Shown: positions 1-64,000 of the stretch, in pieces
How positions within the stretch are numbered: position 1 is the first letter of the stretch
Layout of the letters: each line of letters starts with the position of its first letter
Notes under the pieces: generated by a model
The model's database searches: none
Told to the model about the DNA's origin: nothing
What the model saw: the letters and a program-made list of their open reading frames with translations, nothing else
Program-made: the position numbers and the translations under genes
NCBI RefSeq assembly: GCF_000737315.1
Contig: NZ_JMCB01000021.1
Coordinates: 10,536-74,535, forward strand
DNA from: Hyalangium minutum
GTDB taxonomy: Bacteria > Myxococcota > Myxococcia > Myxococcales > Myxococcaceae
DNA length: 64,000 nucleotides
Direction of reading: 5' to 3'

Positions 1-54
1 AGTGTCACCGCTCGCCCGAACACCTCGCTCCCACTCTCAATCGGAGGATTCCCC

Positions 55-609
55 ATGAAGACCATGACCCAGGACTGGCAGACGCTGGCGACGAACGAGG
101 ACGCGCAGGCCCTGACCCGCGTGGCGTTCGAGCACGCGCGGGCGGGGAACACCGGCCGCCTGGCCTGGCTGCTGGCCGCGGGGCTGCCGGTGAACCTCAG
201 CAACGAGCGAGGAGATACCCTGCTGATGGTGGCGAGCTACCACGGGCACCTGCAGACCACCCGGATCCTGCTGGAGAACGAGGCCGATCCGGACCGCGCC
301 AACTGCCATGGACGGATGGCGCTGGCGGGTGCGGCCTTCAAGGGAGATCTGGCCATCGCTCGGCTCCTGCTGGACCATGGCGCCCGGGTGGACGGCACCG
401 CGCGCGATGGCAGAACGGCCCTCATGTACGCGGCCATGTGCGACCAGCTGGAGCTGCTCGAGCTGCTGGTGGCGCGAGGCTCGGAGCCGGCCCTGCAGGA
501 TGCCACGGGATGCACGGCGCTGGAGCATGCCCGCAGCACGGGGGCCCGGCGGGCCGTGGAGTGGCTCGAGCAGTTCCCCCAGGCCCACAGCCCTCTGCTG
601 GCGGTGTAG
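55..609 (+). CDS. Ankyrin repeat protein
   Basis: Repeated ankyrin motifs (GDTLLMVASYHGH, GRMALAGAAFKGD, GRTALMYAAMCDQ); GGAGG Shine-Dalgarno upstream. Confidence 0.9.
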   Translation: MKTMTQDWQTLATNEDAQALTRVAFEHARAGNTGRLAWLLAAGLPVNLSNERGDTLLMVASYHGHLQTTRILLENEADPDRANCHGRMALAGAAFKGDLAIARLLLDHGARVDGTARDGRTALMYAAMCDQLELLELLVARGSEPALQDATGCTALEHARSTGARRAVEWLEQFPQAHSPLLAV

Positions 610-610
610 C

Positions 611-2044
611 TCAGCCCTGGCGCAGCACGAGCAGCCGCAGCTCGGTCATGTCCTCGATGGCGTACCTCACGCCCTCGCGCCCCAGCCCTGAGCCCTTCAC
701 GCCCCCGTAAGGCATCGTGTCGACGCGGAAGCTCGGCACATCCCCCACGACGACGCCTCCCACCTCCAGCTCGTCCCACGCCTGCATCGCCCGGGTGAGG
801 TCCTGGGTAAAGAGGCCCGCCTGCAGCCCGTAGCGCCCGTCGTTCACCTTCTGGAGCGCCTCCTCGAACGTCCGGAAGGGCTGGAGCAGCACGACGGGAC
901 CGAACGCCTCCTCCGCGCACAGCGGCTCGTCCGCAGGCACTCCCTCCAACACCGTGGCCTCCAGCAGTGCGCCTCGCCGCCCTCCTCCCGCCAGCACGCG
1001 CGCCCCCCGCGCCACTGCGCTCTGGATCCAGCCCTCCAGCCGCCGCGCGGCGGGCTCGTCAATCATGGGGCCCAGCGTGGTGGCCTCGTCCCGAGGGTCT
1101 CCTGCCCGCAGCGATTGAGCCCGCGCCACGAGCCGCTCGCGCAGTGCTTCGTACAGTTCCTCGTGCGCGAGCACCCGCTGCACCGAAATGCAGCTCTGTC
1201 CCGCTTGGAAGAAGGCGCCATGCGCGATTCGATCCGCAACGAAGTCCAAGCGCTCTCGTTGGTCGCGGTCCACCACGCAGGCCGCGTTGCCTCCCAGCTC
1301 CAGGACCACCTTCTTCCGTCCCGCGCGTGCCTTCAGCTCCCAGCCCACCTTCTCTGAGCCCGTGAACGAGAGCAGCTTCAGCCGGTCATCCTCGATGAAC
1401 GGCTTGATGTCCTCCAGCCGCGTCGTGAGAACCGAGAAGGCTCCCTCGGGGAGGTCCGTCTCCGCGAGCACCTCGGCCATGAGCGTGGCACTCACCGGCG
1501 TACGGTCGGACGGCTTGAGGACGAACGGGCAGCCCGCTGCGATGGCCGGCGCCACCTTGTGCGCCACCAGGTTCAACGGGAAGTTGAACGGCGTGATGAA
1601 CGAGCACGGCCCCACGGGCACGCGCTGGGTGAAACCCCGGTAGCCCGCCGTGCGCCGCGACACCTCCAGGTTCAGCACCTCGCCCTCGATGCGCACGGCC
1701 TCCTCGGCGGCCGCCTTGAACGTCTCGATCAGCCGGGTGACCTCGCCCCGAGCGTCGCGCAGGGGCTTGCCCGCCTCGATGCAGAGCGCGAGCGCAAACT
1801 CCTCGGCCCGCTCGCGGAAGCGGCGCACGCAGTGCTCGAGCACCGCCTGCCGGGCGTACGGTGGCATGCGCCGCATCGGGCCCGCCGCGCGCACTGCCGC
1901 AGCAATGGCCTCCTCCACGGCGGCCGCGTCCGCGAGCGCCACGTGCGTTACGACTTCGCCCGAGTACTTGTTCGTCACGGCCAGCGCCGCGTTCGGCTGC
2001 CGCGAACGGTTGGCCAGGTAATAAGGATAGCGTTCAGCCAGCAT
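611..2044 (-). CDS. NAD(P)-dependent aldehyde dehydrogenase
   Basis: ITPFNFP, FTGS, LELGGNA, catalytic Cys in GQSCIS, EEAFGP, PYGGVKGSGLGREG. Confidence 0.95.
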   Translation of the reverse strand: MLAERYPYYLANRSRQPNAALAVTNKYSGEVVTHVALADAAAVEEAIAAAVRAAGPMRRMPPYARQAVLEHCVRRFRERAEEFALALCIEAGKPLRDARGEVTRLIETFKAAAEEAVRIEGEVLNLEVSRRTAGYRGFTQRVPVGPCSFITPFNFPLNLVAHKVAPAIAAGCPFVLKPSDRTPVSATLMAEVLAETDLPEGAFSVLTTRLEDIKPFIEDDRLKLLSFTGSEKVGWELKARAGRKKVVLELGGNAACVVDRDQRERLDFVADRIAHGAFFQAGQSCISVQRVLAHEELYEALRERLVARAQSLRAGDPRDEATTLGPMIDEPAARRLEGWIQSAVARGARVLAGGGRRGALLEATVLEGVPADEPLCAEEAFGPVVLLQPFRTFEEALQKVNDGRYGLQAGLFTQDLTRAMQAWDELEVGGVVVGDVPSFRVDTMPYGGVKGSGLGREGVRYAIEDMTELRLLVLRQG

Positions 2045-2079
2045 GGTGGTCCTCCCCTTCTCTCTTCCGTGCTCGAACC

Positions 2080-3717
2080 TCAGTGCGCGGCGCCCTGCTC
2101 ATCCCCCGCCCCGAGCGCTCGCGAGTTGTCCGAGTAGTCGATGGGCAGATCGATGACGTGCACGCCTCCCGACTCCAGGCAGCGCGTGAGCATGGAGCCG
2201 AACTCGGAGGCGCTCGTGGGGCGGTGGCCTCGCGCACCGTAGGCCTCCGCGTAGCGGACGAAGTCCGGGTTCCCCAAGGTCATCCCGTAGTCCGGCAGTC
2301 CCATCGCCGACTGCTTCCAGCGAATCATCCCATAGCCGTCGTCGCGCACGACAATCACCGTCAGGTCCAGCTTCAGTCGCACCGCCGTCTCGAGTTCCTG
2401 CGAGTTCATCATGAACCCACCGTCTCCGCAGACCGCGATCACCTTGCGCTGCGGGTAGACCAGCTTGGCCGCGATGGCCGACGGGAGCCCGGCCCCCATC
2501 GTCGCGAGCGCGTTGTCGAGCAGCAGCGTGTTGGGCTTCCGGCACCGGTAGTAACGGGCGAACCAGAGCTTGTACATGCCGTTGTCCAGACAGACGATCC
2601 CATCCTCCGGCATGACGCGGCGCACCTCGGACACGAGCCGGACCGGGTGAATCGGGAAGCGCTCATCCTCCGTACCGCGCCCGAGCTGGGTGTACAGCTC
2701 CGAGCGGATGCGCTCGAAGGGTGCGAAGTCCCAGTGAGTGCGCGGGCCGACGCCCTCGGCAATGCGCCACACGGCGTTGGCGATGTCTCCGGTCACCTCC
2801 ACCTGCGGGAAGTACACGGGGTCCACTCCGGCCGACGAGAAGTTCAGGTGGACCACCTTGCGGCGGTTGTCGCGCATGACGAACGGCGGCTTCTCGATGA
2901 CGTCATGGCCTACGTTGATGATGCAGTCCGAGGCCTCGATGGCCCGGTGGACGAAGTCACCGTCCGAGAGCGCCGCCGTCCCCATCCAGAACGGGTGCGT
3001 CTCATCCACCACGCCCTTGCCCATCTGGGTGCTGAAGAAAGGCATTCCCACGTGGCTGACGAAGGCCCGGAGCATGTCCGAGGTCAACTTCCGGTTGGCC
3101 CCCGCGCCGATCATCAGCAGCGGCCGCCGGGCCGACGCGATGGCGTCGACCGCCATGGCGATGGAGGCCTCATCCGCCACGGGGCGGCGATGGGCACTGG
3201 GCGCGATGGGCGCGGCCTCGATGGTCTCACGGGCGATGTCCTCGGGCAGCTCCAGGTGGGTGGCACCCGGGCGCTCTTCCTCGGCACGGCGGAAGGCCTC
3301 GCGCACCGCCGAGGGGATGTGCTCCGCGGAGACGAGCGTGCGGGTGCTCTTGGTGAGCGGCTTCATCATTCCCACGACATCGACGATCTGGAAGTGGCCC
3401 TGCTTGCTGGCCTTGATGGGCTTCTGCCCGGTCAGCATCACCATGGGCATGGCACCGAGCTGGGCATACGCCGCGGCGGTGACGAGGTTGGTCGCCCCCG
3501 GCCCGAGCGTCGCCAGACACACGCCCGCACGTCCGGTGAGCCGTCCCGAGGTGGCCGCCATGAAGCCCGCTGCCTGCTCGTGCCGGGTGACCACGAAGCG
3601 GATGCCCGAGGCTCGCAGCGACTCGAGCATGTCCAGGTTCTCCTCACCGGGGAGACCGAAGACACAACGCACGCCCTCGGCTTCGAGCGCTTTCACGAAC
3701 AGATCAGACGCCTTCAT
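2080..3717 (-). CDS. ThDP-dependent enzyme, acetolactate synthase large-subunit-like
   Basis: Starts MKASDLFVKALE; VFGLPGEEN, RHEQAAGFMA, TLGPGATN, GDGGFMMNSQELETA ThDP motif; no small subunit nearby. Confidence 0.9.
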   Translation of the reverse strand: MKASDLFVKALEAEGVRCVFGLPGEENLDMLESLRASGIRFVVTRHEQAAGFMAATSGRLTGRAGVCLATLGPGATNLVTAAAYAQLGAMPMVMLTGQKPIKASKQGHFQIVDVVGMMKPLTKSTRTLVSAEHIPSAVREAFRRAEEERPGATHLELPEDIARETIEAAPIAPSAHRRPVADEASIAMAVDAIASARRPLLMIGAGANRKLTSDMLRAFVSHVGMPFFSTQMGKGVVDETHPFWMGTAALSDGDFVHRAIEASDCIINVGHDVIEKPPFVMRDNRRKVVHLNFSSAGVDPVYFPQVEVTGDIANAVWRIAEGVGPRTHWDFAPFERIRSELYTQLGRGTEDERFPIHPVRLVSEVRRVMPEDGIVCLDNGMYKLWFARYYRCRKPNTLLLDNALATMGAGLPSAIAAKLVYPQRKVIAVCGDGGFMMNSQELETAVRLKLDLTVIVVRDDGYGMIRWKQSAMGLPDYGMTLGNPDFVRYAEAYGARGHRPTSASEFGSMLTRCLESGGVHVIDLPIDYSDNSRALGAGDEQGAAH

Positions 3718-3824
3718 CGGGATGCCCTCCTCACTCTTGGCTGGAGGAAGATTTACGTTCCGCTGGCGATTCGTACATTCGTTTGTTCCCATGGACCCGA
3801 TAGATGGTGCCTATGATGGCGCGG

Positions 3825-4709
3825 ATGGAGCTTCGCCACCTCCGCTACTTCTCCGCCGTCGCTGACACGCTGCACTTCGGCCGCGCAGCGCGGCGCGTCC
3901 ACGTCTCACAGCCCACGCTGTCACAGCAGATCCGCCAGCTCGAGGAGGAGCTCGGCACCCCGCTCTTCGAGCGCGCCCGCACCGGCGTGCGGCTGACCCA
4001 GGCAGGCGAGCTGTTCCGCACCTATGCCTCACGGGCCCTGGAGGATGTGGACGCGGGCAAGGTCGCGGTGGGCGCCTTGCGAGGGCTCGCCACGGGAGCG
4101 CTGCGGGTAGGCTATCCGCCCAGCATGCGCGGTGTCGTGGTGCCCGCGCTCGCCGCCGTGCTGCGCAAGCACCCGGGACTCGCGCTGAGCGCCGAAGAGG
4201 CCGTGGTGCGGCGGGTGGAGCGGCGGCTCGCGGACGGCAAGCTCGACGTGGGCCTGGCCTATGCCCCCGCGCGATTGCCGGACCTCGACGCGGAGCCCAT
4301 CTTCGACAGCCGGCTCGCGCTCGTTGTGGGGCGAGGACATCCGCTGGCGGACACGGAGACCGTGGGGGCCAGGCAGCTGGCAGACCTGCCGTTTGCCCTG
4401 CTCTCGCGTGGGCTGCGAGTACGATTGCGCGTGGATGCGTACTTCGCCGCCTTGCGAATCGCGCCACACATCGCGCTCGAGTCGAACGCCGTGGGCACCG
4501 TGCTCGCCATCGTGCGCGCGGGGCTCGCTGTCACCGTGCTCCCGGAGCCGCGCCTCGCGGACGCCGAGCGCTTGCTGGTGAAGCGGCTGTCACCGGCTCC
4601 ACGCTCTGAGCTCGCGGCGCTCCTGTGGCGCAAGGGCGCACCGCGCACCCCCGCGGCCGAGCTGTTTGCCGCGGAGGTGCGCGCACGGGCGAAGGAGGAT
4701 GGGAGCTGA
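3825..4709 (+). CDS. LysR family regulator (CynR-like), divergent from the ThDP enzyme
   Basis: MELRHLRYFSAVADTLHFGRAARRVHVSQPTLSQQIRQLEEELG helix-turn-helix. Confidence 0.93.
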   Translation: MELRHLRYFSAVADTLHFGRAARRVHVSQPTLSQQIRQLEEELGTPLFERARTGVRLTQAGELFRTYASRALEDVDAGKVAVGALRGLATGALRVGYPPSMRGVVVPALAAVLRKHPGLALSAEEAVVRRVERRLADGKLDVGLAYAPARLPDLDAEPIFDSRLALVVGRGHPLADTETVGARQLADLPFALLSRGLRVRLRVDAYFAALRIAPHIALESNAVGTVLAIVRAGLAVTVLPEPRLADAERLLVKRLSPAPRSELAALLWRKGAPRTPAAELFAAEVRARAKEDGS

Positions 4710-4710
4710 G

Positions 4711-5394
4711 TCAGGGAGCCCCTTCCGCGCCAGCGCGTGTGAGCGTCACGGCCTCGGGCGTGCCTTCCGGCCAGCGCCAGAGCACCATCCGCTGGCCTGG
4801 AGTGTCACAGAGCTCGATGCGCCGGCCTCCCGGATGCCGGAAGTAGAGCGAGCGGGTCCCCTTGAAGCCCGAGTCCGCCGGTAGCTCCTGGGAGGGGACC
4901 ACTTCCCGGTCCACCCGCCAGTGCCGCACCACGGGTTTCTCTCGCAAGTGGCGGTGCACCTCCAAGACCAGGCTGTCCACGCCCACCACGCTCCAGTCGA
5001 GCATGAGCTCCTTGCCGAACTGCCGCCGCTCGCTGAGCAGCGGATAGGCACGGCCTCCCACGTAGGCTGTCGCGTCGACCTTGGCCCCATTCAGGGAGTC
5101 GAGGAAGGCCACCTCCATGCGGACGGTCCCTTTCGGCACCTGGAACGCGTACACCATGCGCCCGAGCTGCCGCTCGTGGGCTCCCCGGTACGTGTCCGGT
5201 GGATCCACCTGCGAGAGGAGCGTGGGCTCTCCGGCTCGGAACTGCTCGAGGCCTTCAGGGGCCGCGAGCGCGGGGGCCTCTGCGGGCAGCTCCACCCGCT
5301 TCCACCCCGCGGTCTGATCCGAGGGGACATAGCAAGGGCCCGTAGGCACCGCCGACAGGAGCAGCGCGCTGGCCAGGGAGATCATCGGTCCCAT
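4711..5394 (-). CDS. Secreted hypothetical protein (possibly a short DUF3999-like protein)
   Basis: Signal-peptide-like N-terminus, GC3-rich frame, starts 1 nt after the stop of the upstream membrane protein. Confidence 0.6.
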   Translation of the reverse strand: MGPMISLASALLLSAVPTGPCYVPSDQTAGWKRVELPAEAPALAAPEGLEQFRAGEPTLLSQVDPPDTYRGAHERQLGRMVYAFQVPKGTVRMEVAFLDSLNGAKVDATAYVGGRAYPLLSERRQFGKELMLDWSVVGVDSLVLEVHRHLREKPVVRHWRVDREVVPSQELPADSGFKGTRSLYFRHPGGRRIELCDTPGQRMVLWRWPEGTPEAVTLTRAGAEGAP

Positions 5395-5395
5395 C

Positions 5396-6085
5396 TCAAG
5401 CGCTCCGAGCCGCGTTCCGGGCCGAGAGCCACGCGCCGCCCAGCATCAGCATGCCGGCGCCCGCCAGGCCCGCCACGCGCAAGGTGCCGCTGAGGTGCGT
5501 GGTGTCGTAGGCCAGCGCCTTGCCCACCGCGATGGCGATGAACGCAAAGCCCGCGTCACGGATGACGCCCTCACCGCGCGCGCGGCCATGCAGCACCAGC
5601 GCGACACCCGCGACGAGCCACCCCAGGGTGAGCACCAGTCGGCGGCCCACGTCATCTCCCGCGAAGCCCATCGTGAGGAAGTGGAAGTAGAAGGCCCACG
5701 AAGCGGCGATGGCCGCGGCCGTCAGCCCGTACCAGAGGAGCACGGACTGCACGCGGTCCTTCTCCCCACCCACGCGCCGCGAACGCCACACGGAGAGCAT
5801 CGCGGCCACGAGTGTCACCGCCAGGCCGGCGAGCAACAGGCCGGACTTGGTGGCCGCGTACCACGCGCCTCCCAGCACGGCACAGGTGAGCACCGCGATG
5901 GGACCGGCGAGGGGCCGCTCCTGGGGAACTCCCGCCAGCGCCAGCCCCGTGGCCCCCACCGCCACGACGGCCAGCAGCATCTCCATGGGGACCTGCAGGT
6001 CTCTCCAGAGGAACACCGCCGCCAGCCCCATCAGCCCCACGCCCGCGACAGCCAAGACACGCACATCCCACTTCGTTCCGTTCAC
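5396..6085 (-). CDS. Polytopic membrane protein, DUF2339-like C-terminus
   Basis: GTG start with GGAGGA SD; about 7-8 hydrophobic segments; C-terminal GKALAYDTTHLSGTLRVAGL resembles DUF2339 tails. Confidence 0.65.
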   Translation of the reverse strand: MNGTKWDVRVLAVAGVGLMGLAAVFLWRDLQVPMEMLLAVVAVGATGLALAGVPQERPLAGPIAVLTCAVLGGAWYAATKSGLLLAGLAVTLVAAMLSVWRSRRVGGEKDRVQSVLLWYGLTAAAIAASWAFYFHFLTMGFAGDDVGRRLVLTLGWLVAGVALVLHGRARGEGVIRDAGFAFIAIAVGKALAYDTTHLSGTLRVAGLAGAGMLMLGGAWLSARNAARSA

Positions 6086-6217
6086 TTGGGTTCTCCTCCG
6101 TGTGCCAGAGGAGATTGCAGCGAGCGGGCCAGCGGCTGACGCACGGCGGCATGCGGGGTTAGGGGCGCGGTTGTGCAGACCGGTGTGCAGCGGCGAGCAC
6201 ATCCGGCAGTGCACACG

Positions 6218-7243
6218 TCACTTCGCGGACGCACCCTCCATCCGCAGGAACCGCGCGGCGTTGTTGTAGAGGATGTCGCGCTTCTGCGCCTCGCTCAGGA
6301 ACGGCGCCTGCTCGATGAGCTGGAGGGCCTTGGGGACGACACCGGGCCACACCATCTGGTCCGACCCGAACATGACCCGGTTCCCGAACCCCGCTTCGAC
6401 GAGGCGCTGGAGGTACCGGTAGAACTCGGCCTTGGGCAGCGCATAGATGATGACGCCCGTGTCCACGTAGACCTGCGGATGCGCCCACATCACCGCGAGC
6501 ATGTCGTCGAGCATCGGCCAGCCCGCGTGCATGACGTAGATCCGCAGCTTGGGGTGCTTCATGAGCACCTCCTCGAGCGCCAGCGGCGAGTGCATCCGGG
6601 CGCGGTACTTCTCGAACCCCAGGTATGGCGCTCCCGGTGGCCCTGCCCCAATGTGGATGCCCACCGGCACATCCAGCTCCTCGGCCAGCGCGAGGTAGGG
6701 CTCGAAGGCCGGGTCATTGGGTTCGATGCCGCCGTACTGGTTCGTCACCTCGGCGAGCGCCTTGTAGCGCCCCTCCTTGAACCACTGCCGTACCGTCTCC
6801 ACCGAAGGATGCTGCGGATCCGCCAGGTTGAAGTACAGCGTGGGCACGATCCGGGTGGGCTCGGCGGCATGCCACTTCTCCACAAGGCCCTCGGCGCCGC
6901 CGCTCGTCAGGGCCGTGATGTTGTAGCGCCGCAGCACCTCGATGCTCTCGCGCATCACTGCCTCGTCTGTCGTCTGCGACCACACCGGATCACTGCAAGT
7001 GGGCTGCTTGAGCCACACGGTGAACGGCTCTGCCCACGGCTTGCGCGGATCCCATACCGGAAGGGACTCACCCGACACGCACATGGCGAGCGGGGGAGGG
7101 CCCTGCTCCTCCGCTCCCGTGGCGTGGAAGTGCACGTCGATGATGGGCTGCAATGAAGTGTCGCGCTGGGGCGCGTGTGCGCACGCTCCGAGCAGCAGCC
7201 CTCCAGCCATGAAGACGAAGCCAACGAATACCCGCCGGTTCAT
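6218..7243 (-). CDS. Amidohydrolase_2 family protein with lipoprotein signal
   Basis: IDVHFH, VGIHIG, MHAGWP, MFGSD metal ligands; LLGAC lipobox. Confidence 0.88.
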   Translation of the reverse strand: MNRRVFVGFVFMAGGLLLGACAHAPQRDTSLQPIIDVHFHATGAEEQGPPPLAMCVSGESLPVWDPRKPWAEPFTVWLKQPTCSDPVWSQTTDEAVMRESIEVLRRYNITALTSGGAEGLVEKWHAAEPTRIVPTLYFNLADPQHPSVETVRQWFKEGRYKALAEVTNQYGGIEPNDPAFEPYLALAEELDVPVGIHIGAGPPGAPYLGFEKYRARMHSPLALEEVLMKHPKLRIYVMHAGWPMLDDMLAVMWAHPQVYVDTGVIIYALPKAEFYRYLQRLVEAGFGNRVMFGSDQMVWPGVVPKALQLIEQAPFLSEAQKRDILYNNAARFLRMEGASAK

Positions 7244-7277
7244 GCCGCCGATGCTGCCCGCTTTGGCCCGGGGTTGC

Positions 7278-7611
7278 TATGGCCTCCATCGAGGCAGGAG
7301 CGCGGGCACCTTGCGGGACCAAGCCGCGAATGCCGCCGGGAAGTGGAGCGCGCGCATCCGGTCCTCCTCGTGCACGCCTTCTTCTCAGCCGCGGGGTTGT
7401 ACTCGAGCACCTTCAAGTCCCACGTGCTCCGGCACGTGTCTCAGTCCACGTACTCGCCCACCAGGTCGAGCGGGATGGCCGGGATGAAGTAGAGCGTGAA
7501 GAACCGCCGCACGCGCTTCTGGTGATAGCCCTGCTCCGCGCTGCAGCGCGGGCAGTGAAAACGGCCCTCGGCGTGGTTGTAGGTGACGCCGCGAGTCCCA
7601 AAGATGATCAT
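7278..7611 (-). pseudogene. Zinc-ribbon domain protein interrupted by an in-frame TGA and an apparent frameshift
   Basis: MIIFGTRG...HCPRC...RRFFTLYFIP...EYVD*DTCRSTW; the TGA at 7441-7443 occupies the first Cys of the second CxxC; the GC3-rich frame shifts after YNPAAEKK. Confidence 0.6.
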
Positions 7612-7671
7612 GATTCCCCCCCCTGGTGGAAAGGCCGCGCACGCTACACGCTGCCCGTGATTCCACCCAAT

Positions 7672-7832
7672 CCCCCCTCCTGAGCGGCGCTGGACGAGCG
7701 CCGGAAACACGGGGGGTGTAAACAGACCCGGCCGAGGGGGACCTCGTCCCCCTCGAGTAGGTTGTCCAGACGCGAGAAGCACGTGATTTGACTACACTCG
7801 TGCTTCCTCGATCGTATCCCCTCACGAAGGAG
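7672..7832 (+). promoter_or_regulatory. Structured intergenic leader upstream of allB (three hairpins)
   Basis: CGGCGCT/AGCGCCG (7685-7703) inside CCCCCC/GGGGGG; perfect CGAGGGGGAC-ctc-GTCCCCCTCG (7733-7755); GAAGCACG/CGTGCTTC (7776-7806). Confidence 0.4.
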
Positions 7833-7840
7833 CTCGAGCC

Positions 7841-9193
7841 TTGAACGGAGGACCCTGGGTACTGGCCAGCCGCCGCGTCGTCACCGACAGCGGTGTGCAG
7901 GAAGCCGCAGTGGTGGTGAAGGACGGAAAGGTGGAGGCGGTGGTGCCGCCCCAGAGCGCGCCGCAGGGCCTGCCAGTGACGGACGTGGGCAACCACGTGG
8001 TGATGCCCGGCGTGGTGGACTGCCACGCACACATCAACGAGCCCGGCCGCACCGAGTGGGAGGGTTTCGAGACGGCCACGCGCGCGGCGGCCGCCGGGGG
8101 CATCACCACCGTGGTGGACATGCCCCTCAACTCCATCCCCGCCACCACGTCGCGCGAGGCGCTGCGCATCAAGGCCGCCTCCGCCGAGGGCCGCTGCGCC
8201 ATCGACTACGGCTTCTGGGGCGGCGTCATCCCCGGCAACGCGGGCGAGCTGGAGGGCATGGTCGACGCCGGAGTGACGGGCTTCAAGTGCTTCCTCATCC
8301 AGTCGGGCGTGGACGAGTTCCCCCACGTCACCCGCGAGGACCTGGAGCGCGCCATGCCCATCCTCGCGCGGCGGGGCGTGCCGCTCATCGTCCACGCGGA
8401 GCTCACCGAGCACGAGGCTCCACCCCAGGGCGACACGCGCGCCTACGAGAGCTACCTGAAGTCCCGCCCCCGCCGCTGGGAGGATGACGCCATCCGGATG
8501 ATGATCGACCTGTGCCGCAAGCACCGGGGCCGCGTCCACATCGTTCACCTGTCCTCCTCGGATGCGCTGGCGGACATCTCGGCCGCGAAGAAGGAGGGCC
8601 TGCCCTTCACCGTGGAGACGTGCCCCCACTACCTCACCTTCGACGCGGAGCACATTCCGGACGGCGCCACCCACTTCAAGTGTGCCCCGCCCATCCGCGA
8701 GGCGGAGAACCGCGAGAAGCTCTGGGCCGGGCTCGCCCAGGGCGACATCGACATGGTGGTGTCGGACCACTCGCCGTGCACCCCGGCCCTCAAGCACCTG
8801 GACCGCGGAGACTTCGCGGCGGCGTGGGGCGGCATCGCCTCGCTCCAGTTCAGCCTGCCTGCTGTGTGGACGGGCATGCGCCAGCGCGGGCATGGAGTGG
8901 AGGAGCTCGTCCGGTGGATGTGCCGCAACCCGGCCCGGCTCATCGGCCTGGAGGGCGTGAAGGGCACCCTGGCCCCTGGCGCGGACGCGGATCTGCTCGT
9001 GTTCGACCCGGAGGCCTCCTTCACCCCGGAGCCCTCGGGCGTGCTGCACCGCCACAAGCTCACGCCGTACGCGGGGCGCGCACTCCAGGGCGTGGTGGAG
9101 CGCTCGTGGGTTCGAGGGGTTCCCGTTTATTCACGAGGTCAACCCTTACCCCGTCCTTCAGGTCAGTGGGTGCGCCGTCCTGGCGCGGCATGA
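7841..9193 (+). CDS. allB: Allantoinase
   Basis: PGVVDCHAHINEPGRTEWEGF, DMPLNSIP, carboxylated Lys in GFKCFL, ETCPHYL, KCAPPIR, SDHSP; TTG start with GAAGGAG SD. Confidence 0.95.
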   Translation: MNGGPWVLASRRVVTDSGVQEAAVVVKDGKVEAVVPPQSAPQGLPVTDVGNHVVMPGVVDCHAHINEPGRTEWEGFETATRAAAAGGITTVVDMPLNSIPATTSREALRIKAASAEGRCAIDYGFWGGVIPGNAGELEGMVDAGVTGFKCFLIQSGVDEFPHVTREDLERAMPILARRGVPLIVHAELTEHEAPPQGDTRAYESYLKSRPRRWEDDAIRMMIDLCRKHRGRVHIVHLSSSDALADISAAKKEGLPFTVETCPHYLTFDAEHIPDGATHFKCAPPIREAENREKLWAGLAQGDIDMVVSDHSPCTPALKHLDRGDFAAAWGGIASLQFSLPAVWTGMRQRGHGVEELVRWMCRNPARLIGLEGVKGTLAPGADADLLVFDPEASFTPEPSGVLHRHKLTPYAGRALQGVVERSWVRGVPVYSRGQPLPRPSGQWVRRPGAA

Positions 9194-9229
9194 TCATTCG
9201 CGTAAGGTATTGGCAGGAGGAGTTCCCGC

Positions 9230-10246
9230 ATGCAGACCCCCGAGGAAGGCAAGGTGCGCGTCGCCTTCGCCGAGCTCATTGACTTGGCCGCCGAGAAGGT
9301 GGGCGGCAAGGCCCTACTCGCCAATGACGAGTTCTTCGCCCCCAAAGAGAACCTGCTCAAGCCGGGCCGCGGCGTGTTCATCCCGGACAAGTACACCGAG
9401 TTCGGTAAGTGGATGGACGGCTGGGAGACGCGCCGCAAGCGCGTGCCGGGCTACGACTGGTGCATCCTCCAGTTGGGCCTGCCGGGCGTCATCCGCGGCG
9501 TGAACGTGGACACCCACCATTTCCTCGGCAACTTCCCCGAGTACGCCTCGGTGGACGGGCTGGAGGTGGAGGGCTCGCCCGACCCTGAGTCGCTCACGGG
9601 CGCGGCGTGGACGGAGATCGTCCCGAAGACGAAGCTGGTGGGCGGCACGCAGAACTACCTGCCCGTGGCCAGCGACCGGCGCTTCACGCACGTGCGCCTC
9701 AACATCTTCCCGGACGGCGGCGTGGCCCGCTTCCGCGTGCACGGCGTGGTGAAGCCGGACCTGGCGAAGCTGCGCTCGGGCGAGTTGGTGGACCTGGCGG
9801 CGGCGGAGAACGGCGGCATCGTCATCACCACGAATGACGCGTTCTTCGGGCCCAAGGACAACCTCATCCTCCCGGGACGCGCCGTGACGATGGGCGAGGG
9901 CTGGGAGACGCGCCGCAAGCGCGTGCCGGGCTTCGACTGGATCGTCGTCAAGCTGGCCGTGCCGGGCACGGTGCACAAGCTGGAGCTCGACACCAACCAC
10001 TTCAAGGGCAACTACCCGGACATGGCCTCGGTCGAGGGGTGCTTCCTGAAGGAAGACATCCTCGACTTCGCCAACGCGAAGGACATCGCCTGGCAGGAGA
10101 TCCTCCCTCGCACGAAGCTGCAGGCGCACCACCAGCACTTCTACGAGTCCGAGCTGCGCGCCCAGGGGCCCTTCACCCACGTGCGCCTGAACATCTTCCC
10201 GGACGGCGGCATCAGCCGGCTCCGGGTCCACGGGCGTCCTGCGTGA
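9230..10246 (+). CDS. alc: Allantoicase
   Basis: Two internal repeats, each with GWETRRKR and FTHVRLNIFPDGG. Confidence 0.95.
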   Translation: MQTPEEGKVRVAFAELIDLAAEKVGGKALLANDEFFAPKENLLKPGRGVFIPDKYTEFGKWMDGWETRRKRVPGYDWCILQLGLPGVIRGVNVDTHHFLGNFPEYASVDGLEVEGSPDPESLTGAAWTEIVPKTKLVGGTQNYLPVASDRRFTHVRLNIFPDGGVARFRVHGVVKPDLAKLRSGELVDLAAAENGGIVITTNDAFFGPKDNLILPGRAVTMGEGWETRRKRVPGFDWIVVKLAVPGTVHKLELDTNHFKGNYPDMASVEGCFLKEDILDFANAKDIAWQEILPRTKLQAHHQHFYESELRAQGPFTHVRLNIFPDGGISRLRVHGRPA

Positions 10247-10755
10247 ACAAGCTCGAGTGGCTCAATGGGCTGTCCCTCGAGGACGCCCAGGCGGAGCTCC
10301 TGCGGTGCTGCGGCTCGCACCGCTGGGCGGACGCCATGGCGCGGGCGCGTCCCTTCAAGGACGTGCCCTCCGTGTATGCGGAGGCCGGTTGGCTCTGGTC
10401 CCAAACGGGGCCAGAGGACTGGAAGGAAGCCATCTCTCACCACCCGCGCATCGGCGACGTGGAGAAGCTGCGCGAGCGCTTCAAGGCCTCCGGCGCCTGG
10501 TCCGAACAGGAGCAGAAGGGCATGGAGGGCGCCACCGAGGATGTGGTTCAGGCGCTCGCAGACGGCAACCGCGAGTACGAGGCGCGCTTCGGCTTCACCT
10601 TCCTCATCTGCGCCACGGGCAAGAGCGCCCGGGAGATGCTCGAGCACCTGCGCGAGCGCATGACGAACCCGCCGGCTCTAGAGCTGCGCATCGCAGCCGG
10701 CGAGCAGGCGCAAATCACCCGCCTTCGATTGGAGAAGCTCCTCACCTCGCCATGA
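10243..10755 (+). CDS. uraD: OHCU decarboxylase
   Basis: GTG overlapping the alc stop (GTGA); CCGSHRW, SHHPRIG, SEQEQ, YEARFGFTFLICA, EQAQITRLRL. Confidence 0.93.
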   Translation: MNKLEWLNGLSLEDAQAELLRCCGSHRWADAMARARPFKDVPSVYAEAGWLWSQTGPEDWKEAISHHPRIGDVEKLRERFKASGAWSEQEQKGMEGATEDVVQALADGNREYEARFGFTFLICATGKSAREMLEHLRERMTNPPALELRIAAGEQAQITRLRLEKLLTSP

Positions 10756-11096
10756 GCACCCTGTCCACCCACGTCCTCGACACGCAGTGGGGCCGCCCGG
10801 CGGCCGGAGTCCCCATCACCCTGGAGGCCCAGGACGGCACCGGCGGCTGGCGCGAGCTGTCCAAGGGCACCACCAACTCGGATGGCCGCGTGAAGGACTT
10901 CCTGCCCCCGGGCACGAACCTGCAGCCCGGCCTGTACCGGATGACGTTCCACACGGCGGACTACTTCCGGACGCACTCGGTGCGGGGTTTCTATCCGTAC
11001 GTCTCCGTGGTGTTCGAGATCCACTCCGCGGGTGAGCACTACCACGTGCCCCTGCTGCTGAGTCCCTTCGGCTACTCCACGTACCGTGGTAGCTGA
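10752..11096 (+). CDS. uraH: 5-hydroxyisourate hydrolase (transthyretin-like)
   Basis: LSTHVLDT, TNSDGR, HYHVPLLLSPFGYSTYRGS signature; ATGA overlap with uraD. Confidence 0.97.
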   Translation: MSTLSTHVLDTQWGRPAAGVPITLEAQDGTGGWRELSKGTTNSDGRVKDFLPPGTNLQPGLYRMTFHTADYFRTHSVRGFYPYVSVVFEIHSAGEHYHVPLLLSPFGYSTYRGS

Positions 11097-11102
11097 AGGG
11101 GG

Positions 11103-12476
11103 ATGACGCCGAAGCTCTCCTCCCGCATCCCGGCCGCGCGTGCGGCGCTGACGAAGTCCAACCAGGAGTACACCCAGGTGTACCCGGGGGAGTCTCCGAG
11201 CCGCCAGCCCGTGCACACGGTGTACGGCGGGGCGCAGCTCTTCAAGGCGGAGACGGCGCGGAAGATGGGTCAGCTGGCGCTGGCGGCGCTGCGCGAGCAC
11301 GCCCCAGATGCGAAGACGTTGGCCACGTGCCTGAGCCTGCCGGAGCACGACGGGTTGGCCACGCGGGTATACGAGCGCGTGGTGGCCAAGCTCGAGCGCG
11401 AGCCGGTGGAGGACCTCCGCATCGACTTCGAGGATGGGTACGGGTACCGGCCGGACGCGGAGGAGGACGGGCACGCGGTGTCCGCCGCGGAGCAGCTGGC
11501 CCGGGGCCTGGCGGAGGGTCTGCTTCCGCCCTTCGTGGGCATCCGCATCAAGTCGCTCACGGAAGAGCTGTTCGAGCGGGCCTCGCGCACGCTGGAGCTG
11601 TTCGTCACCACGCTGCTGGAGCGCACGGGCGGCAAGTTACCGGCGAACTTCGTCGTCACGCTGCCCAAGGTCCTCTCGCCCGAGCAGGTGACGGCGCTGG
11701 TGCGCATGCTGGAGGTGCTGGAGCAGGACAAGGGTCTGGCGCCGGGCACGCTGAAGCTGGAGCTGATGGTGGAGACGCCGCAGTCCCTGTTCGACCGGCA
11801 GGGACGGCTGGCGCTGCCATCGCTGGTGGCGGCGGCCGAGGGGCGCTGCGTGGGGGCGCACCTGGGCGTGTATGACTACACGGCCACGCTCAACATCACG
11901 GCGGCGTACCAGAGCATGATGCACCCGGCCTGCGACTTCGCGCGCCACGTGGCGCAGGTGTCGCTGGCGGGGACAGGGGTGGCGCTCTCGGATGGAGCCA
12001 CCAACGTCATGCCCGTGGGGCCGCACAAGCGCGACGGAGGGCGCGTGCTCACCGAGGCGCAGCAGCAGGAGAACCGCGAGACGGTGCACCGCGCATGGCG
12101 GCTGGCGTACGAGCACACGCGGCACTCGCTGGAGCTGGGCTACTACCAGGGGTGGGACCTGCACCCGGCGCAGCTGCCGGTGCGCTACGCGGCGGTGTAC
12201 GCGTTCTTCCTGGAAGGCCTGGATGCGGCCTCGCGCCGGCTCAAGAGCTTCATGGAGAAGGCAGCCCAGGCGACGCTGCTCGGGGACGTGTTCGACGACG
12301 CAGCCACGGGCCAGGGGCTGCTGAACTCATTCCTGCGCGGCATTGCCTGCGGCGCCATCACCGAGGAAGAGGCCCTGGCGACGGGGCTCTCGCTGGAGGA
12401 GCTGCGCAGCCGCTCGTTCCTGAAGATCCTCGAGGGCCGACGCAAAACCGAGTCCACCCGCGCAACACACGCTTAG
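11103..12476 (+). CDS. HpcH/HpaI aldolase / citrate lyase-fold protein (DUF6986-like)
   Basis: RQPVHTVYGGA, RIDFEDGYG, ELMVETPQS, LSDGATNVMP, YYQGWDLHPAQL; 6 nt after uraH. Confidence 0.75.
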   Translation: MTPKLSSRIPAARAALTKSNQEYTQVYPGESPSRQPVHTVYGGAQLFKAETARKMGQLALAALREHAPDAKTLATCLSLPEHDGLATRVYERVVAKLEREPVEDLRIDFEDGYGYRPDAEEDGHAVSAAEQLARGLAEGLLPPFVGIRIKSLTEELFERASRTLELFVTTLLERTGGKLPANFVVTLPKVLSPEQVTALVRMLEVLEQDKGLAPGTLKLELMVETPQSLFDRQGRLALPSLVAAAEGRCVGAHLGVYDYTATLNITAAYQSMMHPACDFARHVAQVSLAGTGVALSDGATNVMPVGPHKRDGGRVLTEAQQQENRETVHRAWRLAYEHTRHSLELGYYQGWDLHPAQLPVRYAAVYAFFLEGLDAASRRLKSFMEKAAQATLLGDVFDDAATGQGLLNSFLRGIACGAITEEEALATGLSLEELRSRSFLKILEGRRKTESTRATHA

Positions 12477-12568
12477 GCGGGCATGTTGTCCCGAGGGCCC
12501 TCCTCCTCTATCGTCCTTTGCCCGCGCCGCGCTCCCGCGCGCTCCGCCGCTCTCCGAGCCGAGACCTG

Positions 12569-14110
12569 ATGAACCCCGTCGTCCAGGAATGGCTGAACCT
12601 CGTTGTCCGCTGGGCCCACGTGATTGCCGCCATCATGTGGATCGGCGACTCGTTCCTCTTCATGTGGCTGGACAGCCAGCTGCGCAAGCCCGGCCGCCCC
12701 CTCGAGGGTGAGGTCGTCGGCGAGCTGTGGATGGCTCACAGCGGCGGCTTCTACGAGGTCGTCAAGCGCAAGAGCCTCCAGGCCCTGCCGACCCCGCTCC
12801 ACTTCTTCAAGTGGGAGTCCTACTCCACCTGGATCACCGGCTTCCTGCTGCTCATCATCGTCTACTACATGGGCGACCGCGCGATGCTCACCGACGCGAG
12901 CTCGCCCCTGTCTCATGGGCAGGCCGTCCACATCAGCCTCGGCCTCATCATCGCGGGCTTCATCGTCTACACCGGGCTCTGCCACACGCCCCTCATCCGC
13001 GACAACCGCGCGTTCGGCGCCGTGGGCTTCGTCCTCATCACCGCCGCCGCCTACGGCATCACCCAGGTCTTCACTCCGCGCGCCGCCTTCCTCCAGGTGG
13101 GAGCCATGCTCGGCACCATCATGGCCTCCAACGTCTTCCGCATCATCATCCCCGCCCAGCAGGAGATGCTGGCCGCCACGCGGGAGGGCCGCCCGGTCGA
13201 TACCTCGTACGGCGCCCGCGCCAAGCTGCGCTCGACGCACAACCACTACCTGACGCTGCCCGTGCTGTTCACCATGCTGTCCAACCACTTCCCGGTGCTC
13301 TACGGGCACCCGGAGCCGTGGGCCATTCTCGCCCTGCTGTTCCTCGCGGGCGCTGGCGTGAAGTACATCATGAACTTCCGCGCCCAGACTCACCCGGTGG
13401 TGTTCGCCGGCACGGTGGGCGCCATCGTCACCGTCGCGGCCATCACTGCCCCGAAGTCCGTCGAGATCGACTCCGCGCTCGCCGCGGGCCCCAAGGTCTC
13501 GTTCGCCACGGCGCAGACCATCGTCCAGACGCGCTGCGTGACGTGCCACGCCGAGAAGCCCACCAACCCGTCCTTCACCGCACCGCCCCTGGGCGTGATG
13601 CTCGACACCCCCGAGCGCCTGAAGGCCCATGCCCAGCGCATCTTCGTGCGCGCGGTACAGACCCATACGATGCCGCTCGGGAACATGACCGCCATGACCG
13701 AGGAGGAGCGCAAGCAGCTCGGGGCGTGGGTCGCTCAGGGCTCGGACATCCTGGCTCCCGGTCCGGCAGCGGTGCCCACCGCCGCGCCTGTGGCCGCCCC
13801 CACGTATGCCAGCGCCGCCGAGGAGGCCCGTGTGGCCTTCACCCAGCGGTGCGTCCCCTGCCACGGTGCCGAGGGCCGCGGCAACGGTCCCTCCGCCGCA
13901 GCGCTGAACCCGAAGCCCCGGAACTATCGTGACCCCGAGTGGCAGAAGTCCGTCACGGATGAGCGCATTGCCCTGACCATCCTCATGGGCGGCGCCGCCA
14001 TGGGGAAGTCGCCGAGCATGCCGGGCAACCCAGACCTCACCGAGAAGCCCGAGGTCGTCTCCGAGCTGGTGAAGTTGCTGCGCTCCTTCGGCCAAGAGGG
14101 CAATCCCTAG
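12569..14110 (+). CDS. puuD: Membrane urate hydroxylase PuuD with a second C-terminal cytochrome c domain
   Basis: RWAHVIAAIMWIG, LWMAHSGGFY, FKWESYSTWITGF, RSTHNHYLTLPV; heme motifs CVTCH and CVPCH. Confidence 0.9.
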   Translation: MNPVVQEWLNLVVRWAHVIAAIMWIGDSFLFMWLDSQLRKPGRPLEGEVVGELWMAHSGGFYEVVKRKSLQALPTPLHFFKWESYSTWITGFLLLIIVYYMGDRAMLTDASSPLSHGQAVHISLGLIIAGFIVYTGLCHTPLIRDNRAFGAVGFVLITAAAYGITQVFTPRAAFLQVGAMLGTIMASNVFRIIIPAQQEMLAATREGRPVDTSYGARAKLRSTHNHYLTLPVLFTMLSNHFPVLYGHPEPWAILALLFLAGAGVKYIMNFRAQTHPVVFAGTVGAIVTVAAITAPKSVEIDSALAAGPKVSFATAQTIVQTRCVTCHAEKPTNPSFTAPPLGVMLDTPERLKAHAQRIFVRAVQTHTMPLGNMTAMTEEERKQLGAWVAQGSDILAPGPAAVPTAAPVAAPTYASAAEEARVAFTQRCVPCHGAEGRGNGPSAAALNPKPRNYRDPEWQKSVTDERIALTILMGGAAMGKSPSMPGNPDLTEKPEVVSELVKLLRSFGQEGNP

Positions 14111-15009
14111 GTCCGCGAGCCGAGCCTCTTCCGCAGCCGCTCGGCCGCGAACTCTAGGAAGGCCGCCGCCGCCCGGCTCTGGGGACCGGGCAGGTGCACG
14201 AGGTGCACCGGAACCGGCTCTGGCTCGAACAGCTCGAGCACCACGCGAAGCCGCTTGTCCGCGAGCAGCGAGTCCACCTGATAGGAGAGGACCCGCACCA
14301 GCCCCACTCCGGCCAGCGCGGCTTCGATGCCCGCTTGCGCCGTGTTGACGATCAGCCGTGCGTGCACGGCGACGCTCCGCTCCCGCTTCCCACCGCTCGG
14401 GAAGGACCACCGGTCCGCGATGGGCGTCGTGTTCGTGAACACAATGCACGCGTGGCTGGCCAGCGCCTCCGGATCCTTCGGCACGCCCGCGCGCTTCAAG
14501 TACGCCGGGCTCGCGCAAATGACCGAGCGCACGTGGCCGACGAGGCGGGCCCGCAGCGCCGAGTCAGGAAGCGCCCCGATCCGCACGCCCAAGTCCATGC
14601 CCTCCTCGGCCAGCGAGACCACGCGATCCAGCAGGGTGAGCCTCAGGTCCAGCTGGGGATGGGCCTCCAGGAACTCGGCCACCACCGGCACGAGGTGGAG
14701 CTGTCCGAACAGCACCGACGCCGTCACGGACAGCATGCCGCGCAGCTCGGTCCGAGCGTCCGAGGGTGCTTCGAGGAGATCGAACTCCCCCAGCGCACGG
14801 CGGCTGCGCTCAAGGTAGCGCTCGCCTTCCCCCGTGAGCGAGACAGAGCGAGTGGTCCGGTTCAGCAAGCGCGTGCCCAGCCGATTCTCCAGCGCGGCGA
14901 TGGCCCGGGTGACGCTCTGAGGGGAGCGCGAATGGGCACGGGCCGCCTCGATGAAGCTCCCCAAGCTCGCGACGGACACGAAGAGGCGCCACTCCTCGAC
15001 TCGATCCAT
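14107..15009 (-). CDS. LysR family regulator (DmlR/CrgA-like)
   Basis: SPQSVTRAIAALENRLGTRLLNRTTRSVSLTGEG; DRVVSLAEEGMDLGVRIG. Confidence 0.93.
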   Translation of the reverse strand: MDRVEEWRLFVSVASLGSFIEAARAHSRSPQSVTRAIAALENRLGTRLLNRTTRSVSLTGEGERYLERSRRALGEFDLLEAPSDARTELRGMLSVTASVLFGQLHLVPVVAEFLEAHPQLDLRLTLLDRVVSLAEEGMDLGVRIGALPDSALRARLVGHVRSVICASPAYLKRAGVPKDPEALASHACIVFTNTTPIADRWSFPSGGKRERSVAVHARLIVNTAQAGIEAALAGVGLVRVLSYQVDSLLADKRLRVVLELFEPEPVPVHLVHLPGPQSRAAAAFLEFAAERLRKRLGSRT

Positions 15010-15129
15010 TATTCCACTCCCTGGAATACTGTTACCACGGGCGCGCCATTGTTGTCGAAGTGGGAACTCCGTACCTTGGTCTCCAGAGCGGACTCCCCCG
15101 AGCCGCCGGATACCTGGAGGTTCTTTCCG

Positions 15130-15741
15130 ATGAATCCCCCTTCGAGCGATGTGGCCTTCTCCCCGGCGGTGAAGCAGGTGCAGAGCGAGCGCGGCTCCCG
15201 GGCCGCGTACTCCCGGATGGAGCGCGACGGTGGCTTCGAGACCGAGGTGACGGAGAGCCTGCGCGCGTTCCTCGCGCAGATAGACACAGGGTTCCTGGCC
15301 ACCGCGAGCGCCGAGGGGCAGCCGTACATCCAGCACCGAGGCGGTCCCCGAGGCTTCATCCGGGGGCTCGACAGCCACACGCTCGGGTTCGTCGATTTCG
15401 TGGGCAACCGCCAGTACATCTCGACGGGCAACCTGTCCGAGAACAATCGGGTCTGTCTCTTCCTCATCGACTACGCGCGCCAGCGCCGCGTCAAGGTCTG
15501 GGGCACGGCGCGGACCGTCCCCGCGACGGACGAGCTATTGGCCCAGCTCGCTCCCGCTGAATACCGGGCGCGCCCCGAGCAGGTGGTCCTCATCACGGTG
15601 AGCGCTTGGGACGTGAACTGCCCAAAGCACCTCCCGCAGAAGCTCGATGCCGCCGAGGTGGCGCAGGCGCTCCAGCGGCTGGAGAATCGCATCGCCGAGC
15701 TGGAAGCCGAGAACCGCCGCCTCCGAGGGGCTCGCCCGTAG
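15130..15741 (+). CDS. Pyridoxamine 5'-phosphate oxidase family FMN-binding protein
   Basis: FLATASAEGQPYIQHRGGPRGF, DFVGNRQYISTGN, WDVNCPKH; divergent from the LysR. Confidence 0.88.
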   Translation: MNPPSSDVAFSPAVKQVQSERGSRAAYSRMERDGGFETEVTESLRAFLAQIDTGFLATASAEGQPYIQHRGGPRGFIRGLDSHTLGFVDFVGNRQYISTGNLSENNRVCLFLIDYARQRRVKVWGTARTVPATDELLAQLAPAEYRARPEQVVLITVSAWDVNCPKHLPQKLDAAEVAQALQRLENRIAELEAENRRLRGARP

Positions 15742-15898
15742 CCAGGCGGCCCCACAGGCCTTCTCTTCCTCGGCGCCACTCGGCCGTCCGCTCGCGCTCG
15801 CCGCCATGATGCCCCGCCTGGAGAGCCTCCCGGCTGAACCCCTTGGAGGCCCTGCGGACCGAGTAGGCCCCACGCGGCCCACCGCTCACGGCCCGCGC

Positions 15899-17512
15899 CT
15901 ACAGGTACTCCACCGCGCAGCTCTTCCCATCGAACGTGACGACCGTGCGCCGGTCGGGCCTCACCTTCACGACGCAGCGGGCGGTAGTGCCGCCGCTGAT
16001 GAAGAACTCGGCCGTGTGCGTCCCCGCTGCCATGCGCTGAATCGAGATCGGCAGCGCCTCACGTCCGCGGCCCGGCAGCTTCACCTCCACGGCGGTGCCT
16101 GTCGTCGCCTTGATGCGGAGGACGCCCTCGCCCGTCAGTACCTCCTCGGGCGCGGGCGCGGGAGTCTTCGCCGTCACTGAAGGCGTGGGCGCCGAGGCGG
16201 GAGACGGACGGCGGGTCTCCCGGCGCGTCCGCTCACGGCCCGGCTTGGGAACAGGCACCACCTCGTCCTCACTGAGAGACGGCGCGCTGCTTGGCGAGGC
16301 CTTCACCTCGGGAGGCACCGAGTCGCGCGGAGCCGCCTCCGCGACCGCCACCTTCGGCGGAGTGCTCGGTGGAGTGGGAGGCGTCACCTCCGTCACCGGG
16401 TGCGGCACCGGCTTGGGGCGCTGCAGCCCCTTCCACACCACCAGCCCTCCTCCCACGAGCGCCAGCGCCGTCACCACCCCGAGTGCGGCCCTCACCGGCT
16501 GCTTCTGCAAGAACGCCGGCTCTCTCGGCCGCGAGGGCGTGTTGGGCACGCCCACCAGCGAGCCGCGCGGCCGCTTCACCCCCGTGGGGATGACCGAGAA
16601 CGCGCCGGACTGCTCCTGCACGTACCCCGCGAGCGATGACGGGCCCACGGCCAGCCCCGCTCCAAGCGCCGCCGCCTCCAGGTCCTCGCGCATGGCGGCC
16701 GCGTCGGGGTACCGGTCCTCGGGCTTCACCTGCAGGGAGCGGCCCACGACCGCGTAGAAGCCTCGCGGCAGACCGGGGCACACGCGCTCCAGCGGCTCCC
16801 ACTTGCCCTTCACCAGCGCGGAGTGGCGCTCGGTGACGTTGCTGTTCACGTCCAGCGGCGTGGTGCCCGCAGCCAGCTGGTACAGGGTGATGCCCAGCGA
16901 GAACAAGTCACTGCGCCCATCCAGCTTCTTCCCCATGGCCTGCTCGGGAGAGAAGTAGCCCGCCTTGCCCTTCGTCGTCCCCACCTGCGTCAGGTTGCGG
17001 TTGGTGGCCGCCTGCGCAATGCCGAAGTCGATGAGCTTCAGCGTCCCGTTGGGCGCCAGCAGGATGTTCTGCGGCGACACATCCCGGTGCACCAGCTCCT
17101 GGTGCGCATGCACGGCCTCCAGCGCCGCGCAGGTGAAGATGCCCACCGCCAGCAGTCCCTCATCCGTGAGCCGCTCGCCGCGCGAGTGCAGCGTCCGCGC
17201 CACCGTGGACAACGGCGCGCCCGTCACCAGCTCCATGGCCATGTAGAGCAGGCCGTCCACCTCGCCGACTTCATAGATGTGGGCGATGTTGGGGTGGTTC
17301 AGCGTGCAGGCCGTGCGGGCCTCGTCCAGGAACATCTCCCGGAAGTCCGCCGACTCCGAATACTCCGGCCGGATGACCTTGAGCGCCACCGGACGGGAGA
17401 TGCCTCCGGTGAGCGTCTGCTCCGCACGGTACACCTCGGCCATCCCGCCCTGGGCAATCAGGCGAGCGACGCGGTACCTGCCAACGACAGTGCCAGACGA
17501 GAGGGAGGACAA
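15899..17512 (-). CDS. Membrane Ser/Thr protein kinase
   Basis: GGMAEVY, VALKVI, HRDVSPQN, DFG, GKAGYFSPEQ; TM segment, Pro-rich linker, C-terminal beta domain. Confidence 0.95.
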   Translation of the reverse strand: MSSLSSGTVVGRYRVARLIAQGGMAEVYRAEQTLTGGISRPVALKVIRPEYSESADFREMFLDEARTACTLNHPNIAHIYEVGEVDGLLYMAMELVTGAPLSTVARTLHSRGERLTDEGLLAVGIFTCAALEAVHAHQELVHRDVSPQNILLAPNGTLKLIDFGIAQAATNRNLTQVGTTKGKAGYFSPEQAMGKKLDGRSDLFSLGITLYQLAAGTTPLDVNSNVTERHSALVKGKWEPLERVCPGLPRGFYAVVGRSLQVKPEDRYPDAAAMREDLEAAALGAGLAVGPSSLAGYVQEQSGAFSVIPTGVKRPRGSLVGVPNTPSRPREPAFLQKQPVRAALGVVTALALVGGGLVVWKGLQRPKPVPHPVTEVTPPTPPSTPPKVAVAEAAPRDSVPPEVKASPSSAPSLSEDEVVPVPKPGRERTRRETRRPSPASAPTPSVTAKTPAPAPEEVLTGEGVLRIKATTGTAVEVKLPGRGREALPISIQRMAAGTHTAEFFISGGTTARCVVKVRPDRRTVVTFDGKSCAVEYL

Positions 17513-17572
17513 GATCGGCCCCCAAGCCTAGCAGGGCCCGCGCCGGGCTCGTAGCTGCCCCCGCGGGTAGGC

Positions 17573-18640
17573 TCACCAGATCATGTCCTGTTCCTCGGTC
17601 ACTCCGGGCACGTTCGACAGGGTGTACGTGCGGCCCCCCGCCTTCACCGTGCCCTCGAAGAGGCCCACGGGCTGCGCGAAGTGGCTCACCACCAGCCGCA
17701 GGTCCTTCTCATCCCGGTGGACGTAGATGGGCTTGAAGCGCAGGTCCACCGCGCCATCCACCGTCGTCACCCGCCATGGATCGAGCAGCTCCTTCGGGTC
17801 GTACTCGAAGCGCGCGGGCGCCAGCGGGTAGAGCCGATCCCCCACCCAGAAGCCGCTCTCGTTGTGTCCGTCCTTCTCGTTGAAGCCCTCAGCGAAGTTG
17901 AAGCCGGTGGGCGTGCCATCCGCCAGCCGGCCCGCGGCGAAGGCCCACCGCCACGCGGTATGCCGCGCCAGGTAGCCCTGCGTGTAGTCCAGGCCGCCCA
18001 CGCCCCCGTCCAGCCGGAAGTGCTTGCCGCCCACCTCCAGGCTCCCCAGCGCCAGCAGCCCGCCGCGCTTCTGCGTCACGTTCACCAGCCCGTCGCCCTC
18101 CACGGGCGCAATCAGCGTGAGCGCCGGAGGCCCACCGGCCACCAGCAGCTCGCCGCGCCACTGGAAGGTCTGGAGGCTCCCGGTCCTCACGCGGCTCACG
18201 TCCACCTCGAGCTGGTAGCGCTCGTCGTCCTCGCCCCGGCGCGCGGACAGCCGGCCTCCCAGCGTCCGGAAGGAGGCGGTCAGCCCGGCACCTGGCCGGT
18301 CGCTCACCTCCACCCATGGGCCGGGTGCGCCCAGGAAGCTCACGTCACAGAGCGGCCGGCGCTCCTGGAGATCCACCGCGACAGCGAAGGCGCTCGAGGT
18401 GTAGCCCAGGTCCACCACGGCGAAGAGGGCCGCAACCTCGGGGGTCGCGGCGAAGGTGTAGAGCCAGCGCTTGCGCTTGAGCAGGCGGGCGGCCACGGCG
18501 AGCGCCCAGCGGCCTCGGAGCCGGCCCAGGTCCACCTCGGGTAGCTCGCCCTGGTACTTCCCAAAGCACGGCTCACCTTGCGTCGTCGCCACGGACTGCG
18601 GCACGGGGGGGAGGAGGGACATCTCTCGCTCGGGTCTCAT
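17573..18640 (-). CDS. DUF2804 family protein
   Basis: KRKRWLY, GGLDYTQGYLARHTAWRWA, GFNFAEGFN, FAQPVGLFEG; start uncertain (18640 or 18622). Confidence 0.75.
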   Translation of the reverse strand: MRPEREMSLLPPVPQSVATTQGEPCFGKYQGELPEVDLGRLRGRWALAVAARLLKRKRWLYTFAATPEVAALFAVVDLGYTSSAFAVAVDLQERRPLCDVSFLGAPGPWVEVSDRPGAGLTASFRTLGGRLSARRGEDDERYQLEVDVSRVRTGSLQTFQWRGELLVAGGPPALTLIAPVEGDGLVNVTQKRGGLLALGSLEVGGKHFRLDGGVGGLDYTQGYLARHTAWRWAFAAGRLADGTPTGFNFAEGFNEKDGHNESGFWVGDRLYPLAPARFEYDPKELLDPWRVTTVDGAVDLRFKPIYVHRDEKDLRLVVSHFAQPVGLFEGTVKAGGRTYTLSNVPGVTEEQDMIW

Positions 18641-18725
18641 CCCTCGCATTGTGCTGGGTTGGCTCCGCGCCCGCCACGGAACCCGACCTGCGAGGATCGA
18701 TCCCGGACAAACCGGCCCCTCGGGG

Positions 18726-19289
18726 CTACCAGGTGATGTGCAGATCGAAACTGATCGGCGACGTCGGGGCCACGCGGATGACCGGGGTGACGCGCGCCAT
18801 CCGCAGCGCCTCCTCGAGCAAGCCACAGAGGAAGTAGGGCGACAGGCCCACGCCGGTGCGGAACTCCATGCGGAACTGGCGCTCGGAGACCTGCACGGCG
18901 TTCACGACGATGGGCGAGGAGTCGAACCGCAGGTGCTCCGGAAACTTCTTGAGGAAGCGCGCGGGCCCCAGCAGCGGCACGCTCACGGACACCACACGGC
19001 CCAGCACCGTCTGCCCGAAGCCCTGCACGAACTGCTGCCCGAGCCGCCGCCGCCCCTCCTCCACCGTGAGCCCCGGGTAGAAGTGCTTGCAGGCGATGTC
19101 CAGGCACTGCCGGAACAGCTTCAGCGGGTACTGCGGCAGCAAGTCGTCCCGATCGAAGCCAGCCTCGCGCATCTCCGCCTCGAAGCGCTCGTTGCGCGGC
19201 AGCCCATGCACGAACAATCCCTCGAAGAGGATCGCTCGCGTCATGGGCTCGACGGCCAGGGGAGGCGGCGTCAACGGGCTCGTCCGCAT
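18726..19289 (-). CDS. DUF2378 / myxobacterial TIGR02265-like protein
   Basis: LFEGLF, GFDRDDLLPQYP, LGQQFVQGFGQTVLGRV, GLLEEAL. Confidence 0.85.
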   Translation of the reverse strand: MRTSPLTPPPLAVEPMTRAILFEGLFVHGLPRNERFEAEMREAGFDRDDLLPQYPLKLFRQCLDIACKHFYPGLTVEEGRRRLGQQFVQGFGQTVLGRVVSVSVPLLGPARFLKKFPEHLRFDSSPIVVNAVQVSERQFRMEFRTGVGLSPYFLCGLLEEALRMARVTPVIRVAPTSPISFDLHITW

Positions 19290-19368
19290 ACCGCGCAGAC
19301 TCACACCATCCGCCGCCAAACGGAAGTCTTCGCCCGCACTCCGCGTCAAATGGACTGAACGCACCGCG

Positions 19369-20541
19369 TCACGCCCGGCCGAAGATGATGCGCTCTTCGG
19401 CCAGGAGGCGCGTGGTGAGCATGAGGCAGCCGGCCGCCGCGGCGGCGCAGCCAACGACTCCCAGGAGGAACGGGATGGGCCCCACGGCCTGGCCTCGCAT
19501 CACCTCGCCAATGAGGAGCTGCTGGCCGAAGACGGGGACGATGTACATCCACAGCTGGCTCTGGATGGGAGAGACGGCCAGCAGCATGCCGGGGAGCATG
19601 GGCAGCAGCAGCAGGAGCTGGATATAGGTCTGCGCTTCCTTGAAGGAGCGAGCGTAGGTGGACACCAGCATCTGTCCCGCCGAGGCGAAGAAGGCCAACG
19701 GCACCACGGTGGCCAACATGCCCAGCACGGCGGCGGCGTCGAAGCGCGCCTTCACGCCCAGGTCCTGCAGGGGCACGCTCTTGACGGCGAGGAGGAAGGC
19801 CCCGAGGCACACGCCGATGGCCACGCACGCAAGCACCACGGTGGTGAGCCACTTGCCCGTCACCACGGCGCCGCGATGCACAGGGTTGAGGAGCAGGGGC
19901 TCCAGCGAGCCGCGCTCGCGCTCACCGGCCATGGCGTCGATGGCCACGTTCATCCCGCCCATGAAGGCGGCGAACACGAGGAAGATGGGGATGATGTTGA
20001 GAACGTTCGCGGCCATGCGCTCGGGAGTGGCCAGGTCCACCTCGTCCACGCGGACGGGGGTGGCCAGCTCGGGGGCCACGCCTCGGGCGAAGAGACGCTC
20101 AGCGCCCAACATGCCCGAGTAGCCCTGGAGCAGGCTGGTGAGGCGACGAACGGTGGAGCGGGCCTGGTTGCGCGAGTTGTCCACCACGAGCTGCACCGAG
20201 GCGGTGTGCCCGGAGGAGAAGTCCTTGCCGTAGTCCGAGGGGATGATGAGCACGGCGTCCAGCTTGCCGGCCTGAATCTGCGCCTCGTAGTCCGCGGGCG
20301 CGTCCGCGAGGGTGGCGCCCTGCCTCTGGAGGAAGGCCATGAGGCTGGGAGCGTTCTCGCGGCCGATGATGGAGACCTCGAGTGGCTTGCCCTCACGGAA
20401 CCACGAGGCCATCACCGTGAACATGACGGCGAAGATGACGGGGCCAATGAGGGGGCCGGCGAGCGCGCTCGTCACCGAGCGCCGATCCCGGAGGTGGTCC
20501 TTCATCTCCTTGCGGAAGACGGTGCCGATGAGCTTCCTCAT
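19369..20541 (-). CDS. ABC-2 type permease (NatB-like)
   Basis: FRKEMKDHLRDRR, AGERERGSLEPLL, GKWL; six TM segments. Confidence 0.9.
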   Translation of the reverse strand: MRKLIGTVFRKEMKDHLRDRRSVTSALAGPLIGPVIFAVMFTVMASWFREGKPLEVSIIGRENAPSLMAFLQRQGATLADAPADYEAQIQAGKLDAVLIIPSDYGKDFSSGHTASVQLVVDNSRNQARSTVRRLTSLLQGYSGMLGAERLFARGVAPELATPVRVDEVDLATPERMAANVLNIIPIFLVFAAFMGGMNVAIDAMAGERERGSLEPLLLNPVHRGAVVTGKWLTTVVLACVAIGVCLGAFLLAVKSVPLQDLGVKARFDAAAVLGMLATVVPLAFFASAGQMLVSTYARSFKEAQTYIQLLLLLPMLPGMLLAVSPIQSQLWMYIVPVFGQQLLIGEVMRGQAVGPIPFLLGVVGCAAAAAGCLMLTTRLLAEERIIFGRA

Positions 20542-21272
20542 TGCATCAACCCCTGGTCAGTTCCGATGACGGACACGAAGGCCTCCTCGAGGCTCTCCTT
20601 GCCGGTGCGGGCGCGCAGCTCGTCCGGAGTGCCCTCTGCGACCACGCGGCCCCGGGCCACGACGACGATGCGGTCACACAGCGCGCCCACCTCCTGCATG
20701 ACGTGGCTGGAGAAGAGGATGCAGTGGCCCTGCTCCTTGAGGCGGCGGATGAGAGTGCGCACGGCGCGGGTGCTCATGACGTCGAGCCCGTTGGTGGGCT
20801 CGTCCAGCAGCACGTTGCGCGGGTTGTGCACGAGCGCGCGGGCCAGGGCCACCTTCATGCGCTCGCCCTGGCTGAAGCCCTCGGCGCGCCGGTCGGCGAT
20901 GTCCTTCATGTCCAGCAGCTCGATCAGCTCGGCCACGCGCTTGTCCAGGAGCGAGCCGGACAGCCCATGAAGCTCTCCGGCGTAGCGCGCGTGCTCACGG
21001 GCCGTGAGGCGCGGGTAGAGGCCGCGGGCGTCCGGCAGCACGCCGATGGCGCGGCGCACCTCCAGGGGCTTCTCGGCCACGTCCAGGCCGTCGATGCGGG
21101 CGGCGCCCCGGTCGGGCCGGACGAGCGTGTAGAGCATGCGAAGCGTCGTCGTCTTCCCGGCGCCATTGGGGCCGAGCAGGCCGGTGACGACACCGTCCGC
21201 CGCAGAGAAGGACACGTCCTCCACCGCCGTCACCGCGCCGAAGCGCTTGTGCAGGTTGCGCACTTCAATCAT
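20538..21272 (-). CDS. ABC transporter ATP-binding protein (NatA-like)
   Basis: GPNGAGKTT, FSQGERMK, LLDEPTNGLD, SSH. Confidence 0.93.
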   Translation of the reverse strand: MIEVRNLHKRFGAVTAVEDVSFSAADGVVTGLLGPNGAGKTTTLRMLYTLVRPDRGAARIDGLDVAEKPLEVRRAIGVLPDARGLYPRLTAREHARYAGELHGLSGSLLDKRVAELIELLDMKDIADRRAEGFSQGERMKVALARALVHNPRNVLLDEPTNGLDVMSTRAVRTLIRRLKEQGHCILFSSHVMQEVGALCDRIVVVARGRVVAEGTPDELRARTGKESLEEAFVSVIGTDQGLMQ

Positions 21273-21285
21273 TGGAGTGTTCCCA

Positions 21286-22776
21286 TCACGGCACCGGGCC
21301 TGCGAAGGACGTGAAGAACGGCGGGCGCGTCAGGTCCGAGGCGCAGGTGGACTTCAGCCCATCCACGGTGCCCTGCTTCACGAAGTCCGCCATCAACGAC
21401 TGCACACAGCCCAGCACCGCCGTGTTGTGCCCCACTCCCGGCACCACCACATGCAGGCTGTGGCTCAGCGTCTTCTTCGCCTCCTCGCCCCACGAGGGCG
21501 GCGTCACCGGATCCAGCTCGCCGGACAGCAACAGCGTGGGCACCGAGGACGTTACGGGATCCCGATATCCCTCGGGCACCGTGCCCTTCGGCCATACCTT
21601 GCAGGGCTCGAGAATGTTGCGGATCTGCTGCGCACCGAACCACGTGCCCTTTGCCTCACGCACAATCGCCTCGTCGGTGATGAAGGGCGCGTCCTCCGCG
21701 CAGACCACCGAGAAGAACATGCCGTGGCTGATCGTATCGCTCATCCCGCCTGAGATTCCCTGGCTCAGCGCGATGAACGGCGCCCAGTCGCCCTTCGTCG
21801 CCCGGTCCAGCATCAGCGGCACCAGCGTGGCGATCTCCGGCGAGTAGAGCTGGCCGAACATCATCTGCAGGAACGCGTGCCGGGACAGAGTGAACTCCTC
21901 CGGAACCCCCGTCAGCGGGTGCTTCACCTGCACCTTCTCCGGCGCCTGCGCCATCCGCTCCAGCAGCGCCTCCACCCGCTTCTTCAGGTCGGGGAACGCC
22001 TGGGCGCAGTTCACGTCCTTCTCACAGTGCTCGAAGAGCAAATCCAACGCCCGCTGCCCGTCCCTCGGCATGTAGAGCGGCAGGTACAGGCTCATGGGCG
22101 CCACGCCATCGAGGATCGCCGAGCGCACCCGGTCCGGGTGCTGCCGCATGTACACCAGCGCAGCACGCGTCCCGTACGACACCCCCCACAGGTTCAGCTT
22201 CTCGTAGCCCAGCGCCTCGCGCACCTCATCCAGGTCCTCCATGGCGATGGGCGTGGTGTAGAGGCGCGGGTCCGCGTCATAGCCCTTCAGGCACTTCTGG
22301 AAGTCCTCCTCGCGGAATGCGTCATCGAACTTCTCCGCAAGCCCGCTGTCCTCGGGATCCGGTGCGCACTTCAGCGCTCCCGAGCCGCCCGTACCCCGTT
22401 GGTCCACCAACAAGATGTCTCGGTTGCGGTGGATGCGGTCCACCATCTGCAAGATCGTCACCTTCGAGGCCGCCTGCCCCGGGCCTCCCGCCAGCAGCAC
22501 CAGCGGATCCGGCTCCGCCGAGGCTGCCAGTGCGGGCACTACCACCACGCGCAGAGGAATCTTCCGCCCCTGCTTCGCCACCCGGTCCTCGAAGACTTCA
22601 TAGGTGCCGCACAGGGTCTGGTACTCAATGCCCTCGACGCGGCAGGAGCTCAGCGCCACCTTGGGCGCGGACGGCTCCGATGGACTCCGGCTGCACGCCG
22701 CCGCGAACACCCCCACGGACACCAGGAGCAGGACGAGGCGTGGGACAGGGTTGGGGGTTTCGCCAGGCACGCGCAT
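21286..22776 (-). CDS. Alpha/beta hydrolase lipoprotein, TAP-like peptidase
   Basis: AAAC lipobox, GGPG, DQRGTG, GVSYG nucleophile, GELDPVTP, GVGH. Confidence 0.9.
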   Translation of the reverse strand: MRVPGETPNPVPRLVLLLVSVGVFAAACSRSPSEPSAPKVALSSCRVEGIEYQTLCGTYEVFEDRVAKQGRKIPLRVVVVPALAASAEPDPLVLLAGGPGQAASKVTILQMVDRIHRNRDILLVDQRGTGGSGALKCAPDPEDSGLAEKFDDAFREEDFQKCLKGYDADPRLYTTPIAMEDLDEVREALGYEKLNLWGVSYGTRAALVYMRQHPDRVRSAILDGVAPMSLYLPLYMPRDGQRALDLLFEHCEKDVNCAQAFPDLKKRVEALLERMAQAPEKVQVKHPLTGVPEEFTLSRHAFLQMMFGQLYSPEIATLVPLMLDRATKGDWAPFIALSQGISGGMSDTISHGMFFSVVCAEDAPFITDEAIVREAKGTWFGAQQIRNILEPCKVWPKGTVPEGYRDPVTSSVPTLLLSGELDPVTPPSWGEEAKKTLSHSLHVVVPGVGHNTAVLGCVQSLMADFVKQGTVDGLKSTCASDLTRPPFFTSFAGPVP

Positions 22777-22825
22777 CCTCCATCATTAGCCACCTGGACT
22801 TACCACTGCTAAGCCCTGGCCCACC

Positions 22826-23644
22826 ATGAAACGAACGCTCTTCCTGCTCCTGTCCCTGTCGCTCGTCACCCTCACCGGCTGCGCCACGCTCAAGAAGCTC
22901 TTCAAGAAACCCACCGTCACCTTCAAGACCGCGCGCCTGTCCAGCGCCTCGCTCTCGGACGCCACCGTGGACGTCGTCTACGAGGTGCGCAACCCCAACA
23001 CCTTCGGCCTGTCGCTCGCCAAGGTGGACTACGCCTTCTTCGTCGAGGGCAAGCAGGTGGTGGCCGGCGCCCCTCGCAACGGACTCAACCTCAAGGCGCA
23101 TGACAGCAGCGAGCTCGTCTTCCCCGCCAACGTGAAGTTCGCGGACATCGTCCCCGTGGTGGAGACGTTCCTCAACAAGGACCAGGCCCTCTTCAAGGTT
23201 CAGGGCAGCGTGGGCATCAACACCCCCATCGGCGTCCTCTCCTTTCCCCTGGAGAAGGAGGGCACCTTCGAGGTCCCCAAGATTCCCAACGTCCAGTTCG
23301 AGGCTCCCCGCATCACCAACCTCTCCATCAGCGGAGCCACGGTGGAGTTCCCCCTCAACATCACCAACCGCAACAGCTTCCCGCTGCCCGTGGCCGGCCT
23401 CGCCGGAGACCTCAAGGTGGCCGGCGCCAGCGTGGGCACCCTCTCCACGGGCGACCTGGGCATGCTCGACGGCGGCGGCACCCGCCAGGTGACGCTCCCG
23501 CTGCAGATCAACTTCGCCCGCGCCGCCTCGGCCGCCACCGCGCTGCGCTCGGGCAACGCCCAGGTCAACCTGAGCGGGCGCCTCACCTCCGGCAGCGGCA
23601 ACGTCCCGCTCAACATTGGCCAGCTGCTGCAGTTCAAGCGCTGA
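22826..23644 (+). CDS. Lipoprotein with two LEA_2/WHy domains
   Basis: LTGC lipobox; VRNPNTFGL and ITNRNSFPL motifs. Confidence 0.85.
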   Translation: MKRTLFLLLSLSLVTLTGCATLKKLFKKPTVTFKTARLSSASLSDATVDVVYEVRNPNTFGLSLAKVDYAFFVEGKQVVAGAPRNGLNLKAHDSSELVFPANVKFADIVPVVETFLNKDQALFKVQGSVGINTPIGVLSFPLEKEGTFEVPKIPNVQFEAPRITNLSISGATVEFPLNITNRNSFPLPVAGLAGDLKVAGASVGTLSTGDLGMLDGGGTRQVTLPLQINFARAASAATALRSGNAQVNLSGRLTSGSGNVPLNIGQLLQFKR

Positions 23645-23750
23645 GCTTCTGACGCGACGGGCCTTGCGCCCTTTACCCTCCGGCTCGCGCTCTGCCATGC
23701 TCGGGGCCTCCCCGCGCCATGTGCGGCACGAGCCCTGGAGGGACGACACG

Positions 23751-24191
23751 ATGAAGAGGATGTGGGTGGTGAGCGGCCTGATGCTCTCGGTGGTGGGCTG
23801 CTCTCGCATCGAGACCCGGCCCAACCCTCAGGACGAGGACACGCTCTTCGGCAGCCAGGTCCCCTACGTCAAGGCGCCTCCGGTGGACCGCTGCTCCTCC
23901 CACAAGAAGTCCGCGGCGGGCGCGAGCTGCGAGGACGCTCGCTACCTGGGCACCGAGTACACCCGGCGCCTGGCTGTGGGAGATGAGGTGTGCCTGGAGG
24001 GCGGTTACGGAGACGACGTGGGGCCGAGTTGCAAGGCCCGCGCGGCCGTCATCGACACGGGCCCCAACGGGGTGAAGCTGGAGATCCGCAGCGCCAAGCC
24101 GGACTCGCGCTGGTTCAACTCGGAGATGCGCCACGCCTGGTACGAGGAAGGCGCCTTGGTGGACCTGTATCTGGCCGAGCGGGGTTATTAG
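23751..24191 (+). CDS. Hypothetical lipoprotein
   Basis: MKRMWVVSGLMLSVVGC lipobox; four further Cys. Confidence 0.75.
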   Translation: MKRMWVVSGLMLSVVGCSRIETRPNPQDEDTLFGSQVPYVKAPPVDRCSSHKKSAAGASCEDARYLGTEYTRRLAVGDEVCLEGGYGDDVGPSCKARAAVIDTGPNGVKLEIRSAKPDSRWFNSEMRHAWYEEGALVDLYLAERGY

Positions 24192-24197
24192 AGAACC

Positions 24198-24827
24198 ATG
24201 GCCTTCTACGATGACTTCGTCGAGCGCCTCAGCGCGCTCAAGAGCTTTACTCCCGCCGAGGCGAAGAAGCTGGCGAGCGCCAAGCTGTCGGACATCGTCC
24301 TGCAGGAGATCGCCCGCTCGCGCCAGCGCATCACTGACTTGGAGAAGCGCTTCCCCTCGGCGGGCCCCAAGGAGCTGGCCCAGCACCTCATCGACGGGAA
24401 AAAGGGGCTGGCCAGCATGGCCGGCGGCATCAGCGGCGTGTTCGGCCTCATCTCCGTGCCCGCTGACCTCGTCTTCATGTCGTGGCTGCAGATCATCCTC
24501 CTGGTGGACGTGGCCACGCTCTACAAGGTGAACCTCAAGAGCGAGCGCACCCGGGGCGAGCTGCTGGACTTGTTTGGCTACGCCAATGGGCTGGGTCCGA
24601 TGCAGCGCTCCAGCCCGAAGGTGCTCAGCGGGCTGGCGGCGAAGCTGCTGGTGAAGGGGGGCCTGCCCACGCTGGGCCGGGCCATGCCTCTGGTGGCCGC
24701 GCCCATCACCGCCTACCTCAACAACCAGCACATCCAGTCGGTGGGCGAGCAGGCCGTGCGCTTCTACGAGGGCTTCGACAAGGCCCACGCCAAGGCGCGC
24801 GGCGCCCGCGAGAAGAAGACGGGCTGA
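24198..24827 (+). CDS. EcsC family protein
   Basis: GGISGVFGLISVPADL, LGRAMPLVAAPITAYLN. Confidence 0.75.
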   Translation: MAFYDDFVERLSALKSFTPAEAKKLASAKLSDIVLQEIARSRQRITDLEKRFPSAGPKELAQHLIDGKKGLASMAGGISGVFGLISVPADLVFMSWLQIILLVDVATLYKVNLKSERTRGELLDLFGYANGLGPMQRSSPKVLSGLAAKLLVKGGLPTLGRAMPLVAAPITAYLNNQHIQSVGEQAVRFYEGFDKAHAKARGAREKKTG

Positions 24828-24829
24828 AG

Positions 24830-26596
24830 CTAGGGCGAGACTGGCACGGCCTCGCCTCGCTCCTCTGATGGCTGGCGGTTCCACCGGGGCTCTTCGTTCG
24901 AGGGCGGGCGCGGCTCTGGAGGAAGCACGACGTGGAAGGTGCTCCCCTCCCCCGCCTGCCCGGTGGACTCCGCCCAGATGCGGCCTCCGTGCCGCTCGAC
25001 GATGCCCCGGGCGATGCTCAGCCCCAGCCCCAAGCCTCCATAGGAAGTGCCGTGCGCCTGGCTGAACCGCTCGAAGACGAGGCGCAGCTTGTCCGGAGGA
25101 ATCCCCAGGCCTCGATCCCGGACCCACACGTGGAAGAGCGCTCCCTCCTTTCGCGCCTCCACGGTGATGAGCCCTCCATCGGGTGAGTAGCGCAGGGCAT
25201 TGGAGATCAGGTTGGTGAAGACCTGCTCCAGCCGCTGGCGATCTCCCGTGAGCACCAGCCCCTCGGGGACTCGCACCTCGATGCGCCAGCTCCCTTCGAA
25301 GGGCTGGAGGTGCTCGGCCACCTCGGTGAGCAGCTCGCGCAGGTCCACCTTGCCCTTCTCCAGGCTCAGCTCCCCCCGCTGGAGCTTGCTCATGTCGAGC
25401 AGGTTCTCCACGAGCCTCGCCATCCGGTCCACGCTGCGGGTCAGCCCCTGGAGCGCCCGCTCCACGCCCTCGCCCATGCCGCTGCTCCCCTTGAGCCGCG
25501 CCAGGTAGACGAAGCCCCGAGCCGCCTGCAGGGGCGTGCGCAGCTCATGCGCGGCCATGGTGAGGAAGATGTCCTTCGCCTCGTTGGCCGCCTGCAGGGC
25601 CTCGATGGCGCGCCGGCTGTCATCGATGTCCGTGGCGGTGACGATCCACCCCGTGAGCATGCCCTCCTCCAGCTCCGGGAGCATGCGGCCCATGAACCAG
25701 CGATAGGTGCCGTCACGGTTGCGGCGAATCCGGTACTCCACCACCGAGGGCTGCCCCGTCTTGTGCGAGTGCTCCCAGGCTGCCTGGGCGCGCGGCAGAT
25801 CCTCCGGGTGGAGGGTGGCGTCGACGGCGTTCCAGCTCCGGCCCTGCTCGGGGGTCAGCCCCGCGTACTCCAGCCAGCACCGGTTGGTATAGGTGATGGC
25901 ACCATCCGGGAGCATGGCCCAGACGAACAGCGGCAGCGCGTCCACCAGCGAGCGAAAGCGCTGCTCGCTCTGCCGGGCCAGCATTCTCCGCTCCAGCTCC
26001 CACAGCGCGGCCTCCTGACGCTGGAGCCGCTGTTGCTGGAGGAAGAGCGACACGAACACCTCCACCTTCCAGCGCAGCACGTCCGGGTTGAAGGGCTTCA
26101 CCACGTAGTCCACCGCGCCGTGCTCGTAGCCGTGGACCAGGTCCGACTCTTCGCGGCTGTGCGCGGTGAGGAAGATGATGGGCGTGTAGCGCGAGCGCTG
26201 CCGCTGACGGACCAGGCGCGCCGTCTCGAAGCCGCTGAGGTCCGGCATCTGCACGTCCAGGAGGATGACGGCGAAGTCCTCGCGCAGCAGGTGACGCAGC
26301 GCCTCCCGGCCCGAGCTCGCACGGACGAGTCGCTGACCCAGCGGCTCCAGGATTGCCTCCAAGGCGATCAAGTTGGACGGGTGATCGTCCACCAGCAGGA
26401 TGCTGGTGGTGAGGGGCTCGGACTGAGAGGTGTACTGGGAGGTATTGGTGGAGCCTTCCACGTCCGTCCTCCTGCGGGTCGCTGGCATCGTCCTGAGGTC
26501 CAACTGGGTAACGCTGGACATGGGCCAGAATTGCTCCGCCCGCCTGACTGCCTCCCAGGCAGACACCTGGGACGCTGCCCCGCTGGCAGTGCTCAA
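24830..26596 (-). CDS. Hybrid sensor kinase (REC-PAS-HisKA-HATPase)
   Basis: ILLVDD, LLDVQMP, TPIIFLT, KP; HPED PAS; AAHELRTP; NLISNA, DRGLGI, GLGLGL; start uncertain. Confidence 0.92.
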   Translation of the reverse strand: MSTASGAASQVSAWEAVRRAEQFWPMSSVTQLDLRTMPATRRRTDVEGSTNTSQYTSQSEPLTTSILLVDDHPSNLIALEAILEPLGQRLVRASSGREALRHLLREDFAVILLDVQMPDLSGFETARLVRQRQRSRYTPIIFLTAHSREESDLVHGYEHGAVDYVVKPFNPDVLRWKVEVFVSLFLQQQRLQRQEAALWELERRMLARQSEQRFRSLVDALPLFVWAMLPDGAITYTNRCWLEYAGLTPEQGRSWNAVDATLHPEDLPRAQAAWEHSHKTGQPSVVEYRIRRNRDGTYRWFMGRMLPELEEGMLTGWIVTATDIDDSRRAIEALQAANEAKDIFLTMAAHELRTPLQAARGFVYLARLKGSSGMGEGVERALQGLTRSVDRMARLVENLLDMSKLQRGELSLEKGKVDLRELLTEVAEHLQPFEGSWRIEVRVPEGLVLTGDRQRLEQVFTNLISNALRYSPDGGLITVEARKEGALFHVWVRDRGLGIPPDKLRLVFERFSQAHGTSYGGLGLGLSIARGIVERHGGRIWAESTGQAGEGSTFHVVLPPEPRPPSNEEPRWNRQPSEERGEAVPVSP

Positions 26597-26604
26597 GAGG
26601 GGGC

Positions 26605-27201
26605 TCAGAGGTGCGCGAGCAGCTCGCCCAGCGCCTCGATGCGCGCATCCCCGTCCAGGCCGAGGCCCACGAAGCGCACGCCCGCTGCCCCTGCCGCGCC
26701 CCGGTCATAGCGGGAGTCACCCACCATCAGCGCCTCGCCAGCCGTGGCTCCGAGCTTCTCCAGCGCGTAGAGCACCAGATCCGGCGCGGGCTTCGAGCGC
26801 GGCACCAGGTCCGCACACGCACTGCATTCGAAACAGTCCGCCAGCTGGGCGGCTTCCAGCAGCGTGGAGGCCAGCGGTGACACTGTGTTCGTCACCACCG
26901 CACGTCCCAGTCCGCGAGTGCCCAGCAGCTCCAACAACCCCCGCGCCTCCGGGTTCACCCAGACGTGCTCCGCGTAGCGTGGGAAGTGCTCGATGTAGAA
27001 ACGGTCCAGCTCGGCGGGCGTACAGCGCAGCCCGAACACGCGCACGTCCGCCTCGGTGCCCTGCCCGAAGGTGGGCTGGAACTCCTCGCGTGTCACGGGG
27101 CTGCCGCGGAAGCGCACTCCCGCGGCGGCCACCACATGGGCCCACGCCTCCTCGCTCTTGAGGAGGACGCCATCCATGTCGAACAGAACCGCGCGAAGCA
27201 C
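26605..27201 (-). CDS. HAD family hydrolase
   Basis: FDMDGVL, VVTN, KPAPD, MVGDSRYD. Confidence 0.9.
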   Translation of the reverse strand: MLRAVLFDMDGVLLKSEEAWAHVVAAAGVRFRGSPVTREEFQPTFGQGTEADVRVFGLRCTPAELDRFYIEHFPRYAEHVWVNPEARGLLELLGTRGLGRAVVTNTVSPLASTLLEAAQLADCFECSACADLVPRSKPAPDLVLYALEKLGATAGEALMVGDSRYDRGAAGAAGVRFVGLGLDGDARIEALGELLAHL

Positions 27202-27206
27202 GCAGC

Positions 27207-27590
27207 TCAGGCCTTCGGCGTCTCGGCCGAGGCGCGCTGCGCCTCCACCTGCCGGCGCACGTCATCCATGTCCAGCTCGCGCACCTTGGAGATCAGCTCC
27301 TCGAGCGCCGCCGCGGGCAGCGCCCCGGCCTGCTCGAACAGAAGGATGCCATCCCGGAACACCATCAGCGTGGGGATGGAGCGGATCTCGAACGCCCCGG
27401 ACAGCTCCTGCTCCGCGTCCGTGTCGATCTTCCCGAAGGTGATGTCCGCGTGCTTACCGGACACCTGCTCATAGATGGGGGCAAAGGCGCGGCAGGGGCC
27501 GCACCACGAAGCCCACCAATCCAGCAGGACGATGCCTTGCTTGCCGACGGTGTCCTTGAAGTTGTTCTTGCTGATTTCGATCGTCGCCAT
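27207..27590 (-). CDS. Thioredoxin
   Basis: WASWCGPC active site, IRSIPTL. Confidence 0.95.
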   Translation of the reverse strand: MATIEISKNNFKDTVGKQGIVLLDWWASWCGPCRAFAPIYEQVSGKHADITFGKIDTDAEQELSGAFEIRSIPTLMVFRDGILLFEQAGALPAAALEELISKVRELDMDDVRRQVEAQRASAETPKA

Positions 27591-27603
27591 TTGTGGCCTC
27601 CTC

Positions 27604-27927
27604 CTACCGCACGTCCAGCAGCTCCACCTCGAAGACGAGCGTGGCGTTGGGGGGGATGACCCCTCCGGCGCCTCGCGCGCCGTAGCCCAGCTCCGGGGGG
27701 ATGGTGAGCTTGCGCAGCCCGCCCACCTTCATGCCCGCCACGCCTTGATCCCAGCCTTGGATGACATGGCCTGCCCCGAGCGGGAAGGAGAACCCCTGCC
27801 CACGGTCCCTGCTGCTGTCGAACGTCTTGCCGTCGGTGAGTGTGCCCACGTAGTGCACCGTCACCTTCTTGCCCGCGACAGCCTCGGCGCCCGTGCCGAC
27901 CTTCAGGTCCTCCACCTTCAAGCTCAT
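27604..27927 (-). CDS. FKBP-type peptidyl-prolyl isomerase
   Basis: VTVHYVG, FDSS, VIQGWDQG, IPPELGYG, IPPNATLVFEVELL. Confidence 0.97.
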   Translation of the reverse strand: MSLKVEDLKVGTGAEAVAGKKVTVHYVGTLTDGKTFDSSRDRGQGFSFPLGAGHVIQGWDQGVAGMKVGGLRKLTIPPELGYGARGAGGVIPPNATLVFEVELLDVR

Positions 27928-27995
27928 CCACAGCCTCCTGGGAAATTAAGGGGGAAGCCCACCTTAACGCGCTGGAGCGGCGCGCGCTGCTCTAG

Positions 27996-28040
27996 AAAAG
28001 AGACGGCGCGGCACCCTGTTGAGTGGGGGGTGCCGCGCCG
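27996..28040 (-). terminator. Probable intrinsic terminator after the beta-barrel gene
   Basis: 13-bp stem CGGCGCGGCACCC / GGGTGCCGCGCCG (28004-28040) followed on the minus strand by TCTCTTTT. Confidence 0.7.
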
Positions 28041-28073
28041 CCGGCTCATGTCCTGTATCTCACCTGGCCTGAG

Positions 28074-29144
28074 CTAGAACGTGCCGCCGATGTTCAGCGT
28101 GCCGGAGTACCGGCCGTTCTCGTTGAGGCCCGAGTCCACGCCCACGAAATCCTGGTCGAACAGGAAGTTGTAGTTGGCGCGCAGGTCCGCGGTGAAGCTG
28201 CCGATGTGGGTGCGCAGACCGGCGCCCACGGGCACGTTGCCCACGGTGTCATCGCTGAAGCCCGCGGCCGCCGCACCGGCGTTGCGGAAGTTGTAGTCGC
28301 TGAGGCCGATGCCGCCCAGCACGTACGGCTGCACCGGAGCCGCGCCCAGGCCGAACGTCACCGCCGCCTGGCCACCGTTGCGGACGAGGTCCGGGCCGCT
28401 GCCGCCGATGTCACCCAGGCGCGTGTCCAGGTTGTTCACCGCGCCGCTGTAGCCGAGCTCGATGCCGAATACCTTGGACGGCTTGATGGCCGCCGTCACA
28501 CCGTACGCGGGACCCGGATTGATCTCCGGAGCCAGGGCGCCCGTGTAGCCCTCCACACCGCCGCCCACCATCAGCGTGAGGCCGCGCATGTTCGCGTTGG
28601 ACTCCTTCTTCATCTCCCTGCCGGTGTCCTCGGTGATCGGGGTGAAGGCGCCGCTGCTGGGCTCCACCGGCGTCACAGGAGCGGCCGGAGGCGTCACCTG
28701 CGGCTCACGCAGGGGCTCGCTCTGGAAGCCGCTGCCGCCCACGTCGGACGACGGGTAGCTCGAGTCGAACGAGCCGCTGCCACCCGTGCCCGCCCCACTC
28801 TTCTGCACCGGCTGGCAGCGCAGGATCATGTCACCCTGCTGCGTGGACTGGGTGTTGACACCGGCCTGGCCACTGCCGCCCACGCCGAAGTCATGTTTCA
28901 CGCCGGACGCCTCGTCCGAGGTGAGGTCCTGCTCCATGCCCACCTGCCCGCTGCCTCCGATGGAGCTGTCCACGGGCTCGGTCTGCACCGTGGCCATGCT
29001 GTCACTGCTCACGCTGGACGAATCCATGCTCGCCTGCGTGTCCTTCTTGTCGTAGCCCGGCGGGCAGTCCTTACCGTCACCAGCAAACGCCGCGCCGCCA
29101 AACAGCAGCGCCGAGACGGCGCCCACGAGAATCTTCGCTTTCAT
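28074..29144 (-). CDS. Outer-membrane beta-barrel (OmpA-like) protein with a low-complexity N-terminal half
   Basis: Signal peptide; S/G/D-rich linker; alternating beta strands ending LNIGGTF (terminal Phe). Confidence 0.8.
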   Translation of the reverse strand: MKAKILVGAVSALLFGGAAFAGDGKDCPPGYDKKDTQASMDSSSVSSDSMATVQTEPVDSSIGGSGQVGMEQDLTSDEASGVKHDFGVGGSGQAGVNTQSTQQGDMILRCQPVQKSGAGTGGSGSFDSSYPSSDVGGSGFQSEPLREPQVTPPAAPVTPVEPSSGAFTPITEDTGREMKKESNANMRGLTLMVGGGVEGYTGALAPEINPGPAYGVTAAIKPSKVFGIELGYSGAVNNLDTRLGDIGGSGPDLVRNGGQAAVTFGLGAAPVQPYVLGGIGLSDYNFRNAGAAAAGFSDDTVGNVPVGAGLRTHIGSFTADLRANYNFLFDQDFVGVDSGLNENGRYSGTLNIGGTF

Positions 29145-29358
29145 CCAACCCTCCGTTGTCGGTTGACGGACATGAAGGTTGTTGCCCCCCTCACATCCGG
29201 CAAGGCGCGGAGCCTGATCCACGAGCAGGGCCGGAACCCCGTCCGGGGAGCAGCCAGCCAGTCGAGTCGAGTCGAAACAGCCGCTTGCCAAGAAACGCGG
29301 CGCACTCGCGTTTCAAGGCGGCGCGGAGGGGACCTGGGGTACTGTGCATCTGTTCCCT

Positions 29359-30408
29359 ATGGCCTCTGCTTCTTCTCTGAAGACCGTCATCGCCGCGCTG
29401 TCCGGCAATACCCTCGTCACCCTGGTGAAGTTCATCGCGTTCGCGCTCTCGGGCTCGGGCGCCATGCTGTCCGAGGCCATCCACTCGGCGGCGGACACGG
29501 GCAACCAGGTGCTGCTGTTGCTGGGCCTGAAGCGCGGCAGCCGCGCGGGCGATCAAGAGTTCCAGTACGGCTACGGCGGGGAGCGCTTCGTCTTCGGCAT
29601 CCTCTCGGCCTCGGGCATCTTCTTCGTGGGCTGCGGCGTCACCGTCTACCACGGCTTCCAGTCGTTGCTGCACCCGCACCAGCCGGAGATCGGCGCGAGC
29701 ACCTTCGCGGTGCTGGGCTTCTCCTTCCTGGTGGAGGGCAGCGTGCTGCTGCTGGCGATCTCCTCCATGCGGAAGCAGGCGGCGGGCATGCCGTTCTGGC
29801 GCTACGTGCGCGAGAAGGCGGATCCGGCGGCCCTGGCCATCCTGCTGGAGGACGGCGCCGCGGTGCTGGGCCTGGTGCTCGCCACGACGGGCATCCTCTT
29901 GGCGTACCTCACGGGCAACCCGGTGTGGGACGCGGCCGCGTCGCTCACGGTGGGCTTGCTGCTGGGCCTCATCGCCGTGGTGCTGATGGTGGAGAACCGC
30001 GGGCTGCTGCTCGGCCGGGCCGTGCCCGCAGAGGTCCAGCAGCGCTTCGTGGAGCGGGTGCGCTCGCGCGGGAGCATCGCGGAGCTGCACGACGTGAAGA
30101 CGCGGCAGCTCACGCCGGAGTCCTACCAGTTCAAGGCGGAGATCCGCTTCAGCGAGGACTTCGTCTCCGCGCGGCTGGCGGAGATCCTCCCCACCCAGGG
30201 GGTGCCTGCCTCGGGCGAGGCGCGGGCGCAAGCGCTCCAGGAGGCCGCCCGCCACCTCATCCGGGCTCTCAGCGAAGAGGTGGACGCCATCGAGGCCGCG
30301 GTGCGCGCCGCCATCCCCGAGGCCCAGCACATCGACCTGGAGCTGGAGCACCTGCCCCTGGCATCCCCCTCGGGGGCTACGCCTTCTTCGTCCACTCCGA
30401 GCCGGTGA
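29359..30408 (+). CDS. Cation diffusion facilitator family transporter
   Basis: EAIHSAADTGNQ, YGYGGERF, ILLEDGAAV, DAAAS. Confidence 0.92.
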   Translation: MASASSLKTVIAALSGNTLVTLVKFIAFALSGSGAMLSEAIHSAADTGNQVLLLLGLKRGSRAGDQEFQYGYGGERFVFGILSASGIFFVGCGVTVYHGFQSLLHPHQPEIGASTFAVLGFSFLVEGSVLLLAISSMRKQAAGMPFWRYVREKADPAALAILLEDGAAVLGLVLATTGILLAYLTGNPVWDAAASLTVGLLLGLIAVVLMVENRGLLLGRAVPAEVQQRFVERVRSRGSIAELHDVKTRQLTPESYQFKAEIRFSEDFVSARLAEILPTQGVPASGEARAQALQEAARHLIRALSEEVDAIEAAVRAAIPEAQHIDLELEHLPLASPSGATPSSSTPSR

Positions 30409-32269
30409 CGACCGGCAGCTGCATGGCGCGCTCGCGGTCCAGGTCCAGGTTGCCGATGTGCAGCGACAGGGGCGACTGCACCCACTTGTAGATGGACTGG
30501 AGGAAGAGCCGGACGAACTTGTCCGCGTAGCCCTGGAGCCGCGCGGGCTCGACCTCGGGGAACATGGCGGTGAGGGCCTGCACCAGCTCGGCGGGCACCA
30601 GCTTCTCGCCCGCGAAGAGGTAGAAGCACGCGTCCAGGATGGGGAAGGGCATCAGCTCCTCCTCACCTACCTGGTTGTGCGCGAGCTCAGGACCCGCAGG
30701 CTTGGCCAGCACCTTCTTGATGCCCTCGTAGCCTGTTTTCTCCTGCAGGTAGTCCAGCAGGTACATGACCACCGTCTTGGGCACGTTGGCGATGACGGCC
30801 AGGGCGCCCATCAGGTCTCCGCCGATGGTGGTGTAGCCCACGGACTTCTCGCTCATGTTGCCCGTCTGCAGGAACAGGCCGCCTGCCGAGTTGGACCAGT
30901 TCCACATGCGCTGGGCGCGCAGGCGGGCTTGGACGTTCTGCTCCGTAACCGCCGTGACGGGTTGCTCCCCGAGCATCTGCTTGGCCACGGCCAGCTCGCG
31001 GTCGAAGGCCTCCTCGATGGGGATGACCTGGAACGGGACGCCGAGCTCGCGCGAGATGGTCTCCGCGGCATCACGGGTGGCATCGCTCGAGTAGCGGCTG
31101 GGCATGTAGAAGGCCCGCAGCAGTGAGCCCGGGTTCTCGGGCCGCACCTTCTTCGCGTACCGGTGGGCAATGAGCAGCGTCAGCAGCGAGTCCCGGCCTC
31201 CCGACAGGGCGATGCCGATGACCTTGAAGGCGCGCGTCTTCTCGAAGTAGTCGCCCACGCCCAGCGCCAGGGCGTCGAGCACGTCCTCGCACAGCGCCTC
31301 GCGGGCGGGGCGGCGCTGGTCCGGCCCTGGCAGGAAGAAGCTGCGGTGCGCCGGCACCGGGTAGGTGAGCTTGTCGCGCTTGCTCTGGAAGACCTTCGTG
31401 CAGTCCAGCGCGGGCACCGGCTTGCCGCCACGGGCCACCCACGCCTCGTAGTCGCCGCGCCACGTGGTGTTCTCCGTGCGCAGGCGCATGGTGCGATCCA
31501 GATCCACCACTGCCGCCGAGTAGCCTTCCTGGAAGCGCGGCGTCTCGTGGACGTGGCGGCCGTTCTGGTTCAGGAAGCCGCCGCCGTCGAAGATGATGCC
31601 GTCATTGCTGCCCAGCGCATTGGCGTAGGCGATGGTGCACTGGTGGTCCGCGGCGCGCGTGGCGATGAGCTCCCGTCGCGTGTCCACGAAGCCGATGCGG
31701 AACGGCGAGGCGGACAGGTTCACCACCAGCTCGCCACCCGAGTACGTGCGCCGGCGCTGCGGCCCGTCCGCGCTCCAGATGTCCTCGCAGACCTCGGGGG
31801 CCAGGGTGCCGAAGTCGAAGCGGAACAGGTAGTCACCCAGCGGCACGTCGCGGTGCACCTCGGCCATGCCCGGGTAGCCGCGGGACCAGGTGCGTGCCTC
31901 GTAGAAGATGCTGTACGTGGGCAGCTTCTCCTTGGGCACCAGCCCCAGCACCTGGCCGCTGGCCACCACCGCCGCGCAGTTGAGGCGCAGTCCCTGGTGG
32001 GCCACCGCCACGCCCACCACGAAGACGGTGGACAGGCTGGCCGTCTCCCGTGCGAAGCGCTCCAGCTCCGGCCACTGGTGGTCGACGAAGCCCTGCCACT
32101 GAATGAGATCCTCAGCCGGGTAGCCGCCGATGACTTGCTCCGGGAAGAGGCCCACGGTGACGTCATCCGCCGCCATCTTCCGCGCCAGCGTGAGCACCCG
32201 CTCCATATTGCGCGTGAAGGCGCCCACGGTGGTGTTGACGCTGGCGATCCCTACCTTGACGAGCCGCAT
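30377..32269 (-). CDS. nadE: Glutamine-dependent NAD+ synthetase
   Basis: Nitrilase triad (FPEQ, PKEKLP, EVCED) plus synthetase SGGRDS, NVQARLR, GNMSE. Confidence 0.93.
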   Translation of the reverse strand: MRLVKVGIASVNTTVGAFTRNMERVLTLARKMAADDVTVGLFPEQVIGGYPAEDLIQWQGFVDHQWPELERFARETASLSTVFVVGVAVAHQGLRLNCAAVVASGQVLGLVPKEKLPTYSIFYEARTWSRGYPGMAEVHRDVPLGDYLFRFDFGTLAPEVCEDIWSADGPQRRRTYSGGELVVNLSASPFRIGFVDTRRELIATRAADHQCTIAYANALGSNDGIIFDGGGFLNQNGRHVHETPRFQEGYSAAVVDLDRTMRLRTENTTWRGDYEAWVARGGKPVPALDCTKVFQSKRDKLTYPVPAHRSFFLPGPDQRRPAREALCEDVLDALALGVGDYFEKTRAFKVIGIALSGGRDSLLTLLIAHRYAKKVRPENPGSLLRAFYMPSRYSSDATRDAAETISRELGVPFQVIPIEEAFDRELAVAKQMLGEQPVTAVTEQNVQARLRAQRMWNWSNSAGGLFLQTGNMSEKSVGYTTIGGDLMGALAVIANVPKTVVMYLLDYLQEKTGYEGIKKVLAKPAGPELAHNQVGEEELMPFPILDACFYLFAGEKLVPAELVQALTAMFPEVEPARLQGYADKFVRLFLQSIYKWVQSPLSLHIGNLDLDRERAMQLPVVTGSEWTKKA

Positions 32270-32386
32270 GGCTGCGAGTCCCCTTCGAGCCCGAGGCGCA
32301 ACCCGCGCATCCCCGGGCCGGTGTCATGTCCTCCCCCAGCAGACGCCCGGGAGGGCGGAGACGCAAGCCTTTCGGCGTACAGCCGC

Positions 32387-33043
32387 TCAGTTCAGCGGGC
32401 CCGTGGGCCGCATCGGCTGCAGGCGGCCCAACAGCTCGCCTACTTCGTCGATGACCGCCTGGAGGCGCACGCGCACGTCCAGCTCGGAGAGCAGCTCCTG
32501 GCGCCGCTCGGGCTCGGGGATGATGGCGGCGGCCACCACGTCTGCCAGGGTGCCGCCGTTGGCCCGCGCTACCGCCGGCAGCAGTCCCTCGGAGAACGAG
32601 GGCGGCACCCGCCCAGCCAGCTCGAGCACGGCCTGACGCAGCTGCTCCTCCTCCGGCCCGTGGTACGACGGGTCCGGCAGCAGCTCGACGCGCATCTCGC
32701 GGTAGAGCCGCTCCGAGGGCAGCTCGGCCACCATGCGGGCCCGGCAGACGCCCTGGAGCAGCAGGTTGTAGCGCCCATCCTCCAGCTTCTCGTGCCAGAC
32801 GATGAGGCCGACGCACATCATCTCCTGGACGGGCGGCCTCCCGGCGTAATGGGTCTCCCAGCCGGGCTCCAGCTGCGCCAGGGCCATCACCTGGTCCGAG
32901 GACAGGGCGTCCCCCACCATGTCCCGGTAGCGCGGCTCGAAGATGTGCAGGGGAATGACCGAGTGCGGGAAGAGCACCGCCGAGGGCAGCGGGAAGACCT
33001 TCAGCGCGTCTGAGGACTGGATGATGCGTTCCGGGACCGTCAT
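32387..33043 (-). CDS. LON peptidase substrate-binding domain protein
   Basis: VFPLPSAVLFP, PLHIFEPRYRDM, DGRYNLLLQG. Confidence 0.9.
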   Translation of the reverse strand: MTVPERIIQSSDALKVFPLPSAVLFPHSVIPLHIFEPRYRDMVGDALSSDQVMALAQLEPGWETHYAGRPPVQEMMCVGLIVWHEKLEDGRYNLLLQGVCRARMVAELPSERLYREMRVELLPDPSYHGPEEEQLRQAVLELAGRVPPSFSEGLLPAVARANGGTLADVVAAAIIPEPERRQELLSELDVRVRLQAVIDEVGELLGRLQPMRPTGPLN

Positions 33044-33171
33044 GGGCTCTCCCTTACCGTTACCTTTGTTCATAAGTATGGGGTACGCAGGTCGCATCCC
33101 AATCAAGCGGGCGCTCCTCGGGCAGCAGGGCGGTGGAAACCGGCTGTGGTTCCGCTAGGGTGCGCGGCCAC

Positions 33172-33744
33172 ATGTCGGATACGTCCCAAGCCCCGATCGC
33201 CACCCAGTCCGAGAAGCTCTCCTGGTACCGCAGGCTCTACCTGCGCGTCGAGGCCCTGTCCTCCTCGAAGCATGCCCTGGCTGCCATGCTAGGGGTGTCG
33301 GTGATTGACGGCTCGGTGTTCCCCATTCCCCCCTTCGCGCTGCTCGTCCCCATGGTGCTGGCCCAGCCGCGCAGGTGGGTGCGCTATGCGGTGCTGGGCA
33401 CGGTGGCCAGTCTCTTCGGGGGCCTGATTGGCTACTGGCTGGGCACCCTCATCGCGGCGGGGGCGGTGGACTTCCTGAACATCGACCTGAACGTGCGGGT
33501 GCAGCGCTTTGGCGTGGACGCCACCGTGGGCGAGTTGCTGGGCCAGAACTTCTGGGTGTTGTCGCTGCTGTGCTCGGTGCTGCCCACGCCCTTCAAGGTG
33601 GTGGCCATCGGCAGCGGCATGGTGTCCGTGCCGCTGGACCGGTTCCTGCTCGCGGCCATCATCGGGCGCACGGTGCGCTTCTTCGCCGTGGCCGGGGTGA
33701 TGCGCTTCGTGGGGCCCACCGCGCGCAAGTGGCTGCGCGTCTGA
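33172..33744 (+). CDS. YqaA/DedA (VTT domain) membrane protein
   Basis: DGSVFPIPP, GGLIGYWLG, LPTPFKV, IGRTVRFF. Confidence 0.88.
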   Translation: MSDTSQAPIATQSEKLSWYRRLYLRVEALSSSKHALAAMLGVSVIDGSVFPIPPFALLVPMVLAQPRRWVRYAVLGTVASLFGGLIGYWLGTLIAAGAVDFLNIDLNVRVQRFGVDATVGELLGQNFWVLSLLCSVLPTPFKVVAIGSGMVSVPLDRFLLAAIIGRTVRFFAVAGVMRFVGPTARKWLRV

Positions 33745-33756
33745 GACGGGCGGACT

Positions 33757-36198
33757 TCAGGTGCCTGCGGGAGCGGGTTCCAGGGCCGCGTCGATGGTGG
33801 CCAGCAGCACCTCCGGGCGCACGGGCTTCTCCAGTACCTGATTGGGTACGGAGCGGATGAAGGCGCTCGCGGCCGGAGTGAAGGCCCCGCCGGACATGAA
33901 GACCAGCCGCCGAGCCAGCTCCGGAGCCTGCTCACGCAGCCAGTCGTAGATGTCCATGCCCGTGGTCCCCGGCATCTGCAAATCACACACGACGAGATCA
34001 AAGCGCTGCCCCGAGGCGACCCACTCCAGGGCTTCGCTGCCGCGCGTGGTGGTCACCACGTCGTGGTTGGGCGCCAGCAGCAGGCGCATGGACTGGGCCA
34101 GCCGGGGCTCGTCATCCACGATGAGGATGCGCCCGCGCCGCGCGGGGCGTGCTGGGGAGGCGGCCTGCTCCACCGGGCGGTGCGCGGGCTCGGCGGCGCG
34201 AGGAAGCTCCGGGGGTGCCGCAGGGAGCAGGATGGTGAAGACAGAACCCTGGCCAGGCTCGCTGCGCACGAGAATCTCCCCTCCGTGGGCCCGGACGATC
34301 TGCTGGCAGATGGAGAGCCCCAGGCCGGTGCCCTCCTCATGTGACTTGGTGGTGAAGAACGGCTCGAAGATATGCGGGAGCACCTCGGGGGCGATTCCCC
34401 GGCCGGTGTCCGACACCTCGAGCTGGGCCTGGCCATCGGGCGCCGTGAGCGTGCGGATCCGTACCGTGTGCTGCTCCGCCTGCCCCGGGGGGACGGCCTG
34501 CACCGCGTTCACGAGCAGGTTGAGGAGCACCTGGCCCAGCCGGGCCCCGCTCCCCAGGACCGGGGGAATGGCGCTGTAGTCCTCCACCAGCTTCGCCCGG
34601 TCGCGGAGCGCATGCCGCACCATCCGGAGCGCGGGCGCCGCCACCTCACGCAAGTCCACGCGCTCGCGGCCATCCGAGCCCTCGCGGCTGAACTTCCGCA
34701 GATCCTCGACGATGAGCCGGATGCGCTCGGCCCCTTCCTGCGCGTCCAGGAGATGGGAGAGTGCCTCCGCGGCTCCCGCTCTCCCCTTGCCCAAGCTGCG
34801 CGTCGCGCCGGTGAGGTTCAGCTCCAGGTAGGCCAGCGGGTTCTGGATCTCGTGCCCCACTCCCGCGGCGAGCGTGCCTACCGCGGCCACGCGCTCGGCC
34901 GCCATCAGCCGGGCGCTCAGCTCCTGCGTGGCGGAGACGTCGCGGTGAATGGAGACCAGGTGCGTCACCGCGCCGCCCGCGTCCCGCACGGGAGACACCT
35001 GCACCTCGCTGTGGACCCGTGAGCCAGCGCGGTGCTTGAGCAGCACCTGGCCACGGAAGGGTGTGGCCTCGCGCAGGGCGGCCTCCAGGCGCTGGCGCGT
35101 CTCGGGATCCATGTCCCCCATGTGCTCGAGCGGAGAGCGCCTCAGCAGCGCCTCCTGCTCCAGGTCCACCATGGCGCGGAAGGCCTCGTTGGCGAAGACG
35201 ACGCGGGGGCCCTCGGGCGTCACCTCGTTGATGACGACCCCCTCATTCAGGCCGCGCACGGCGGTGGCGAGCAACTCCACCTGCCGGGTGGCATCCCGGC
35301 GCCCAGCGCTCACCGCCGCGAGCAGCAGGCCCGTGGTGGCGTTGACGGTGATGGCCAACTGCAAGAGCAGCAGCGTCCGCACCCGGGCCTCCGCCACGAC
35401 CGTGGACTCCGAGGAGAGCCCCAGCCCCACCTCCGCGCTCCAGACCGAGCACAAGGTGAAGAGCAGGATGACGAACGCCACGCCGCGAGGGCTGAAGCGC
35501 AGGGCCGCCCAGACCGCCAGGGGGAAGAAGAAGAAGGTCGCCCTGTACCACGAGGCGTCTCCGCCCAACCCGGCCTGGGAAACCATCAGGCCCCCCAGCA
35601 GCGTGCAGCCACCGAGCGCCAAGGCCTCCCAGCGAAACCCCGCCGGCCGCTGTTGCCGGAGCAGCAGCAGCGCGGGCGTCACGACAGCGATTCCGATCCC
35701 ATCCCCCAGCCACCACACCTGAATCGTCTTCGCGACGTCCGTCCACTCCAGCCCGCCCCAGAGCACGAGGCTGACCGTGGCCGCCGACGCGCCCACCAAG
35801 GAGGAGCCCAGCGCCGCGCCCACGCTGAGGGCGACAACGTCTTGGACACGCTCCAGCCGGGCCGAGAAGCCCCACCGCTTCAGCAAGAGCGCCCCTAGCA
35901 CGGGCTCCAAGGTGCCGCCCAAGGCGCTCCCCAGGCTGGCGAGCGGTGGGTTGCCCATCCCCAGGCAGAGCACGAGGCCGCCGAAGAAGATGCCCGGCCA
36001 GTAGGACACGCCCAGCATCAGCAGTGCTGCCAAGGCCACGCCCGAGGCGGGCCAGACCGGGCTGACGTTGAACGCCCCGATGGAGAAGACCAGCCCTGCC
36101 TTGCCGACCAGCCAATACACGACGGCCAGCGCAAGCATCGTCACGATGCCGCGCGCCGTGGCTGCCCAGGCGATGCGCTCGCGTCCCGGAATGGTCAC
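33757..36198 (-). CDS. Hybrid sensor kinase (MASE1-PAS-HisKA-HATPase-REC)
   Basis: SPVWPASGVALAAL MASE1, WWLGDGIG; GHEIQNP; NAVQA, PFFTTK, GTGLGL; IVDDEP, CDLQMP; start uncertain. Confidence 0.9.
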   Translation of the reverse strand: MTIPGRERIAWAATARGIVTMLALAVVYWLVGKAGLVFSIGAFNVSPVWPASGVALAALLMLGVSYWPGIFFGGLVLCLGMGNPPLASLGSALGGTLEPVLGALLLKRWGFSARLERVQDVVALSVGAALGSSLVGASAATVSLVLWGGLEWTDVAKTIQVWWLGDGIGIAVVTPALLLLRQQRPAGFRWEALALGGCTLLGGLMVSQAGLGGDASWYRATFFFFPLAVWAALRFSPRGVAFVILLFTLCSVWSAEVGLGLSSESTVVAEARVRTLLLLQLAITVNATTGLLLAAVSAGRRDATRQVELLATAVRGLNEGVVINEVTPEGPRVVFANEAFRAMVDLEQEALLRRSPLEHMGDMDPETRQRLEAALREATPFRGQVLLKHRAGSRVHSEVQVSPVRDAGGAVTHLVSIHRDVSATQELSARLMAAERVAAVGTLAAGVGHEIQNPLAYLELNLTGATRSLGKGRAGAAEALSHLLDAQEGAERIRLIVEDLRKFSREGSDGRERVDLREVAAPALRMVRHALRDRAKLVEDYSAIPPVLGSGARLGQVLLNLLVNAVQAVPPGQAEQHTVRIRTLTAPDGQAQLEVSDTGRGIAPEVLPHIFEPFFTTKSHEEGTGLGLSICQQIVRAHGGEILVRSEPGQGSVFTILLPAAPPELPRAAEPAHRPVEQAASPARPARRGRILIVDDEPRLAQSMRLLLAPNHDVVTTTRGSEALEWVASGQRFDLVVCDLQMPGTTGMDIYDWLREQAPELARRLVFMSGGAFTPAASAFIRSVPNQVLEKPVRPEVLLATIDAALEPAPAGT

Positions 36199-36394
36199 TC
36201 CCCCCAACGCCGGTCCCGCTGCTTGGCAAGCGGACGGCTGAGGACCATCGTACCCAGGCAATGGGTCGAAGCAACCCCCCCGGAATTCCCCAAGAAAATT
36301 CACTGCCTGTCCCCCCCTGCACTGGGGGGTGCGCCCGGCGCAATCGCGCGGCGGCCCGTGCGTAGGACAGGACAACAAGGAGGAAGCCAAGACG

Positions 36395-36616
36395 ATGTCC
36401 AGACCTGGTGCCGCCGCTCTGTTGTCGTTCCTCATCCCCGGAGTGGGACAGCTCTACAACGGGGACATCCTGCGCGGGGTCTTCTGGCTCATCATCACGC
36501 CGGGCTTCTGGATTGGCACCGGCGGCCTGCTGGGCTGGGTGTGCCACTTCATCGCTGCGGCCACGGCGCACAGCCGCGCGGAGGAGAAGGAACTGCGCCG
36601 CCTCCCGGCCTGGTAG
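36395..36616 (+). CDS. Small membrane protein (TM2-like)
   Basis: AALLSFLIPGVGQLYNG motif; strong AAGGAGG SD. Confidence 0.8.
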   Translation: MSRPGAAALLSFLIPGVGQLYNGDILRGVFWLIITPGFWIGTGGLLGWVCHFIAAATAHSRAEEKELRRLPAW

Positions 36617-36617
36617 C

Positions 36618-37286
36618 TCAGGCCCCCGAGGCCCTCGCCGCTCTCAGCACCGCCAGCAGCTCCTCGGCGGTGGTGGCAAGCGCGCGAGCCCCATGGGACC
36701 GCAGCTCCTCGGCGCTGCGGAAGCCCCACGTGACACCGACGGCGTACATGCCGGCATTGCGCGCGGTGTTCATGTCCACCGCCGTGTCGCCCACGAAGGC
36801 GCAGCCCGCGGGCGCCACGCCGAGCTCCGCGGCCACTCCGAGCGCGGCCGTCGGATCCGGCTTGCGAGGCACCCCCGCCCGCTCGCCGTAGATGGACGTG
36901 AAGGGCACGCCGGGGAAGAAGCCGTCCACGAGCCGCCGGGTGAAGACATCCGCCTTGTTGCTCAGCACCGCCAGCCGGACGTTCTCGGCGGCAAGCTGCG
37001 CGAGCACTGCGGGGATGCCCGGAAACACGTGCGTCTGATCAAAGAGGTGCTCCTCGTAGTACGCGCGGTAGGCCGCGAGCACCGAAGCGGCCAGGTCCTC
37101 GCGGTCCGGAGGAAGGGCCTTGCGCACGAGCACCATCACGCCCTCGCCCACGAAGTGACGGTACTCGTCAACGGAGTGGAGCGGCAGACCGTGCTGGGTG
37201 AGCGAGTGGTTCATCGCGGTGGCGATGTCCGCCAGCGAGTCCACCAGCGTCCCGTCGAGATCGAAGATGGCGGCGCGCAGGTGCAT
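36618..37286 (-). CDS. HAD hydrolase, phosphoglycolate phosphatase-like
   Basis: FDLDGTLVDS, LSNK, KPDP, FVGDTAVD, GVTWGF. Confidence 0.9.
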   Translation of the reverse strand: MHLRAAIFDLDGTLVDSLADIATAMNHSLTQHGLPLHSVDEYRHFVGEGVMVLVRKALPPDREDLAASVLAAYRAYYEEHLFDQTHVFPGIPAVLAQLAAENVRLAVLSNKADVFTRRLVDGFFPGVPFTSIYGERAGVPRKPDPTAALGVAAELGVAPAGCAFVGDTAVDMNTARNAGMYAVGVTWGFRSAEELRSHGARALATTAEELLAVLRAARASGA

Positions 37287-37374
37287 GCCCCACCTCAAAC
37301 ACGAACGCCCCGGCCAGACAAGGCCGAGGCGCTCGGGCAACTTCAGAATCTCCGAAGAAGCTCCGGAGGGAGGT

Positions 37375-37953
37375 TTAGTGCGCGCCCTCCGCGGAGGCCA
37401 CCGGGTTGTCGCCACCCTTGGTGAGCACCGCGAAGTTGATGTTGTTGTAGCCCGCGGTGGCGCAGCTGAACATCACCCGCTTGATGATCTTGAACTCCAC
37501 TTCCTTGTGGGCCTGGATGTTCACGTCACCCTTGAAGGCGTTGTCCTCGCCGCCCGCCATGGCGTGCAGGTCCTCGAACTGCTTCTTCATGTCCCGCAGC
37601 TTCTCCTCCAGCGCGGGGATGTTGAGGTACTCGTCCTTCACCAGGTCCTCGGTCCGGCCGACGATGGTGCCGGAGATGGAGACCTGATCATTGGAGACCA
37701 TCACCACCGGATGCATCTCCACTTCCTTGACGTTGACGGCCTCGGGCAGCTCGATGTCCTTGGTCATCATCAGCACCTCGCCCGTCGCGGAGAAGTTCGC
37801 GATGAGGAAGAGCACGATGATCACGAACATGTCCACGAGCGGGGTGATGAGCAGGTCGGCGAAGGTGCCTTTCTTGCCGTGTGCTCCGTGCCCGAACACC
37901 TTGGAGTGCTCGAGCCGCTTGCCGTACCGCTTGCCGGGAACCTTGATGGCCAT
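37375..37953 (-). CDS. aglS: ExbD/TolR-like gliding motor subunit
   Basis: ITPLVD41MF, with Asp at position 41 as recalled for M. xanthus AglS; third gene of the operon. Confidence 0.85.
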   Translation of the reverse strand: MAIKVPGKRYGKRLEHSKVFGHGAHGKKGTFADLLITPLVDMFVIIVLFLIANFSATGEVLMMTKDIELPEAVNVKEVEMHPVVMVSNDQVSISGTIVGRTEDLVKDEYLNIPALEEKLRDMKKQFEDLHAMAGGEDNAFKGDVNIQAHKEVEFKIIKRVMFSCATAGYNNINFAVLTKGGDNPVASAEGAH

Positions 37954-37996
37954 GGCTTTGCTTTGACCTCGAATCCTTCCGTGGGTGGGGTGAGCG

Positions 37997-38485
37997 TTAG
38001 CCCGCCGCCATCACCGATACCTGCGGGAGTTGGTTGCCCAGACACTCGTCGATGATGCGCACCAGCACGTCGTAGCGGACCTTGTCGTCCGTCTGCAGCG
38101 TGATGGCCGACTGGTCCGGGAACTTCTCCTTGATCTCCTTGAAACGCTCCGTCAGCTTGCTCAGGTCGATCTTGCCGGTGTTCGTGTCCCGAACGATGGG
38201 AATCGGATCGAACGCGGCCTGATCGGCGGAGAGCACCAGCTGCTCGGGAGTGACGGCCAGCGTGAGCTGCACCGTCTTCGTCTGCTCGGCAGGCGGCTCC
38301 TCCGCCGAAGAGGGACCTCCCGCCTGGGACACCTGGAGGCGCCCGATCTGCGTCCACACGGCCGTCATGATCAGAAAGCTGATCGTCACGGCCATCAGGT
38401 CGATGAAGGGGACCAGGTTCACGGCCATATCGAGCGCCTTCTTGCCGCCCTTGCCGCCACTCCCCAGGTCCATTCCGCCGGCCAT
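37997..38485 (-). CDS. aglQ: ExbD/TolR-like gliding motor subunit
   Basis: NLVPFIDLMAVTISFL (conserved Asp at 29; AglQ D28 recalled); middle gene of the operon. Confidence 0.85.
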   Translation of the reverse strand: MAGGMDLGSGGKGGKKALDMAVNLVPFIDLMAVTISFLIMTAVWTQIGRLQVSQAGGPSSAEEPPAEQTKTVQLTLAVTPEQLVLSADQAAFDPIPIVRDTNTGKIDLSKLTERFKEIKEKFPDQSAITLQTDDKVRYDVLVRIIDECLGNQLPQVSVMAAG

Positions 38486-38573
38486 GGCAACCTCCTCACT
38501 CAATCCTGCAGCGGCCCGTGCCGCTGCAATCGTTCAACGTGACAGACACCAACGCTTCGCTCAGGTTCCCGGA

Positions 38574-39317
38574 CTACTCCTCACCGTGGCCGTGGGCCGA
38601 GGTGGGGATGTTCAGGTTCTTGAACTTGTCGCGGTTGGTGACGATGAGGTTGAGGACGGAGACGCTGGTCTCGTTGATGTCGTTGATGATGCTCTGGGTG
38701 CGGCCCTGGAGCACGGAGAAGGCGATCAGCGCCGGGATGGCCGTCAGCAGACCGAAGCCCGTGCAGTTCATGGCTTCAGAAATACCGTTGGCGAGAATCG
38801 TCGCCTTGTCGGCCGGGTTCACGTTCGCCACGGCCTCGAAGCAGCTGATCAGACCGGACACCGTTCCGAGCAGACCGGCGAGCATCGCCGCATTGCCGAG
38901 CATCGCGAGGTAACCGGTGCGCGCCTCGATCTTCGGCGTCTCACGCAGCGAGGCCTCGTCCAGCGCGGCCTGGACCTCGTCCTGGCCCTTCGGAACGTTC
39001 ATCAGGCCCGCCTTGATGACGGCGGTCAGCGGGGTGTTCTTCTGGCCCGCCACGTAGTTGATGGCCTTGTCCAGATCACCCGCGTAGATGTGCTTCTTGA
39101 GGCCGCGGAGGAAGCCCTCCTTGTTGATGGAGGACTTGACGAACAGAACGATGACGCGCTCCACGATGATTGCCAGCGCGATGACGGCGCAGGTGGCGAT
39201 GGGGTACATACCCCACTGACCCGCCTCCCAGCGGCGAGCGATCTCTTCGAACAGCGAGCGCTCGGCTCCGCCAGTGTTGGCAAGGACGGTCAGATTCGTC
39301 AGAAACCCCAGGTTCAT
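38574..39317 (-). CDS. aglR: MotA/TolQ/ExbB-like gliding motor subunit
   Basis: MNLGFLTNLTVLAN, GLLGTVSGLI, GISEAMNCTGFGL; followed by two ExbD genes. Confidence 0.9.
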   Translation of the reverse strand: MNLGFLTNLTVLANTGGAERSLFEEIARRWEAGQWGMYPIATCAVIALAIIVERVIVLFVKSSINKEGFLRGLKKHIYAGDLDKAINYVAGQKNTPLTAVIKAGLMNVPKGQDEVQAALDEASLRETPKIEARTGYLAMLGNAAMLAGLLGTVSGLISCFEAVANVNPADKATILANGISEAMNCTGFGLLTAIPALIAFSVLQGRTQSIINDINETSVSVLNLIVTNRDKFKNLNIPTSAHGHGEE

Positions 39318-39615
39318 CGCGTGTTGCCTCCGATAGGCGGCCCGGGTTAAGCGGGCCTTCCAGATTTGCGTTCCCTGGCTGAGCGGTGCGTTGCCCCGGC
39401 AAGAACTCAATCTTGGATGTTGAAAACGTGAGCGCGACTTTAGGAACGCCCCCCTGGTGTGTCAAGGCGACCACCCGGCGTTAGCTATTGAAATCTCACA
39501 GGAAATTTCGTCATTTTGAGTTGGCTGAGGGGCTGCAATGGAGGCGGGGGGGCACCAGATGTGGTGCCTGGTCGGGTGCTTGGGTCCCCCCCTGGGTCGT
39601 GGTAAGCGCGCCCGC

Positions 39616-40494
39616 ATGTCGAGGAAGCGGATAGGCGAGATTCTCCTGGAGCGGGGCGCGATCACGACGGCCCAGCTCGATGCGGGGCTCAAGGCGCAGC
39701 GGCAGACCCAGCAGCGGTTGGGGGCGACGCTGGTGAGCATGGGTGCGATCACGGAGCCCATGCTGGTGCAGGCGCTCAGTGAGGCCCTGGAGATCCCCGT
39801 GGTGGATCTGCGGACGGTGACGGTGGACTGGGCGGCGGTGCACCTGGTGCGCGCGCGGTTCTGCGAGAAGCACGAGGTGTTCCCCTATGTCATGGAGAGC
39901 GTAGGAGGCCGCCGGCAGCTGGTGGTGGCCATGACGGACCCGCTCAACCAGTCGGCCATCGAGGAGATCGAGTTCACCACCGGACTGAAGGTGAGCCCGC
40001 GCGTGGCGGCGCTGTCCGGGGTGCGCGGGGCGATCATGCGCTACTACCACAAGACCACTCCGGGGGCGGCGGCCAGCCCAGCCCGGTCCACGCCTTCCGC
40101 GCTCCCGAGTGCGGCCCGTGGCACCGGTCAGCGCCCCGCAGTTTCGGCTCCCCCTCCTCGCGCGGGGGATGACGACGACGAAGAGGTCATCGTCGGCGAG
40201 GAGGTGGGACCAGGCGAGAAGACGGAACGCACCTCCCTGGCAGAGCTGATCCAGCAGCGCGAGAAGCAGCGGCGCCAGAAGCGGGGCCAGGGCGAGAGCA
40301 AGGGCAAGAGCCGCCCGGCGGGCAACTCGGACGTGCTGGATGACCTGGACTCCCTGCTCGGCGGCCTGCGCGAGGAGCCGGACCGGGTGGAGGAGCTGGA
40401 GCGCAAGTTCTGGGCGCTCATGCGCATCATGGCGCGCAAGGGCCTGCTCACGAAGGAGGAGTTCACCCGCGAGCTGGACGACGACAAGGCGTGA
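39616..40494 (+). CDS. MshEN / GspE N-terminal domain protein without an ATPase domain
   Basis: Tandem RIGEILLERGAIT..QL..GL..Q / RLGATLVSMGAIT motif; VAMTDPLN; acidic linker and C-terminal helices. Confidence 0.85.
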   Translation: MSRKRIGEILLERGAITTAQLDAGLKAQRQTQQRLGATLVSMGAITEPMLVQALSEALEIPVVDLRTVTVDWAAVHLVRARFCEKHEVFPYVMESVGGRRQLVVAMTDPLNQSAIEEIEFTTGLKVSPRVAALSGVRGAIMRYYHKTTPGAAASPARSTPSALPSAARGTGQRPAVSAPPPRAGDDDDEEVIVGEEVGPGEKTERTSLAELIQQREKQRRQKRGQGESKGKSRPAGNSDVLDDLDSLLGGLREEPDRVEELERKFWALMRIMARKGLLTKEEFTRELDDDKA

Positions 40495-40515
40495 GGCTCT
40501 CCCTCACTCCCTGGA

Positions 40516-42447
40516 TCAGCGGCCCCCCGTGCCAGCCAGGGGCAGCCGCAGGGTGAACGTGGTGCCCTGGCCGAGCGCGCTGTCCACGCTGATGCGGCCA
40601 CCGTGGCTCTCGACGATGCCCTGGACGATGGAGAGCCCCAGGCCCGTGCCTTTCCCCTCCTCCTTGGTGGTGAAGAAGGGATCGAAGATGCGCCGCAGGT
40701 TCTTCGGGTCGATGCCCGTGCCCGTGTCGCGCACCTCGGCCACGGCATCCTGGCCCTCGCGGCGGGTGGTGAGCGTCACCTGGCCGCCGGGGGACATGGC
40801 GTGGCACGCGTTGGTGATGAGGTTGACGAAGACCTGCGCCAGGTTGGCACGGACAGCGGAGATGGGCGGCAGCTCGGTGTACTCGCGGCGCACGCTCACC
40901 TTGGCCTGCGTCACCACGTGCTCGCAGTAGCCCACCGCCTGATCCAAGACGGCGGTGAGCAGCACCTTCTCCGGCTTGTCCTTGGCCGGGCGCGCGTAGG
41001 ACACGAGGTCCTTGGTGAAGCGGAGGATGCGCTGGCTGCTCTCCTGGATCTTCCGCAGCTTCTCCAGGTCCGCCGGGTTGGAGTCCGGGCGCAGCCGGGC
41101 GTTCATCAGCAGGGACTCGCTGTAGGCGGCCACCGCCGTCATGGGGTTGTTGATCTCGTGCACCACGCTGGCGGCGAGTTGGCCAATGGTGGCCAGCTTC
41201 TCCGCGTGGACGATGCGGCGCTCCAGCTCCCGGAGCACGGTGAGATCCTGCCCGATGGCGATGACGCCCTCCACCTCGCCCTGAGGCGTGAGCATGGTGG
41301 AGGTGGCGAAGGCCACACGCACCTCGCCGTTGCTCGAGCGCAACCGCGTCTCGAACGTGTTCGCCGACTCGCCCTGCATGGCCGCCGAGAAGATGGCGCC
41401 GACGCGCATGTGCTCGCTCTCAGGGATGAAGGAGAGCGCGTCCTTGCCCAGCACCTCGTCCTTGGTGAAGCCGGTGAGCGCGGTGAGGGCCCGGTTGAAG
41501 ACCACCACCCGCTTGTCCTGGTTGACCACCAGGATGAGGGCGTTGGCCTTCTCCAGCAGGTCCTCCAGGTACTTGCGCACGAACGTCAGCTCGTCGATGA
41601 GCTTCGCGTTGCGCACCGCCACGGCGACCTGGTTGGCCAGCTGCAAGAGCACCCGCTCGTCATGGGCCACATCCGCCTCGAGGCCCTCGGGGTACTCCAT
41701 GTTGATGGCGCCGACGAGCTGGCCGCTGGCGACCAGCGGAGCGCTCACGCCATGGGCGCAGCCCTGGAACAACAGCGGCACCTCGCGGCTCACCACCACG
41801 CGATCGGCGGGCAGCACCTTCACGTCCAGGTGCGTCTTCTTCACCGCGCTCTGCTTGAGGACCAGCGGCTCGTGCGCGCCCTCCTTGAGCCGCCCCTCGG
41901 CGTAGAGCGAGGTGAGACCGCCGGTGCGGGCGTCGACGATGCGGATGCAGAAGGCGCGAGAGGGGAAAAGCTCCTTTACGCCGCGCGCCACGGCCGCGAC
42001 GAGCTCCTCCTCGCCCCCGGCCTCCGCCACGCTGCGGCTGAGGTCCAGCAGCACACCCTCGGTGCGAGCCTGCTCCAGCAGGGCGCGCTCGGCCACCATG
42101 AGCCGGACGGGCTCGGGCTGGCCGCGCACCAGCACCGTGGAGCCCCGGCGCGTCAGCTTCACCCGGACCGGACGGGAGCCCTGGAGTGCCAGCTCGACCT
42201 CACAGGTGTCTCCCTCCTCGGGCACCCGGCTGCGGATCCGGGCCAGCGTCTCCAGCACGGCGGAGACCACCCCCTCGGGCGTGCTGGCGTGGGAGGTGCT
42301 GAAGCGCTCGAAGCAGGGGTTGGCCGTGAGCAGCTTCAGCGCCGGATCGCACAAGGCGAGGGGCTCATCGAGCAGCTCGAAGAGGTCCTGGTAGATCTCC
42401 GGCAACGCGCCGCCGGACATGCGCAGCACGCGGGAGTCACTCTTCAT
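40516..42447 (-). CDS. Sensor histidine kinase (PAS-like, GAF, PAS, HisKA, HATPase)
   Basis: VHEINNP, NACHA, DTGTGI, PFFTTK, GTGLGL; start overlaps the upstream gene by 11 nt. Confidence 0.93.
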   Translation of the reverse strand: MKSDSRVLRMSGGALPEIYQDLFELLDEPLALCDPALKLLTANPCFERFSTSHASTPEGVVSAVLETLARIRSRVPEEGDTCEVELALQGSRPVRVKLTRRGSTVLVRGQPEPVRLMVAERALLEQARTEGVLLDLSRSVAEAGGEEELVAAVARGVKELFPSRAFCIRIVDARTGGLTSLYAEGRLKEGAHEPLVLKQSAVKKTHLDVKVLPADRVVVSREVPLLFQGCAHGVSAPLVASGQLVGAINMEYPEGLEADVAHDERVLLQLANQVAVAVRNAKLIDELTFVRKYLEDLLEKANALILVVNQDKRVVVFNRALTALTGFTKDEVLGKDALSFIPESEHMRVGAIFSAAMQGESANTFETRLRSSNGEVRVAFATSTMLTPQGEVEGVIAIGQDLTVLRELERRIVHAEKLATIGQLAASVVHEINNPMTAVAAYSESLLMNARLRPDSNPADLEKLRKIQESSQRILRFTKDLVSYARPAKDKPEKVLLTAVLDQAVGYCEHVVTQAKVSVRREYTELPPISAVRANLAQVFVNLITNACHAMSPGGQVTLTTRREGQDAVAEVRDTGTGIDPKNLRRIFDPFFTTKEEGKGTGLGLSIVQGIVESHGGRISVDSALGQGTTFTLRLPLAGTGGR

Positions 42448-44410
42448 GGGAGGTGGCCTTGTCCAGGTCAAGGATGCGCTGCGTCCCGACGTATGCCTTG
42501 GTCTCGTAGCGGGTGATCTTTCCGATCTTCCGGACGATCTCCGCCATGCGCTCGGCTTCGCGGTAGATGATGTCCACGGGCCTATAGGCAAAGTCCTCGG
42601 GCTTGAGCCTGCGCTTGAGCAGCTCGGCGTAGCCCATCACCGAGGTGAGCGGCTGGTTGAGCTCGTGGGCGGCGGTGCCGGCCAGCGCGACGATGACGGC
42701 GCTCTTCTCACTCTCCTCCAGGCGCGTCTCCACGTCCGACAGCTTGCGCTCCAGCTGCATGCGGTCGCGGAGGTCCGTGAAGATGCCCACGGTGGCCACC
42801 TCGCGGCCGCCCTCGTAGAGGATGGAGGCCGTCATGTTCACCGGGACGAGCTCGCCCGAGCGGTTGATCAGATCCTGGCGGCACATGGAGAGCCGGCCGC
42901 GACCGCCAAAGTCCGGGCTGCGCAGCTGGGCCATGATGCGCTCGGGAACGCCCTTGGGGTAGATCTGCCGGGTGGTCATCCCCGCGAGGACCTCGTGGGA
43001 GGAGTAGCCGAGCACGGCCTCGGCGCCCTTGTTGAAGAGGATGACGCGGCCCTGCATGTCCGCCGCGATGATGGCGTCCACCGACGAGTCGATGAGCCGC
43101 TCCAGGAAGTCCTTGGTGTGGCGCAGCTCGTCGGCCAGCTTGCGCGCGAGCGTCACGTCGCGGAACGAGAGGATGGTGGCGGCGCTGCCGTCCTTCAGCG
43201 GCGCTGCCGCCATGGAGAGCGTCAGGTACCTGCCGCTCAGGGTCTGCACCTGCACGTCCAGGTTGGAGCGCGTCTCTCCGCGGCTGGCGGCGCTGACCAT
43301 CTCCATCAGCACTCCGTCATCCACCGTCTGGGCGAGTTGGAGCAGGTGGCGCCCGCGGGCCTGCTCGGCCGAGGTGTCCAGCAAGGACTCGGCGGCGGGG
43401 TTGAGGCTGAGCACGCTCGCCTTGTCGTCGAGGATGGCCACGCCATCGCCCACATTGGCGAAGAAGAGGCGGTAGGTGCGCAGCGCGGCGGCCTGCTCCT
43501 CGGCGGCGATGCGCGCGGACTTCTCACGCTCCGTCTGTCCGCGCACGGTCTCGAGCACCGAGGCGTTGCGCAGCGCAATGGCGGTGGCGTGCGACACGGT
43601 GGTGAGGAAGTCGATTTCACGGGCGGCGAAGGTGCGCCGGCGGCCCGAGGCCCGGAGCAGGAGCACACCACGCACCTGGCCGCGGATGGGCAGGGGCAGC
43701 GCGGCGATGGCGTGGATGCCCTGGGCGGCCACGGCGCTGTGCACGCCCTCCAGCAGGGGATGGTTGGGGGCGTTCTCCACCACCACGGGGCGGGCGGTGC
43801 GGACCACCTCGCGGATCTCCGGATAGCGCGCCAGCTCGATGCGCCGGTCCTTCAGTGCCGGATCATCGCTGGAGGCGACGATGACCCCCTCCTGCGAGTC
43901 CGGATCCAACATCACCAGCGAGGCGCGGGAGATGTCCATCTGGAGGGCCAGGCGGCGCGTCACGTCGTGGAGCAGGGCCTCCACGTCGAGGCTCTCGGCG
44001 TAGTCGGCTGTCAGCTCGAGGAGGAGTGAGAGGTCCTTCTGAAGCTGGGACTGCTCCTCACGCTCCCGGTAGCGCTCTGCCAGGCGCTGGAGGCGGTAGG
44101 CGAGCTCATGGGGCACGGCGCTGGTGATGACATCCGCGGGCTTGAGCGGCTCCAGGGAGGCGAAGGCGTCCTCACCGGGGTCCACCAGGGCCAGCAGCAG
44201 GGCGCGGGAGGACTCACCCGTATCGAGCAGGGCAGCGAGCGCCGGGCCGCTGCCTGCGGCGGTGAGGTCCACGAGGATGACGGCGGCCCCCTTGGGCTGC
44301 TCGGCCACCCGCAGCCCTACTCGGGCGGCGGCACGGACGAGGGGCTCACGGGCGGAGGAGTCCGCGGGAACCAAGGCGACGGAGAGGGCGGTTTCTGGGG
44401 GCGACACCAA
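42437..44410 (-). CDS. Sensor protein (REC-like, GAF, 2x PAS, HisKA) lacking HATPase
   Basis: AAHELNQP H-box, then only about 60 aa to the stop; no N/G1/F/G2 boxes. Confidence 0.85.
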   Translation of the reverse strand: MVSPPETALSVALVPADSSAREPLVRAAARVGLRVAEQPKGAAVILVDLTAAGSGPALAALLDTGESSRALLLALVDPGEDAFASLEPLKPADVITSAVPHELAYRLQRLAERYREREEQSQLQKDLSLLLELTADYAESLDVEALLHDVTRRLALQMDISRASLVMLDPDSQEGVIVASSDDPALKDRRIELARYPEIREVVRTARPVVVENAPNHPLLEGVHSAVAAQGIHAIAALPLPIRGQVRGVLLLRASGRRRTFAAREIDFLTTVSHATAIALRNASVLETVRGQTEREKSARIAAEEQAAALRTYRLFFANVGDGVAILDDKASVLSLNPAAESLLDTSAEQARGRHLLQLAQTVDDGVLMEMVSAASRGETRSNLDVQVQTLSGRYLTLSMAAAPLKDGSAATILSFRDVTLARKLADELRHTKDFLERLIDSSVDAIIAADMQGRVILFNKGAEAVLGYSSHEVLAGMTTRQIYPKGVPERIMAQLRSPDFGGRGRLSMCRQDLINRSGELVPVNMTASILYEGGREVATVGIFTDLRDRMQLERKLSDVETRLEESEKSAVIVALAGTAAHELNQPLTSVMGYAELLKRRLKPEDFAYRPVDIIYREAERMAEIVRKIGKITRYETKAYVGTQRILDLDKATSHEE

Positions 44411-44644
44411 GGAGCGGGCTCCAGGAGGCGGGCTCGGAAGCCCGAGTCTACACGCGGCGGTGCCTCAGGGGCAGCCCGACGCCCCAGGGAGGCCAAGCCG
44501 CCAGGGCAAGCTGGCGGATCAGCCCGTTCCGTGGAAAAGGGCGGCTGGGGTAGAAGCGCCGTACAGGAAAATGGATGCGCCCCGCGTAGTCATGTGTAAG
44601 AGCAAGGGTTCGCGTGCGTCGTGCCCGCAGCACCAGGAGTCTTC

Positions 44645-45043
44645 GTGGAGATCTTCAAGGAGTTCACCTTCGAGGCCGCCCACCGGCTGCCCCATGTCCC
44701 GGCCGGCCACAAGTGCAGCCGCTTGCATGGTCACAGCTATCGCGTGGAGCTCCACGTGCGAGGGCCCGTGGGTGCGCACTCCGGCTGGATCATGGACTTC
44801 TCGGACATCAAGGAGGCCTTCGCGCCGCTGCATGCCCGGCTCGACCACTACTACCTGAACGAGGTGGAGGGGCTGGAGAACCCGACGAGCGAGAACCTGG
44901 CGCGGTGGCTCTGGCAGCGGCTGCGCCCCGCCCTGCCGCAGCTGAGCCGCGTGGTGGTGCGCGAGACGTGCACCAGCGGCTGCATCTACGCGGGTGAGGA
45001 CGAGCCCGGCTCTCCCGGCGCGGCGGCCTCCTCCGGCGGGTAG
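44645..45043 (+). CDS. queD: 6-carboxytetrahydropterin synthase
   Basis: [37 protein letters not shown]; GTG start with CAGGAG SD. Confidence 0.92.
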
Positions 45044-45822
45044 TAGGAGCGGCCCTCCTGCGGCTGGAGCGCCTCGGTGGGGACGGCGGTCTCCACCTCA
45101 TCCGAGGGAATGAAGCGAGGACGGTCCACGCAGAGGACAGTCTGCATGCCGGGGCTCGGGTTGTCGTAGCGGTGTGCGAAGCCTCGCGGCCAGCGGAAGG
45201 CCATACCCCGCGCCACGGGCTTGCCCTGCAGTTGGAGACCCGCGCCCAGCACCAGCTCGCTCTCCTCCATCATCTGGTGGACGTGAGGGGAGATGGAGCC
45301 ACCGGGCCGGATGCACAGGCGGTAGATACCGTAACCCTCGCTCTCCTGGATGATTTCCACACGGCCGAAGGGCTTGTCCTCCACCGTGTAGTGCATCTCG
45401 TCCGCGGTGCGGTGCACCTGCAGAGAGGGAATCGCCCGCCCACCGAGCGCCTGAGGCTTGGTGACGCGCACGGTGGCCGCGTGGACCTGAGCCCGGTGCG
45501 AGTCTTCGGTCGGAGGTGCCAGCAAATAGCGGCACACGGCCTCGGTGGCGGACTCCAGCAACTCGAAGCGGCAGGACTCGAGCAGGAAGCGCAGCTCTCC
45601 CTCGAGGCGCCCGTAGTGGACGGTACGGGCCAGCTTGCCGCCATGGGCCGCCTCGCGCGTGTCGAGGAAGAGGGCTACGTCCAACTGTAGGGGCTGAACC
45701 ACCACCCGCTCGCGGCGGTAGACCCCCACGATGCAGTCCACCGTGAGGCCTCGCACCTCGATGACGTCCAAGGGGCGGCCCCGTACATCCGTGACCGAAG
45801 GCCATCGCAGAGGCTCGCTCAC
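44986..45822 (-). CDS. folB: Dihydroneopterin aldolase fused to a cupin-like domain
   Basis: [33 protein letters not shown]; C-terminal [12 protein letters not shown]...AHRYDN. Confidence 0.8.
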
Positions 45823-46544
45823 AGCTGCGCGCTCCTTCCTCCATCCACCGCCACCACCTGACCGGTGATGTAGGGCGCCTCGCGGGCGAGGAACACCACC
45901 ACGCGGGCGATGTCCTCCACGCTGCCCTCGCGGCCCATGGGGACGCGTTGGAGGAACTCCTCGCGAGCGGCGGCGTCATAGTGCTCGGGGAAGGCCACCA
46001 CGCCTGGGGACACCGCGTTGATGCGCACGTGCGGGGCCAGCTCCACGGCCAACGCCCGCGTGAGCATGAGCAGCGCCGCCTTGCTCACCGAGTAGTGCGC
46101 GTAGTGGCTCACCGCGCGCTCTCCGCCAATGTCCGTGACATGCACCACCAGCGGCTGCGGAGCAGCGCGCAGGCTCGGCAGCAGGGCCTGGGTGAGGAAG
46201 AAGGGCGCGTCCACGTTCACCGCGAGCATCGTCCGGTACTGCTCGCGGGTAATGGCCTCGAAGGCCACGCGCTCGTACAGGCCCGCATTGTGGACCACCA
46301 CATCGAGCACCGGGTGGGCCTCGCGGAGCTGGGCTCCCAGCGCGTCCACGCCGCGCGGGTCGGAGAGATCCGCCGAGTAGAGCGACACCTTCCGGCCGAG
46401 GGCTTGAAGCTCCGAGGCCAGGGCCTCCAGGGGCTTCAGCGAGCGATGGGCATGCAGCGCCAGATCATAGCCGGCCTGCCCGAGGGCCCGCGCGACGGCG
46501 CTGCCAATGCGAACCCCTGCTCCAGAAACAAAAGCGGTCGCCAT
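45819..46544 (-). CDS. Pteridine reductase (FolM/PTR-like SDR)
   Basis: SGAGVRIG, VTD, YSVSK, INAVSPG, VDGGRS; ATGA overlap with folB. Confidence 0.85.
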   Translation of the reverse strand: MATAFVSGAGVRIGSAVARALGQAGYDLALHAHRSLKPLEALASELQALGRKVSLYSADLSDPRGVDALGAQLREAHPVLDVVVHNAGLYERVAFEAITREQYRTMLAVNVDAPFFLTQALLPSLRAAPQPLVVHVTDIGGERAVSHYAHYSVSKAALLMLTRALAVELAPHVRINAVSPGVVAFPEHYDAAAREEFLQRVPMGREGSVEDIARVVVFLAREAPYITGQVVAVDGGRSAQL

Positions 46545-46604
46545 GCCAGGTGATCCCTAGCAGGGCGCCGCTCAAAAGACACTTGGGAGTGTAACTCACC
46601 GGTC

Positions 46605-46629
46605 CGCCGGGAGACGAAGGCTCCCGGCG
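46605..46629 (-). terminator. Hairpin just downstream of the 46640-47140 gene
   Basis: 9-bp stem CGCCGGGAG / CTCCCGGCG with a 7-nt loop; no strong U tract. Confidence 0.5.
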
Positions 46630-46639
46630 TCACCGCGGA

Positions 46640-47140
46640 CTACTGGTAGTAGTAGTTCACCGGGGTGCCCCACTCGGGGCCAGTGCCGCGGTTCCAGTGG
46701 TGGGGGACCCACACCCACTGCTCCGCCACCTGGTAGTAACCCTCGACCCAGCGCTGATCGTAGTAGCCGCCGCGGCACTGCGTCGTTCCCCGGCGCGGCT
46801 TGTAGTGGCAATCCTGCGGCACCCACACCTGCTCGTAGCGGCCGGGCACCCACTGCTGCACCTGCCTCAGTTCATACCGGCCCTGCTGGTTCTGCGGAGA
46901 CGTCGGCTGCGCGCCGTGGCGGCAGGCGCTGCTGTGCACGTGGCCATAGACGGGGCGGCCATACTGGCGGTCTTGGTCGTTCCAGCGGTCATCCCGGCGG
47001 TCATCCCGGCGATGGCCGCCGCGGAAGCCCTGGTCATCCCTGTGGTGCTGGGCTTGAAACTGGTTGTCGTCCGCCATCGCCGAGGTGCTGAGGAGCAGCG
47101 CGCCGAGAGCCAGGGAGAAGATGCCGGTCTTGAGGGCCAT
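46640..47140 (-). CDS. Secreted protein with Trp-rich (YXWGXW-like) repeats
   Basis: Signal peptide; RDD repeats; WVPGRYEQVWVP, WVEGYY, WVWVPHHW. Confidence 0.75.
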   Translation of the reverse strand: MALKTGIFSLALGALLLSTSAMADDNQFQAQHHRDDQGFRGGHRRDDRRDDRWNDQDRQYGRPVYGHVHSSACRHGAQPTSPQNQQGRYELRQVQQWVPGRYEQVWVPQDCHYKPRRGTTQCRGGYYDQRWVEGYYQVAEQWVWVPHHWNRGTGPEWGTPVNYYYQ

Positions 47141-47326
47141 TTTCGATTTCCTCCGTCGTATCGCCTTGTGCCCCTTCTGACGGAGGCCCCCCCGAAGTAT
47201 TCAACCCCACCCAACCGGCCGGGCCCCAGACGCACGAACGCCGCGGGCGGGGGCTCCCACCCACGGCGTCTTGCTGGCGGAGAAGACACCCGGGCCCCAC
47301 AGGGCCGGGCTCACCCGCATGCCCAC

Positions 47327-47731
47327 TCAGAAGTTGGAGTACGCCGAGCCGTTGTAGATGGACAGGCTGTAGCAGGCGCCGTTGGCGTCCCAGTTGATGT
47401 AGAAACGCCCCTGGTTCGCGAGCGCCGAGCTCCACAAGGCCGACACCGCCGCGTCCGGAGTGCAGCTATAGGTGCTGGGGGCAGTCGCGCCGGACACTGT
47501 GTAGCGCGCGTAGAAGCCGCGGCCGCCGGAGTCGTTCTCCCAGAAGTACGTGTAGGCCGTGCTCTGGGCATGCGCGCGCCAGCCGCGGAGGTTGCCGTAG
47601 CAGTAGCCCGAGCCGTCCGTGTACTGGTAGCAGTACCCGCTGTTGTAGCTGTAGCCAGCGCTCGCCACCGAAGCAACACCGAGAGCAGCCAGGGACACCA
47701 CGGGGGCCAGCTTCTTCATGAACCGGTTCAT
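47327..47731 (-). CDS. Secreted 134-aa Tyr/Gly/Ser-rich protein with 4 Cys (paralog A1)
   Basis: Signal peptide ending ASA; CAGGAG SD; gapless paralog of 48484-48888. Confidence 0.85.
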   Translation of the reverse strand: MNRFMKKLAPVVSLAALGVASVASAGYSYNSGYCYQYTDGSGYCYGNLRGWRAHAQSTAYTYFWENDSGGRGFYARYTVSGATAPSTYSCTPDAAVSALWSSALANQGRFYINWDANGACYSLSIYNGSAYSNF

Positions 47732-47891
47732 TGCCATTCTCCTGCGGGTGAGCGGGCTTGCCGCCTCACCCCATTCATCGAGGGGTTGATGGAACTGCTG
47801 TGTCACCTGAACCACCAGGAGCGCGACGTCCGTCTCCCGGCGTGAAACCTTCGGGCGGGATTACCTCCGCCCGTCCGGCGCCTCCGAGTCA

Positions 47892-48473
47892 CTACGGCAG
47901 ACCCTCGGGGCTCTCGGGGGGAACCAGCTGGTTCTTGTTGATGGCAACCATGATGCGCCGCCGCACCTCGTCCGCCTCCGCGCGAGACCGCAGCTGAGCC
48001 AGCTCTCGCCGGATCTCCTGCGAGTCCTCCATCGTCAGCTTCCCCGTGGCCAGCACCCGGTCCACCAAGCTGTTGGCTCGCGCCAGGGCCTGCTGCTGCT
48101 CCGGCTTGAGGGGTGGCGGTGCCGGGGGCGCCTGAGGCTCACGCTGGGAGGAATCGGAGGACTCGAAGGCTCCGGACTGCTGGAGCTGCGTCACCATCCG
48201 CGCGGCGATGGCGTCGAGATCCGCCGGAGCCAGCCGGGCCTCTCCGGACTGGATGGCCGGAGGAAGGCCTGCCGCCACCCCGCCCTGAACCGGCATGGGG
48301 GCCGGGGGCCGGGCCATGACGGCCTTGCGCAGCGAGGACAGCTCCTCGGCCACCTGCTCCAGACGCTGCTTCTGGGCCTCCTGACCATGGCTCACGGCGA
48401 GGTAGCTCCCCACGCCGCTGCCCACGGCCAGCGCCAGCCCCAGCATCCATCCACGAAGAGAAGAGGCGGACAT
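47892..48473 (-). CDS. Membrane-anchored coiled-coil hypothetical protein
   Basis: N-terminal TM, coiled coil, Pro-rich linker, helical C-terminus; 10 nt after the A2 stop. Confidence 0.75.
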   Translation of the reverse strand: MSASSLRGWMLGLALAVGSGVGSYLAVSHGQEAQKQRLEQVAEELSSLRKAVMARPPAPMPVQGGVAAGLPPAIQSGEARLAPADLDAIAARMVTQLQQSGAFESSDSSQREPQAPPAPPPLKPEQQQALARANSLVDRVLATGKLTMEDSQEIRRELAQLRSRAEADEVRRRIMVAINKNQLVPPESPEGLP

Positions 48474-48483
48474 GGCGCTCGGC

Positions 48484-48888
48484 TCAGAAGTTGGAGTACT
48501 GGGAGCCGTTGTTCAGGTACAGATAGGTGCAGGTGCCGGTCGCGTCCCACTGGATGTTGAAGTAGCCCGAGAGTGTGAGCGCCTTGCTCCAGAGCGCCCC
48601 GGTGGCGGCGTCCGGCGTGCAGCTCCCCGTGGTGGTCACGCCCGTCGAGGTATTGGTGTACGCGCCGTAGAAGCTCTTGCTACCGCTGTCGTGCCGGTAG
48701 AAGTACGCCTGGGTGCTGCTGCCCGCGTGGTTCTGGAATCCAAGGAAAGAGCCGTAGCAGCCACCCGAACCATCCGTGTTCTTGTAGCAGTACGCCGACT
48801 CCGAGGTGTAACCGGCATATGCCAGCGAAGCCCCACCCAGAACGGCAACGGACAGCACCGGGACCATCTTCTTCGCGAAACGGGTCAT
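48484..48888 (-). CDS. Secreted 134-aa Tyr/Gly/Ser-rich protein with 4 Cys (paralog A2)
   Basis: Signal peptide ending AYA; about 72/134 identical to A1 by hand alignment. Confidence 0.85.
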   Translation of the reverse strand: MTRFAKKMVPVLSVAVLGGASLAYAGYTSESAYCYKNTDGSGGCYGSFLGFQNHAGSSTQAYFYRHDSGSKSFYGAYTNTSTGVTTTGSCTPDAATGALWSKALTLSGYFNIQWDATGTCTYLYLNNGSQYSNF

Positions 48889-49100
48889 TACACGTTCTCC
48901 TGGCTTAAGCGGACCAATCGGTTTTTCCTCCGAAGCCCGATGAACAGGATAAGTACAGAAATCGCTCTATCCTTGAAATTAGGGAGAACCCTCAAAACAA
49001 GTTTTGCCCGCATTCCGCCCAAGCCCTGGCAGGTACCAATGCCACTGAGTTGCAAGAGGAGAGAGCCTGTCGGGAATCCGCTACGGGAAAACCCTAGAAC

Positions 49101-50225
49101 TCAGCGAGGCACCACTTCGTTGCAGGTGAGACCCTCGTCCGGAGCGCAGTTCTGCCCGATGAGGCAGCCGCCCACCCCGCGAAGATCCACGCAGCGCACG
49201 GGCCGGCAGTCTCCATCCGTCACGCACGGCTTGCGGCTCAGCGTGCACGAGCCCTGGCTGCAGGTGCCCTGCGCGCAGTCCGTGTCCAGCAGGCACGAGC
49301 AGTAGCCCAGCACATCGCCCTCGGCCACGTCACAGCGGCCCGCGCATGCGCCCACCTGCTCTCCCAAGCCCTTCACACACCCTCCACCGTGAGGGCAGTC
49401 CCCGTCCTCGTGGCAGGGCAGTGATGGATCCGGCGAGCACTCGGCGTCGGTGCGGCAGCGCGAGCGGCTGTAAGCCACCACCACGTCCGCGCATTGATAG
49501 CCATTGGGACAAACCTGCCCCCCGGAGCAATCCACGCCGCAGAAGGAGCCCCCTCCAGGCGCTGTCTCCACGAGGCAATAGTTGGCGCCCCGCCCGCACA
49601 CCTGGATGCCACCGCCATAGTTGCAGCTGGCGCAGTAGGGACGGCGAAGCGGATCCGCGTCGCTGTAGCAACGCGCTCGGGACTCACCAGCCGGAGTGCC
49701 GCAGCGCTCGCCGAAGGCACAGTCGCGCTCGGACGCGCAGAAGGCTGCGTCACAGACACCTACCGCACAGGCGGCGCGCCCCGCTTCATCCACCGCATCA
49801 CAGACACAAGCGGCGTCTCCACAGCGGCACGCCGTGCCTGGACAGTCGCCCGCGCTCCTGCAGCCCTCCTCGCACGCCGCACGCGAGGCGTCACAGACTT
49901 CGCCGGCCTCGCAGTGCAGATCCGTAGTGCAGCGCCCTCGCGCGAGACAGGTGCCGGTCGAGGTGTCACAGAAGAAGGCTGGGTCCGTGCAGTCCGCGTT
50001 CTTCTCGCAGCCCGCGCGCGGCTGGCAGAAGCCCGCAGGGTTGCACAGCTCGCCTGGGGCACACGCCGCGTCCGTGCGGCAGAGACACGCTCTGGAATCC
50101 GCATCGCAGCGATAGGCCTCCGCTGGCGCCCCACAATCCGAGGGCTCTCGGCAGGCCGCGCCGCCCTGGGTATCAGAGCAGGCAGCGAGCAGCAGCAGCA
50201 GGGCGAGAGGGCCGAAGCGGTTCAC
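49101..50225 (-). CDS. Cys-rich repeat lipoprotein (L5)
   Basis: GTG overlapping the L4 stop; LLAAC lipobox; many C-x5-C-x4/5-C repeats. Confidence 0.8.
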   Translation of the reverse strand: MNRFGPLALLLLLAACSDTQGGAACREPSDCGAPAEAYRCDADSRACLCRTDAACAPGELCNPAGFCQPRAGCEKNADCTDPAFFCDTSTGTCLARGRCTTDLHCEAGEVCDASRAACEEGCRSAGDCPGTACRCGDAACVCDAVDEAGRAACAVGVCDAAFCASERDCAFGERCGTPAGESRARCYSDADPLRRPYCASCNYGGGIQVCGRGANYCLVETAPGGGSFCGVDCSGGQVCPNGYQCADVVVAYSRSRCRTDAECSPDPSLPCHEDGDCPHGGGCVKGLGEQVGACAGRCDVAEGDVLGYCSCLLDTDCAQGTCSQGSCTLSRKPCVTDGDCRPVRCVDLRGVGGCLIGQNCAPDEGLTCNEVVPR

Positions 50226-53200
50226 GGGCGGATCTGTTCCTGGCGGGCCAGCGCATACGCGGTCCACGAGATGGGGGACAGCGTGTCATAGGTCCAGCGG
50301 TCATATTGGAAGCGCGGCACGCGGCTGGTGGTCAGCTCCGCACGGAGCACGGCTCCCTGCGGGAGCGTGGCGCGCAGCACTTCCAAGGCCGGGGCAGGCA
50401 TCGTCACCTGGGCCATCCCGCCTGGCATGATCACCGTCCATCGTGGGCCTCCGGTGGTTCCCAGCTCCGCGAGGACGAGCTGCTGTACATCCGGCGTCGC
50501 GCTGCCCTCCGCACGCCATGCCAGCTGACCTTCGAAGCGACCGCCCTGAGCGGGTGTGGTGAAGGTGGGAAGTGGCAACACGGGTCCCAACGTCACCCCT
50601 TGGGACAGAGCACCTGACTGCCGGTGGTAGAGCAGGCTCTGCGGGTATGCGGTGGTGCCTCGAAGCAAGTCGAGGAAGAGAAAGCTCGACCCATCGAGCC
50701 GAGGGAAGAACGGGAACGTGAGCTGCGGCCCGGAGCCTGTCACAGCCGAGGAGAGCCGCGTCCCCGTGCCCCAATTGGACGGGTGCGGGACGAACCCTTC
50801 CGAGCCCAGCTCCAGCCATGCGTAGACCTCATGCAGCGCGGGAACTCCGCCCACGCGCACAGGGCCCTCGGCGGTGAGTGGCGCGGTGACATCCAGGTGC
50901 ATGTCGAGCACCACGTCCCTGCCTTCCGCCACCCGGGTGCTGGAGGCAGCAATGCCTCGGTGGATGCCCAGCAGATATGGCTCGAACTCCGTGTCCCTCA
51001 CCACTCCCAGCACCGCGTAGACGGCTCGCAGCCCTGGCTGGGCGTGGACTCGGAAGGCGCCGCCATCCACGCGCAGCTTCCACGTGTCCTGGGTCCGGTC
51101 TCCCACGCCTCCGAAGGGTGGGCCTCCTGCGGGGCTCGACTGGGCAACGAAGACGCGCGCTTCCAGTTCCTCGTCGGACCCGAGTGGCCGGGGAGGCTTG
51201 AACCCACGCACCCGTCCTGTGATGACCGCCGAGGGAGGAAGCGGCGGATCGCCGGGGTTGGCTTCGCTCCCGATGCGGCGGAGGAAGACCGTCAGGTTCT
51301 CCGCTCGAATGTCAGTGACGGTGACGGCGTCGTAGCCCTCCTTATAGGCCGTCACCATCTGCGCTCCAGCGAGCCGCGTGTCCGAGAACGTCAGCTGTCC
51401 CCGCGCGTCCGTGCTTCCTTGAAAGGGTGTCGCCGAATCCGTGCCGAGCATCACCTTCGCCCCAGACACCGGTGCACCATAGGAGCCAAACGAGGAGTTC
51501 AGCACCGTGACGTTGAGCGTCCCGGTGAATGGCGCACCCGACAGTCCACCAGGGCCACGCGGGTCGAAGAAGGTGAAGCCCTGGGGCAGTGCGGCCCGAG
51601 AGCTTCCTCGCATCACGGCGACTTCCACGGAACCCAGGCTCGCAGGCGGCGTGCGGCAGGTGAGTGTGTGGGCATCCACCCGCTGCACGTCTCGCGCGGG
51701 CTCGCCTCCAAAGGTGACCGTGGTGCCCTCCTCCAGGCCGTCGCCTCGGAGTGTGACGAGGGTGCCCCCCGCGATGGCTCCTTGCGCAGGCTCGACCTGG
51801 CCGAGCAGGAGCGGAGCCTCGTAACGGAAGACCTCGGGCAGCACGGCCTCGTTCTCTGGGTCACTCGCGGCTTGGACATGGAGGTCATTTGCAGGACCAC
51901 TTGCCCCTGGAGGGGTAGTGAAGTGGAGCCGAGACTCACCCTCGACAGAGGTGGACAGAGCCGCCTGCGCGCTGACCGATACCCTGGCATCAGAGGGAAG
52001 TTGAGCCCCTTCGAGGAGCACGTCTGTCCCGCCTGCGAGCGGTCCGATCGAGGGGACCACAGAGGTCAAGGCGAGCTTGAAGGTGTACCCATCTTGGAGG
52101 CTCGCGCTCGCTGTGCCCTGGGCTGCGGTCACCGTCACGATGCGCGGCAGAGTTCCTCGTACGGGGACAGTGACCCCAACGGTGGTGAAGTTCACGGCAC
52201 CGGGGACCCCGGCTACGGGCTGGCCACCGAAGCTCACAGACAGTCCTGGTGCATCCAGCCCCTGCCCCGTCAACGTCACCGTGCCATCCGGCCGCGCGCC
52301 TACGTGCGGAAAGACTCCATAGAGCGCGAAGGGCCCAGCGGCATCGACATAGGTGAAGCCACTGCGAGCTGACCAAGAATCTCTCGGTGTGACGATGCGC
52401 ACCTCTACTGCACCTAACGTCGTGCCAGGAGGCGTGGTGGCTGTGATGCGCGTCGGACTCTCCACGGTAAAGGCGGCGGCGGGAACACCTCCGAAGAGCA
52501 CGTCCGTGGCCCCGCCGAATCCCTGACCCGAGAGCACCACCGAGGTCCCTCCTGCGAGAGGTCCCGTCAGTGGAGCCACATCCGTGATGCGCAGATCCTC
52601 GCTGTAGCGATAGGCCCGGCGCAGGGCGCCTCCTTCACCTCCTCCGAAGATGCGGACCTCCACGCTGTCCGCTGCGCGGCCCCTCGGGACCACGGCGCGC
52701 AGCTCCGTGGAAGAGAGGCGCGTCACCGTGGGACTCGTAAAGACACCGAAGAGCACCCGTGTCTCATCCGTAAAGCCGGAGCCCATCAACGTGACGGTGT
52801 TGCCTCCCGCCAGTGGCCCGCTCTCGGGAGAGACCGTGCGCAAGGTGAGTGGCTCGAACCACGTGAAGCAGCCATCGCAGACCGCAAGCCCTCGGGGATT
52901 CTCCAAGGTGATGCCCGCGGACCCTGCTGGACCGGGAGGTGTGCGCAGCTCGAGCAAGGTGTCGTCGATGATCTGGAAGTCCCGCACCGGAACTCCACCG
53001 ACCTTGAGCACCGTGCGCTTCGCGGCTTCCGTGGTGCTGCTCGCCACTCCGAGCAGGTACCCACTGCCCCTTACCGTGATCCACGTCCCTCCGCCGCTCT
53101 CTCCGCGCGCAGGCAGAGCTCCGAGGATTCGAGGCGGAGGCGGCACTCCCGCATCCGTTCCTCCATCCGTGGGCCCCGCGTCCGGCCGACCTGCATCCGC

Positions 53201-53317
53201 AGGCCCAGGAGTCCCTGCGTCGTCGGAAACTCCGCCATCCACACTCGGCCGGCGCTCTCCACCGCAGGCGGCGAGCAGGCACAAGAGCACGACGCTCAGG
53301 CGTGCACGTCCGCTCAT
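50222..53317 (-). CDS. IPT/TIG repeat lipoprotein (L4), six IPT domains plus C-terminal beta domains
   Basis: ATG overlapping the L3 stop; LLAAC lipobox; PDAG linker; six P..G...GG..VTL.G.G repeats. Confidence 0.85.
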   Translation of the reverse strand: MSGRARLSVVLLCLLAACGGERRPSVDGGVSDDAGTPGPADAGRPDAGPTDGGTDAGVPPPPRILGALPARGESGGGTWITVRGSGYLLGVASSTTEAAKRTVLKVGGVPVRDFQIIDDTLLELRTPPGPAGSAGITLENPRGLAVCDGCFTWFEPLTLRTVSPESGPLAGGNTVTLMGSGFTDETRVLFGVFTSPTVTRLSSTELRAVVPRGRAADSVEVRIFGGGEGGALRRAYRYSEDLRITDVAPLTGPLAGGTSVVLSGQGFGGATDVLFGGVPAAAFTVESPTRITATTPPGTTLGAVEVRIVTPRDSWSARSGFTYVDAAGPFALYGVFPHVGARPDGTVTLTGQGLDAPGLSVSFGGQPVAGVPGAVNFTTVGVTVPVRGTLPRIVTVTAAQGTASASLQDGYTFKLALTSVVPSIGPLAGGTDVLLEGAQLPSDARVSVSAQAALSTSVEGESRLHFTTPPGASGPANDLHVQAASDPENEAVLPEVFRYEAPLLLGQVEPAQGAIAGGTLVTLRGDGLEEGTTVTFGGEPARDVQRVDAHTLTCRTPPASLGSVEVAVMRGSSRAALPQGFTFFDPRGPGGLSGAPFTGTLNVTVLNSSFGSYGAPVSGAKVMLGTDSATPFQGSTDARGQLTFSDTRLAGAQMVTAYKEGYDAVTVTDIRAENLTVFLRRIGSEANPGDPPLPPSAVITGRVRGFKPPRPLGSDEELEARVFVAQSSPAGGPPFGGVGDRTQDTWKLRVDGGAFRVHAQPGLRAVYAVLGVVRDTEFEPYLLGIHRGIAASSTRVAEGRDVVLDMHLDVTAPLTAEGPVRVGGVPALHEVYAWLELGSEGFVPHPSNWGTGTRLSSAVTGSGPQLTFPFFPRLDGSSFLFLDLLRGTTAYPQSLLYHRQSGALSQGVTLGPVLPLPTFTTPAQGGRFEGQLAWRAEGSATPDVQQLVLAELGTTGGPRWTVIMPGGMAQVTMPAPALEVLRATLPQGAVLRAELTTSRVPRFQYDRWTYDTLSPISWTAYALARQEQIRP

Positions 53318-54792
53318 GGGAACTCCACCTGGAAGGTGTAGCCGTTCGTCGCGCGGGCATCGTCTCCCGAGACTCGGGCGGTGAGGGTCTTGCCTCCCAC
53401 GGCCCCCGCCGGAAGTGCGACGACTGCACCCGATGGGTCCTCCGAGCAGCCCAGCTCCGTGGAGCCCTCGAACAGGCACAGACGCAACAGCCCACTTGCA
53501 GCCGAGTAGTTCGACAAAGTGGCCCTCACCCCGCGCCCCGCAGGCACCGACAGCGTGAAGTGGTCCATGTCCTGGGGACAGATGACACCCTCCACCACTG
53601 TCCCCGAAGCGTAAGGCTTCGCCGTCGAGGGAGTATCGTTGGGCTCTTGCCCGTCATCGTCACAGGGCGTGCCGCGCGAGAGGAAGAAGCCGACATCGTA
53701 GTGCTGCGCGGGAGCCAGCGTGGAAACCCGGACCACGTATGTGCCCGGAAGCGCCGCGACGAAAGAGGCAAGCATGCGCCCCGAGGACAGCACCCGTCCC
53801 CCTGCGTCCAAGATGACCGTGGAGAAGGAGGACTCCGCGAGGGGATCTCCCTCGACGTTCACTCCCAGCTGATCTCCTCTCTCCAGTGCCATCGCGAAGT
53901 GGTCCACATCCCCCGCGCACAGGGTCAGCTCGAGGTACTGGCTCGCGCTCACCGGGAAGGCCACCGAAGGTGAGTCATTCGGCTCCAGCGCATCCGCCTG
54001 GCAGGCCCGGGGCACACAGGTCCCCGTGCCGATGTCACAGCGCTGGCTCGCGGAACAAGTCTCATCGGAGGTGCAGGGCGGAGGACGCTCCAGGCAAGCT
54101 CCCGTCGGCACATGACAGGACAGCGGGACCCGGCAGTCCCGATCCGAGTAGCAACGAGGCGTCACCGCGCAGCGGCCCGCGGCATCACACAGGAACCCGG
54201 GCCCACACTCCGCGCTCTCGACGCACTGGACACAGCGGCTCCCGGCACAGCGTTCGCCCGGGGCGCAGACGAGCGAGCCGTTCGCTTCTGTGCAGCGAGG
54301 GACACAGGCATGCAGCCCCGTGTTGCAGATCTCGCTGGCGCCGCAGTCCGCGTCCTCGAGACAGCCGAGGTCCTCTTCGCACACGAGATTCCCAAGGTTG
54401 CACCGCTGTCCCGTGGGGCACTCGTCTTTCGTCCCCGAGGGACAAAGGCTGACGGCGATCCGTGGCAGGCACTGGCCCTGATGACACCAGGCGCCCAGAG
54501 CGCACTCCTCGTTGCGCGCGCAGTCCCCGCCCCAGCCCTCGCGCCAGGAGCAGACGCGAGCCTCCGCGTCACATCGCTCCGTCAGCCGACACTGGCCGTT
54601 CGACTCGCACGAGCCGCAGACCCCTTCTTGCGCGCAGACTTGCCCTCCCGGGCAGTCCTCTCGCCGCTCGCAGGCCTGAGGATGAACTCCGGCATCGGGC
54701 CGTGGCGAGGGCTTTGACTCCGAGCAGGCTCCCCAGGCGAGCACGATCAGTCCGAGAGAGAGCGCTCGCACGGCAACAGAGGCCAGGGTCAC
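53314..54792 (-). CDS. Cys-rich repeat plus 2x PPC-like domain lipoprotein (L3)
   Basis: GTG overlapping the L2 stop; AWGAC lipobox-like; Cys repeats; EPND motifs preceding CxxDxDxF beta domains. Confidence 0.8.
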   Translation of the reverse strand: MTLASVAVRALSLGLIVLAWGACSESKPSPRPDAGVHPQACERREDCPGGQVCAQEGVCGSCESNGQCRLTERCDAEARVCSWREGWGGDCARNEECALGAWCHQGQCLPRIAVSLCPSGTKDECPTGQRCNLGNLVCEEDLGCLEDADCGASEICNTGLHACVPRCTEANGSLVCAPGERCAGSRCVQCVESAECGPGFLCDAAGRCAVTPRCYSDRDCRVPLSCHVPTGACLERPPPCTSDETCSASQRCDIGTGTCVPRACQADALEPNDSPSVAFPVSASQYLELTLCAGDVDHFAMALERGDQLGVNVEGDPLAESSFSTVILDAGGRVLSSGRMLASFVAALPGTYVVRVSTLAPAQHYDVGFFLSRGTPCDDDGQEPNDTPSTAKPYASGTVVEGVICPQDMDHFTLSVPAGRGVRATLSNYSAASGLLRLCLFEGSTELGCSEDPSGAVVALPAGAVGGKTLTARVSGDDARATNGYTFQVEFP

Positions 54793-56219
54793 GGCACCTC
54801 CGTGATGACGCCTGCGGGCCAGCTCACGTCTGCCACGCTCCACGCATCCCCTTGATGCGAGAGCATTCGCCGGAACTCCCCCTTCAACACTCCGCGCTCG
54901 TACACGCGCACGGTCGCCGTGCTTCGAGGATCCACAGCCCCGTTCTCCCGGGCGAAGACCACCGCCAGCCGGTAGCTCCCAGGGGCCGGCTCTCCGTAGC
55001 CGAACACCTCCGGCCCATATCCCGTGAGCGCATCCCGCAGCAGCTCCGGATCATCCTGAGCCACTCCCAGCGTGCCCCAGTCGGGACGAGGGTTCGCATA
55101 GTGGCAGTCGTCCGGGATGCTCCCGAGCGCCGCTCCCGCGTCCCTCAGCACGTGGAGATCCAGATCCGTCACCGCGTTGTCCCAGAACATCTCCACCAGG
55201 AGCTGTTGAGCGGGCGCCGCCACCACCTTCGCCCGGGCGGGTGCCACACTCCGAGCCCCTGCCGCATCCGTTACATGCAGCTCCACCTCATATTCACCCG
55301 GTACCGCCGCATCCAACCGCAGCACCGTGCGCGCGGCCGCCGGCTCCGCGATGAACGCCTGTGCCCCCACGGGCCGCGAGCGCAACACCCATTGGTACGT
55401 CAGCGGCGTGTCCCCATCCGGATCCATCGAGCCCGTCCCATCGAGCACCACCTGCTGTCCCGGCTCGCTCGTGTCCAGCGGCACCACCACGGGCACGGGC
55501 GCCCGGTTCACCGAGCCTCGCAGCTCCACCGTGGCCTCACGCCGCCCCGGTGCCGTGGTTCGCAGCAGCACCGCACCGCCCAAGGCTCCCGAAGCTCCCA
55601 CAGGCGCCGCGCAGCGCACGGTGAGTTGCACGTCGCTTCCCTGCTCTATCACCGCAGGTGTCCGCACCGAGCCCACGAGACTGAAGGCTTCACTCGTGCC
55701 CAGGGCAAGGCGGAGATCCTCCAGCACCAGATCCGCCGTGCCTCTTGCGCCGAGCGAGAACGCGCGGGCCACAGCCTGTCCCTCGGGGACGCGGCCAAAG
55801 TCGAGCACGGCTGGCTCCAGCTCCAATGCCGCCGCTGTCCGCCCCTCCCCTGTGAGCGCAACCTCCACCACCCCGCGCTCCATGTCGTCCGTTTCCACCA
55901 CCAACGTGGCCCGGTACACCGCCTCTGTGGGTGGCACGAACGCCACCCGGACCCCCTCCTCGCTCCCCGCACTCACGCTCTCCGGCACCGAGAGCACTCG
56001 GAACGGCGCGTCCGCCTCCTGAATGCGGACGCCGTACACTCGCAGCCCCGCGCGTCCCGCGTTGACGAGGGGCACCTCTCCCGTTGCCTCTCGGAGCACG
56101 GGCACCGTGCCCAGCTCCAGTGTTGCCGGAGGAGCCACCAGCCGGGGCCGCACCTGCTGCGCCACATCGCCGCCACATGCGGCACACAGCAGCGCAAGTC
56201 CAAGCGCCCCCCCCCTCAC
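54789..56219 (-). CDS. Lipoprotein with 2x choice-of-anchor D Ig domains, PKD-like and YfaP-like domains (L2)
   Basis: GTG overlapping the L1 stop; LCAAC lipobox; LELGTVP/LDFGRVP, LDGTGSMDPDG, WDNAVTDLDLHV, GYGPE. Confidence 0.8.
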   Translation of the reverse strand: MRGGALGLALLCAACGGDVAQQVRPRLVAPPATLELGTVPVLREATGEVPLVNAGRAGLRVYGVRIQEADAPFRVLSVPESVSAGSEEGVRVAFVPPTEAVYRATLVVETDDMERGVVEVALTGEGRTAAALELEPAVLDFGRVPEGQAVARAFSLGARGTADLVLEDLRLALGTSEAFSLVGSVRTPAVIEQGSDVQLTVRCAAPVGASGALGGAVLLRTTAPGRREATVELRGSVNRAPVPVVVPLDTSEPGQQVVLDGTGSMDPDGDTPLTYQWVLRSRPVGAQAFIAEPAAARTVLRLDAAVPGEYEVELHVTDAAGARSVAPARAKVVAAPAQQLLVEMFWDNAVTDLDLHVLRDAGAALGSIPDDCHYANPRPDWGTLGVAQDDPELLRDALTGYGPEVFGYGEPAPGSYRLAVVFARENGAVDPRSTATVRVYERGVLKGEFRRMLSHQGDAWSVADVSWPAGVITEVP

Positions 56220-57322
56220 CGCGTGCCCTCCTCGAAGTACCTCACCTCCACGCGTGCGCCGAGGCCGGGCACGGAGCGGCCCGCGAAGAAGACTGCTCCC
56301 CGCTCCGCCTCGTAGCGCCACCCGTCCTGGCCCTCGCGCCGAGGTGTGCATACCGTCCCCAAGGCCTCTGCAGGCTGGCCCTCACAGGCTGTGCGATCCA
56401 CGGCCTCGCAGTCCGCCACCGCTTCCGCCGAGACTCCGCACGGGTAGCGAACGTGGACCTCGATCGTCTCCGGATCCGGGGTGTGCGACAGCACGAACGT
56501 CCGTCGCAGCCCCACCGCACTCGTCGCCAGCGCTCGCAGCGTGTCCGCAAACTCGGCGTCGCAGATGCTCCCCACTTCTCCGCCTGTCAGTCTCGCCAGC
56601 TCCTGATAGCGGCTGCCCGGCGTCGCTCCGCAGGCATTCGTGGGCACATCCCCCATGATGGCGGAGGCCACCACCGTGCCGTCATTGCCGACGCCCTGAG
56701 CTTGCTCGAACGCCCGCCAGTACGCGCGCAGCTCATAGGGCGAGCGGTCCTCCTCATCCGTGACGAAGACGAGGTACAGGAACGCTCCCGGGCGCAGGAA
56801 CGGCACGGGGTAGCGCACGGCACAGTCCTCGTGGCAGGCCTCGGTGTCACACCCGGCCTCGCATGTGGCGAGCGCCGCCTTCCACGGTGCTCCCTCCTCC
56901 GCCTGCCGCTCCAGCACCAGCCGCGCGGCCTCCAGTCCCGCCTCGTACGCGCTGCCCGAAGTGCCCACCCGCACATTCCGGGCGAAGGCGCTCTCCAGAT
57001 CCGGCGTGTCCGGCGCCAGCAGCGCGGGCGTGCCCACCAGCTCACCGGGCCGCGCGAAGATGTCCGTCGTCGTGACGGCGAGCCGGAAGTCGATGCTCCC
57101 CTGCCGGAACAGGCGAATGAACGCCTGGAAGTTGCGCGCGAGGTTCTCCTGCCTCGGCGCCATCGAGCCCGAGTTGTCCACCACCCACAGCACGTCCACC
57201 TTCGAGGCGGACCGCTGCGCATAGGTGTCCACGCGCAACCCCGGTGGGAGCGCGGACACCAGACGGTCATCCCGGCATCCGGTGACAAGAAGCGCCAGGA
57301 GGGCGACAGCGGCTCGACGCAT
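56216..57322 (-). CDS. von Willebrand factor A lipoprotein with Cys-rich inserts (L1)
   Basis: LVTGC lipobox; MIDAS DNSGS, VTTTD, FVTDEED. Confidence 0.88.
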   Translation of the reverse strand: MRRAAVALLALLVTGCRDDRLVSALPPGLRVDTYAQRSASKVDVLWVVDNSGSMAPRQENLARNFQAFIRLFRQGSIDFRLAVTTTDIFARPGELVGTPALLAPDTPDLESAFARNVRVGTSGSAYEAGLEAARLVLERQAEEGAPWKAALATCEAGCDTEACHEDCAVRYPVPFLRPGAFLYLVFVTDEEDRSPYELRAYWRAFEQAQGVGNDGTVVASAIMGDVPTNACGATPGSRYQELARLTGGEVGSICDAEFADTLRALATSAVGLRRTFVLSHTPDPETIEVHVRYPCGVSAEAVADCEAVDRTACEGQPAEALGTVCTPRREGQDGWRYEAERGAVFFAGRSVPGLGARVEVRYFEEGTR

Positions 57323-57403
57323 GGACACGCGGCACGTTAGCCAATCCCCCGCGCTTGCGCCCGGCAGGAGACGCCCGGCCGCCCTCCCCTCAGCCACAGG
57401 CCT

Positions 57404-58084
57404 TCACCCCAACTCCTCCTTCCGCTCCAGGCGCTTGGCTTGGAGCCAGGCCGCGAGGCGCTCAGCCTCGGGGACATCCTTGAGCGTCAGCAGCTTCAAG
57501 GAACGCTCTTCCTCCTTCTGCTCGCTCCTCACGTGCACCGTGCTCACGCCGCGCCGACGCTGGGAGGCTGTGATCTCGACCTCCACCTGGGAGATCTCCG
57601 AGTACCGCACGAAGCTCGGCTCTCCTTCTCCGCTCGCCTCGAACCCGTCTTCCTTCAGGTCCCACCCATCCCTCGAGCGGGAGATATCCGCGAAGCGCGC
57701 CACGCCCCACGCCACGAACACCCCGAGGAAGATCAGCGCCCACACGCCAAGCTGCTCCCTTCCGAACAGCGCCAGAACTCCCAACGGCGTCAGGAACGGC
57801 AGGGCCTCCCGCAACCGGCGCCGCATCGACACATGCGGCAGGATCCGCAGAGGCGGGGCCAACACCTCGGGGAGCCGAGGCAATCTCTGCGGCCGTCCCT
57901 CCCTCAGCCTCTCCAGCTCACCGCGCAGCCGGTCCCGCTCGGCCGTCAGCCGCTGAATCTTCTCCCGAAGCCCGGCGTTCTCCCCCGGCAGCGGCCCCAG
58001 CGCGCGCCGCTCGGCATTCAGCGTGTCCTCGATCTGCTCGATGGCCTGGGAGACCTCGGGGTCGATAAAGCGCTCACCCGACAT
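57404..58084 (-). CDS. Coiled coil plus 2 TM plus PH-like domain protein
   Basis: Heptad N-terminus, two hydrophobic helices, VRYSEISQVEV...GVSTVHV; 11-nt overlap with the upstream paralog. Confidence 0.7.
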   Translation of the reverse strand: MSGERFIDPEVSQAIEQIEDTLNAERRALGPLPGENAGLREKIQRLTAERDRLRGELERLREGRPQRLPRLPEVLAPPLRILPHVSMRRRLREALPFLTPLGVLALFGREQLGVWALIFLGVFVAWGVARFADISRSRDGWDLKEDGFEASGEGEPSFVRYSEISQVEVEITASQRRRGVSTVHVRSEQKEEERSLKLLTLKDVPEAERLAAWLQAKRLERKEELG

Positions 58085-58817
58085 GCGCAGCCTCCTTCGG
58101 AAGGCGGGCCCGCTCCCGGAGCCACTCGGCGAGCCGCCGCGGATCATCGAGCATGTCGATGTCCACGGTACGGTTCGGATAGTTCACGGCCTTCCCAATG
58201 GACGTCGGCACGCCAGGCTTCCAGATGATGCGCACAGAGCCGAACCCAAACAGTCTCTGCAGCCACCCCTGGCGGACCTCCACACTCTGGATCTCCGAGT
58301 AGAGGATCTTGCCCTTCAGCGCCTCCGTCCCCTCCAGCGAGAGCCCCTCCTCGTCAAAGCCCCAGGCGGACTGCACGTCGTCATCATCTTCCGGCCCCTG
58401 GAGGACGTAGAGGAGCGCCAGGCACAGCAGCAGCAAGCCGCCGTACGTGGCGAGGCGATGCAGCGAGCCGATCACCGAGCTGCCGAAGTAGAGGAAGATC
58501 GCCACGCTCGAGGGCAGCATCTTCAGGGCGTAGCGCAGCCGCCCGTAGGCGGTCCGCCGCGAGGGCGTGGCGCGGAAGGGCAACACCAGCTGATCCGGCA
58601 GGGAAGAGGCAGGGCGCTCGGCCTCGGCCTGGGCCACCTCGGCCATCCGGCTCAGCCAGCGGACCTCCTGCTCCAGCCGATCCACCTGCTCGGCCAGCTC
58701 GGCGTTCTCCCGGGGCAGGGTCTCCCGCTGGCAACGGGTCTCGCGCAGTTCCTCCTGGAGCCGCTCCAGCTCGTCGCGCTGCGAGCGGCCTGAGTCAACC
58801 TGGGTCCGGGTGCTCAC
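58074..58817 (-). CDS. Coiled coil plus 2 TM plus bacterial PH (bPH_2-like) domain protein
   Basis: ILYSEIQSVEVRQGWLQRLFGFGSVRI motif. Confidence 0.75.
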   Translation of the reverse strand: MSTRTQVDSGRSQRDELERLQEELRETRCQRETLPRENAELAEQVDRLEQEVRWLSRMAEVAQAEAERPASSLPDQLVLPFRATPSRRTAYGRLRYALKMLPSSVAIFLYFGSSVIGSLHRLATYGGLLLLCLALLYVLQGPEDDDDVQSAWGFDEEGLSLEGTEALKGKILYSEIQSVEVRQGWLQRLFGFGSVRIIWKPGVPTSIGKAVNYPNRTVDIDMLDDPRRLAEWLRERARLPKEAAHVG

Positions 58818-58880
58818 GCACCGCAGCGTAACAAAGCGCCCGCGCGAGACTCCATGGCCCGTGAGGAGCCCGGAAGAGGC

Positions 58881-59810
58881 CTACTTCTTCGGAGCCGCCG
58901 GCTTGGCGGGCGTAGCGGGCGCGGCGGCCTTCTTCGTCGGCGCCAGCCCCTTGTAGAGCATCTCCAGGTACACGGGCTCCTTGATGAAGAAGTTGCCCCA
59001 GCTCTTGTACTTCTCCGGCAGGCCCTCGGCCTTCACCTGCTCCAGCGTCTTGCCCGCATCACGCTTGGCGCGGACGATGGACGTCGTCTCCTTCAGCATG
59101 GCCAGCGCGCGTTCCATGTCCTCCTTGGCCGCCATCGGCCCATGGCCCGGGATGATCTTCACGCCCGGCGGCAGGCTCTGGACGATCTTCTCCAGGTTGG
59201 CCAGGTAGCCGTCCGGGGTGCCGCCGTTCTCCATGTCGAAGAACGGGAACGTGTCCACGACGAACTGATCGCCCGTGTGCATCACGTTGGAGCCGGTGAA
59301 GTACACCACCGTGTCTCCGTCCGTGTGCCCCGCCGGGTAGTGCGTCAGGCGGATCTCCTCGCCGTTGAAGAAGAGGGACATCGCGTTGTCATAGGTGATG
59401 ACGGGCAGTCCCTCCTTGGGCAGCGCCGGCACCGGGTTGCCGAAGATCTTCTGGTCGTTGGCCAGGCGCACGCGCACCTGATCCTGCGCCACGATACGGG
59501 CCTCCTTGCCAAAGGTGGTGTTGCCGCCCGTGTGGTCGAAGTGCCAGTGCGTGTTGAGCACGTACTGCAGCTTCCCCTTGTTCAGCTTGGCGAGGGCCGC
59601 CTTGATCTTCTCCGCGAGCGGCTGGAACTGGTCATCCACGATCAGGATGCCGTCCGGGCCCACCGACGCCGCGATGTTGCCACCTTCGCCCGTGAGCATG
59701 TGCACGTTGCCAGCGACGGGTGCCGACTTCACCTCGACCTTCGAGAAGTCCTGCTGCTGGGCGAGTGCCAGAGCAGGGACGAACGCCAGGGCCGCAACGA
59801 GGGCTTTCAT
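58881..59810 (-). CDS. Secreted MBL-fold metallo-hydrolase (cyclase-like)
   Basis: Signal peptide; NTHWHFDHTGGN, GHTDGD, HTGD, IPGHG. Confidence 0.92.
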   Translation of the reverse strand: MKALVAALAFVPALALAQQQDFSKVEVKSAPVAGNVHMLTGEGGNIAASVGPDGILIVDDQFQPLAEKIKAALAKLNKGKLQYVLNTHWHFDHTGGNTTFGKEARIVAQDQVRVRLANDQKIFGNPVPALPKEGLPVITYDNAMSLFFNGEEIRLTHYPAGHTDGDTVVYFTGSNVMHTGDQFVVDTFPFFDMENGGTPDGYLANLEKIVQSLPPGVKIIPGHGPMAAKEDMERALAMLKETTSIVRAKRDAGKTLEQVKAEGLPEKYKSWGNFFIKEPVYLEMLYKGLAPTKKAAAPATPAKPAAPKK

Positions 59811-59885
59811 TCGAGAACAACTCCAAGGGTAGAGCGTGTGTGCGCGGCACCTTACCCGCTCTCCCCCCGCGAGGAAGCGGTTTCG

Positions 59886-60518
59886 CTAGCGGTTCCAGGG
59901 GCAGTCCACCACGTTCACCGTGCGCGTCAGCGCCGGCGCCGTGTGGCCCGCTCCATCCGAGAGCTCGTACAGCAGCGTGTAGGTGCCCTCGACCCAGCCG
60001 TTCACGTAGCCCGTCTGCACCACCTCGCTCGTGAGATCCCCGTAGCACACGTCCGACGCCGTGAAGCCCGGATCCTCGAAGTTCGTGCCGCACGCGTGCG
60101 TGATGTCCGCGTCCCCATTGAGCGTCAGCGTCGGCGTCTGCGTGTCCTGCACATTCACCGTGCGGATGACGTCCGCCGAGTTCCAAGCTTCGTCGTGCGC
60201 CGCGTACTGCACGTAGTAGATGCCCTCGGCGCTGGCGTTGGGACCTGGGCCGTACTCGTCATTGCCCGAGTTGTAGGTGATCACCGGCAGCGGGTTGCCC
60301 TCCGCATCCGTCGCGGTGGCCCCCGGGTCGCTCCAAGAGTCCACGCCGCACTCCAGCGTCAGCTCCGCGGCGCCGTTGAGCGTCACCGTCACCGCTCCGT
60401 CCAGCGACTGGCCCTTCCGCGCCAGCAGCTCCTCTCCCTCCAGGGCCGCACCGCCACAGCCCACCAGGGACAGTCCAAGCGTGCTGATCAGCACCTTCCA
60501 GGTCTCGTTGATGCGCAT
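59886..60518 (-). CDS. Lipoprotein with two DUF5011-like Ig domains
   Basis: LVGC lipobox; repeated TLNG..LEC..DPGATATD..G / DPGFTASD..G. Confidence 0.85.
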   Translation of the reverse strand: MRINETWKVLISTLGLSLVGCGGAALEGEELLARKGQSLDGAVTVTLNGAAELTLECGVDSWSDPGATATDAEGNPLPVITYNSGNDEYGPGPNASAEGIYYVQYAAHDEAWNSADVIRTVNVQDTQTPTLTLNGDADITHACGTNFEDPGFTASDVCYGDLTSEVVQTGYVNGWVEGTYTLLYELSDGAGHTAPALTRTVNVVDCPWNR

Positions 60519-60898
60519 GGTTTCCTCCTCGAGTTCACGCCGGGTTGCTGGAGCCATTGAGCGCCCGCGGAGAGAAAACTGGGAGGTCCTCACCGGTCAC
60601 AAAAAATGAATGTTCTCAGGAGGTTGGCTGCTCACGTCCAGAGCGCAAATCGAGGTAGCGACCCACCCCAGGTGGGTGGCAGCCGACACCCGATTCCGGA
60701 CACGCGCTCCGAGCAGGACCGTCCTCCAAAGGGGCCACCGCACACCATGAGCGCGGAAGACTCGAAAGTGCCGTGGTCCCCTGCTTCCACTCCAGAGCGG
60801 CAGGCTCCGAGATACAGCCCCATCGTGTTTTTCCCGCGAAACCACTACGCTGCGGACCCATTCGCTCCCCTCTGCTCTTGCCGGACCGGAGAACCCCC

Positions 60899-61141
60899 AT
60901 GCGCCGCACAGCTCTCGCCGTTGCTACTGCGTTCGTCCTCGGTGCGCTCAGCCACGCTGCCTATGCCGCCAGCCCTCCGAAGATCGAGGACGGGCTCACG
61001 TACCTGCGCTACGCGCTCAACGCGCTCAAGCGCGCCGAGGTGAAGGACAAGGCCACCGCCAGCCGCGACCAAGCCGTCCAGCTCACCGAGAAGGCCATCG
61101 AGGAAGTGAACAAGGCCATCAAGGCCAACGCGGAAAAATGA
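60899..61141 (+). CDS. Small secreted helical protein
   Basis: Signal peptide ending AYA; two amphipathic helices; GGAG SD. Confidence 0.7.
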   Translation: MRRTALAVATAFVLGALSHAAYAASPPKIEDGLTYLRYALNALKRAEVKDKATASRDQAVQLTEKAIEEVNKAIKANAEK

Positions 61142-61295
61142 TCCGTGCCAAGGGGGTCTCTTTGGACTCCTCACGGGGAGAAACCTTCTTAGGCAACTGG
61201 AATTCTCTCCGGGCGATAACCCCCACAAGGGGAGGTGCTGCCACCTCCCGCCCCGGTGAGCCGAACCGGGAGCTCCTGTCTTCACGAGGTACGTC

Positions 61296-64000
61296 ATGTC
61301 TGTCAGCAACGTCGGTGGTGGTGGTTCTTCCAACCGGGCGAATGATCGCGATGAGCCCAAGGTCCAACCGAAGCCGAAGGATCCTCCGAAGGCCGAGGGT
61401 GCCCAGGCGCAGCAGACGGGCACCAAGACGGCGAAGAACCAGGTCAAGCCCAACCAGGTGAAGCCGAAGTCGGACGGCTTCGAGACCCAGACGAGCTCGT
61501 CCAGCCAGCGCAGCCAGCAGCAGGCGATGCTCGGCTCCACCACGGCGCCCGAGAAGACGGAAGCCACTGAGCATGCCCAGGCGGGCGCGCTGGAGAAGCT
61601 GGGCCTGACGGCCGAGGACGTGGTGATGGCCGGCAACAACGCCGCGCCGCACCTGGAGAAGGCCGCGCAGGCCGCGGTGAAGGGCAACTACGAGGAGGCG
61701 CTCGGGCACCTGAAGGACGCGGCCACCTCGTCGCCGAAGATCGCCGAGAAGGCCGTGCGCGGGCTGGCGCAGAACCTGCCGGACGGCGTCGCCAAGACGC
61801 TGCTCACGGACAAGGCGCTCGTGCAGGAGTTGGTGAACAACAGCGCGCTCCACTCCTCCGTGGGTAAGCTCATCAAGAACCCCACGGACCTGGGTGCCGT
61901 GCGTGAGCTGGTCGGCAATGACAAGCTCCGTGACGCCACGCTCACCGCGCTGGGCAAGGACCCGGGCGTCCAGGCGCAGCTGGAGAAGATTGGCCTCACG
62001 CCTGAGGACCTCGTCCAGGCGGGCAAGGCCGCTCCGAAGCTGATCGAGTCCTTCGAGAAGCTCCAGGCGGGCGATGTGAAGGGCGCCCTCACGGACTTCC
62101 AGAAGGCCGTGGAGGCCGCTCCGGATCTGGCCGCCAAGCTGGGCCAGAAGCTGCTCGACAAGGTGCCCCAGGGCATCAAGGACCAGTTCGCCAAGCTCGG
62201 CATCACCCCCGAGGCCCTGCAGAAGTCCGGCGACGCCCTCCCCCACCTCTATGACGCCGCCGATGCGGCCGCGAAGGGCGAGTGGCAGAAGTCCTTCGAC
62301 AGCCTCAAGCAGGCCGCGGGTGCCGCGCCCGAGGTGGTGCAGCAGGCCATCAAGGGTCTGGCCAAGCAGCTCCCCGACAGCCTTGGGGCCGTCAAGTCGC
62401 TGCTCACCGACGACGCGTTCGTGAAGGAGCTCGCCACCAACAAGGACCTGCATGATCAGGTCGGCAAGCTCTTCAATGACTCCACGCGCATGGAGGGCCT
62501 GCGCGGGCTGCTGGGCAACGACAAGGCCCGCGACGCCGCGCTCACCGCACTGGGCAATGATCCGGGCGTCAAGGCGCAGCTCGAGAAGATCGGCCTGACG
62601 CCGCAGGACCTCGTCCAGGCGGGCAAGGCTGCTCCGAAGCTCTGGGACGCCTTCGAGAAGCTCCAGGCGGGCGATGTGAAGGGCGCCCTCACGGACTTCC
62701 AGAAGGCCGTGGAGGCTTCTCCGGATCTGTCCGCCAAGCTGGGCCAGAAGCTGCTCGATAAGGTGCCCCAGGGCATCAAGGACCAGTTCGCCAAGCTCGG
62801 CATCACCCCCGAGGCCCTGCAGAAGGCCGGCGCGGCTCTGCCCAAGCTCTATGACGCGGCGGATGCGGCGTCCAAGGGTGACTGGAAGGGTGCCTACAGC
62901 GCCCTCAAGGATGCCGCCGCTGCTGCTCCGGATGTCGCGACCCAGGCTCTCAAGGGTCTGGCCAAGCAGCTCCCGGACAGCCTTGGCGCTGCCAAGTCCC
63001 TGCTCACCAACGATGCGTTCCTCAAGGAGCTCGTCTCCAACAAGGACCTGCAGGGCTCGCTCGAGAAGCTCGTCGGTGGCGACACCAGCGCCATCAAGGA
63101 CCTGCTGCGCAACGACAAGGCTCGCGACGCCGCGCTCACCGCCATCGGCAATGATCCGGGCATCAAGGCTCAGCTGGAGAAGATCGGCCTGACGCCGCAG
63201 GACCTGGTCGCCGCGGGCAAGGCCGCTCCGGCCATCATGGATGCCTTCGAGAAGCTCCAGTCGGGCGACGTGAAGGGCGCCCTGACTGACTTCCAGAAGG
63301 CCGTGGAGACCTCGCCCGAGCTGGCCGCCAAGCTGGGCCAGAAGCTGCTCGACAAGGTCCCCCAGGGCATCAAGGACCAGTTCGCCAAGCTGGGTATCAC
63401 TCCCGAGACGCTCCAGAAGTCGGGCGCCGCTCTGCCCAAGCTCTATGAGGCCGCGGACGCTGCTTCGAAGGGTGACTGGAAGGGTGCCTACAGCGCCATC
63501 AAGGACGCGGCGGCCGCCGCTCCGGAGCTGGCGACTCAGGCCCTCAAGGGTCTGGCCAACCAGCTGCCCGACAGCCTCGGCGCTGCCAAGTCCCTGCTCA
63601 CCAACGATGCGTTCCTCAAGGAGCTTGTCTCCAACAAGGACCTGCAGGGCTCGCTCGAGAAGCTCGTCGGTGGTGACACCAGCGCCATCAAGGACCTGCT
63701 GCGCAACGACAAGGCCCGTGACGCCGCTCTCACTGCCATCGGCAACGACCCGGGCATCAAGGCTCAGCTGGAGAAGGCCGGCCTCACCCCTGAGGACCTG
63801 GTCGCCGCTGGCAAGGCCGCTCCGGCCATCATGGATGCCTTCGAGAAGCTCCAGTCGGGCGACGTGAAGGGCGCCCTGACTGACTTCCAGAAGGCCGTGG
63901 AGACCTCGCCTGAGCTGGCCGCCAAGCTCGGCCAGAAGCTGCTCGACAAGGTCCCCCAGGGCATCAAGGACCAGTTCGCCAAGCTGGGTATTACTCCTGA
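61296..64000 (+). CDS. Large alpha-helical tandem-repeat protein, 3' partial (at least 901 aa; not in the ORF track)
   Basis: ATG at 61296 with GAGG SD; open GC3-rich frame to the window end; MSVSNVGGGGSS...SDGFE N-terminus followed by repeats. Confidence 0.9.
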   Translation, partial: MSVSNVGGGGSSNRANDRDEPKVQPKPKDPPKAEGAQAQQTGTKTAKNQVKPNQVKPKSDGFETQTSSSSQRSQQQAMLGSTTAPEKTEATEHAQAGALEKLGLTAEDVVMAGNNAAPHLEKAAQAAVKGNYEEALGHLKDAATSSPKIAEKAVRGLAQNLPDGVAKTLLTDKALVQELVNNSALHSSVGKLIKNPTDLGAVRELVGNDKLRDATLTALGKDPGVQAQLEKIGLTPEDLVQAGKAAPKLIESFEKLQAGDVKGALTDFQKAVEAAPDLAAKLGQKLLDKVPQGIKDQFAKLGITPEALQKSGDALPHLYDAADAAAKGEWQKSFDSLKQAAGAAPEVVQQAIKGLAKQLPDSLGAVKSLLTDDAFVKELATNKDLHDQVGKLFNDSTRMEGLRGLLGNDKARDAALTALGNDPGVKAQLEKIGLTPQDLVQAGKAAPKLWDAFEKLQAGDVKGALTDFQKAVEASPDLSAKLGQKLLDKVPQGIKDQFAKLGITPEALQKAGAALPKLYDAADAASKGDWKGAYSALKDAAAAAPDVATQALKGLAKQLPDSLGAAKSLLTNDAFLKELVSNKDLQGSLEKLVGGDTSAIKDLLRNDKARDAALTAIGNDPGIKAQLEKIGLTPQDLVAAGKAAPAIMDAFEKLQSGDVKGALTDFQKAVETSPELAAKLGQKLLDKVPQGIKDQFAKLGITPETLQKSGAALPKLYEAADAASKGDWKGAYSAIKDAAAAAPELATQALKGLANQLPDSLGAAKSLLTNDAFLKELVSNKDLQGSLEKLVGGDTSAIKDLLRNDKARDAALTAIGNDPGIKAQLEKAGLTPEDLVAAGKAAPAIMDAFEKLQSGDVKGALTDFQKAVETSPELAAKLGQKLLDKVPQGIKDQFAKLGITP
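61590..64000 (+). repeat. Intragenic tandem repeat, period 594-600 nt (198-200 aa)
   Basis: Anchor CTxGAGAAG (LEK) at 61980, 62580, 63174 and 63768; later copies nearly identical at the DNA level. Confidence 0.95.

Follow-up and report, generated by a model that had tools for sequence, protein, structure and literature searches.

Five coupled genes for predicted lipoproteins form a conserved module in Hyalangium minutum and related myxobacteria

The five-gene locus and its conservation

Within the window, a 64,000-nucleotide stretch of DNA from the soil myxobacterium Hyalangium minutum, a check of the open reading frames identified five overlapping minus-strand genes, g1 to g5, at positions 49101-57322. 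A preliminary description of this DNA had reported five consecutive minus-strand frames with a 4-nt overlap at each junction. All five are present at those coordinates, and the junctions read GTGA, GTGA, ATGA and GTGA. Lengths and coordinates follow the start codons chosen in that description.

56216..57322, minus strand: g1, 368-aa lipoprotein
54789..56219, minus strand: g2, 476-aa lipoprotein
53314..54792, minus strand: g3, 492-aa lipoprotein
50222..53317, minus strand: g4, 1031-aa lipoprotein
49101..50225, minus strand: g5, 374-aa lipoprotein
56216..56219, minus strand: g1/g2 junction GTGA, stop overlapping start
54789..54792, minus strand: g2/g3 junction GTGA, preceded by a Pro codon (CCGTGA)
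53314..53317, minus strand: g3/g4 junction ATGA, preceded by a Pro codon (CCATGA)
50222..50225, minus strand: g4/g5 junction GTGA, preceded by a Pro codon (CCGTGA)

Pfam and family profile searches of all five proteins found no enzyme or transporter domain, in agreement with the earlier reading. The GC3 of g2-g5 (0.74-0.79) is lower than that of neighbouring genes, which is compatible with low expression.

Gene-order conservation was checked at 80 genome loci from Myxococcaceae/Archangiaceae. The module recurs at all 80, which is more than chance, and it is complete and colinear at 53; a further 25 are cut by contig ends and two carry internal deletions in g3/g4. At none of the 80 loci does g1 occur as a solo copy, and no reordering was seen, while identity among relatives drops to about 45-55%. 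The coupling is conserved as well: stop and start still overlap by 4 nt or 1 nt between g1 and g2 at 49/60 loci, g2 and g3 at 50/57, g3 and g4 at 46/55, and g4 and g5 at 40/47. Overall, about 84-88% of junctions retain the overlap, mostly in the form Pro-TGA. A C-terminal Pro is found in g2 at 64/73 loci, in g3 at 57/65 and in g4 at 55/56, and the Pro-stop signature CC(A/G)TGA marks g1-g4 and is absent from the terminal g5. Taken together, the conserved order, overlaps and Pro-TGA signature form the pattern expected if subunit ratios matter.

No flanking genes are conserved with the module. Among the 40 fully flanked loci, no neighbouring gene family is present at more than 15; in the Archangium-like group the commonest upstream neighbour is atpG. 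Myxococcus xanthus and similar model myxobacteria appear to lack the module. The preliminary description had not recognised it as a characterised system, and we found no published description of the five genes in the literature.

Domain architecture of the five proteins

In g1, a vWA domain (aa 41-277) is set into a small beta domain (aa 29-35 and 288-364). The Pfam match to the vWA is weak (17 bits). The AF2 model (pLDDT 79) places the vWA inserted in the beta domain, and in Foldseek comparisons it scores best with the SpaC pilus tip adhesin and with headpieces of integrin beta (E ~1e-8, with low TM of 0.36-0.40). An intact MIDAS of the form DNSGS...T...D had been proposed for this domain. 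The vWA is borne out by the model, by Foldseek and by the invariance of D49-x-S51-x-S53 and D189 in 15 orthologs. The Thr is not conserved: T121 varies among orthologs, and S124 and E127 are invariant candidates for that MIDAS position.

57164..57178, minus strand: MIDAS D49-N-S51-G-S53 codons of g1; D, S and S invariant in 15 orthologs

The best family match of g1 is NF052240 (E 4e-13), the Bdellovibrio MIDAS-family adhesin. The founding member of that family, Bd0875, is a lipoprotein of 378 aa with split-beta-domain architecture and 4 disulfides (PMC11003981). Bd0875/Bd1483 of Bdellovibrio bacteriovorus and g1 alike carry the vWA in a split beta domain, and this common build fits an adhesive head. 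However, the match reaches 49 bits against a 700-bit equivalog cutoff, so Bd0875 is a distant relative of g1, not an ortholog, and its function is not transferable. Unlike g1, Bd0875 is not described in PMC11003981 as part of a five-lipoprotein operon, and its host is an invasive predator whereas that of g1 is a myxobacterium.

A myxobacterial precedent is provided by CglB of M. xanthus, a Cys-rich vWA outer-membrane lipoprotein adhesin (PMC9946355). It shares with g1 a vWA, a MIDAS and many Cys (17 in 416 aa for CglB; 11 in 368 aa for g1, of which the 10 outside the lipobox are invariant), and g1 is probably an outer-membrane lipoprotein as CglB is. CglB has an N-terminal beta-jellyroll where g1 has a split beta domain, and its partners are the Agl motor and a platform of Glt proteins in the outer membrane (GltABCHK), whereas no Glt genes adjoin g1-g5. 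Orthology between g1 and CglB was not detected, the sole match being to the CglD vWA motif at 29 bits.

Downstream of g1, g2 carries two HYDIN/choice-of-anchor-D Ig domains (~aa 26-235); these are followed by PKD (~238-335), and the protein ends in a DUF2135/YfaP-like domain (336-476). The Ig folds had been proposed before, and both profiles score above cutoff (choice-of-anchor D, 71 bits against 45; PKD, 35 against 27). The DUF2135/YfaP-like domain had been overlooked.

54792..55214, minus strand: C-terminal domain of g2, DUF2135 (YfaP)-like; motifs W-D-x3-TDLDLHV and TGYGPEVF

Comparison by hhalign of these C-terminal 140 aa with E. coli YfaP gave a probability of 96.6% (E 5.7e-10), indicating homology, with the TDLDLHV and TGYGPE motifs in common. 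The domain belongs to a family of 2386 representatives at E<=1e-3, and PF09906 is matched directly by 7 of 99 relatives.

Cysteines dominate g3 and g5. Of the 43 Cys of g3, about 38 lie within a disulfide-rich repeat region (aa 41-264, mostly C-x5-C and DUF7107/Dickkopf_N-like), after which come two PPC-like domains (aa 265-492). The PPC assignment holds in part: 7 of 14 g3 orthologs match PPC (best E 6e-6), but no match was detected in H. minutum g3 itself. No Pfam family was matched by g5. Of its 55 Cys, 52 are invariant across 13 orthologs, and its N-terminal repeats are relatives of the g3 Cys-rich region, with 41% identity across 87 aa.

The largest protein, g4, has a ~45-aa D-A-G-rich tether ahead of six IPT/TIG repeats (aa 66-584) of the kind known from plexin and Met. 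The remainder (585-1031) comprises a CarboxypepD_reg-like domain plus three further beta-sandwiches. The number of repeats agrees with the earlier count: Pfam finds five (E 5e-54), and a degenerate sixth is visible from the motif spacing (aa 69, 164, 249, 337, 422 and 510). The preliminary description had overlooked the four consecutive beta-sandwiches that these last 447 aa form in a confident model (pLDDT 87.5). These C-terminal sandwiches resemble Gram-positive pilins and complement MG domains (Foldseek, TM ~0.14 for this multi-domain part).

The module as a whole recalls integrin heterodimers, whose beta headpieces also have a vWA inserted in a beta-sandwich (the beta-I domain in the hybrid domain). 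The Cys-rich I-EGF stalk and Ig-like legs of integrins have their likeness in the Cys-rich rods of g3 and g5 and in the Ig-like domains of g2 and g4. The parts of the module, however, lie on five separate lipid-anchored polypeptides without transmembrane helices or cytoplasmic tails, and the likeness is architectural (TM 0.36-0.40) and not evidence of homology.

Lipoprotein sorting and alternative readings

Each protein begins with a lipobox-type signal peptide (LVTGC, LCAAC, AWGAC, LLAAC and LLAAC in g1 to g5), as the preliminary description had quoted, and these are kept in most orthologs: a crude lipobox test was passed by 61/75 for g1, 63/73 for g2, 57/65 for g3, 55/56 for g4 and 47/55 for g5. 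The -3 residue is atypical in g2 (C) and g3 (W), whose orthologs have canonical boxes. In M. xanthus, Lys at +2 is an inner-membrane signal and Ala at +7 a matrix signal (PMC3222651). Both are absent from all five H. minutum proteins. At +2, g5 has Ser in H. minutum and a basic residue (R or K) in 36 of 47 orthologs, which may point to a different membrane location of this subunit in many species. To our knowledge, surface exposure of myxobacterial lipoproteins is not predictable.

We propose, with moderate confidence, that g1-g5 form a co-translated, disulfide-stiffened outer-membrane lipoprotein complex with the vWA subunit as its ligand-binding head. Alternatively, and in our judgement unlikely, the five lipoproteins could be anchored in the periplasmic leaflet of the outer membrane, with g5 possibly in the inner membrane. 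This periplasm-facing scaffold would make the envelope stiffer, bridge it or serve as a docking site for another machine, the MIDAS binding an internal partner. Outer-membrane lipoproteins mostly face the periplasm (PMC9946355), and the basic +2 residue of many g5 orthologs recalls the M. xanthus inner-membrane mark, although H. minutum g5 has Ser there. The DUF2135 domain of g2 also occurs in YfaP, a product of the yfaS alpha-2-macroglobulin envelope operon in E. coli, and conservation is uniform, without a hypervariable surface patch. Yet IPT/TIG, PKD, PPC, HYDIN-Ig and Cys-rich rods are typically extracellular, the nearest vWA relatives with data (Bd0875 and CglB) are surface adhesins, and an extended g4 of ~10 domains would far exceed the width of the periplasm.

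It is more doubtful still that the genes, though co-regulated, encode independent lipoproteins of the matrix or outer membrane, such as adhesins and matrix components, with no defined complex among them. Each protein does have its own lipid anchor and signal peptide, g2-like Ig-PKD-DUF2135 proteins are a large family by themselves, and distant relatives of the g4 C-terminus lack vWA partners and adjoin an IgGFc_binding-domain protein. Against this, no locus is reordered or solo, the two g3/g4 deletions are the only changes, and the stop/start overlaps and Pro-TGA junctions are strongly conserved.

A polymorphic TraA/TraB-like receptor for kin recognition or outer-membrane exchange is very improbable. 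All five products are lipoproteins, the cargo class of outer-membrane exchange (PMC4488436), and g3 weakly matches both the Myxo_Cys_RPT repeat and the Cys-rich repeat stalk of the M. xanthus cell-surface protein TraA (E 0.0015; 17 bits, where the cutoff is 750). However, the module has no PA14 head, MYXO-CTERM tag, TraB partner or polymorphic region. Among close relatives all five proteins show even identity from end to end and lack any hypervariable region or head, which counts against the kin-recognition option raised in the preliminary description. Least probable of all is an alpha-2-macroglobulin-like protease-trap or defence operon comparable to E. coli yfaA-T-S-Q-P: both operons have five genes, g2 has its YfaP-like domain and the g4 sandwiches are weakly MG-like (Pfam bMG3, E 0.031; Foldseek matches including complement C3/C5 and Salmonella alpha-2-macroglobulin), but that similarity is at very low TM (~0.14), g1-g5 have no A2M, thioester or bait-region match, YfaA, YfaQ and YfaT homologs were not found, and the other yfa parts (alpha-2-macroglobulin, DUF2138, DUF1175, DUF2300) have no counterpart here.

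A proposed outer-membrane complex

The preliminary description had interpreted these genes as encoding a stoichiometric surface complex with a vWA tip, and this interpretation is partly supported. The computational checks proposed with it came out in its favour: gene order, overlaps and lipobox-type signals are conserved, enzyme domains were not found, and no described system matches the module. A stoichiometric physical complex, its exposure at the cell surface and the vWA 'tip' are what we infer, along with outer-membrane sorting and an adhesive function. For the outer-membrane complex that we favour, g1-g5 would constitute a single autonomous operon, its products made in fixed proportion via termination-reinitiation at the overlapping stop/start codons. 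Each would be exported and lipid-modified at the lipobox Cys, then sent to the outer membrane because it lacks the +2 Lys inner-membrane signal, assembling there into one non-enzymatic, heavily disulfide-bonded envelope complex. As the ligand-binding head, g1 would use its Bd0875/CglB-like MIDAS vWA and a divalent cation to bind an acidic residue of the ligand. The ~10 beta-sandwich domains of g4 with their ~45-aa tether, together with the Cys-rich rods of g3 and g5, could provide a rigid stalk or scaffold, and the PKD and DUF2135-like domains of g2 and the twin PPC-like domains of g3 may act as accessory binding or scaffolding modules.

With the five genes present and colinear at every related locus of sufficient length, they look like one adhesion-type assembly, uncharacterised so far, whose most likely role would be cell-surface adhesion to a conserved ligand, for example on the substratum, the matrix, prey or a neighbouring cell.

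Organisation and conservation of the gene cassette

The module comprises five consecutive minus-strand genes, named g1 to g5 in order of transcription. Their lengths are given with the start codons of the preliminary description.

Genes of the module and N-termini of their products, up to the lipobox cysteine
56216-57322, minus strand: g1, 368 aa; MRRAAVALLALLVTG-C, with C16 invariant in the orthologs aligned (n=15)
54789-56219, minus strand: g2, 476 aa; MRGGALGLALLCAA-C, with an atypical -3 residue
53314-54792, minus strand: g3, 492 aa; ...ALSLGLIVLAWGA-C, with an atypical -3 residue
50222-53317, minus strand: g4, 1031 aa; MSGRARLSVVLLCLLAA-C
49101-50225, minus strand: g5, 374 aa; MNRFGPLALLLLLAA-C

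At each junction the stop codon overlaps the next start, as GTGA, GTGA, ATGA and GTGA from g1/g2 to g4/g5. Across orthologous loci a 4-nt or 1-nt overlap was kept at 49/60, 50/57, 46/55 and 40/47 of these junctions, respectively, and the upstream gene ended in Pro-TGA (CC(A/G)TGA) in 51/75, 64/73, 57/65 and 55/56 orthologs of g1 to g4. A slow-terminating Pro-UGA context may aid reinitiation. Orthologs of g5, the last gene, have R, Q, P or K as their final residue and differ in their stop codons. In the window, CC(A/G)TGA overlaps the next start at 50222-50227, 53314-53319 and 54789-54794, and it recurs at orthologous junctions in the related loci (L001-L080); the window's own g1 ends Arg-TGA, unlike the Pro-TGA of most orthologs. 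The initial reading of five overlapping genes, each with a lipobox-like leader, was thus confirmed by the ORFs, the junction sequences and the lipobox counts of orthologs.

Relatives of g1 numbered 335 when one genome was scanned for each species. The best 80 of these were retrieved as loci with 10 kb on either side, and their gene content was tallied by tblastn using the five module proteins and nine neighbours. Among these best 80 loci, all five genes were complete, colinear and on one strand in 53, a contig end followed a colinear prefix in 25, and the remaining two, L006 from Pyxidicoccus fallax and L069, contained all five genes with an internal deletion; g1 occurred without its partners in none. 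Conservation of gene order had been named beforehand as a check on the module, and it was borne out. Identity fell to 45-55% in Archangium-like metagenome-assembled genomes (MAGs), and between close relatives it was uniform along each of the five proteins. The model strains M. xanthus, Stigmatella and Corallococcus coralloides probably lack the module, since they were missing from the 120 best proteins and the 80 best loci; other Myxococcus species were present among the relatives, at ~66% identity.

Individual loci showed further variation. In P. fallax DSM 14698 (L006, 12317-15356) a single open frame spans g3 and g4 but lacks roughly one quarter of the former and half of the latter; either the two genes were fused by an in-frame deletion or the assembly is at fault. 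In L069, g4 is partial. Two different contigs of one Archangiaceae MAG (JAYVRT01; L018 and L047) each carry g1-g2, so that either this genome has two paralogous copies of the module or its binning is mixed.

The GC content of the window is ~0.68. GC3 is 0.74-0.79 in g2-g5 (49101-56219) and 0.85 in g1, against 0.84-0.95 in most neighbouring genes; the lowered values of g2-g5 suggest either weak codon bias with low expression or a foreign origin of the cassette. Scans for promoters, terminators and sigma-54 sites gave nothing above background, and neither the Rfam nor the tRNA scan of the window gave a match.

The genomic context of the cassette differs between lineages. The window's neighbours (bPH_2 membrane proteins, an MBL hydrolase, an Ig-like lipoprotein, small secreted proteins and an SDR) are kept in close genera only, and we found no conserved flanking gene or regulator, with no flanking family in more than 15 of 40 fully flanked loci. 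Upstream k-mers shared between loci were rejected as a regulatory signal, being the start of a divergent atpG, the upstream neighbour in one lineage. Retention of the module as a unit, its varied flanks, and the kept overlaps and Pro-TGA ends indicate that g1-g5 are an autonomous cassette in which selection maintains the coupling of translation.

Genes flanking the cassette in the window
57404-58090 and 58074-58799, both minus strand: tandem paralogs that share an N-terminal coiled coil, a pair of hydrophobic segments and a bPH_2 domain; g1 comes next downstream on this strand, its start 81 nt away, and the paralogs are kept in Hyalangium-level relatives only
48484-48888 and 47327-47740, both minus strand: paralogous small secreted proteins (~134-137 aa, 54% identical) just downstream of the module; Tyr/Gly/Ser-rich, with the motif G-Y-x3-S-x-Y-C-Y-x2-TDGSG-x-CYG and no Pfam match, and not kept beside the module in distant genomes
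61260-63998, plus strand, continuing past the window end: large ORF in which a unit of ~180 aa recurs in tandem, almost unchanged, at least 4.5 times; helical and Lys/Ala/Leu-rich, with recurring ...KIGLTPEDLVQAGKAAPKL...KGALTDFQKAVE... and weak, spurious Pfam matches

Domain architecture of the five proteins

Together the five proteins contain 118 Cys; domains of catalytic or transporter type were detected in none of them. The closest protein matches of g1 are from Hyalangium (85-91% identity), placing the window in a Hyalangium-like myxobacterium. Its vWA domain with a D-x-S-x-S metal-binding motif (MIDAS), recognised earlier from the sequence, was supported by the invariance of D49-x-S51-x-S53 and D189 in 15 orthologs and by the vWA fold in an AF2 model and in Foldseek searches. 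The threonine that the preliminary description assigned to the MIDAS (T121) varies among orthologs, and the invariant candidates are instead S124 and E127. Ten non-lipobox Cys are also invariant in the 15 orthologs. In the model (pLDDT 79) the vWA domain (41-277) interrupts a beta domain, with strand 29-35 of the latter before it and strands 288-364 after it. The top Foldseek matches of the model were the SpaC pilus tip adhesin and integrin beta headpieces (E ~1e-8, TM 0.36-0.40). A search of g1 against the sequences of solved structures gave no match; the matches obtained for its partners were generic, namely IPT for g4 and PKD/HYDIN for g2.

In g2, the Ig folds (choice-of-anchor D) and PKD domain described previously were recovered, the former as two HYDIN/ASH-type Ig domains that satisfy the choice-of-anchor D model (71 bits against a cutoff of 45), but a further domain had been overlooked. 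The C-terminal 140 aa are homologous to DUF2135 of E. coli YfaP: hhalign of aa 340-423 with YfaP gave a probability of 96.6% (E 5.7e-10), and the motifs W-D-x3-TDLDLHV and TGYGPE are common to both. An exhaustive search with this domain yielded 2386 relatives. Among the 99 scanned, seven matched PF09906 directly, and the partner domains were PKD, HYDIN-Ig and DUF1573; none was a Rosetta-stone fusion to vWA, and a word-based search for such fusions returned ortholog fragments only.

Of the 43 Cys of g3, ~38 are regularly spaced, mostly as C-x5-C, in a region for which 13/14 orthologs give a DUF7107 match. Its C-terminal part consists of two domains, each opening with E-P-N-D. The PPC assignment made earlier holds for the family, with a Pfam PPC match in 7/14 orthologs (best E 6e-6), but the window's own copy has no match; the C-terminal half likewise matched no sequence of a solved structure. 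A disulfide-bounded acidic loop, V-C-E-E-D-L-G-C (aa 138-144, window 54361-54381), is invariant in 14/14 orthologs and is, speculatively, a candidate internal ligand of the g1 MIDAS. A repeat of g3 is shared with g5 (41% identity over 87 aa), which has 55 Cys, 52 of them invariant among orthologs, and no Pfam or PDB family match.

A conserved D-A-G-rich tether of ~45 aa begins g4. Six IPT/TIG repeats had been counted in this protein; Pfam recognises five (E 5e-54), the sixth follows from motif spacing, and the repeats are plexin/Met-like. The C-terminal 447 aa, modelled from database homologs (pLDDT 87.5), comprise a CarboxypepD_reg-like domain and three further beta-sandwiches, which resemble Gram-positive pilins and complement MG domains. 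Distant relatives of this four-sandwich region (27-29% identity) occur in ~680-aa TIG proteins at two further loci (L081, 10001-14048; L082, 1410-4749), where they are followed by an IgGFc_binding-domain protein and no vWA partner. We rejected these as instances of the module in other lineages because their context is a different, two-gene one without vWA.

Predicted lipoprotein sorting and the proposed assembly

All five leaders are short, basic and hydrophobic and end in Cys, and orthologs of g2 and g3 carry canonical boxes such as LAGC, LAAC and LTAC. A lipobox and hydrophobicity test was passed by 61/75, 63/73, 57/65, 55/56 and 47/55 orthologs of g1 to g5; these counts come from a regular-expression heuristic, and ortholog start codons were picked with the same expression. 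None of the five proteins has a hydrophobic C-terminal segment, and anchoring is predicted to be by the N-terminal lipid. In M. xanthus lipoproteins, Lys at +2 is an inner-membrane signal and Ala at +7 a matrix signal (PMC3222651). Because neither occurs in the window's five proteins, we infer sorting to the outer membrane. Lys at +2 is almost never found in orthologs of g1-g4. At +2 of g5, the window has Ser (50178-50180) and 36/47 orthologs have a basic residue (R 31, K 5). Given this prevalence and the role of +2 Lys in M. xanthus, g5 may occupy a different membrane in many species.

We think it probable that the products of g1-g5 function jointly, as a single non-enzymatic assembly outside the cytoplasm, and see roughly even chances that this is a surface-adhesion complex. 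In such a complex, the lipoproteins would be sorted to the outer membrane and assemble together, the g1 MIDAS would be the ligand-binding site by analogy with Bd0875 and CglB, g4, g3 and g5 would serve as stalk or scaffold, and the PKD, DUF2135-like and PPC-like domains could provide accessory binding. A scaffold facing the periplasm is an unlikely but serious alternative: surface exposure is not predictable, and the R or K at +2 in those 36/47 g5 orthologs favours it, whereas the Ser of the window's g5 speaks against it. It is more doubtful that g1-g5 are independent, merely co-regulated lipoproteins, which fits poorly with the invariant gene order and the junction signature.

Relation to known systems

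The surface-adhesion reading draws on two characterised proteins. The best curated family for g1 was the Bdellovibrio 'MIDAS family adhesin' NF052240 (E 4e-13), founded on the 378-aa lipoprotein Bd0875 (PMC11003981). Like this type, g1 has a lipobox signal peptide, D-x-S-x-S in a vWA fold and a vWA domain within a beta domain, but it aligns over aa 38-195 only and its 49.1 bits do not reach the 700-bit equivalog cutoff. With CglB, g1 shares the character of a Cys-rich vWA/MIDAS outer-membrane lipoprotein, the outer-membrane location of g1 being predicted. MIDAS mutants of both Bd0875 and CglB lose function (PMC11003981; PMC9946355). No orthology to CglB was detected: among Cgl proteins, an NCBIfam scan at E<=10, whose models did not include CglB, gave a match of g1 to the vWA motif of CglD only (29 bits against 400), and no glt- or agl-like genes lie beside the module in the window. 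By analogy, we suggest that g1 works and is built like the vWA lipoprotein adhesins Bd0875/Bd1483 and CglB.

A bolder proposal, which we regard as rather unlikely, is an integrin-like adhesion receptor of five separately lipid-anchored subunits. Here g1 would form a beta-I/hybrid-like MIDAS head, g3 and g5 Cys-rich rigid rods, and g2 and g4 long Ig/IPT legs, with stoichiometry fixed by obligatory translational coupling and a conserved extracellular ligand; the loop C138-E-E-D-L-G-C144 of g3 might gate the head as an internal MIDAS ligand. Foldseek matched g1 to integrin beta (beta-I in the hybrid domain) with E ~4e-8, but with TM 0.36-0.40 and rmsd >10 A, and the type-I transmembrane helix and cytoplasmic tail of integrin beta are both missing in the module proteins.

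A polymorphic receptor like TraA is highly improbable: the TraA family match is 17 bits against 750, no PA14 head was matched in the module proteins, their C-termini are not MYXO-CTERM, and the uniform identity along every protein contradicts it. Uniform conservation between close relatives also led us to reject a role in kin recognition. An alpha-2-macroglobulin-type trap, the least credible reading, is suggested only by the YfaP-like domain of g2, which recalls the yfaS-type operon, and by vague MG-like folds, and was rejected because the module has no thioester protein and no A2M family match, its sole signal being bMG3 in g4 (E 0.031). The vWA 'force transducers' beside TolQ-like motors (PMC12204202) are a different thing, being inner-membrane proteins anchored by a helix.

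The preliminary description had recognised no characterised system in these genes, and full-text literature searches likewise gave no account of the five-gene module. While the vWA-lipoprotein adhesin is a known type, the fixed five-lipoprotein operon around g1 is previously undescribed.

It has recently become clear that vWA/MIDAS lipoproteins are key adhesins in the two predatory groups studied in most depth, with CglB serving myxobacterial gliding and Bd0875 Bdellovibrio prey entry. If the integrin-like reading were true, Myxococcota would possess a multi-lipoprotein surface machine of a new class; even if its products are ordinary independent matrix lipoproteins, five genes labelled 'hypothetical' or 'vWA domain' are now correctly annotated. 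The near-universal CC(A/G)UGA Pro-stop/start junctions provide a clean natural case of termination-reinitiation coupling in high-GC bacteria. In at least 80 species-level genomes (the best 80 of 335 matches) the module unites its vWA lipoprotein with the same four co-translated partners, and it offers a genetically compact system in which to study the scaffolding, exposure and regulation of lipoprotein adhesins.

Follow-up and report, generated by a model that had tools for sequence, protein, structure and literature searches.

Alpha-solenoids of the HEAT, ARM and TPR type, such as those of karyopherins, CAND1 and the TPR domain of OGT, are continuous arrays of short antiparallel helices with units of 34-47 aa. 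The RipS/XopAD 'SKWP' effectors have about 2,000 residues and repeats of ~42 aa, and belong to the T3SS regulons of plant pathogens. Pore-forming colicins end in a helical domain of ~200 aa, and their immunity genes are in convergent arrangement in the colicin operons. In effector-chaperone and toxin-immunity pairs, a large protein is linked strictly one-to-one to a small, dedicated cytoplasmic partner. Myxobacterial genomes encode many giant 'hypothetical' repeat proteins, few of which come with an experimental handle.

The gene described here lies at the end of the analysed 64,000-nt stretch of the Hyalangium minutum genome (the window), and its product resembles each of these systems in part. 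Like the HEAT/ARM/TPR solenoids, it is predicted to consist of continuous short antiparallel helices, and it contains scattered sub-threshold TPR matches; however, its repeat is a composite of 198-200 aa with about 14 helices. With RipS/XopAD, to which it was compared by description only, it shares all-helical tandem repeats, a disordered N-terminus without signal peptide and a probably non-enzymatic nature, but it differs by a conserved C-terminal domain, an obligate partner gene and the absence of T3SS linkage and of a PIP box. As in the colicins, a helical C-terminal domain of about 200 aa is accompanied by a small convergent gene, whereas the N-terminal two-thirds of the protein form a predicted solenoid instead of receptor and translocation domains. 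The two genes together recall effector-chaperone and toxin-immunity pairs, although they are usually convergent, the fold of the partner is unlike that of known partners, and no delivery machinery is encoded nearby.

A repeat gene split between two contigs

An open frame without stop codons starts with an ATG at position 61296 of the window and extends over 901 codons of the plus strand to position 64000. The earlier note had pointed to this frame, and it is a genuine coding frame: its GC3 is 0.89, whereas the two alternative frames have 0.70 and 0.42. The ORF list omits it since it continues past the window end. The ATG and the GAGG Shine-Dalgarno sequence (Table 1) are kept in the window and in three orthologous loci (L001, L002, L003). 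A sigma-70 promoter scan and an Rfam search of the leader returned nothing, and the fold of the leader was unremarkable (z = -1.68).

Contig JMCB01000021.1 and the window end on the same base, and the assembly break severs the gene. Its 3' half, encoding 955 aa, begins at base 1 of JMCB01000022.1 (locus L012, positions 1-2868). Where the two contigs overlap, 15 of 293 positions are mismatched, including 13 third codon positions. Only the 5' half of the gene is in the window, and the full protein has roughly 1,760-1,960 residues with at least 7-8 super-repeats; a protein with seven units would measure 1,759 aa and one with eight about 1,957 aa. The gene is a clear example of a short-read assembly breaking a gene within its repeats. 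In the public annotation, it appears as two 'partial' proteins and a spurious antisense ORF.

Table 1. Features of the giant gene and its partner gene (positions refer to the window unless stated otherwise)
Feature	Position	Strand	Remarks
Shine-Dalgarno sequence GAGG	61286..61289	+	6 nt 5' of the start codon; read from the sequence
Start codon and leader, aa 1-98	61296..61589	+	disordered; no hydrophobic signal peptide
Super-repeat 1	61590..62186	+	A 61590-61979, B 61980-62186; most divergent copy
Super-repeat 2	62187..62786	+	A 62187-62579, B 62580-62786
Super-repeat 3	62787..63380	+	A 62787-63173, B 63174-63380
Super-repeat 4	63381..63974	+	A 63381-63767, B 63768-63974
Super-repeat 5, first 8 codons	63975..64000	+	cut at the end of contig JMCB01000021.1
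Partner gene, H. minutum	L012 2937-3446	-	on JMCB01000022.1, outside the window

The leader of ~98 aa was correctly described before as rich in S/T/Q/P/K, free of a signal peptide and carrying a DGFE motif. Ala and Gly are also abundant, a hydrophobic signal-peptide core is missing, and the matching region of the homologue P0015 is modelled as disordered (pLDDT ~30). Its short motifs (M-S-V..GGGG, PKP, DGFE at aa 60-63, LGSTTAP) are clade-specific; DGF[ED] is kept only within the Archangiaceae clade, and the leaders of other clades are entirely different.

The leader is followed by super-repeats of 198-200 aa, each composed of an A unit of ~130 aa and a B unit of 69 aa, as had been proposed from the letters alone. 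This architecture is confirmed by direct repeats 594-600 nt apart and by a peak of the protein self-match at an offset of 198 aa. TRF overlooked the repeats simply because it considers periods of no more than 500. A units begin at aa 99, 298, 498, 696 and 894, the last one being cut, and B units at aa 229, 429, 627 and 825. Since B units are 25-40% identical to the head of A units, it was fair to call the two related.

Identity between neighbouring copies rises along the array, from 65% (aa) and 77% (nt) between super-repeats 1 and 2 to 76% and 83% between 2 and 3, and to 95% and 92% between 3 and 4. Thus the first copies are divergent, as the earlier note stated, and its description of the later ones as nearly identical is roughly right, yet they are not identical. 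Units 1 and 2 can be clearly assigned to orthologous units at the same positions, with 81% identity between super-repeat 1 and unit 1 of the orthologues and 88-89% between super-repeat 2 and their unit 2. In contrast to their 95% mutual identity, units 3 and 4 are at most 91% identical to any orthologous unit. This supports the idea of a recent expansion or homogenisation, in which units 3 and 4 probably arose by local duplication or conversion. An assembly artefact, which had been considered as an objection, is excluded, since the DNA of the copies inside the window diverges by 8-28%, mostly at synonymous sites. Full-length relatives vary by whole units, from 3 to 8 super-repeats per protein.

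Solenoid arm and C-terminal domain

Full-length relatives have 1,150-2,000 aa. The AlphaFold model of one of them, P0015 (mean pLDDT 76), shows a continuous alpha-solenoid to which each 200-aa super-repeat contributes about 14 short helices, so that the repeat region is predicted to form the long alpha-solenoid that had been suspected. Foldseek searches gave no matches at E <= 0.001 (TM <= 0.17), and the weak, non-significant neighbours were generic intracellular solenoids only, of the HEAT/ARM/TPR type (karyopherins, CAND1 and OGT among them). For the repeats, which the earlier note did not recognise, no credible match was found in Pfam, NCBIfam or PDB. The giant protein represents an unnamed family without membership in a known one, and our literature search found no papers on it.

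Several database matches were rejected. Those in Pfam and NCBIfam, among them Nif11, TPR, DUF5828, PTS_IIA, TusA and calpain, are sums of weak matches over the repeats with none or one significant stretch. The TPR models (Pfam TPR_1/TPR_2/TPR_11) reached 36-38 bits over the whole protein with no stretch significant alone, and the same was true for the orthologue P0002. Nif11 (PF07862) matched in one stretch, covering model positions 10-38 of 48; it had no such stretch in P0002 and in most relatives it was unmatched. A PDB sequence match to the coronavirus S2 heptad region (E = 1.6e-4) reflects helical bias and is meaningless. The giant proteins are strongly depleted in Cys, with 0-3 per 900-1,570 residues.

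The earlier guess of a functional domain outside the window is supported. All full-length relatives end in a domain of ~210 aa, which across the family is better conserved than the repeats; in H. minutum it is encoded on the next contig, JMCB01000022.1. Invariant positions of the domain are occupied by P, G, F, N, V, A and L only; none is occupied by H, C, D, E, K, R or S. It is all-helical except for one beta-hairpin, and its helices are moderately hydrophobic and Gly/Ala-rich, the most hydrophobic ones being located near its end, where the AlphaFold confidence is low. A tail anchor or transmembrane segment was rejected, since the hydrophobicity is too low: the family-averaged Kyte-Doolittle maximum of 1.25 is below the transmembrane range. 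Relatives of the domain were found neither in Pfam nor in PDB, and the C-terminal extensions of a few distant members contain no toxin domain. With the C-terminal 338 aa as a query, a word-indexed homology search returned fragments only, and the exhaustive profile search was the informative one.

The partner gene and the distribution of the module

A gene of ~170 aa is located closely 3' of the giant gene in all 13 loci, in convergent orientation in 12 of them. This linkage spans Myxococcota and Gammaproteobacteria, while every other neighbour differs between loci, and paralogous modules within one genome each have their own partner. The constant linkage is a new finding, and the pair would form a two-gene accessory module. 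In L002 and L003, a ceramidase-family gene lies between the giant gene and the partner; it was rejected as a possible third member, as it is missing from H. minutum and from most loci.

The partner is modelled with high confidence (pLDDT 94) as a soluble alpha/beta protein without signal peptide. By sequence it matches nothing in Pfam or PDB. At the level of the model, its fold is that of a nucleoside-monophosphate (NMP) kinase (Foldseek probability 1.0, TM 0.5-0.62); the 20 PDB matches at E <= 0.001 were all NMP, gluconate or shikimate kinases. It shares this fold with the P-loop NMP kinases, including adenylate and UMP-CMP kinases, and with Fap7/hCINAP, but the identity is 8-16% and the Walker A motif is lacking. 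Even a relaxed GxxxxGK[ST] pattern is absent from the beta1-alpha1 loop in 67 of 68 family members. This loop instead reads [SDN]-x-x-P-x(4-5)-W, for example SNEPGEPAPW, with P12 and W18 invariant in the sequences examined, and most invariant residues of the partner are aromatic. Thus the partner is predicted to have an NMP-kinase fold which has lost its P-loop. The fold differs from those of T3SS chaperones and TPR proteins.

The family is rare, with 69 clusters among 1.84 billion representatives in the exhaustive profile search. It was found in Archangiaceae and in Dyella/Frateuria-like bacteria, with a patchy distribution over two phyla and in unrelated contexts. The distribution over two phyla points to horizontal transfer.

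Genes for a secretion apparatus, VgrG/Hcp/PAAR, an ABC/MFP pair or a T3SS were not found beside the module in any of the 13 loci, and the remaining 60 kb of the window also lack them. The giant protein itself has no recognised secretion or toxin domain, no match to RTX repeats and, regarding T6SS, no MIX, FIX, PAAR or Rhs domain; an adaptor gene adjoining it was not found either. By size, the downstream neighbours of 170, 494 and 170 aa at the orthologous loci could be taken for TssB, TssC and Hcp; according to Pfam they are the partner (unmatched), an adenylate cyclase and GreA.

Possible modes of action

We tentatively favour the view that the giant protein is mobile and non-enzymatic and works as an effector or adaptor, with a cytoplasmic protein as its keeper. 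We infer that the two proteins interact physically, that the giant protein acts without catalysis and that it is exported, and picture this as follows. The giant protein would consist of a lineage-specific leader of ~100 aa, a solenoid arm of 3-8 interchangeable super-repeats and the C-terminal domain as a 'head'. The partner would be dedicated to the giant protein as its keeper, chaperone or antidote, binding it and holding it in the cytoplasm of the producer cell. The giant protein would work through binding, without catalysis, and the length of its arm would be tuned through gain or loss of whole repeats. Export would most likely be non-Sec, with action at or beyond the cell surface via the head. 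The patchy distribution, the rarity, the low Cys content and the disordered N-terminus without signal peptide fit an accessory or exported protein. On the other hand, the convergent partner in 12 of 13 loci is not co-transcribed with the giant gene and its fold is unlike those of known secretion chaperones, the 13 loci are devoid of secretion genes, and the C-terminal helices stay below transmembrane hydrophobicity. Moreover, alpha-solenoids are typical of intracellular scaffolds too.

It is conceivable, if somewhat unlikely, that the protein never leaves the cell and serves as an intracellular scaffold or molecular ruler, a cytoplasmic solenoid which is perhaps membrane-peripheral via its C-terminal head and organises other proteins. 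The number of repeats would then set a distance, and the pseudo-kinase partner would be a client or regulator. Such a role agrees with the missing signal peptide, the cytoplasmic partner, the lack of secretion genes at the 13 loci, the intracellular solenoids as nearest (though not significant) Foldseek neighbours, the shifts in copy number by whole units and C-terminal helices that are amphipathic instead of transmembrane. The rare and patchy occurrence in two phyla, in unrelated contexts and with duplicated modules, would be unusual for a housekeeping scaffold, and the lineage-specific leader and strong Cys depletion also speak against it. An improbable alternative is a colicin-like membrane-active toxin, whose C-terminal hydrophobic hairpin would insert into the membrane and whose convergent gene would encode immunity. 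The position of the helical domain, its Gly/Ala-rich helices near the end, the low AlphaFold confidence there, the small convergent gene just downstream and the absence of invariant catalytic-type residues are all compatible with it. A colicin hairpin, however, is helical, hydrophobic and uncharged over about 35-40 residues, whereas here charge-poor stretches (<20% charged residues per column) reach 12 columns at most, hydrophobicity is low and a conserved Asp or Asn falls inside the 'hairpin'. Further, the partner is a predicted soluble alpha/beta protein and no integral-membrane immunity protein, and neither a Pfam match to colicins or other pore-formers nor a PDB sequence match was found.

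That the giant protein is a type III effector secreted by means of an N-terminal signal, as suggested in the earlier note from the resemblance of the leader to N-termini of putative myxobacterial effectors, is very unlikely. A polar N-terminus, predicted to be disordered and without signal peptide, would suit it, giant helical-repeat effectors such as those of the RipS/XopAD family do exist, and one database calls a distant Dyella relative 'Avirulence protein'. However, no domain match supports this name, T3SS genes are found at none of the 13 loci, and the PIP box (TTCGB-N15-TTCGB) is absent upstream of the gammaproteobacterial genes (L004 and L006; Dyella and Frateuria). The restriction of DGF[ED] to Archangiaceae, the different leaders of other clades and the partner fold, which T3SS chaperones do not have, also oppose this reading. 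A long, all-helical, repetitive protein of variable length in a mobile two-gene module could finally recall a tape-measure-like protein of phage origin or a defence pair against phages, but this is effectively refuted. PHROG gave no significant match, three giant proteins and three partners matched no PADLOC family, tblastn found nothing in 50,697 phage records and 72,556 plasmids, BFVD gave no significant structural match, and phage genes are present at none of the module loci.

Returning to the effector or adaptor with its keeper, it is tempting to speculate that the pair belongs to a new class of weapons or interaction modules which spread horizontally and are common to predatory Archangiaceae and soil Xanthomonadales-like bacteria. 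It would combine an exported, length-tunable solenoid lacking a Sec signal, a new non-enzymatic head binding a membrane or target, and a P-loop-less kinase-fold protein in the role of a dedicated cytoplasmic chaperone or antidote. We consider this extended reading doubtful; to our knowledge, no chaperone or antidote role has been described for the kinase fold.

The full-length architecture, the novel C-terminal domain, the obligate partner with its predicted pseudo-kinase fold and the two-phylum distribution now provide handles on this family. They make tests of binding, of partner-dependent stability or toxicity and of localisation feasible. Should the giant protein be exported, it would bring a new type of effector and keeper to the little-known arsenal of myxobacteria other than Myxococcus; otherwise, it would be an uncommon case of a bacterial scaffold with variable length.

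Coding status, repeat array and family

The open frame starting at ATG 61296 comprises 901 stop-free codons on translation. Its third-position GC of 0.89 exceeds that of the other two frames (0.70 and 0.42), at a window GC of 68%, and marks it as the coding frame. It is missing from the ORF listing because it runs past the window end; in the public collection the protein is entered as a 901-aa product. The start codon and, six bases before it, a GAGG Shine-Dalgarno sequence are kept in three orthologous loci, and the open frame without a stop described in the earlier note is thus a real coding gene. Opposite the giant ORF, the public record lists a 444-aa gene; with third-position GC favouring the plus frame, it looks like one of the spurious shadow ORFs typical for high-GC genomes.

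The giant gene reaches the last base of contig JMCB01000021.1 (74,535 bp, assembly GCA_000737315.1), and thus its truncation is an assembly break and not an effect of the window. Its C-terminal half was found in the same assembly: P0017, a 955-aa 'partial' Hyalangium minutum protein, begins at base 1 of JMCB01000022.1, and its first ~96 residues align, in register, with the last ~96 of the window protein. The 293-nt DNA overlap has an identity of 94.9%, with 15 differences of which 13 fall on third codon positions; this indicates that the two contig ends are distinct repeat copies and not the same DNA, and speaks against an assembly artefact. A naive join of both halves gives 1,759 aa with seven super-repeats (one A plus one B unit each), which equals the two closest orthologues. 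The overlap mismatches imply at least one further unit; with one, the giant protein in this genome would have about 1,957 aa and eight units.

After the leader, A and B units alternate (see table), and the window stops at the eighth codon of the last A unit. The direct repeats are spaced by 594-600 nt in the DNA, with the top protein self-match at an offset of 198; they are absent from the TRF output because its longest period was 500, the sole report being a 15-nt micro-repeat. The first 69 residues of A and B units are 25-40% identical. Identity between neighbouring super-repeats climbs from the N-terminal end onward, from 65% aa / 77% nt (1 and 2) over 76% aa / 83% nt (2 and 3) to 95% aa / 92% nt (3 and 4), the last pair being more conserved in protein than in DNA. 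The orthologues of unit 1 (81%) and unit 2 (88-89%) are clear by position. Units 3 and 4, with 95% mutual identity, are at most 91% identical to any orthologous unit, which points to mid-array duplication or gene conversion specific to this lineage, as foreseen when the later, nearly identical copies were attributed to recent expansion or homogenisation.

Homologues with 81-85% identity exist in Hyalangium (P0002, 1,568 aa; L001, 1,763 aa; L002, 1,738 aa), with 51-66% in Vitiosangium, Archangium and Cystobacter, and with 29-38% in further Myxococcota metagenome bins, Dyella and Frateuria. Super-repeats come in whole numbers in Archangiaceae (four in Cystobacter, five in Archangium and Vitiosangium, six in H. 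gracile, seven in L001 and L002) and number about three to eight per protein across the family, which is rare and patchy, across two phyla and in unrelated genomic contexts. Neither the giant protein nor the product of the small downstream gene, its partner, belongs to any described family, and a literature search found no publication on either. Giant bacterial helical-repeat proteins as an overall kind are already known; the function here is predicted only. Archangium primigenium harbours two divergent copies of the module (giant gene plus partner) in one genome, encoding P0013 (1,365 aa) and P0037 (1,258 aa). In L003, from a metagenome bin, the reading frame that opens with the conserved ATG is interrupted in the orthologue after ~95 codons; this frameshift may be a sequencing error or mark a pseudogene. 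The Dyella acidisoli homologue P0022 bears the UniRef name 'Avirulence protein', which no domain match in it supports. Our guess is that the name could come from the recurring GLTPxDL motif, which superficially resembles TAL-effector repeats.

Features of the giant gene, its surroundings and its homologues
Feature	Location	Strand	Description	Basis
Cell-surface-type gene block	window 49101-60593	-	upstream of giant gene	
80-aa ORF	window 60899-61141	+
Intergenic leader	window 61152-61272	+	GC-rich hairpins
Example hairpin	window, about 61230-61249	+	GGGAGGUG-CUGC-CACCUCCC
Antisense 444-aa gene	window 61119-62453 = L011 2824-4158	-	opposite giant ORF	public record
Giant gene	window 61296-64000	+	3' half on JMCB01000022.1	translation
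15-nt tandem repeat	window 61437-61465	+	AACCAGGTCAAGCCC x1.9
Leader	ahead of repeats	+	98 aa	sequence anatomy
A units	aa 99, 298, 498, 696, 894	+	129-131 aa; start LEKLGLTAEDV or FAKLGITPEAL
B units	aa 229, 429, 627, 825	+	69 aa; start LEKIGLTPQDL
Partner, this genome	L012 (JMCB01000022.1) 2937-3446	-	68 bp past giant gene stop
P0037 module	L008 8001-12295		A. primigenium
Frameshift	L003, about 10001-10300		long ORF restarts at 10281
PF05875 gene	L002 15281-16084	+
PF05875 gene	L003 16497-17366	+
P0015 N-terminus	aa 1-79		disordered, pLDDT about 30	AlphaFold2
P0015 repeats	aa 81-1004		continuous run of short helices, about 14 per super-repeat	AlphaFold2
P0015 beta-hairpin	aa 1009-1020		conserved HF.IAG..LPFG motif	AlphaFold2
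P0015 C-terminal helices	aa 1021-1133		four longer helices, low confidence (pLDDT 50-65)	AlphaFold2

Leader and upstream region

The Archangiaceae leaders keep the short motifs M-[SA]-[VI]..GG, PKP, DGF[ED] and LG[ST]T. SGFE, related to DGFE, occurs in one other clade, and the leaders of the remaining clades are Ala/Lys/Glu-rich or Pro-rich without similarity to that of Archangiaceae. The DGFE motif highlighted in the earlier note is thus present but clade-specific. The 15-nt tandem repeat encodes NQVKP-NQVKP in the disordered leader; orthologues have one copy or a variant of it, which suggests that the leader also alters through small slippage events.

The 80-aa ORF adjoining the giant gene on its 5' side (MRRTALAVATAFVLGALSHAAYA, then ASPPK...) has a clear signal peptide, a helical Lys/Glu-rich body and no Pfam match. 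The public record includes it as a gene, and it is kept in L001, L002 and L003 with codon-like variation. The hairpins of the intergenic leader are partly kept in orthologous loci; its folding (z = -1.68) is overall not exceptional, and no Rfam family was found in it. The upstream block encodes a 1,085-aa protein with five TIG/IPT stretches, a PKD/Ig protein, an Ig-like surface protein, a metallo-beta-lactamase (MBL)-fold protein, two bPH_2 proteins and several unknowns. By the sizes of its genes, it corresponds to the block upstream in L003 and, in part, to that in L002; it is mostly missing in L001 and therefore may be an insertion. Otherwise the window consists of ordinary chromosomal genes (for purine catabolism, PAS histidine kinases, ExbD and dehydrogenases).

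Solenoid fold and C-terminal domain

The full-length Cystobacter homologue P0015 (1,150 aa, 51% identical) was modelled with AlphaFold2 from a 32-sequence alignment, with a mean pLDDT of 76. Foldseek returned nothing from the PDB at E <= 0.001, the best non-significant rows being generic solenoids (IFT-A, karyopherins, CAND1, Ski3, the OGT TPR domain; TM <= 0.17), and viral predicted structures yielded no significant match. The suggested long alpha-solenoid or rod is thus supported by the model as a class, with no specific relative, in line with the earlier failure to recognise the repeat family. The giant protein is a real, very large, length-variable alpha-solenoid.

It had been suggested that a functional domain may lie beyond the window, and indeed a conserved non-repeat region of ~340 aa ends every full-length member, within 0-3 residues of the terminus. 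It is more conserved than the repeats, and its last ~210 aa contain the motifs LPGSxGxxF, LN..V.SG, LPFG..G and S.P..G and a final F-x-x-x-[FL] tail. Neither Pfam nor PDB sequences gave a match to the domain. When 1.84 billion representative proteins were searched exhaustively by profile, only 69 clusters came up, all with the same architecture or its fragments, and none of ten looked-up clusters had an informative name. The invariant residues are of the types P, G, F, N, V, A and L; no His, Cys, Asp, Glu, Lys, Arg or Ser is invariant, which argues against an enzyme. This is a new, apparently non-enzymatic domain. The distant members P0147, P0155 and P0164 carry 200-400 further residues beyond it, without Pfam matches, and P0164 also has a long Ala/Arg/Glu-rich segment at its N-terminus.

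The partner gene and possible functions

In 13 of 13 distinct loci (three Hyalangium-like, the genome's own second contig, two Archangium, Dyella, Frateuria and five metagenomic), a gene of 167-174 aa lies 14-3,188 bp 3' of the giant gene, in convergent orientation in 12 and on the same strand in one. Six of the 13 served to build a partner profile, which all 13 match at E-values of 6e-27 to 6e-87; all other neighbours vary between loci. P0037 has a 167-aa partner of its own at a distance of 14 bp on the 3' side; in this partner, another residue stands in place of the otherwise common Cys of the GCV.D motif. In L002 and L003, a gene for a ceramidase-family (PF05875) membrane protein lies on the giant-gene strand, directly 3' of the giant gene and ahead of the partner; it is absent from L012 and from other clades. 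A TssB/TssC/Hcp trio as neighbours was a guess from gene size and proved wrong.

The partner is annotated 'hypothetical' in every source, and no signal peptide and no Pfam or PDB sequence match were found. Its very confident model (pLDDT 94.4, pTM 0.89) led Foldseek to P-loop nucleoside-monophosphate kinases and relatives (probability 1.0, TM 0.5-0.62), the predicted fold resembling adenylate, UMP-CMP, gluconate and shikimate kinases and Fap7/hCINAP. However, the Walker A motif of these kinases is missing: even in relaxed form, its pattern is not matched by 67 of 68 members, and the beta1-alpha1 loop has, for example, the sequence SNEPGEPAPW. Residues P12, W18, L51, P64, Y66, A69, R79, W87, Y90 and F164 are invariant in all 13 loci, a mainly aromatic set which we read as a probable binding surface rather than a catalytic site. 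Giant gene and P-loop-less kinase-fold partner are strictly coupled genetically.

We propose that the giant protein acts through binding, the repeat number setting the arm length, and that the partner would bind it in the cytoplasm as keeper, chaperone or antidote. Probably the giant protein leaves the cell by a non-Sec route. This leaning comes from the accessory/mobile behaviour, the paralogous cognate pairs, the near-absence of Cys and the disordered N-terminus, all indirect and weak pointers; that the protein stays inside the cell as a scaffold or ruler is almost as likely. A colicin-like pore-former with its immunity gene was suggested by where the domain sits, at the C-terminus, and by the small convergent gene. 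This reading fails on the nature of the partner and on hydrophobicity: the hydrophobic peaks, confined to the last ~100 residues, reach 1.4-1.65 in single sequences, but the family-averaged maximum is 1.25 and the longest stretch of columns with <20% charged residues is 12, so that the C-terminal helices are not classical transmembrane helices.

A type III effector, for which the DGFE leader had been taken as a possible sign, is unlikely: the leaders of other clades are dissimilar, none of the 13 loci has a secretion system beside the module, and a PIP box is absent upstream of the giant gene in Dyella and Frateuria. Equally, we consider a phage origin unlikely (no significant PHROG match, no tblastn match in the phage collection; none in the plasmid collection either), and also a defence system, PADLOC giving no match for the module. 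The linkage of the giant gene to its partner is the most useful new experimental handle.
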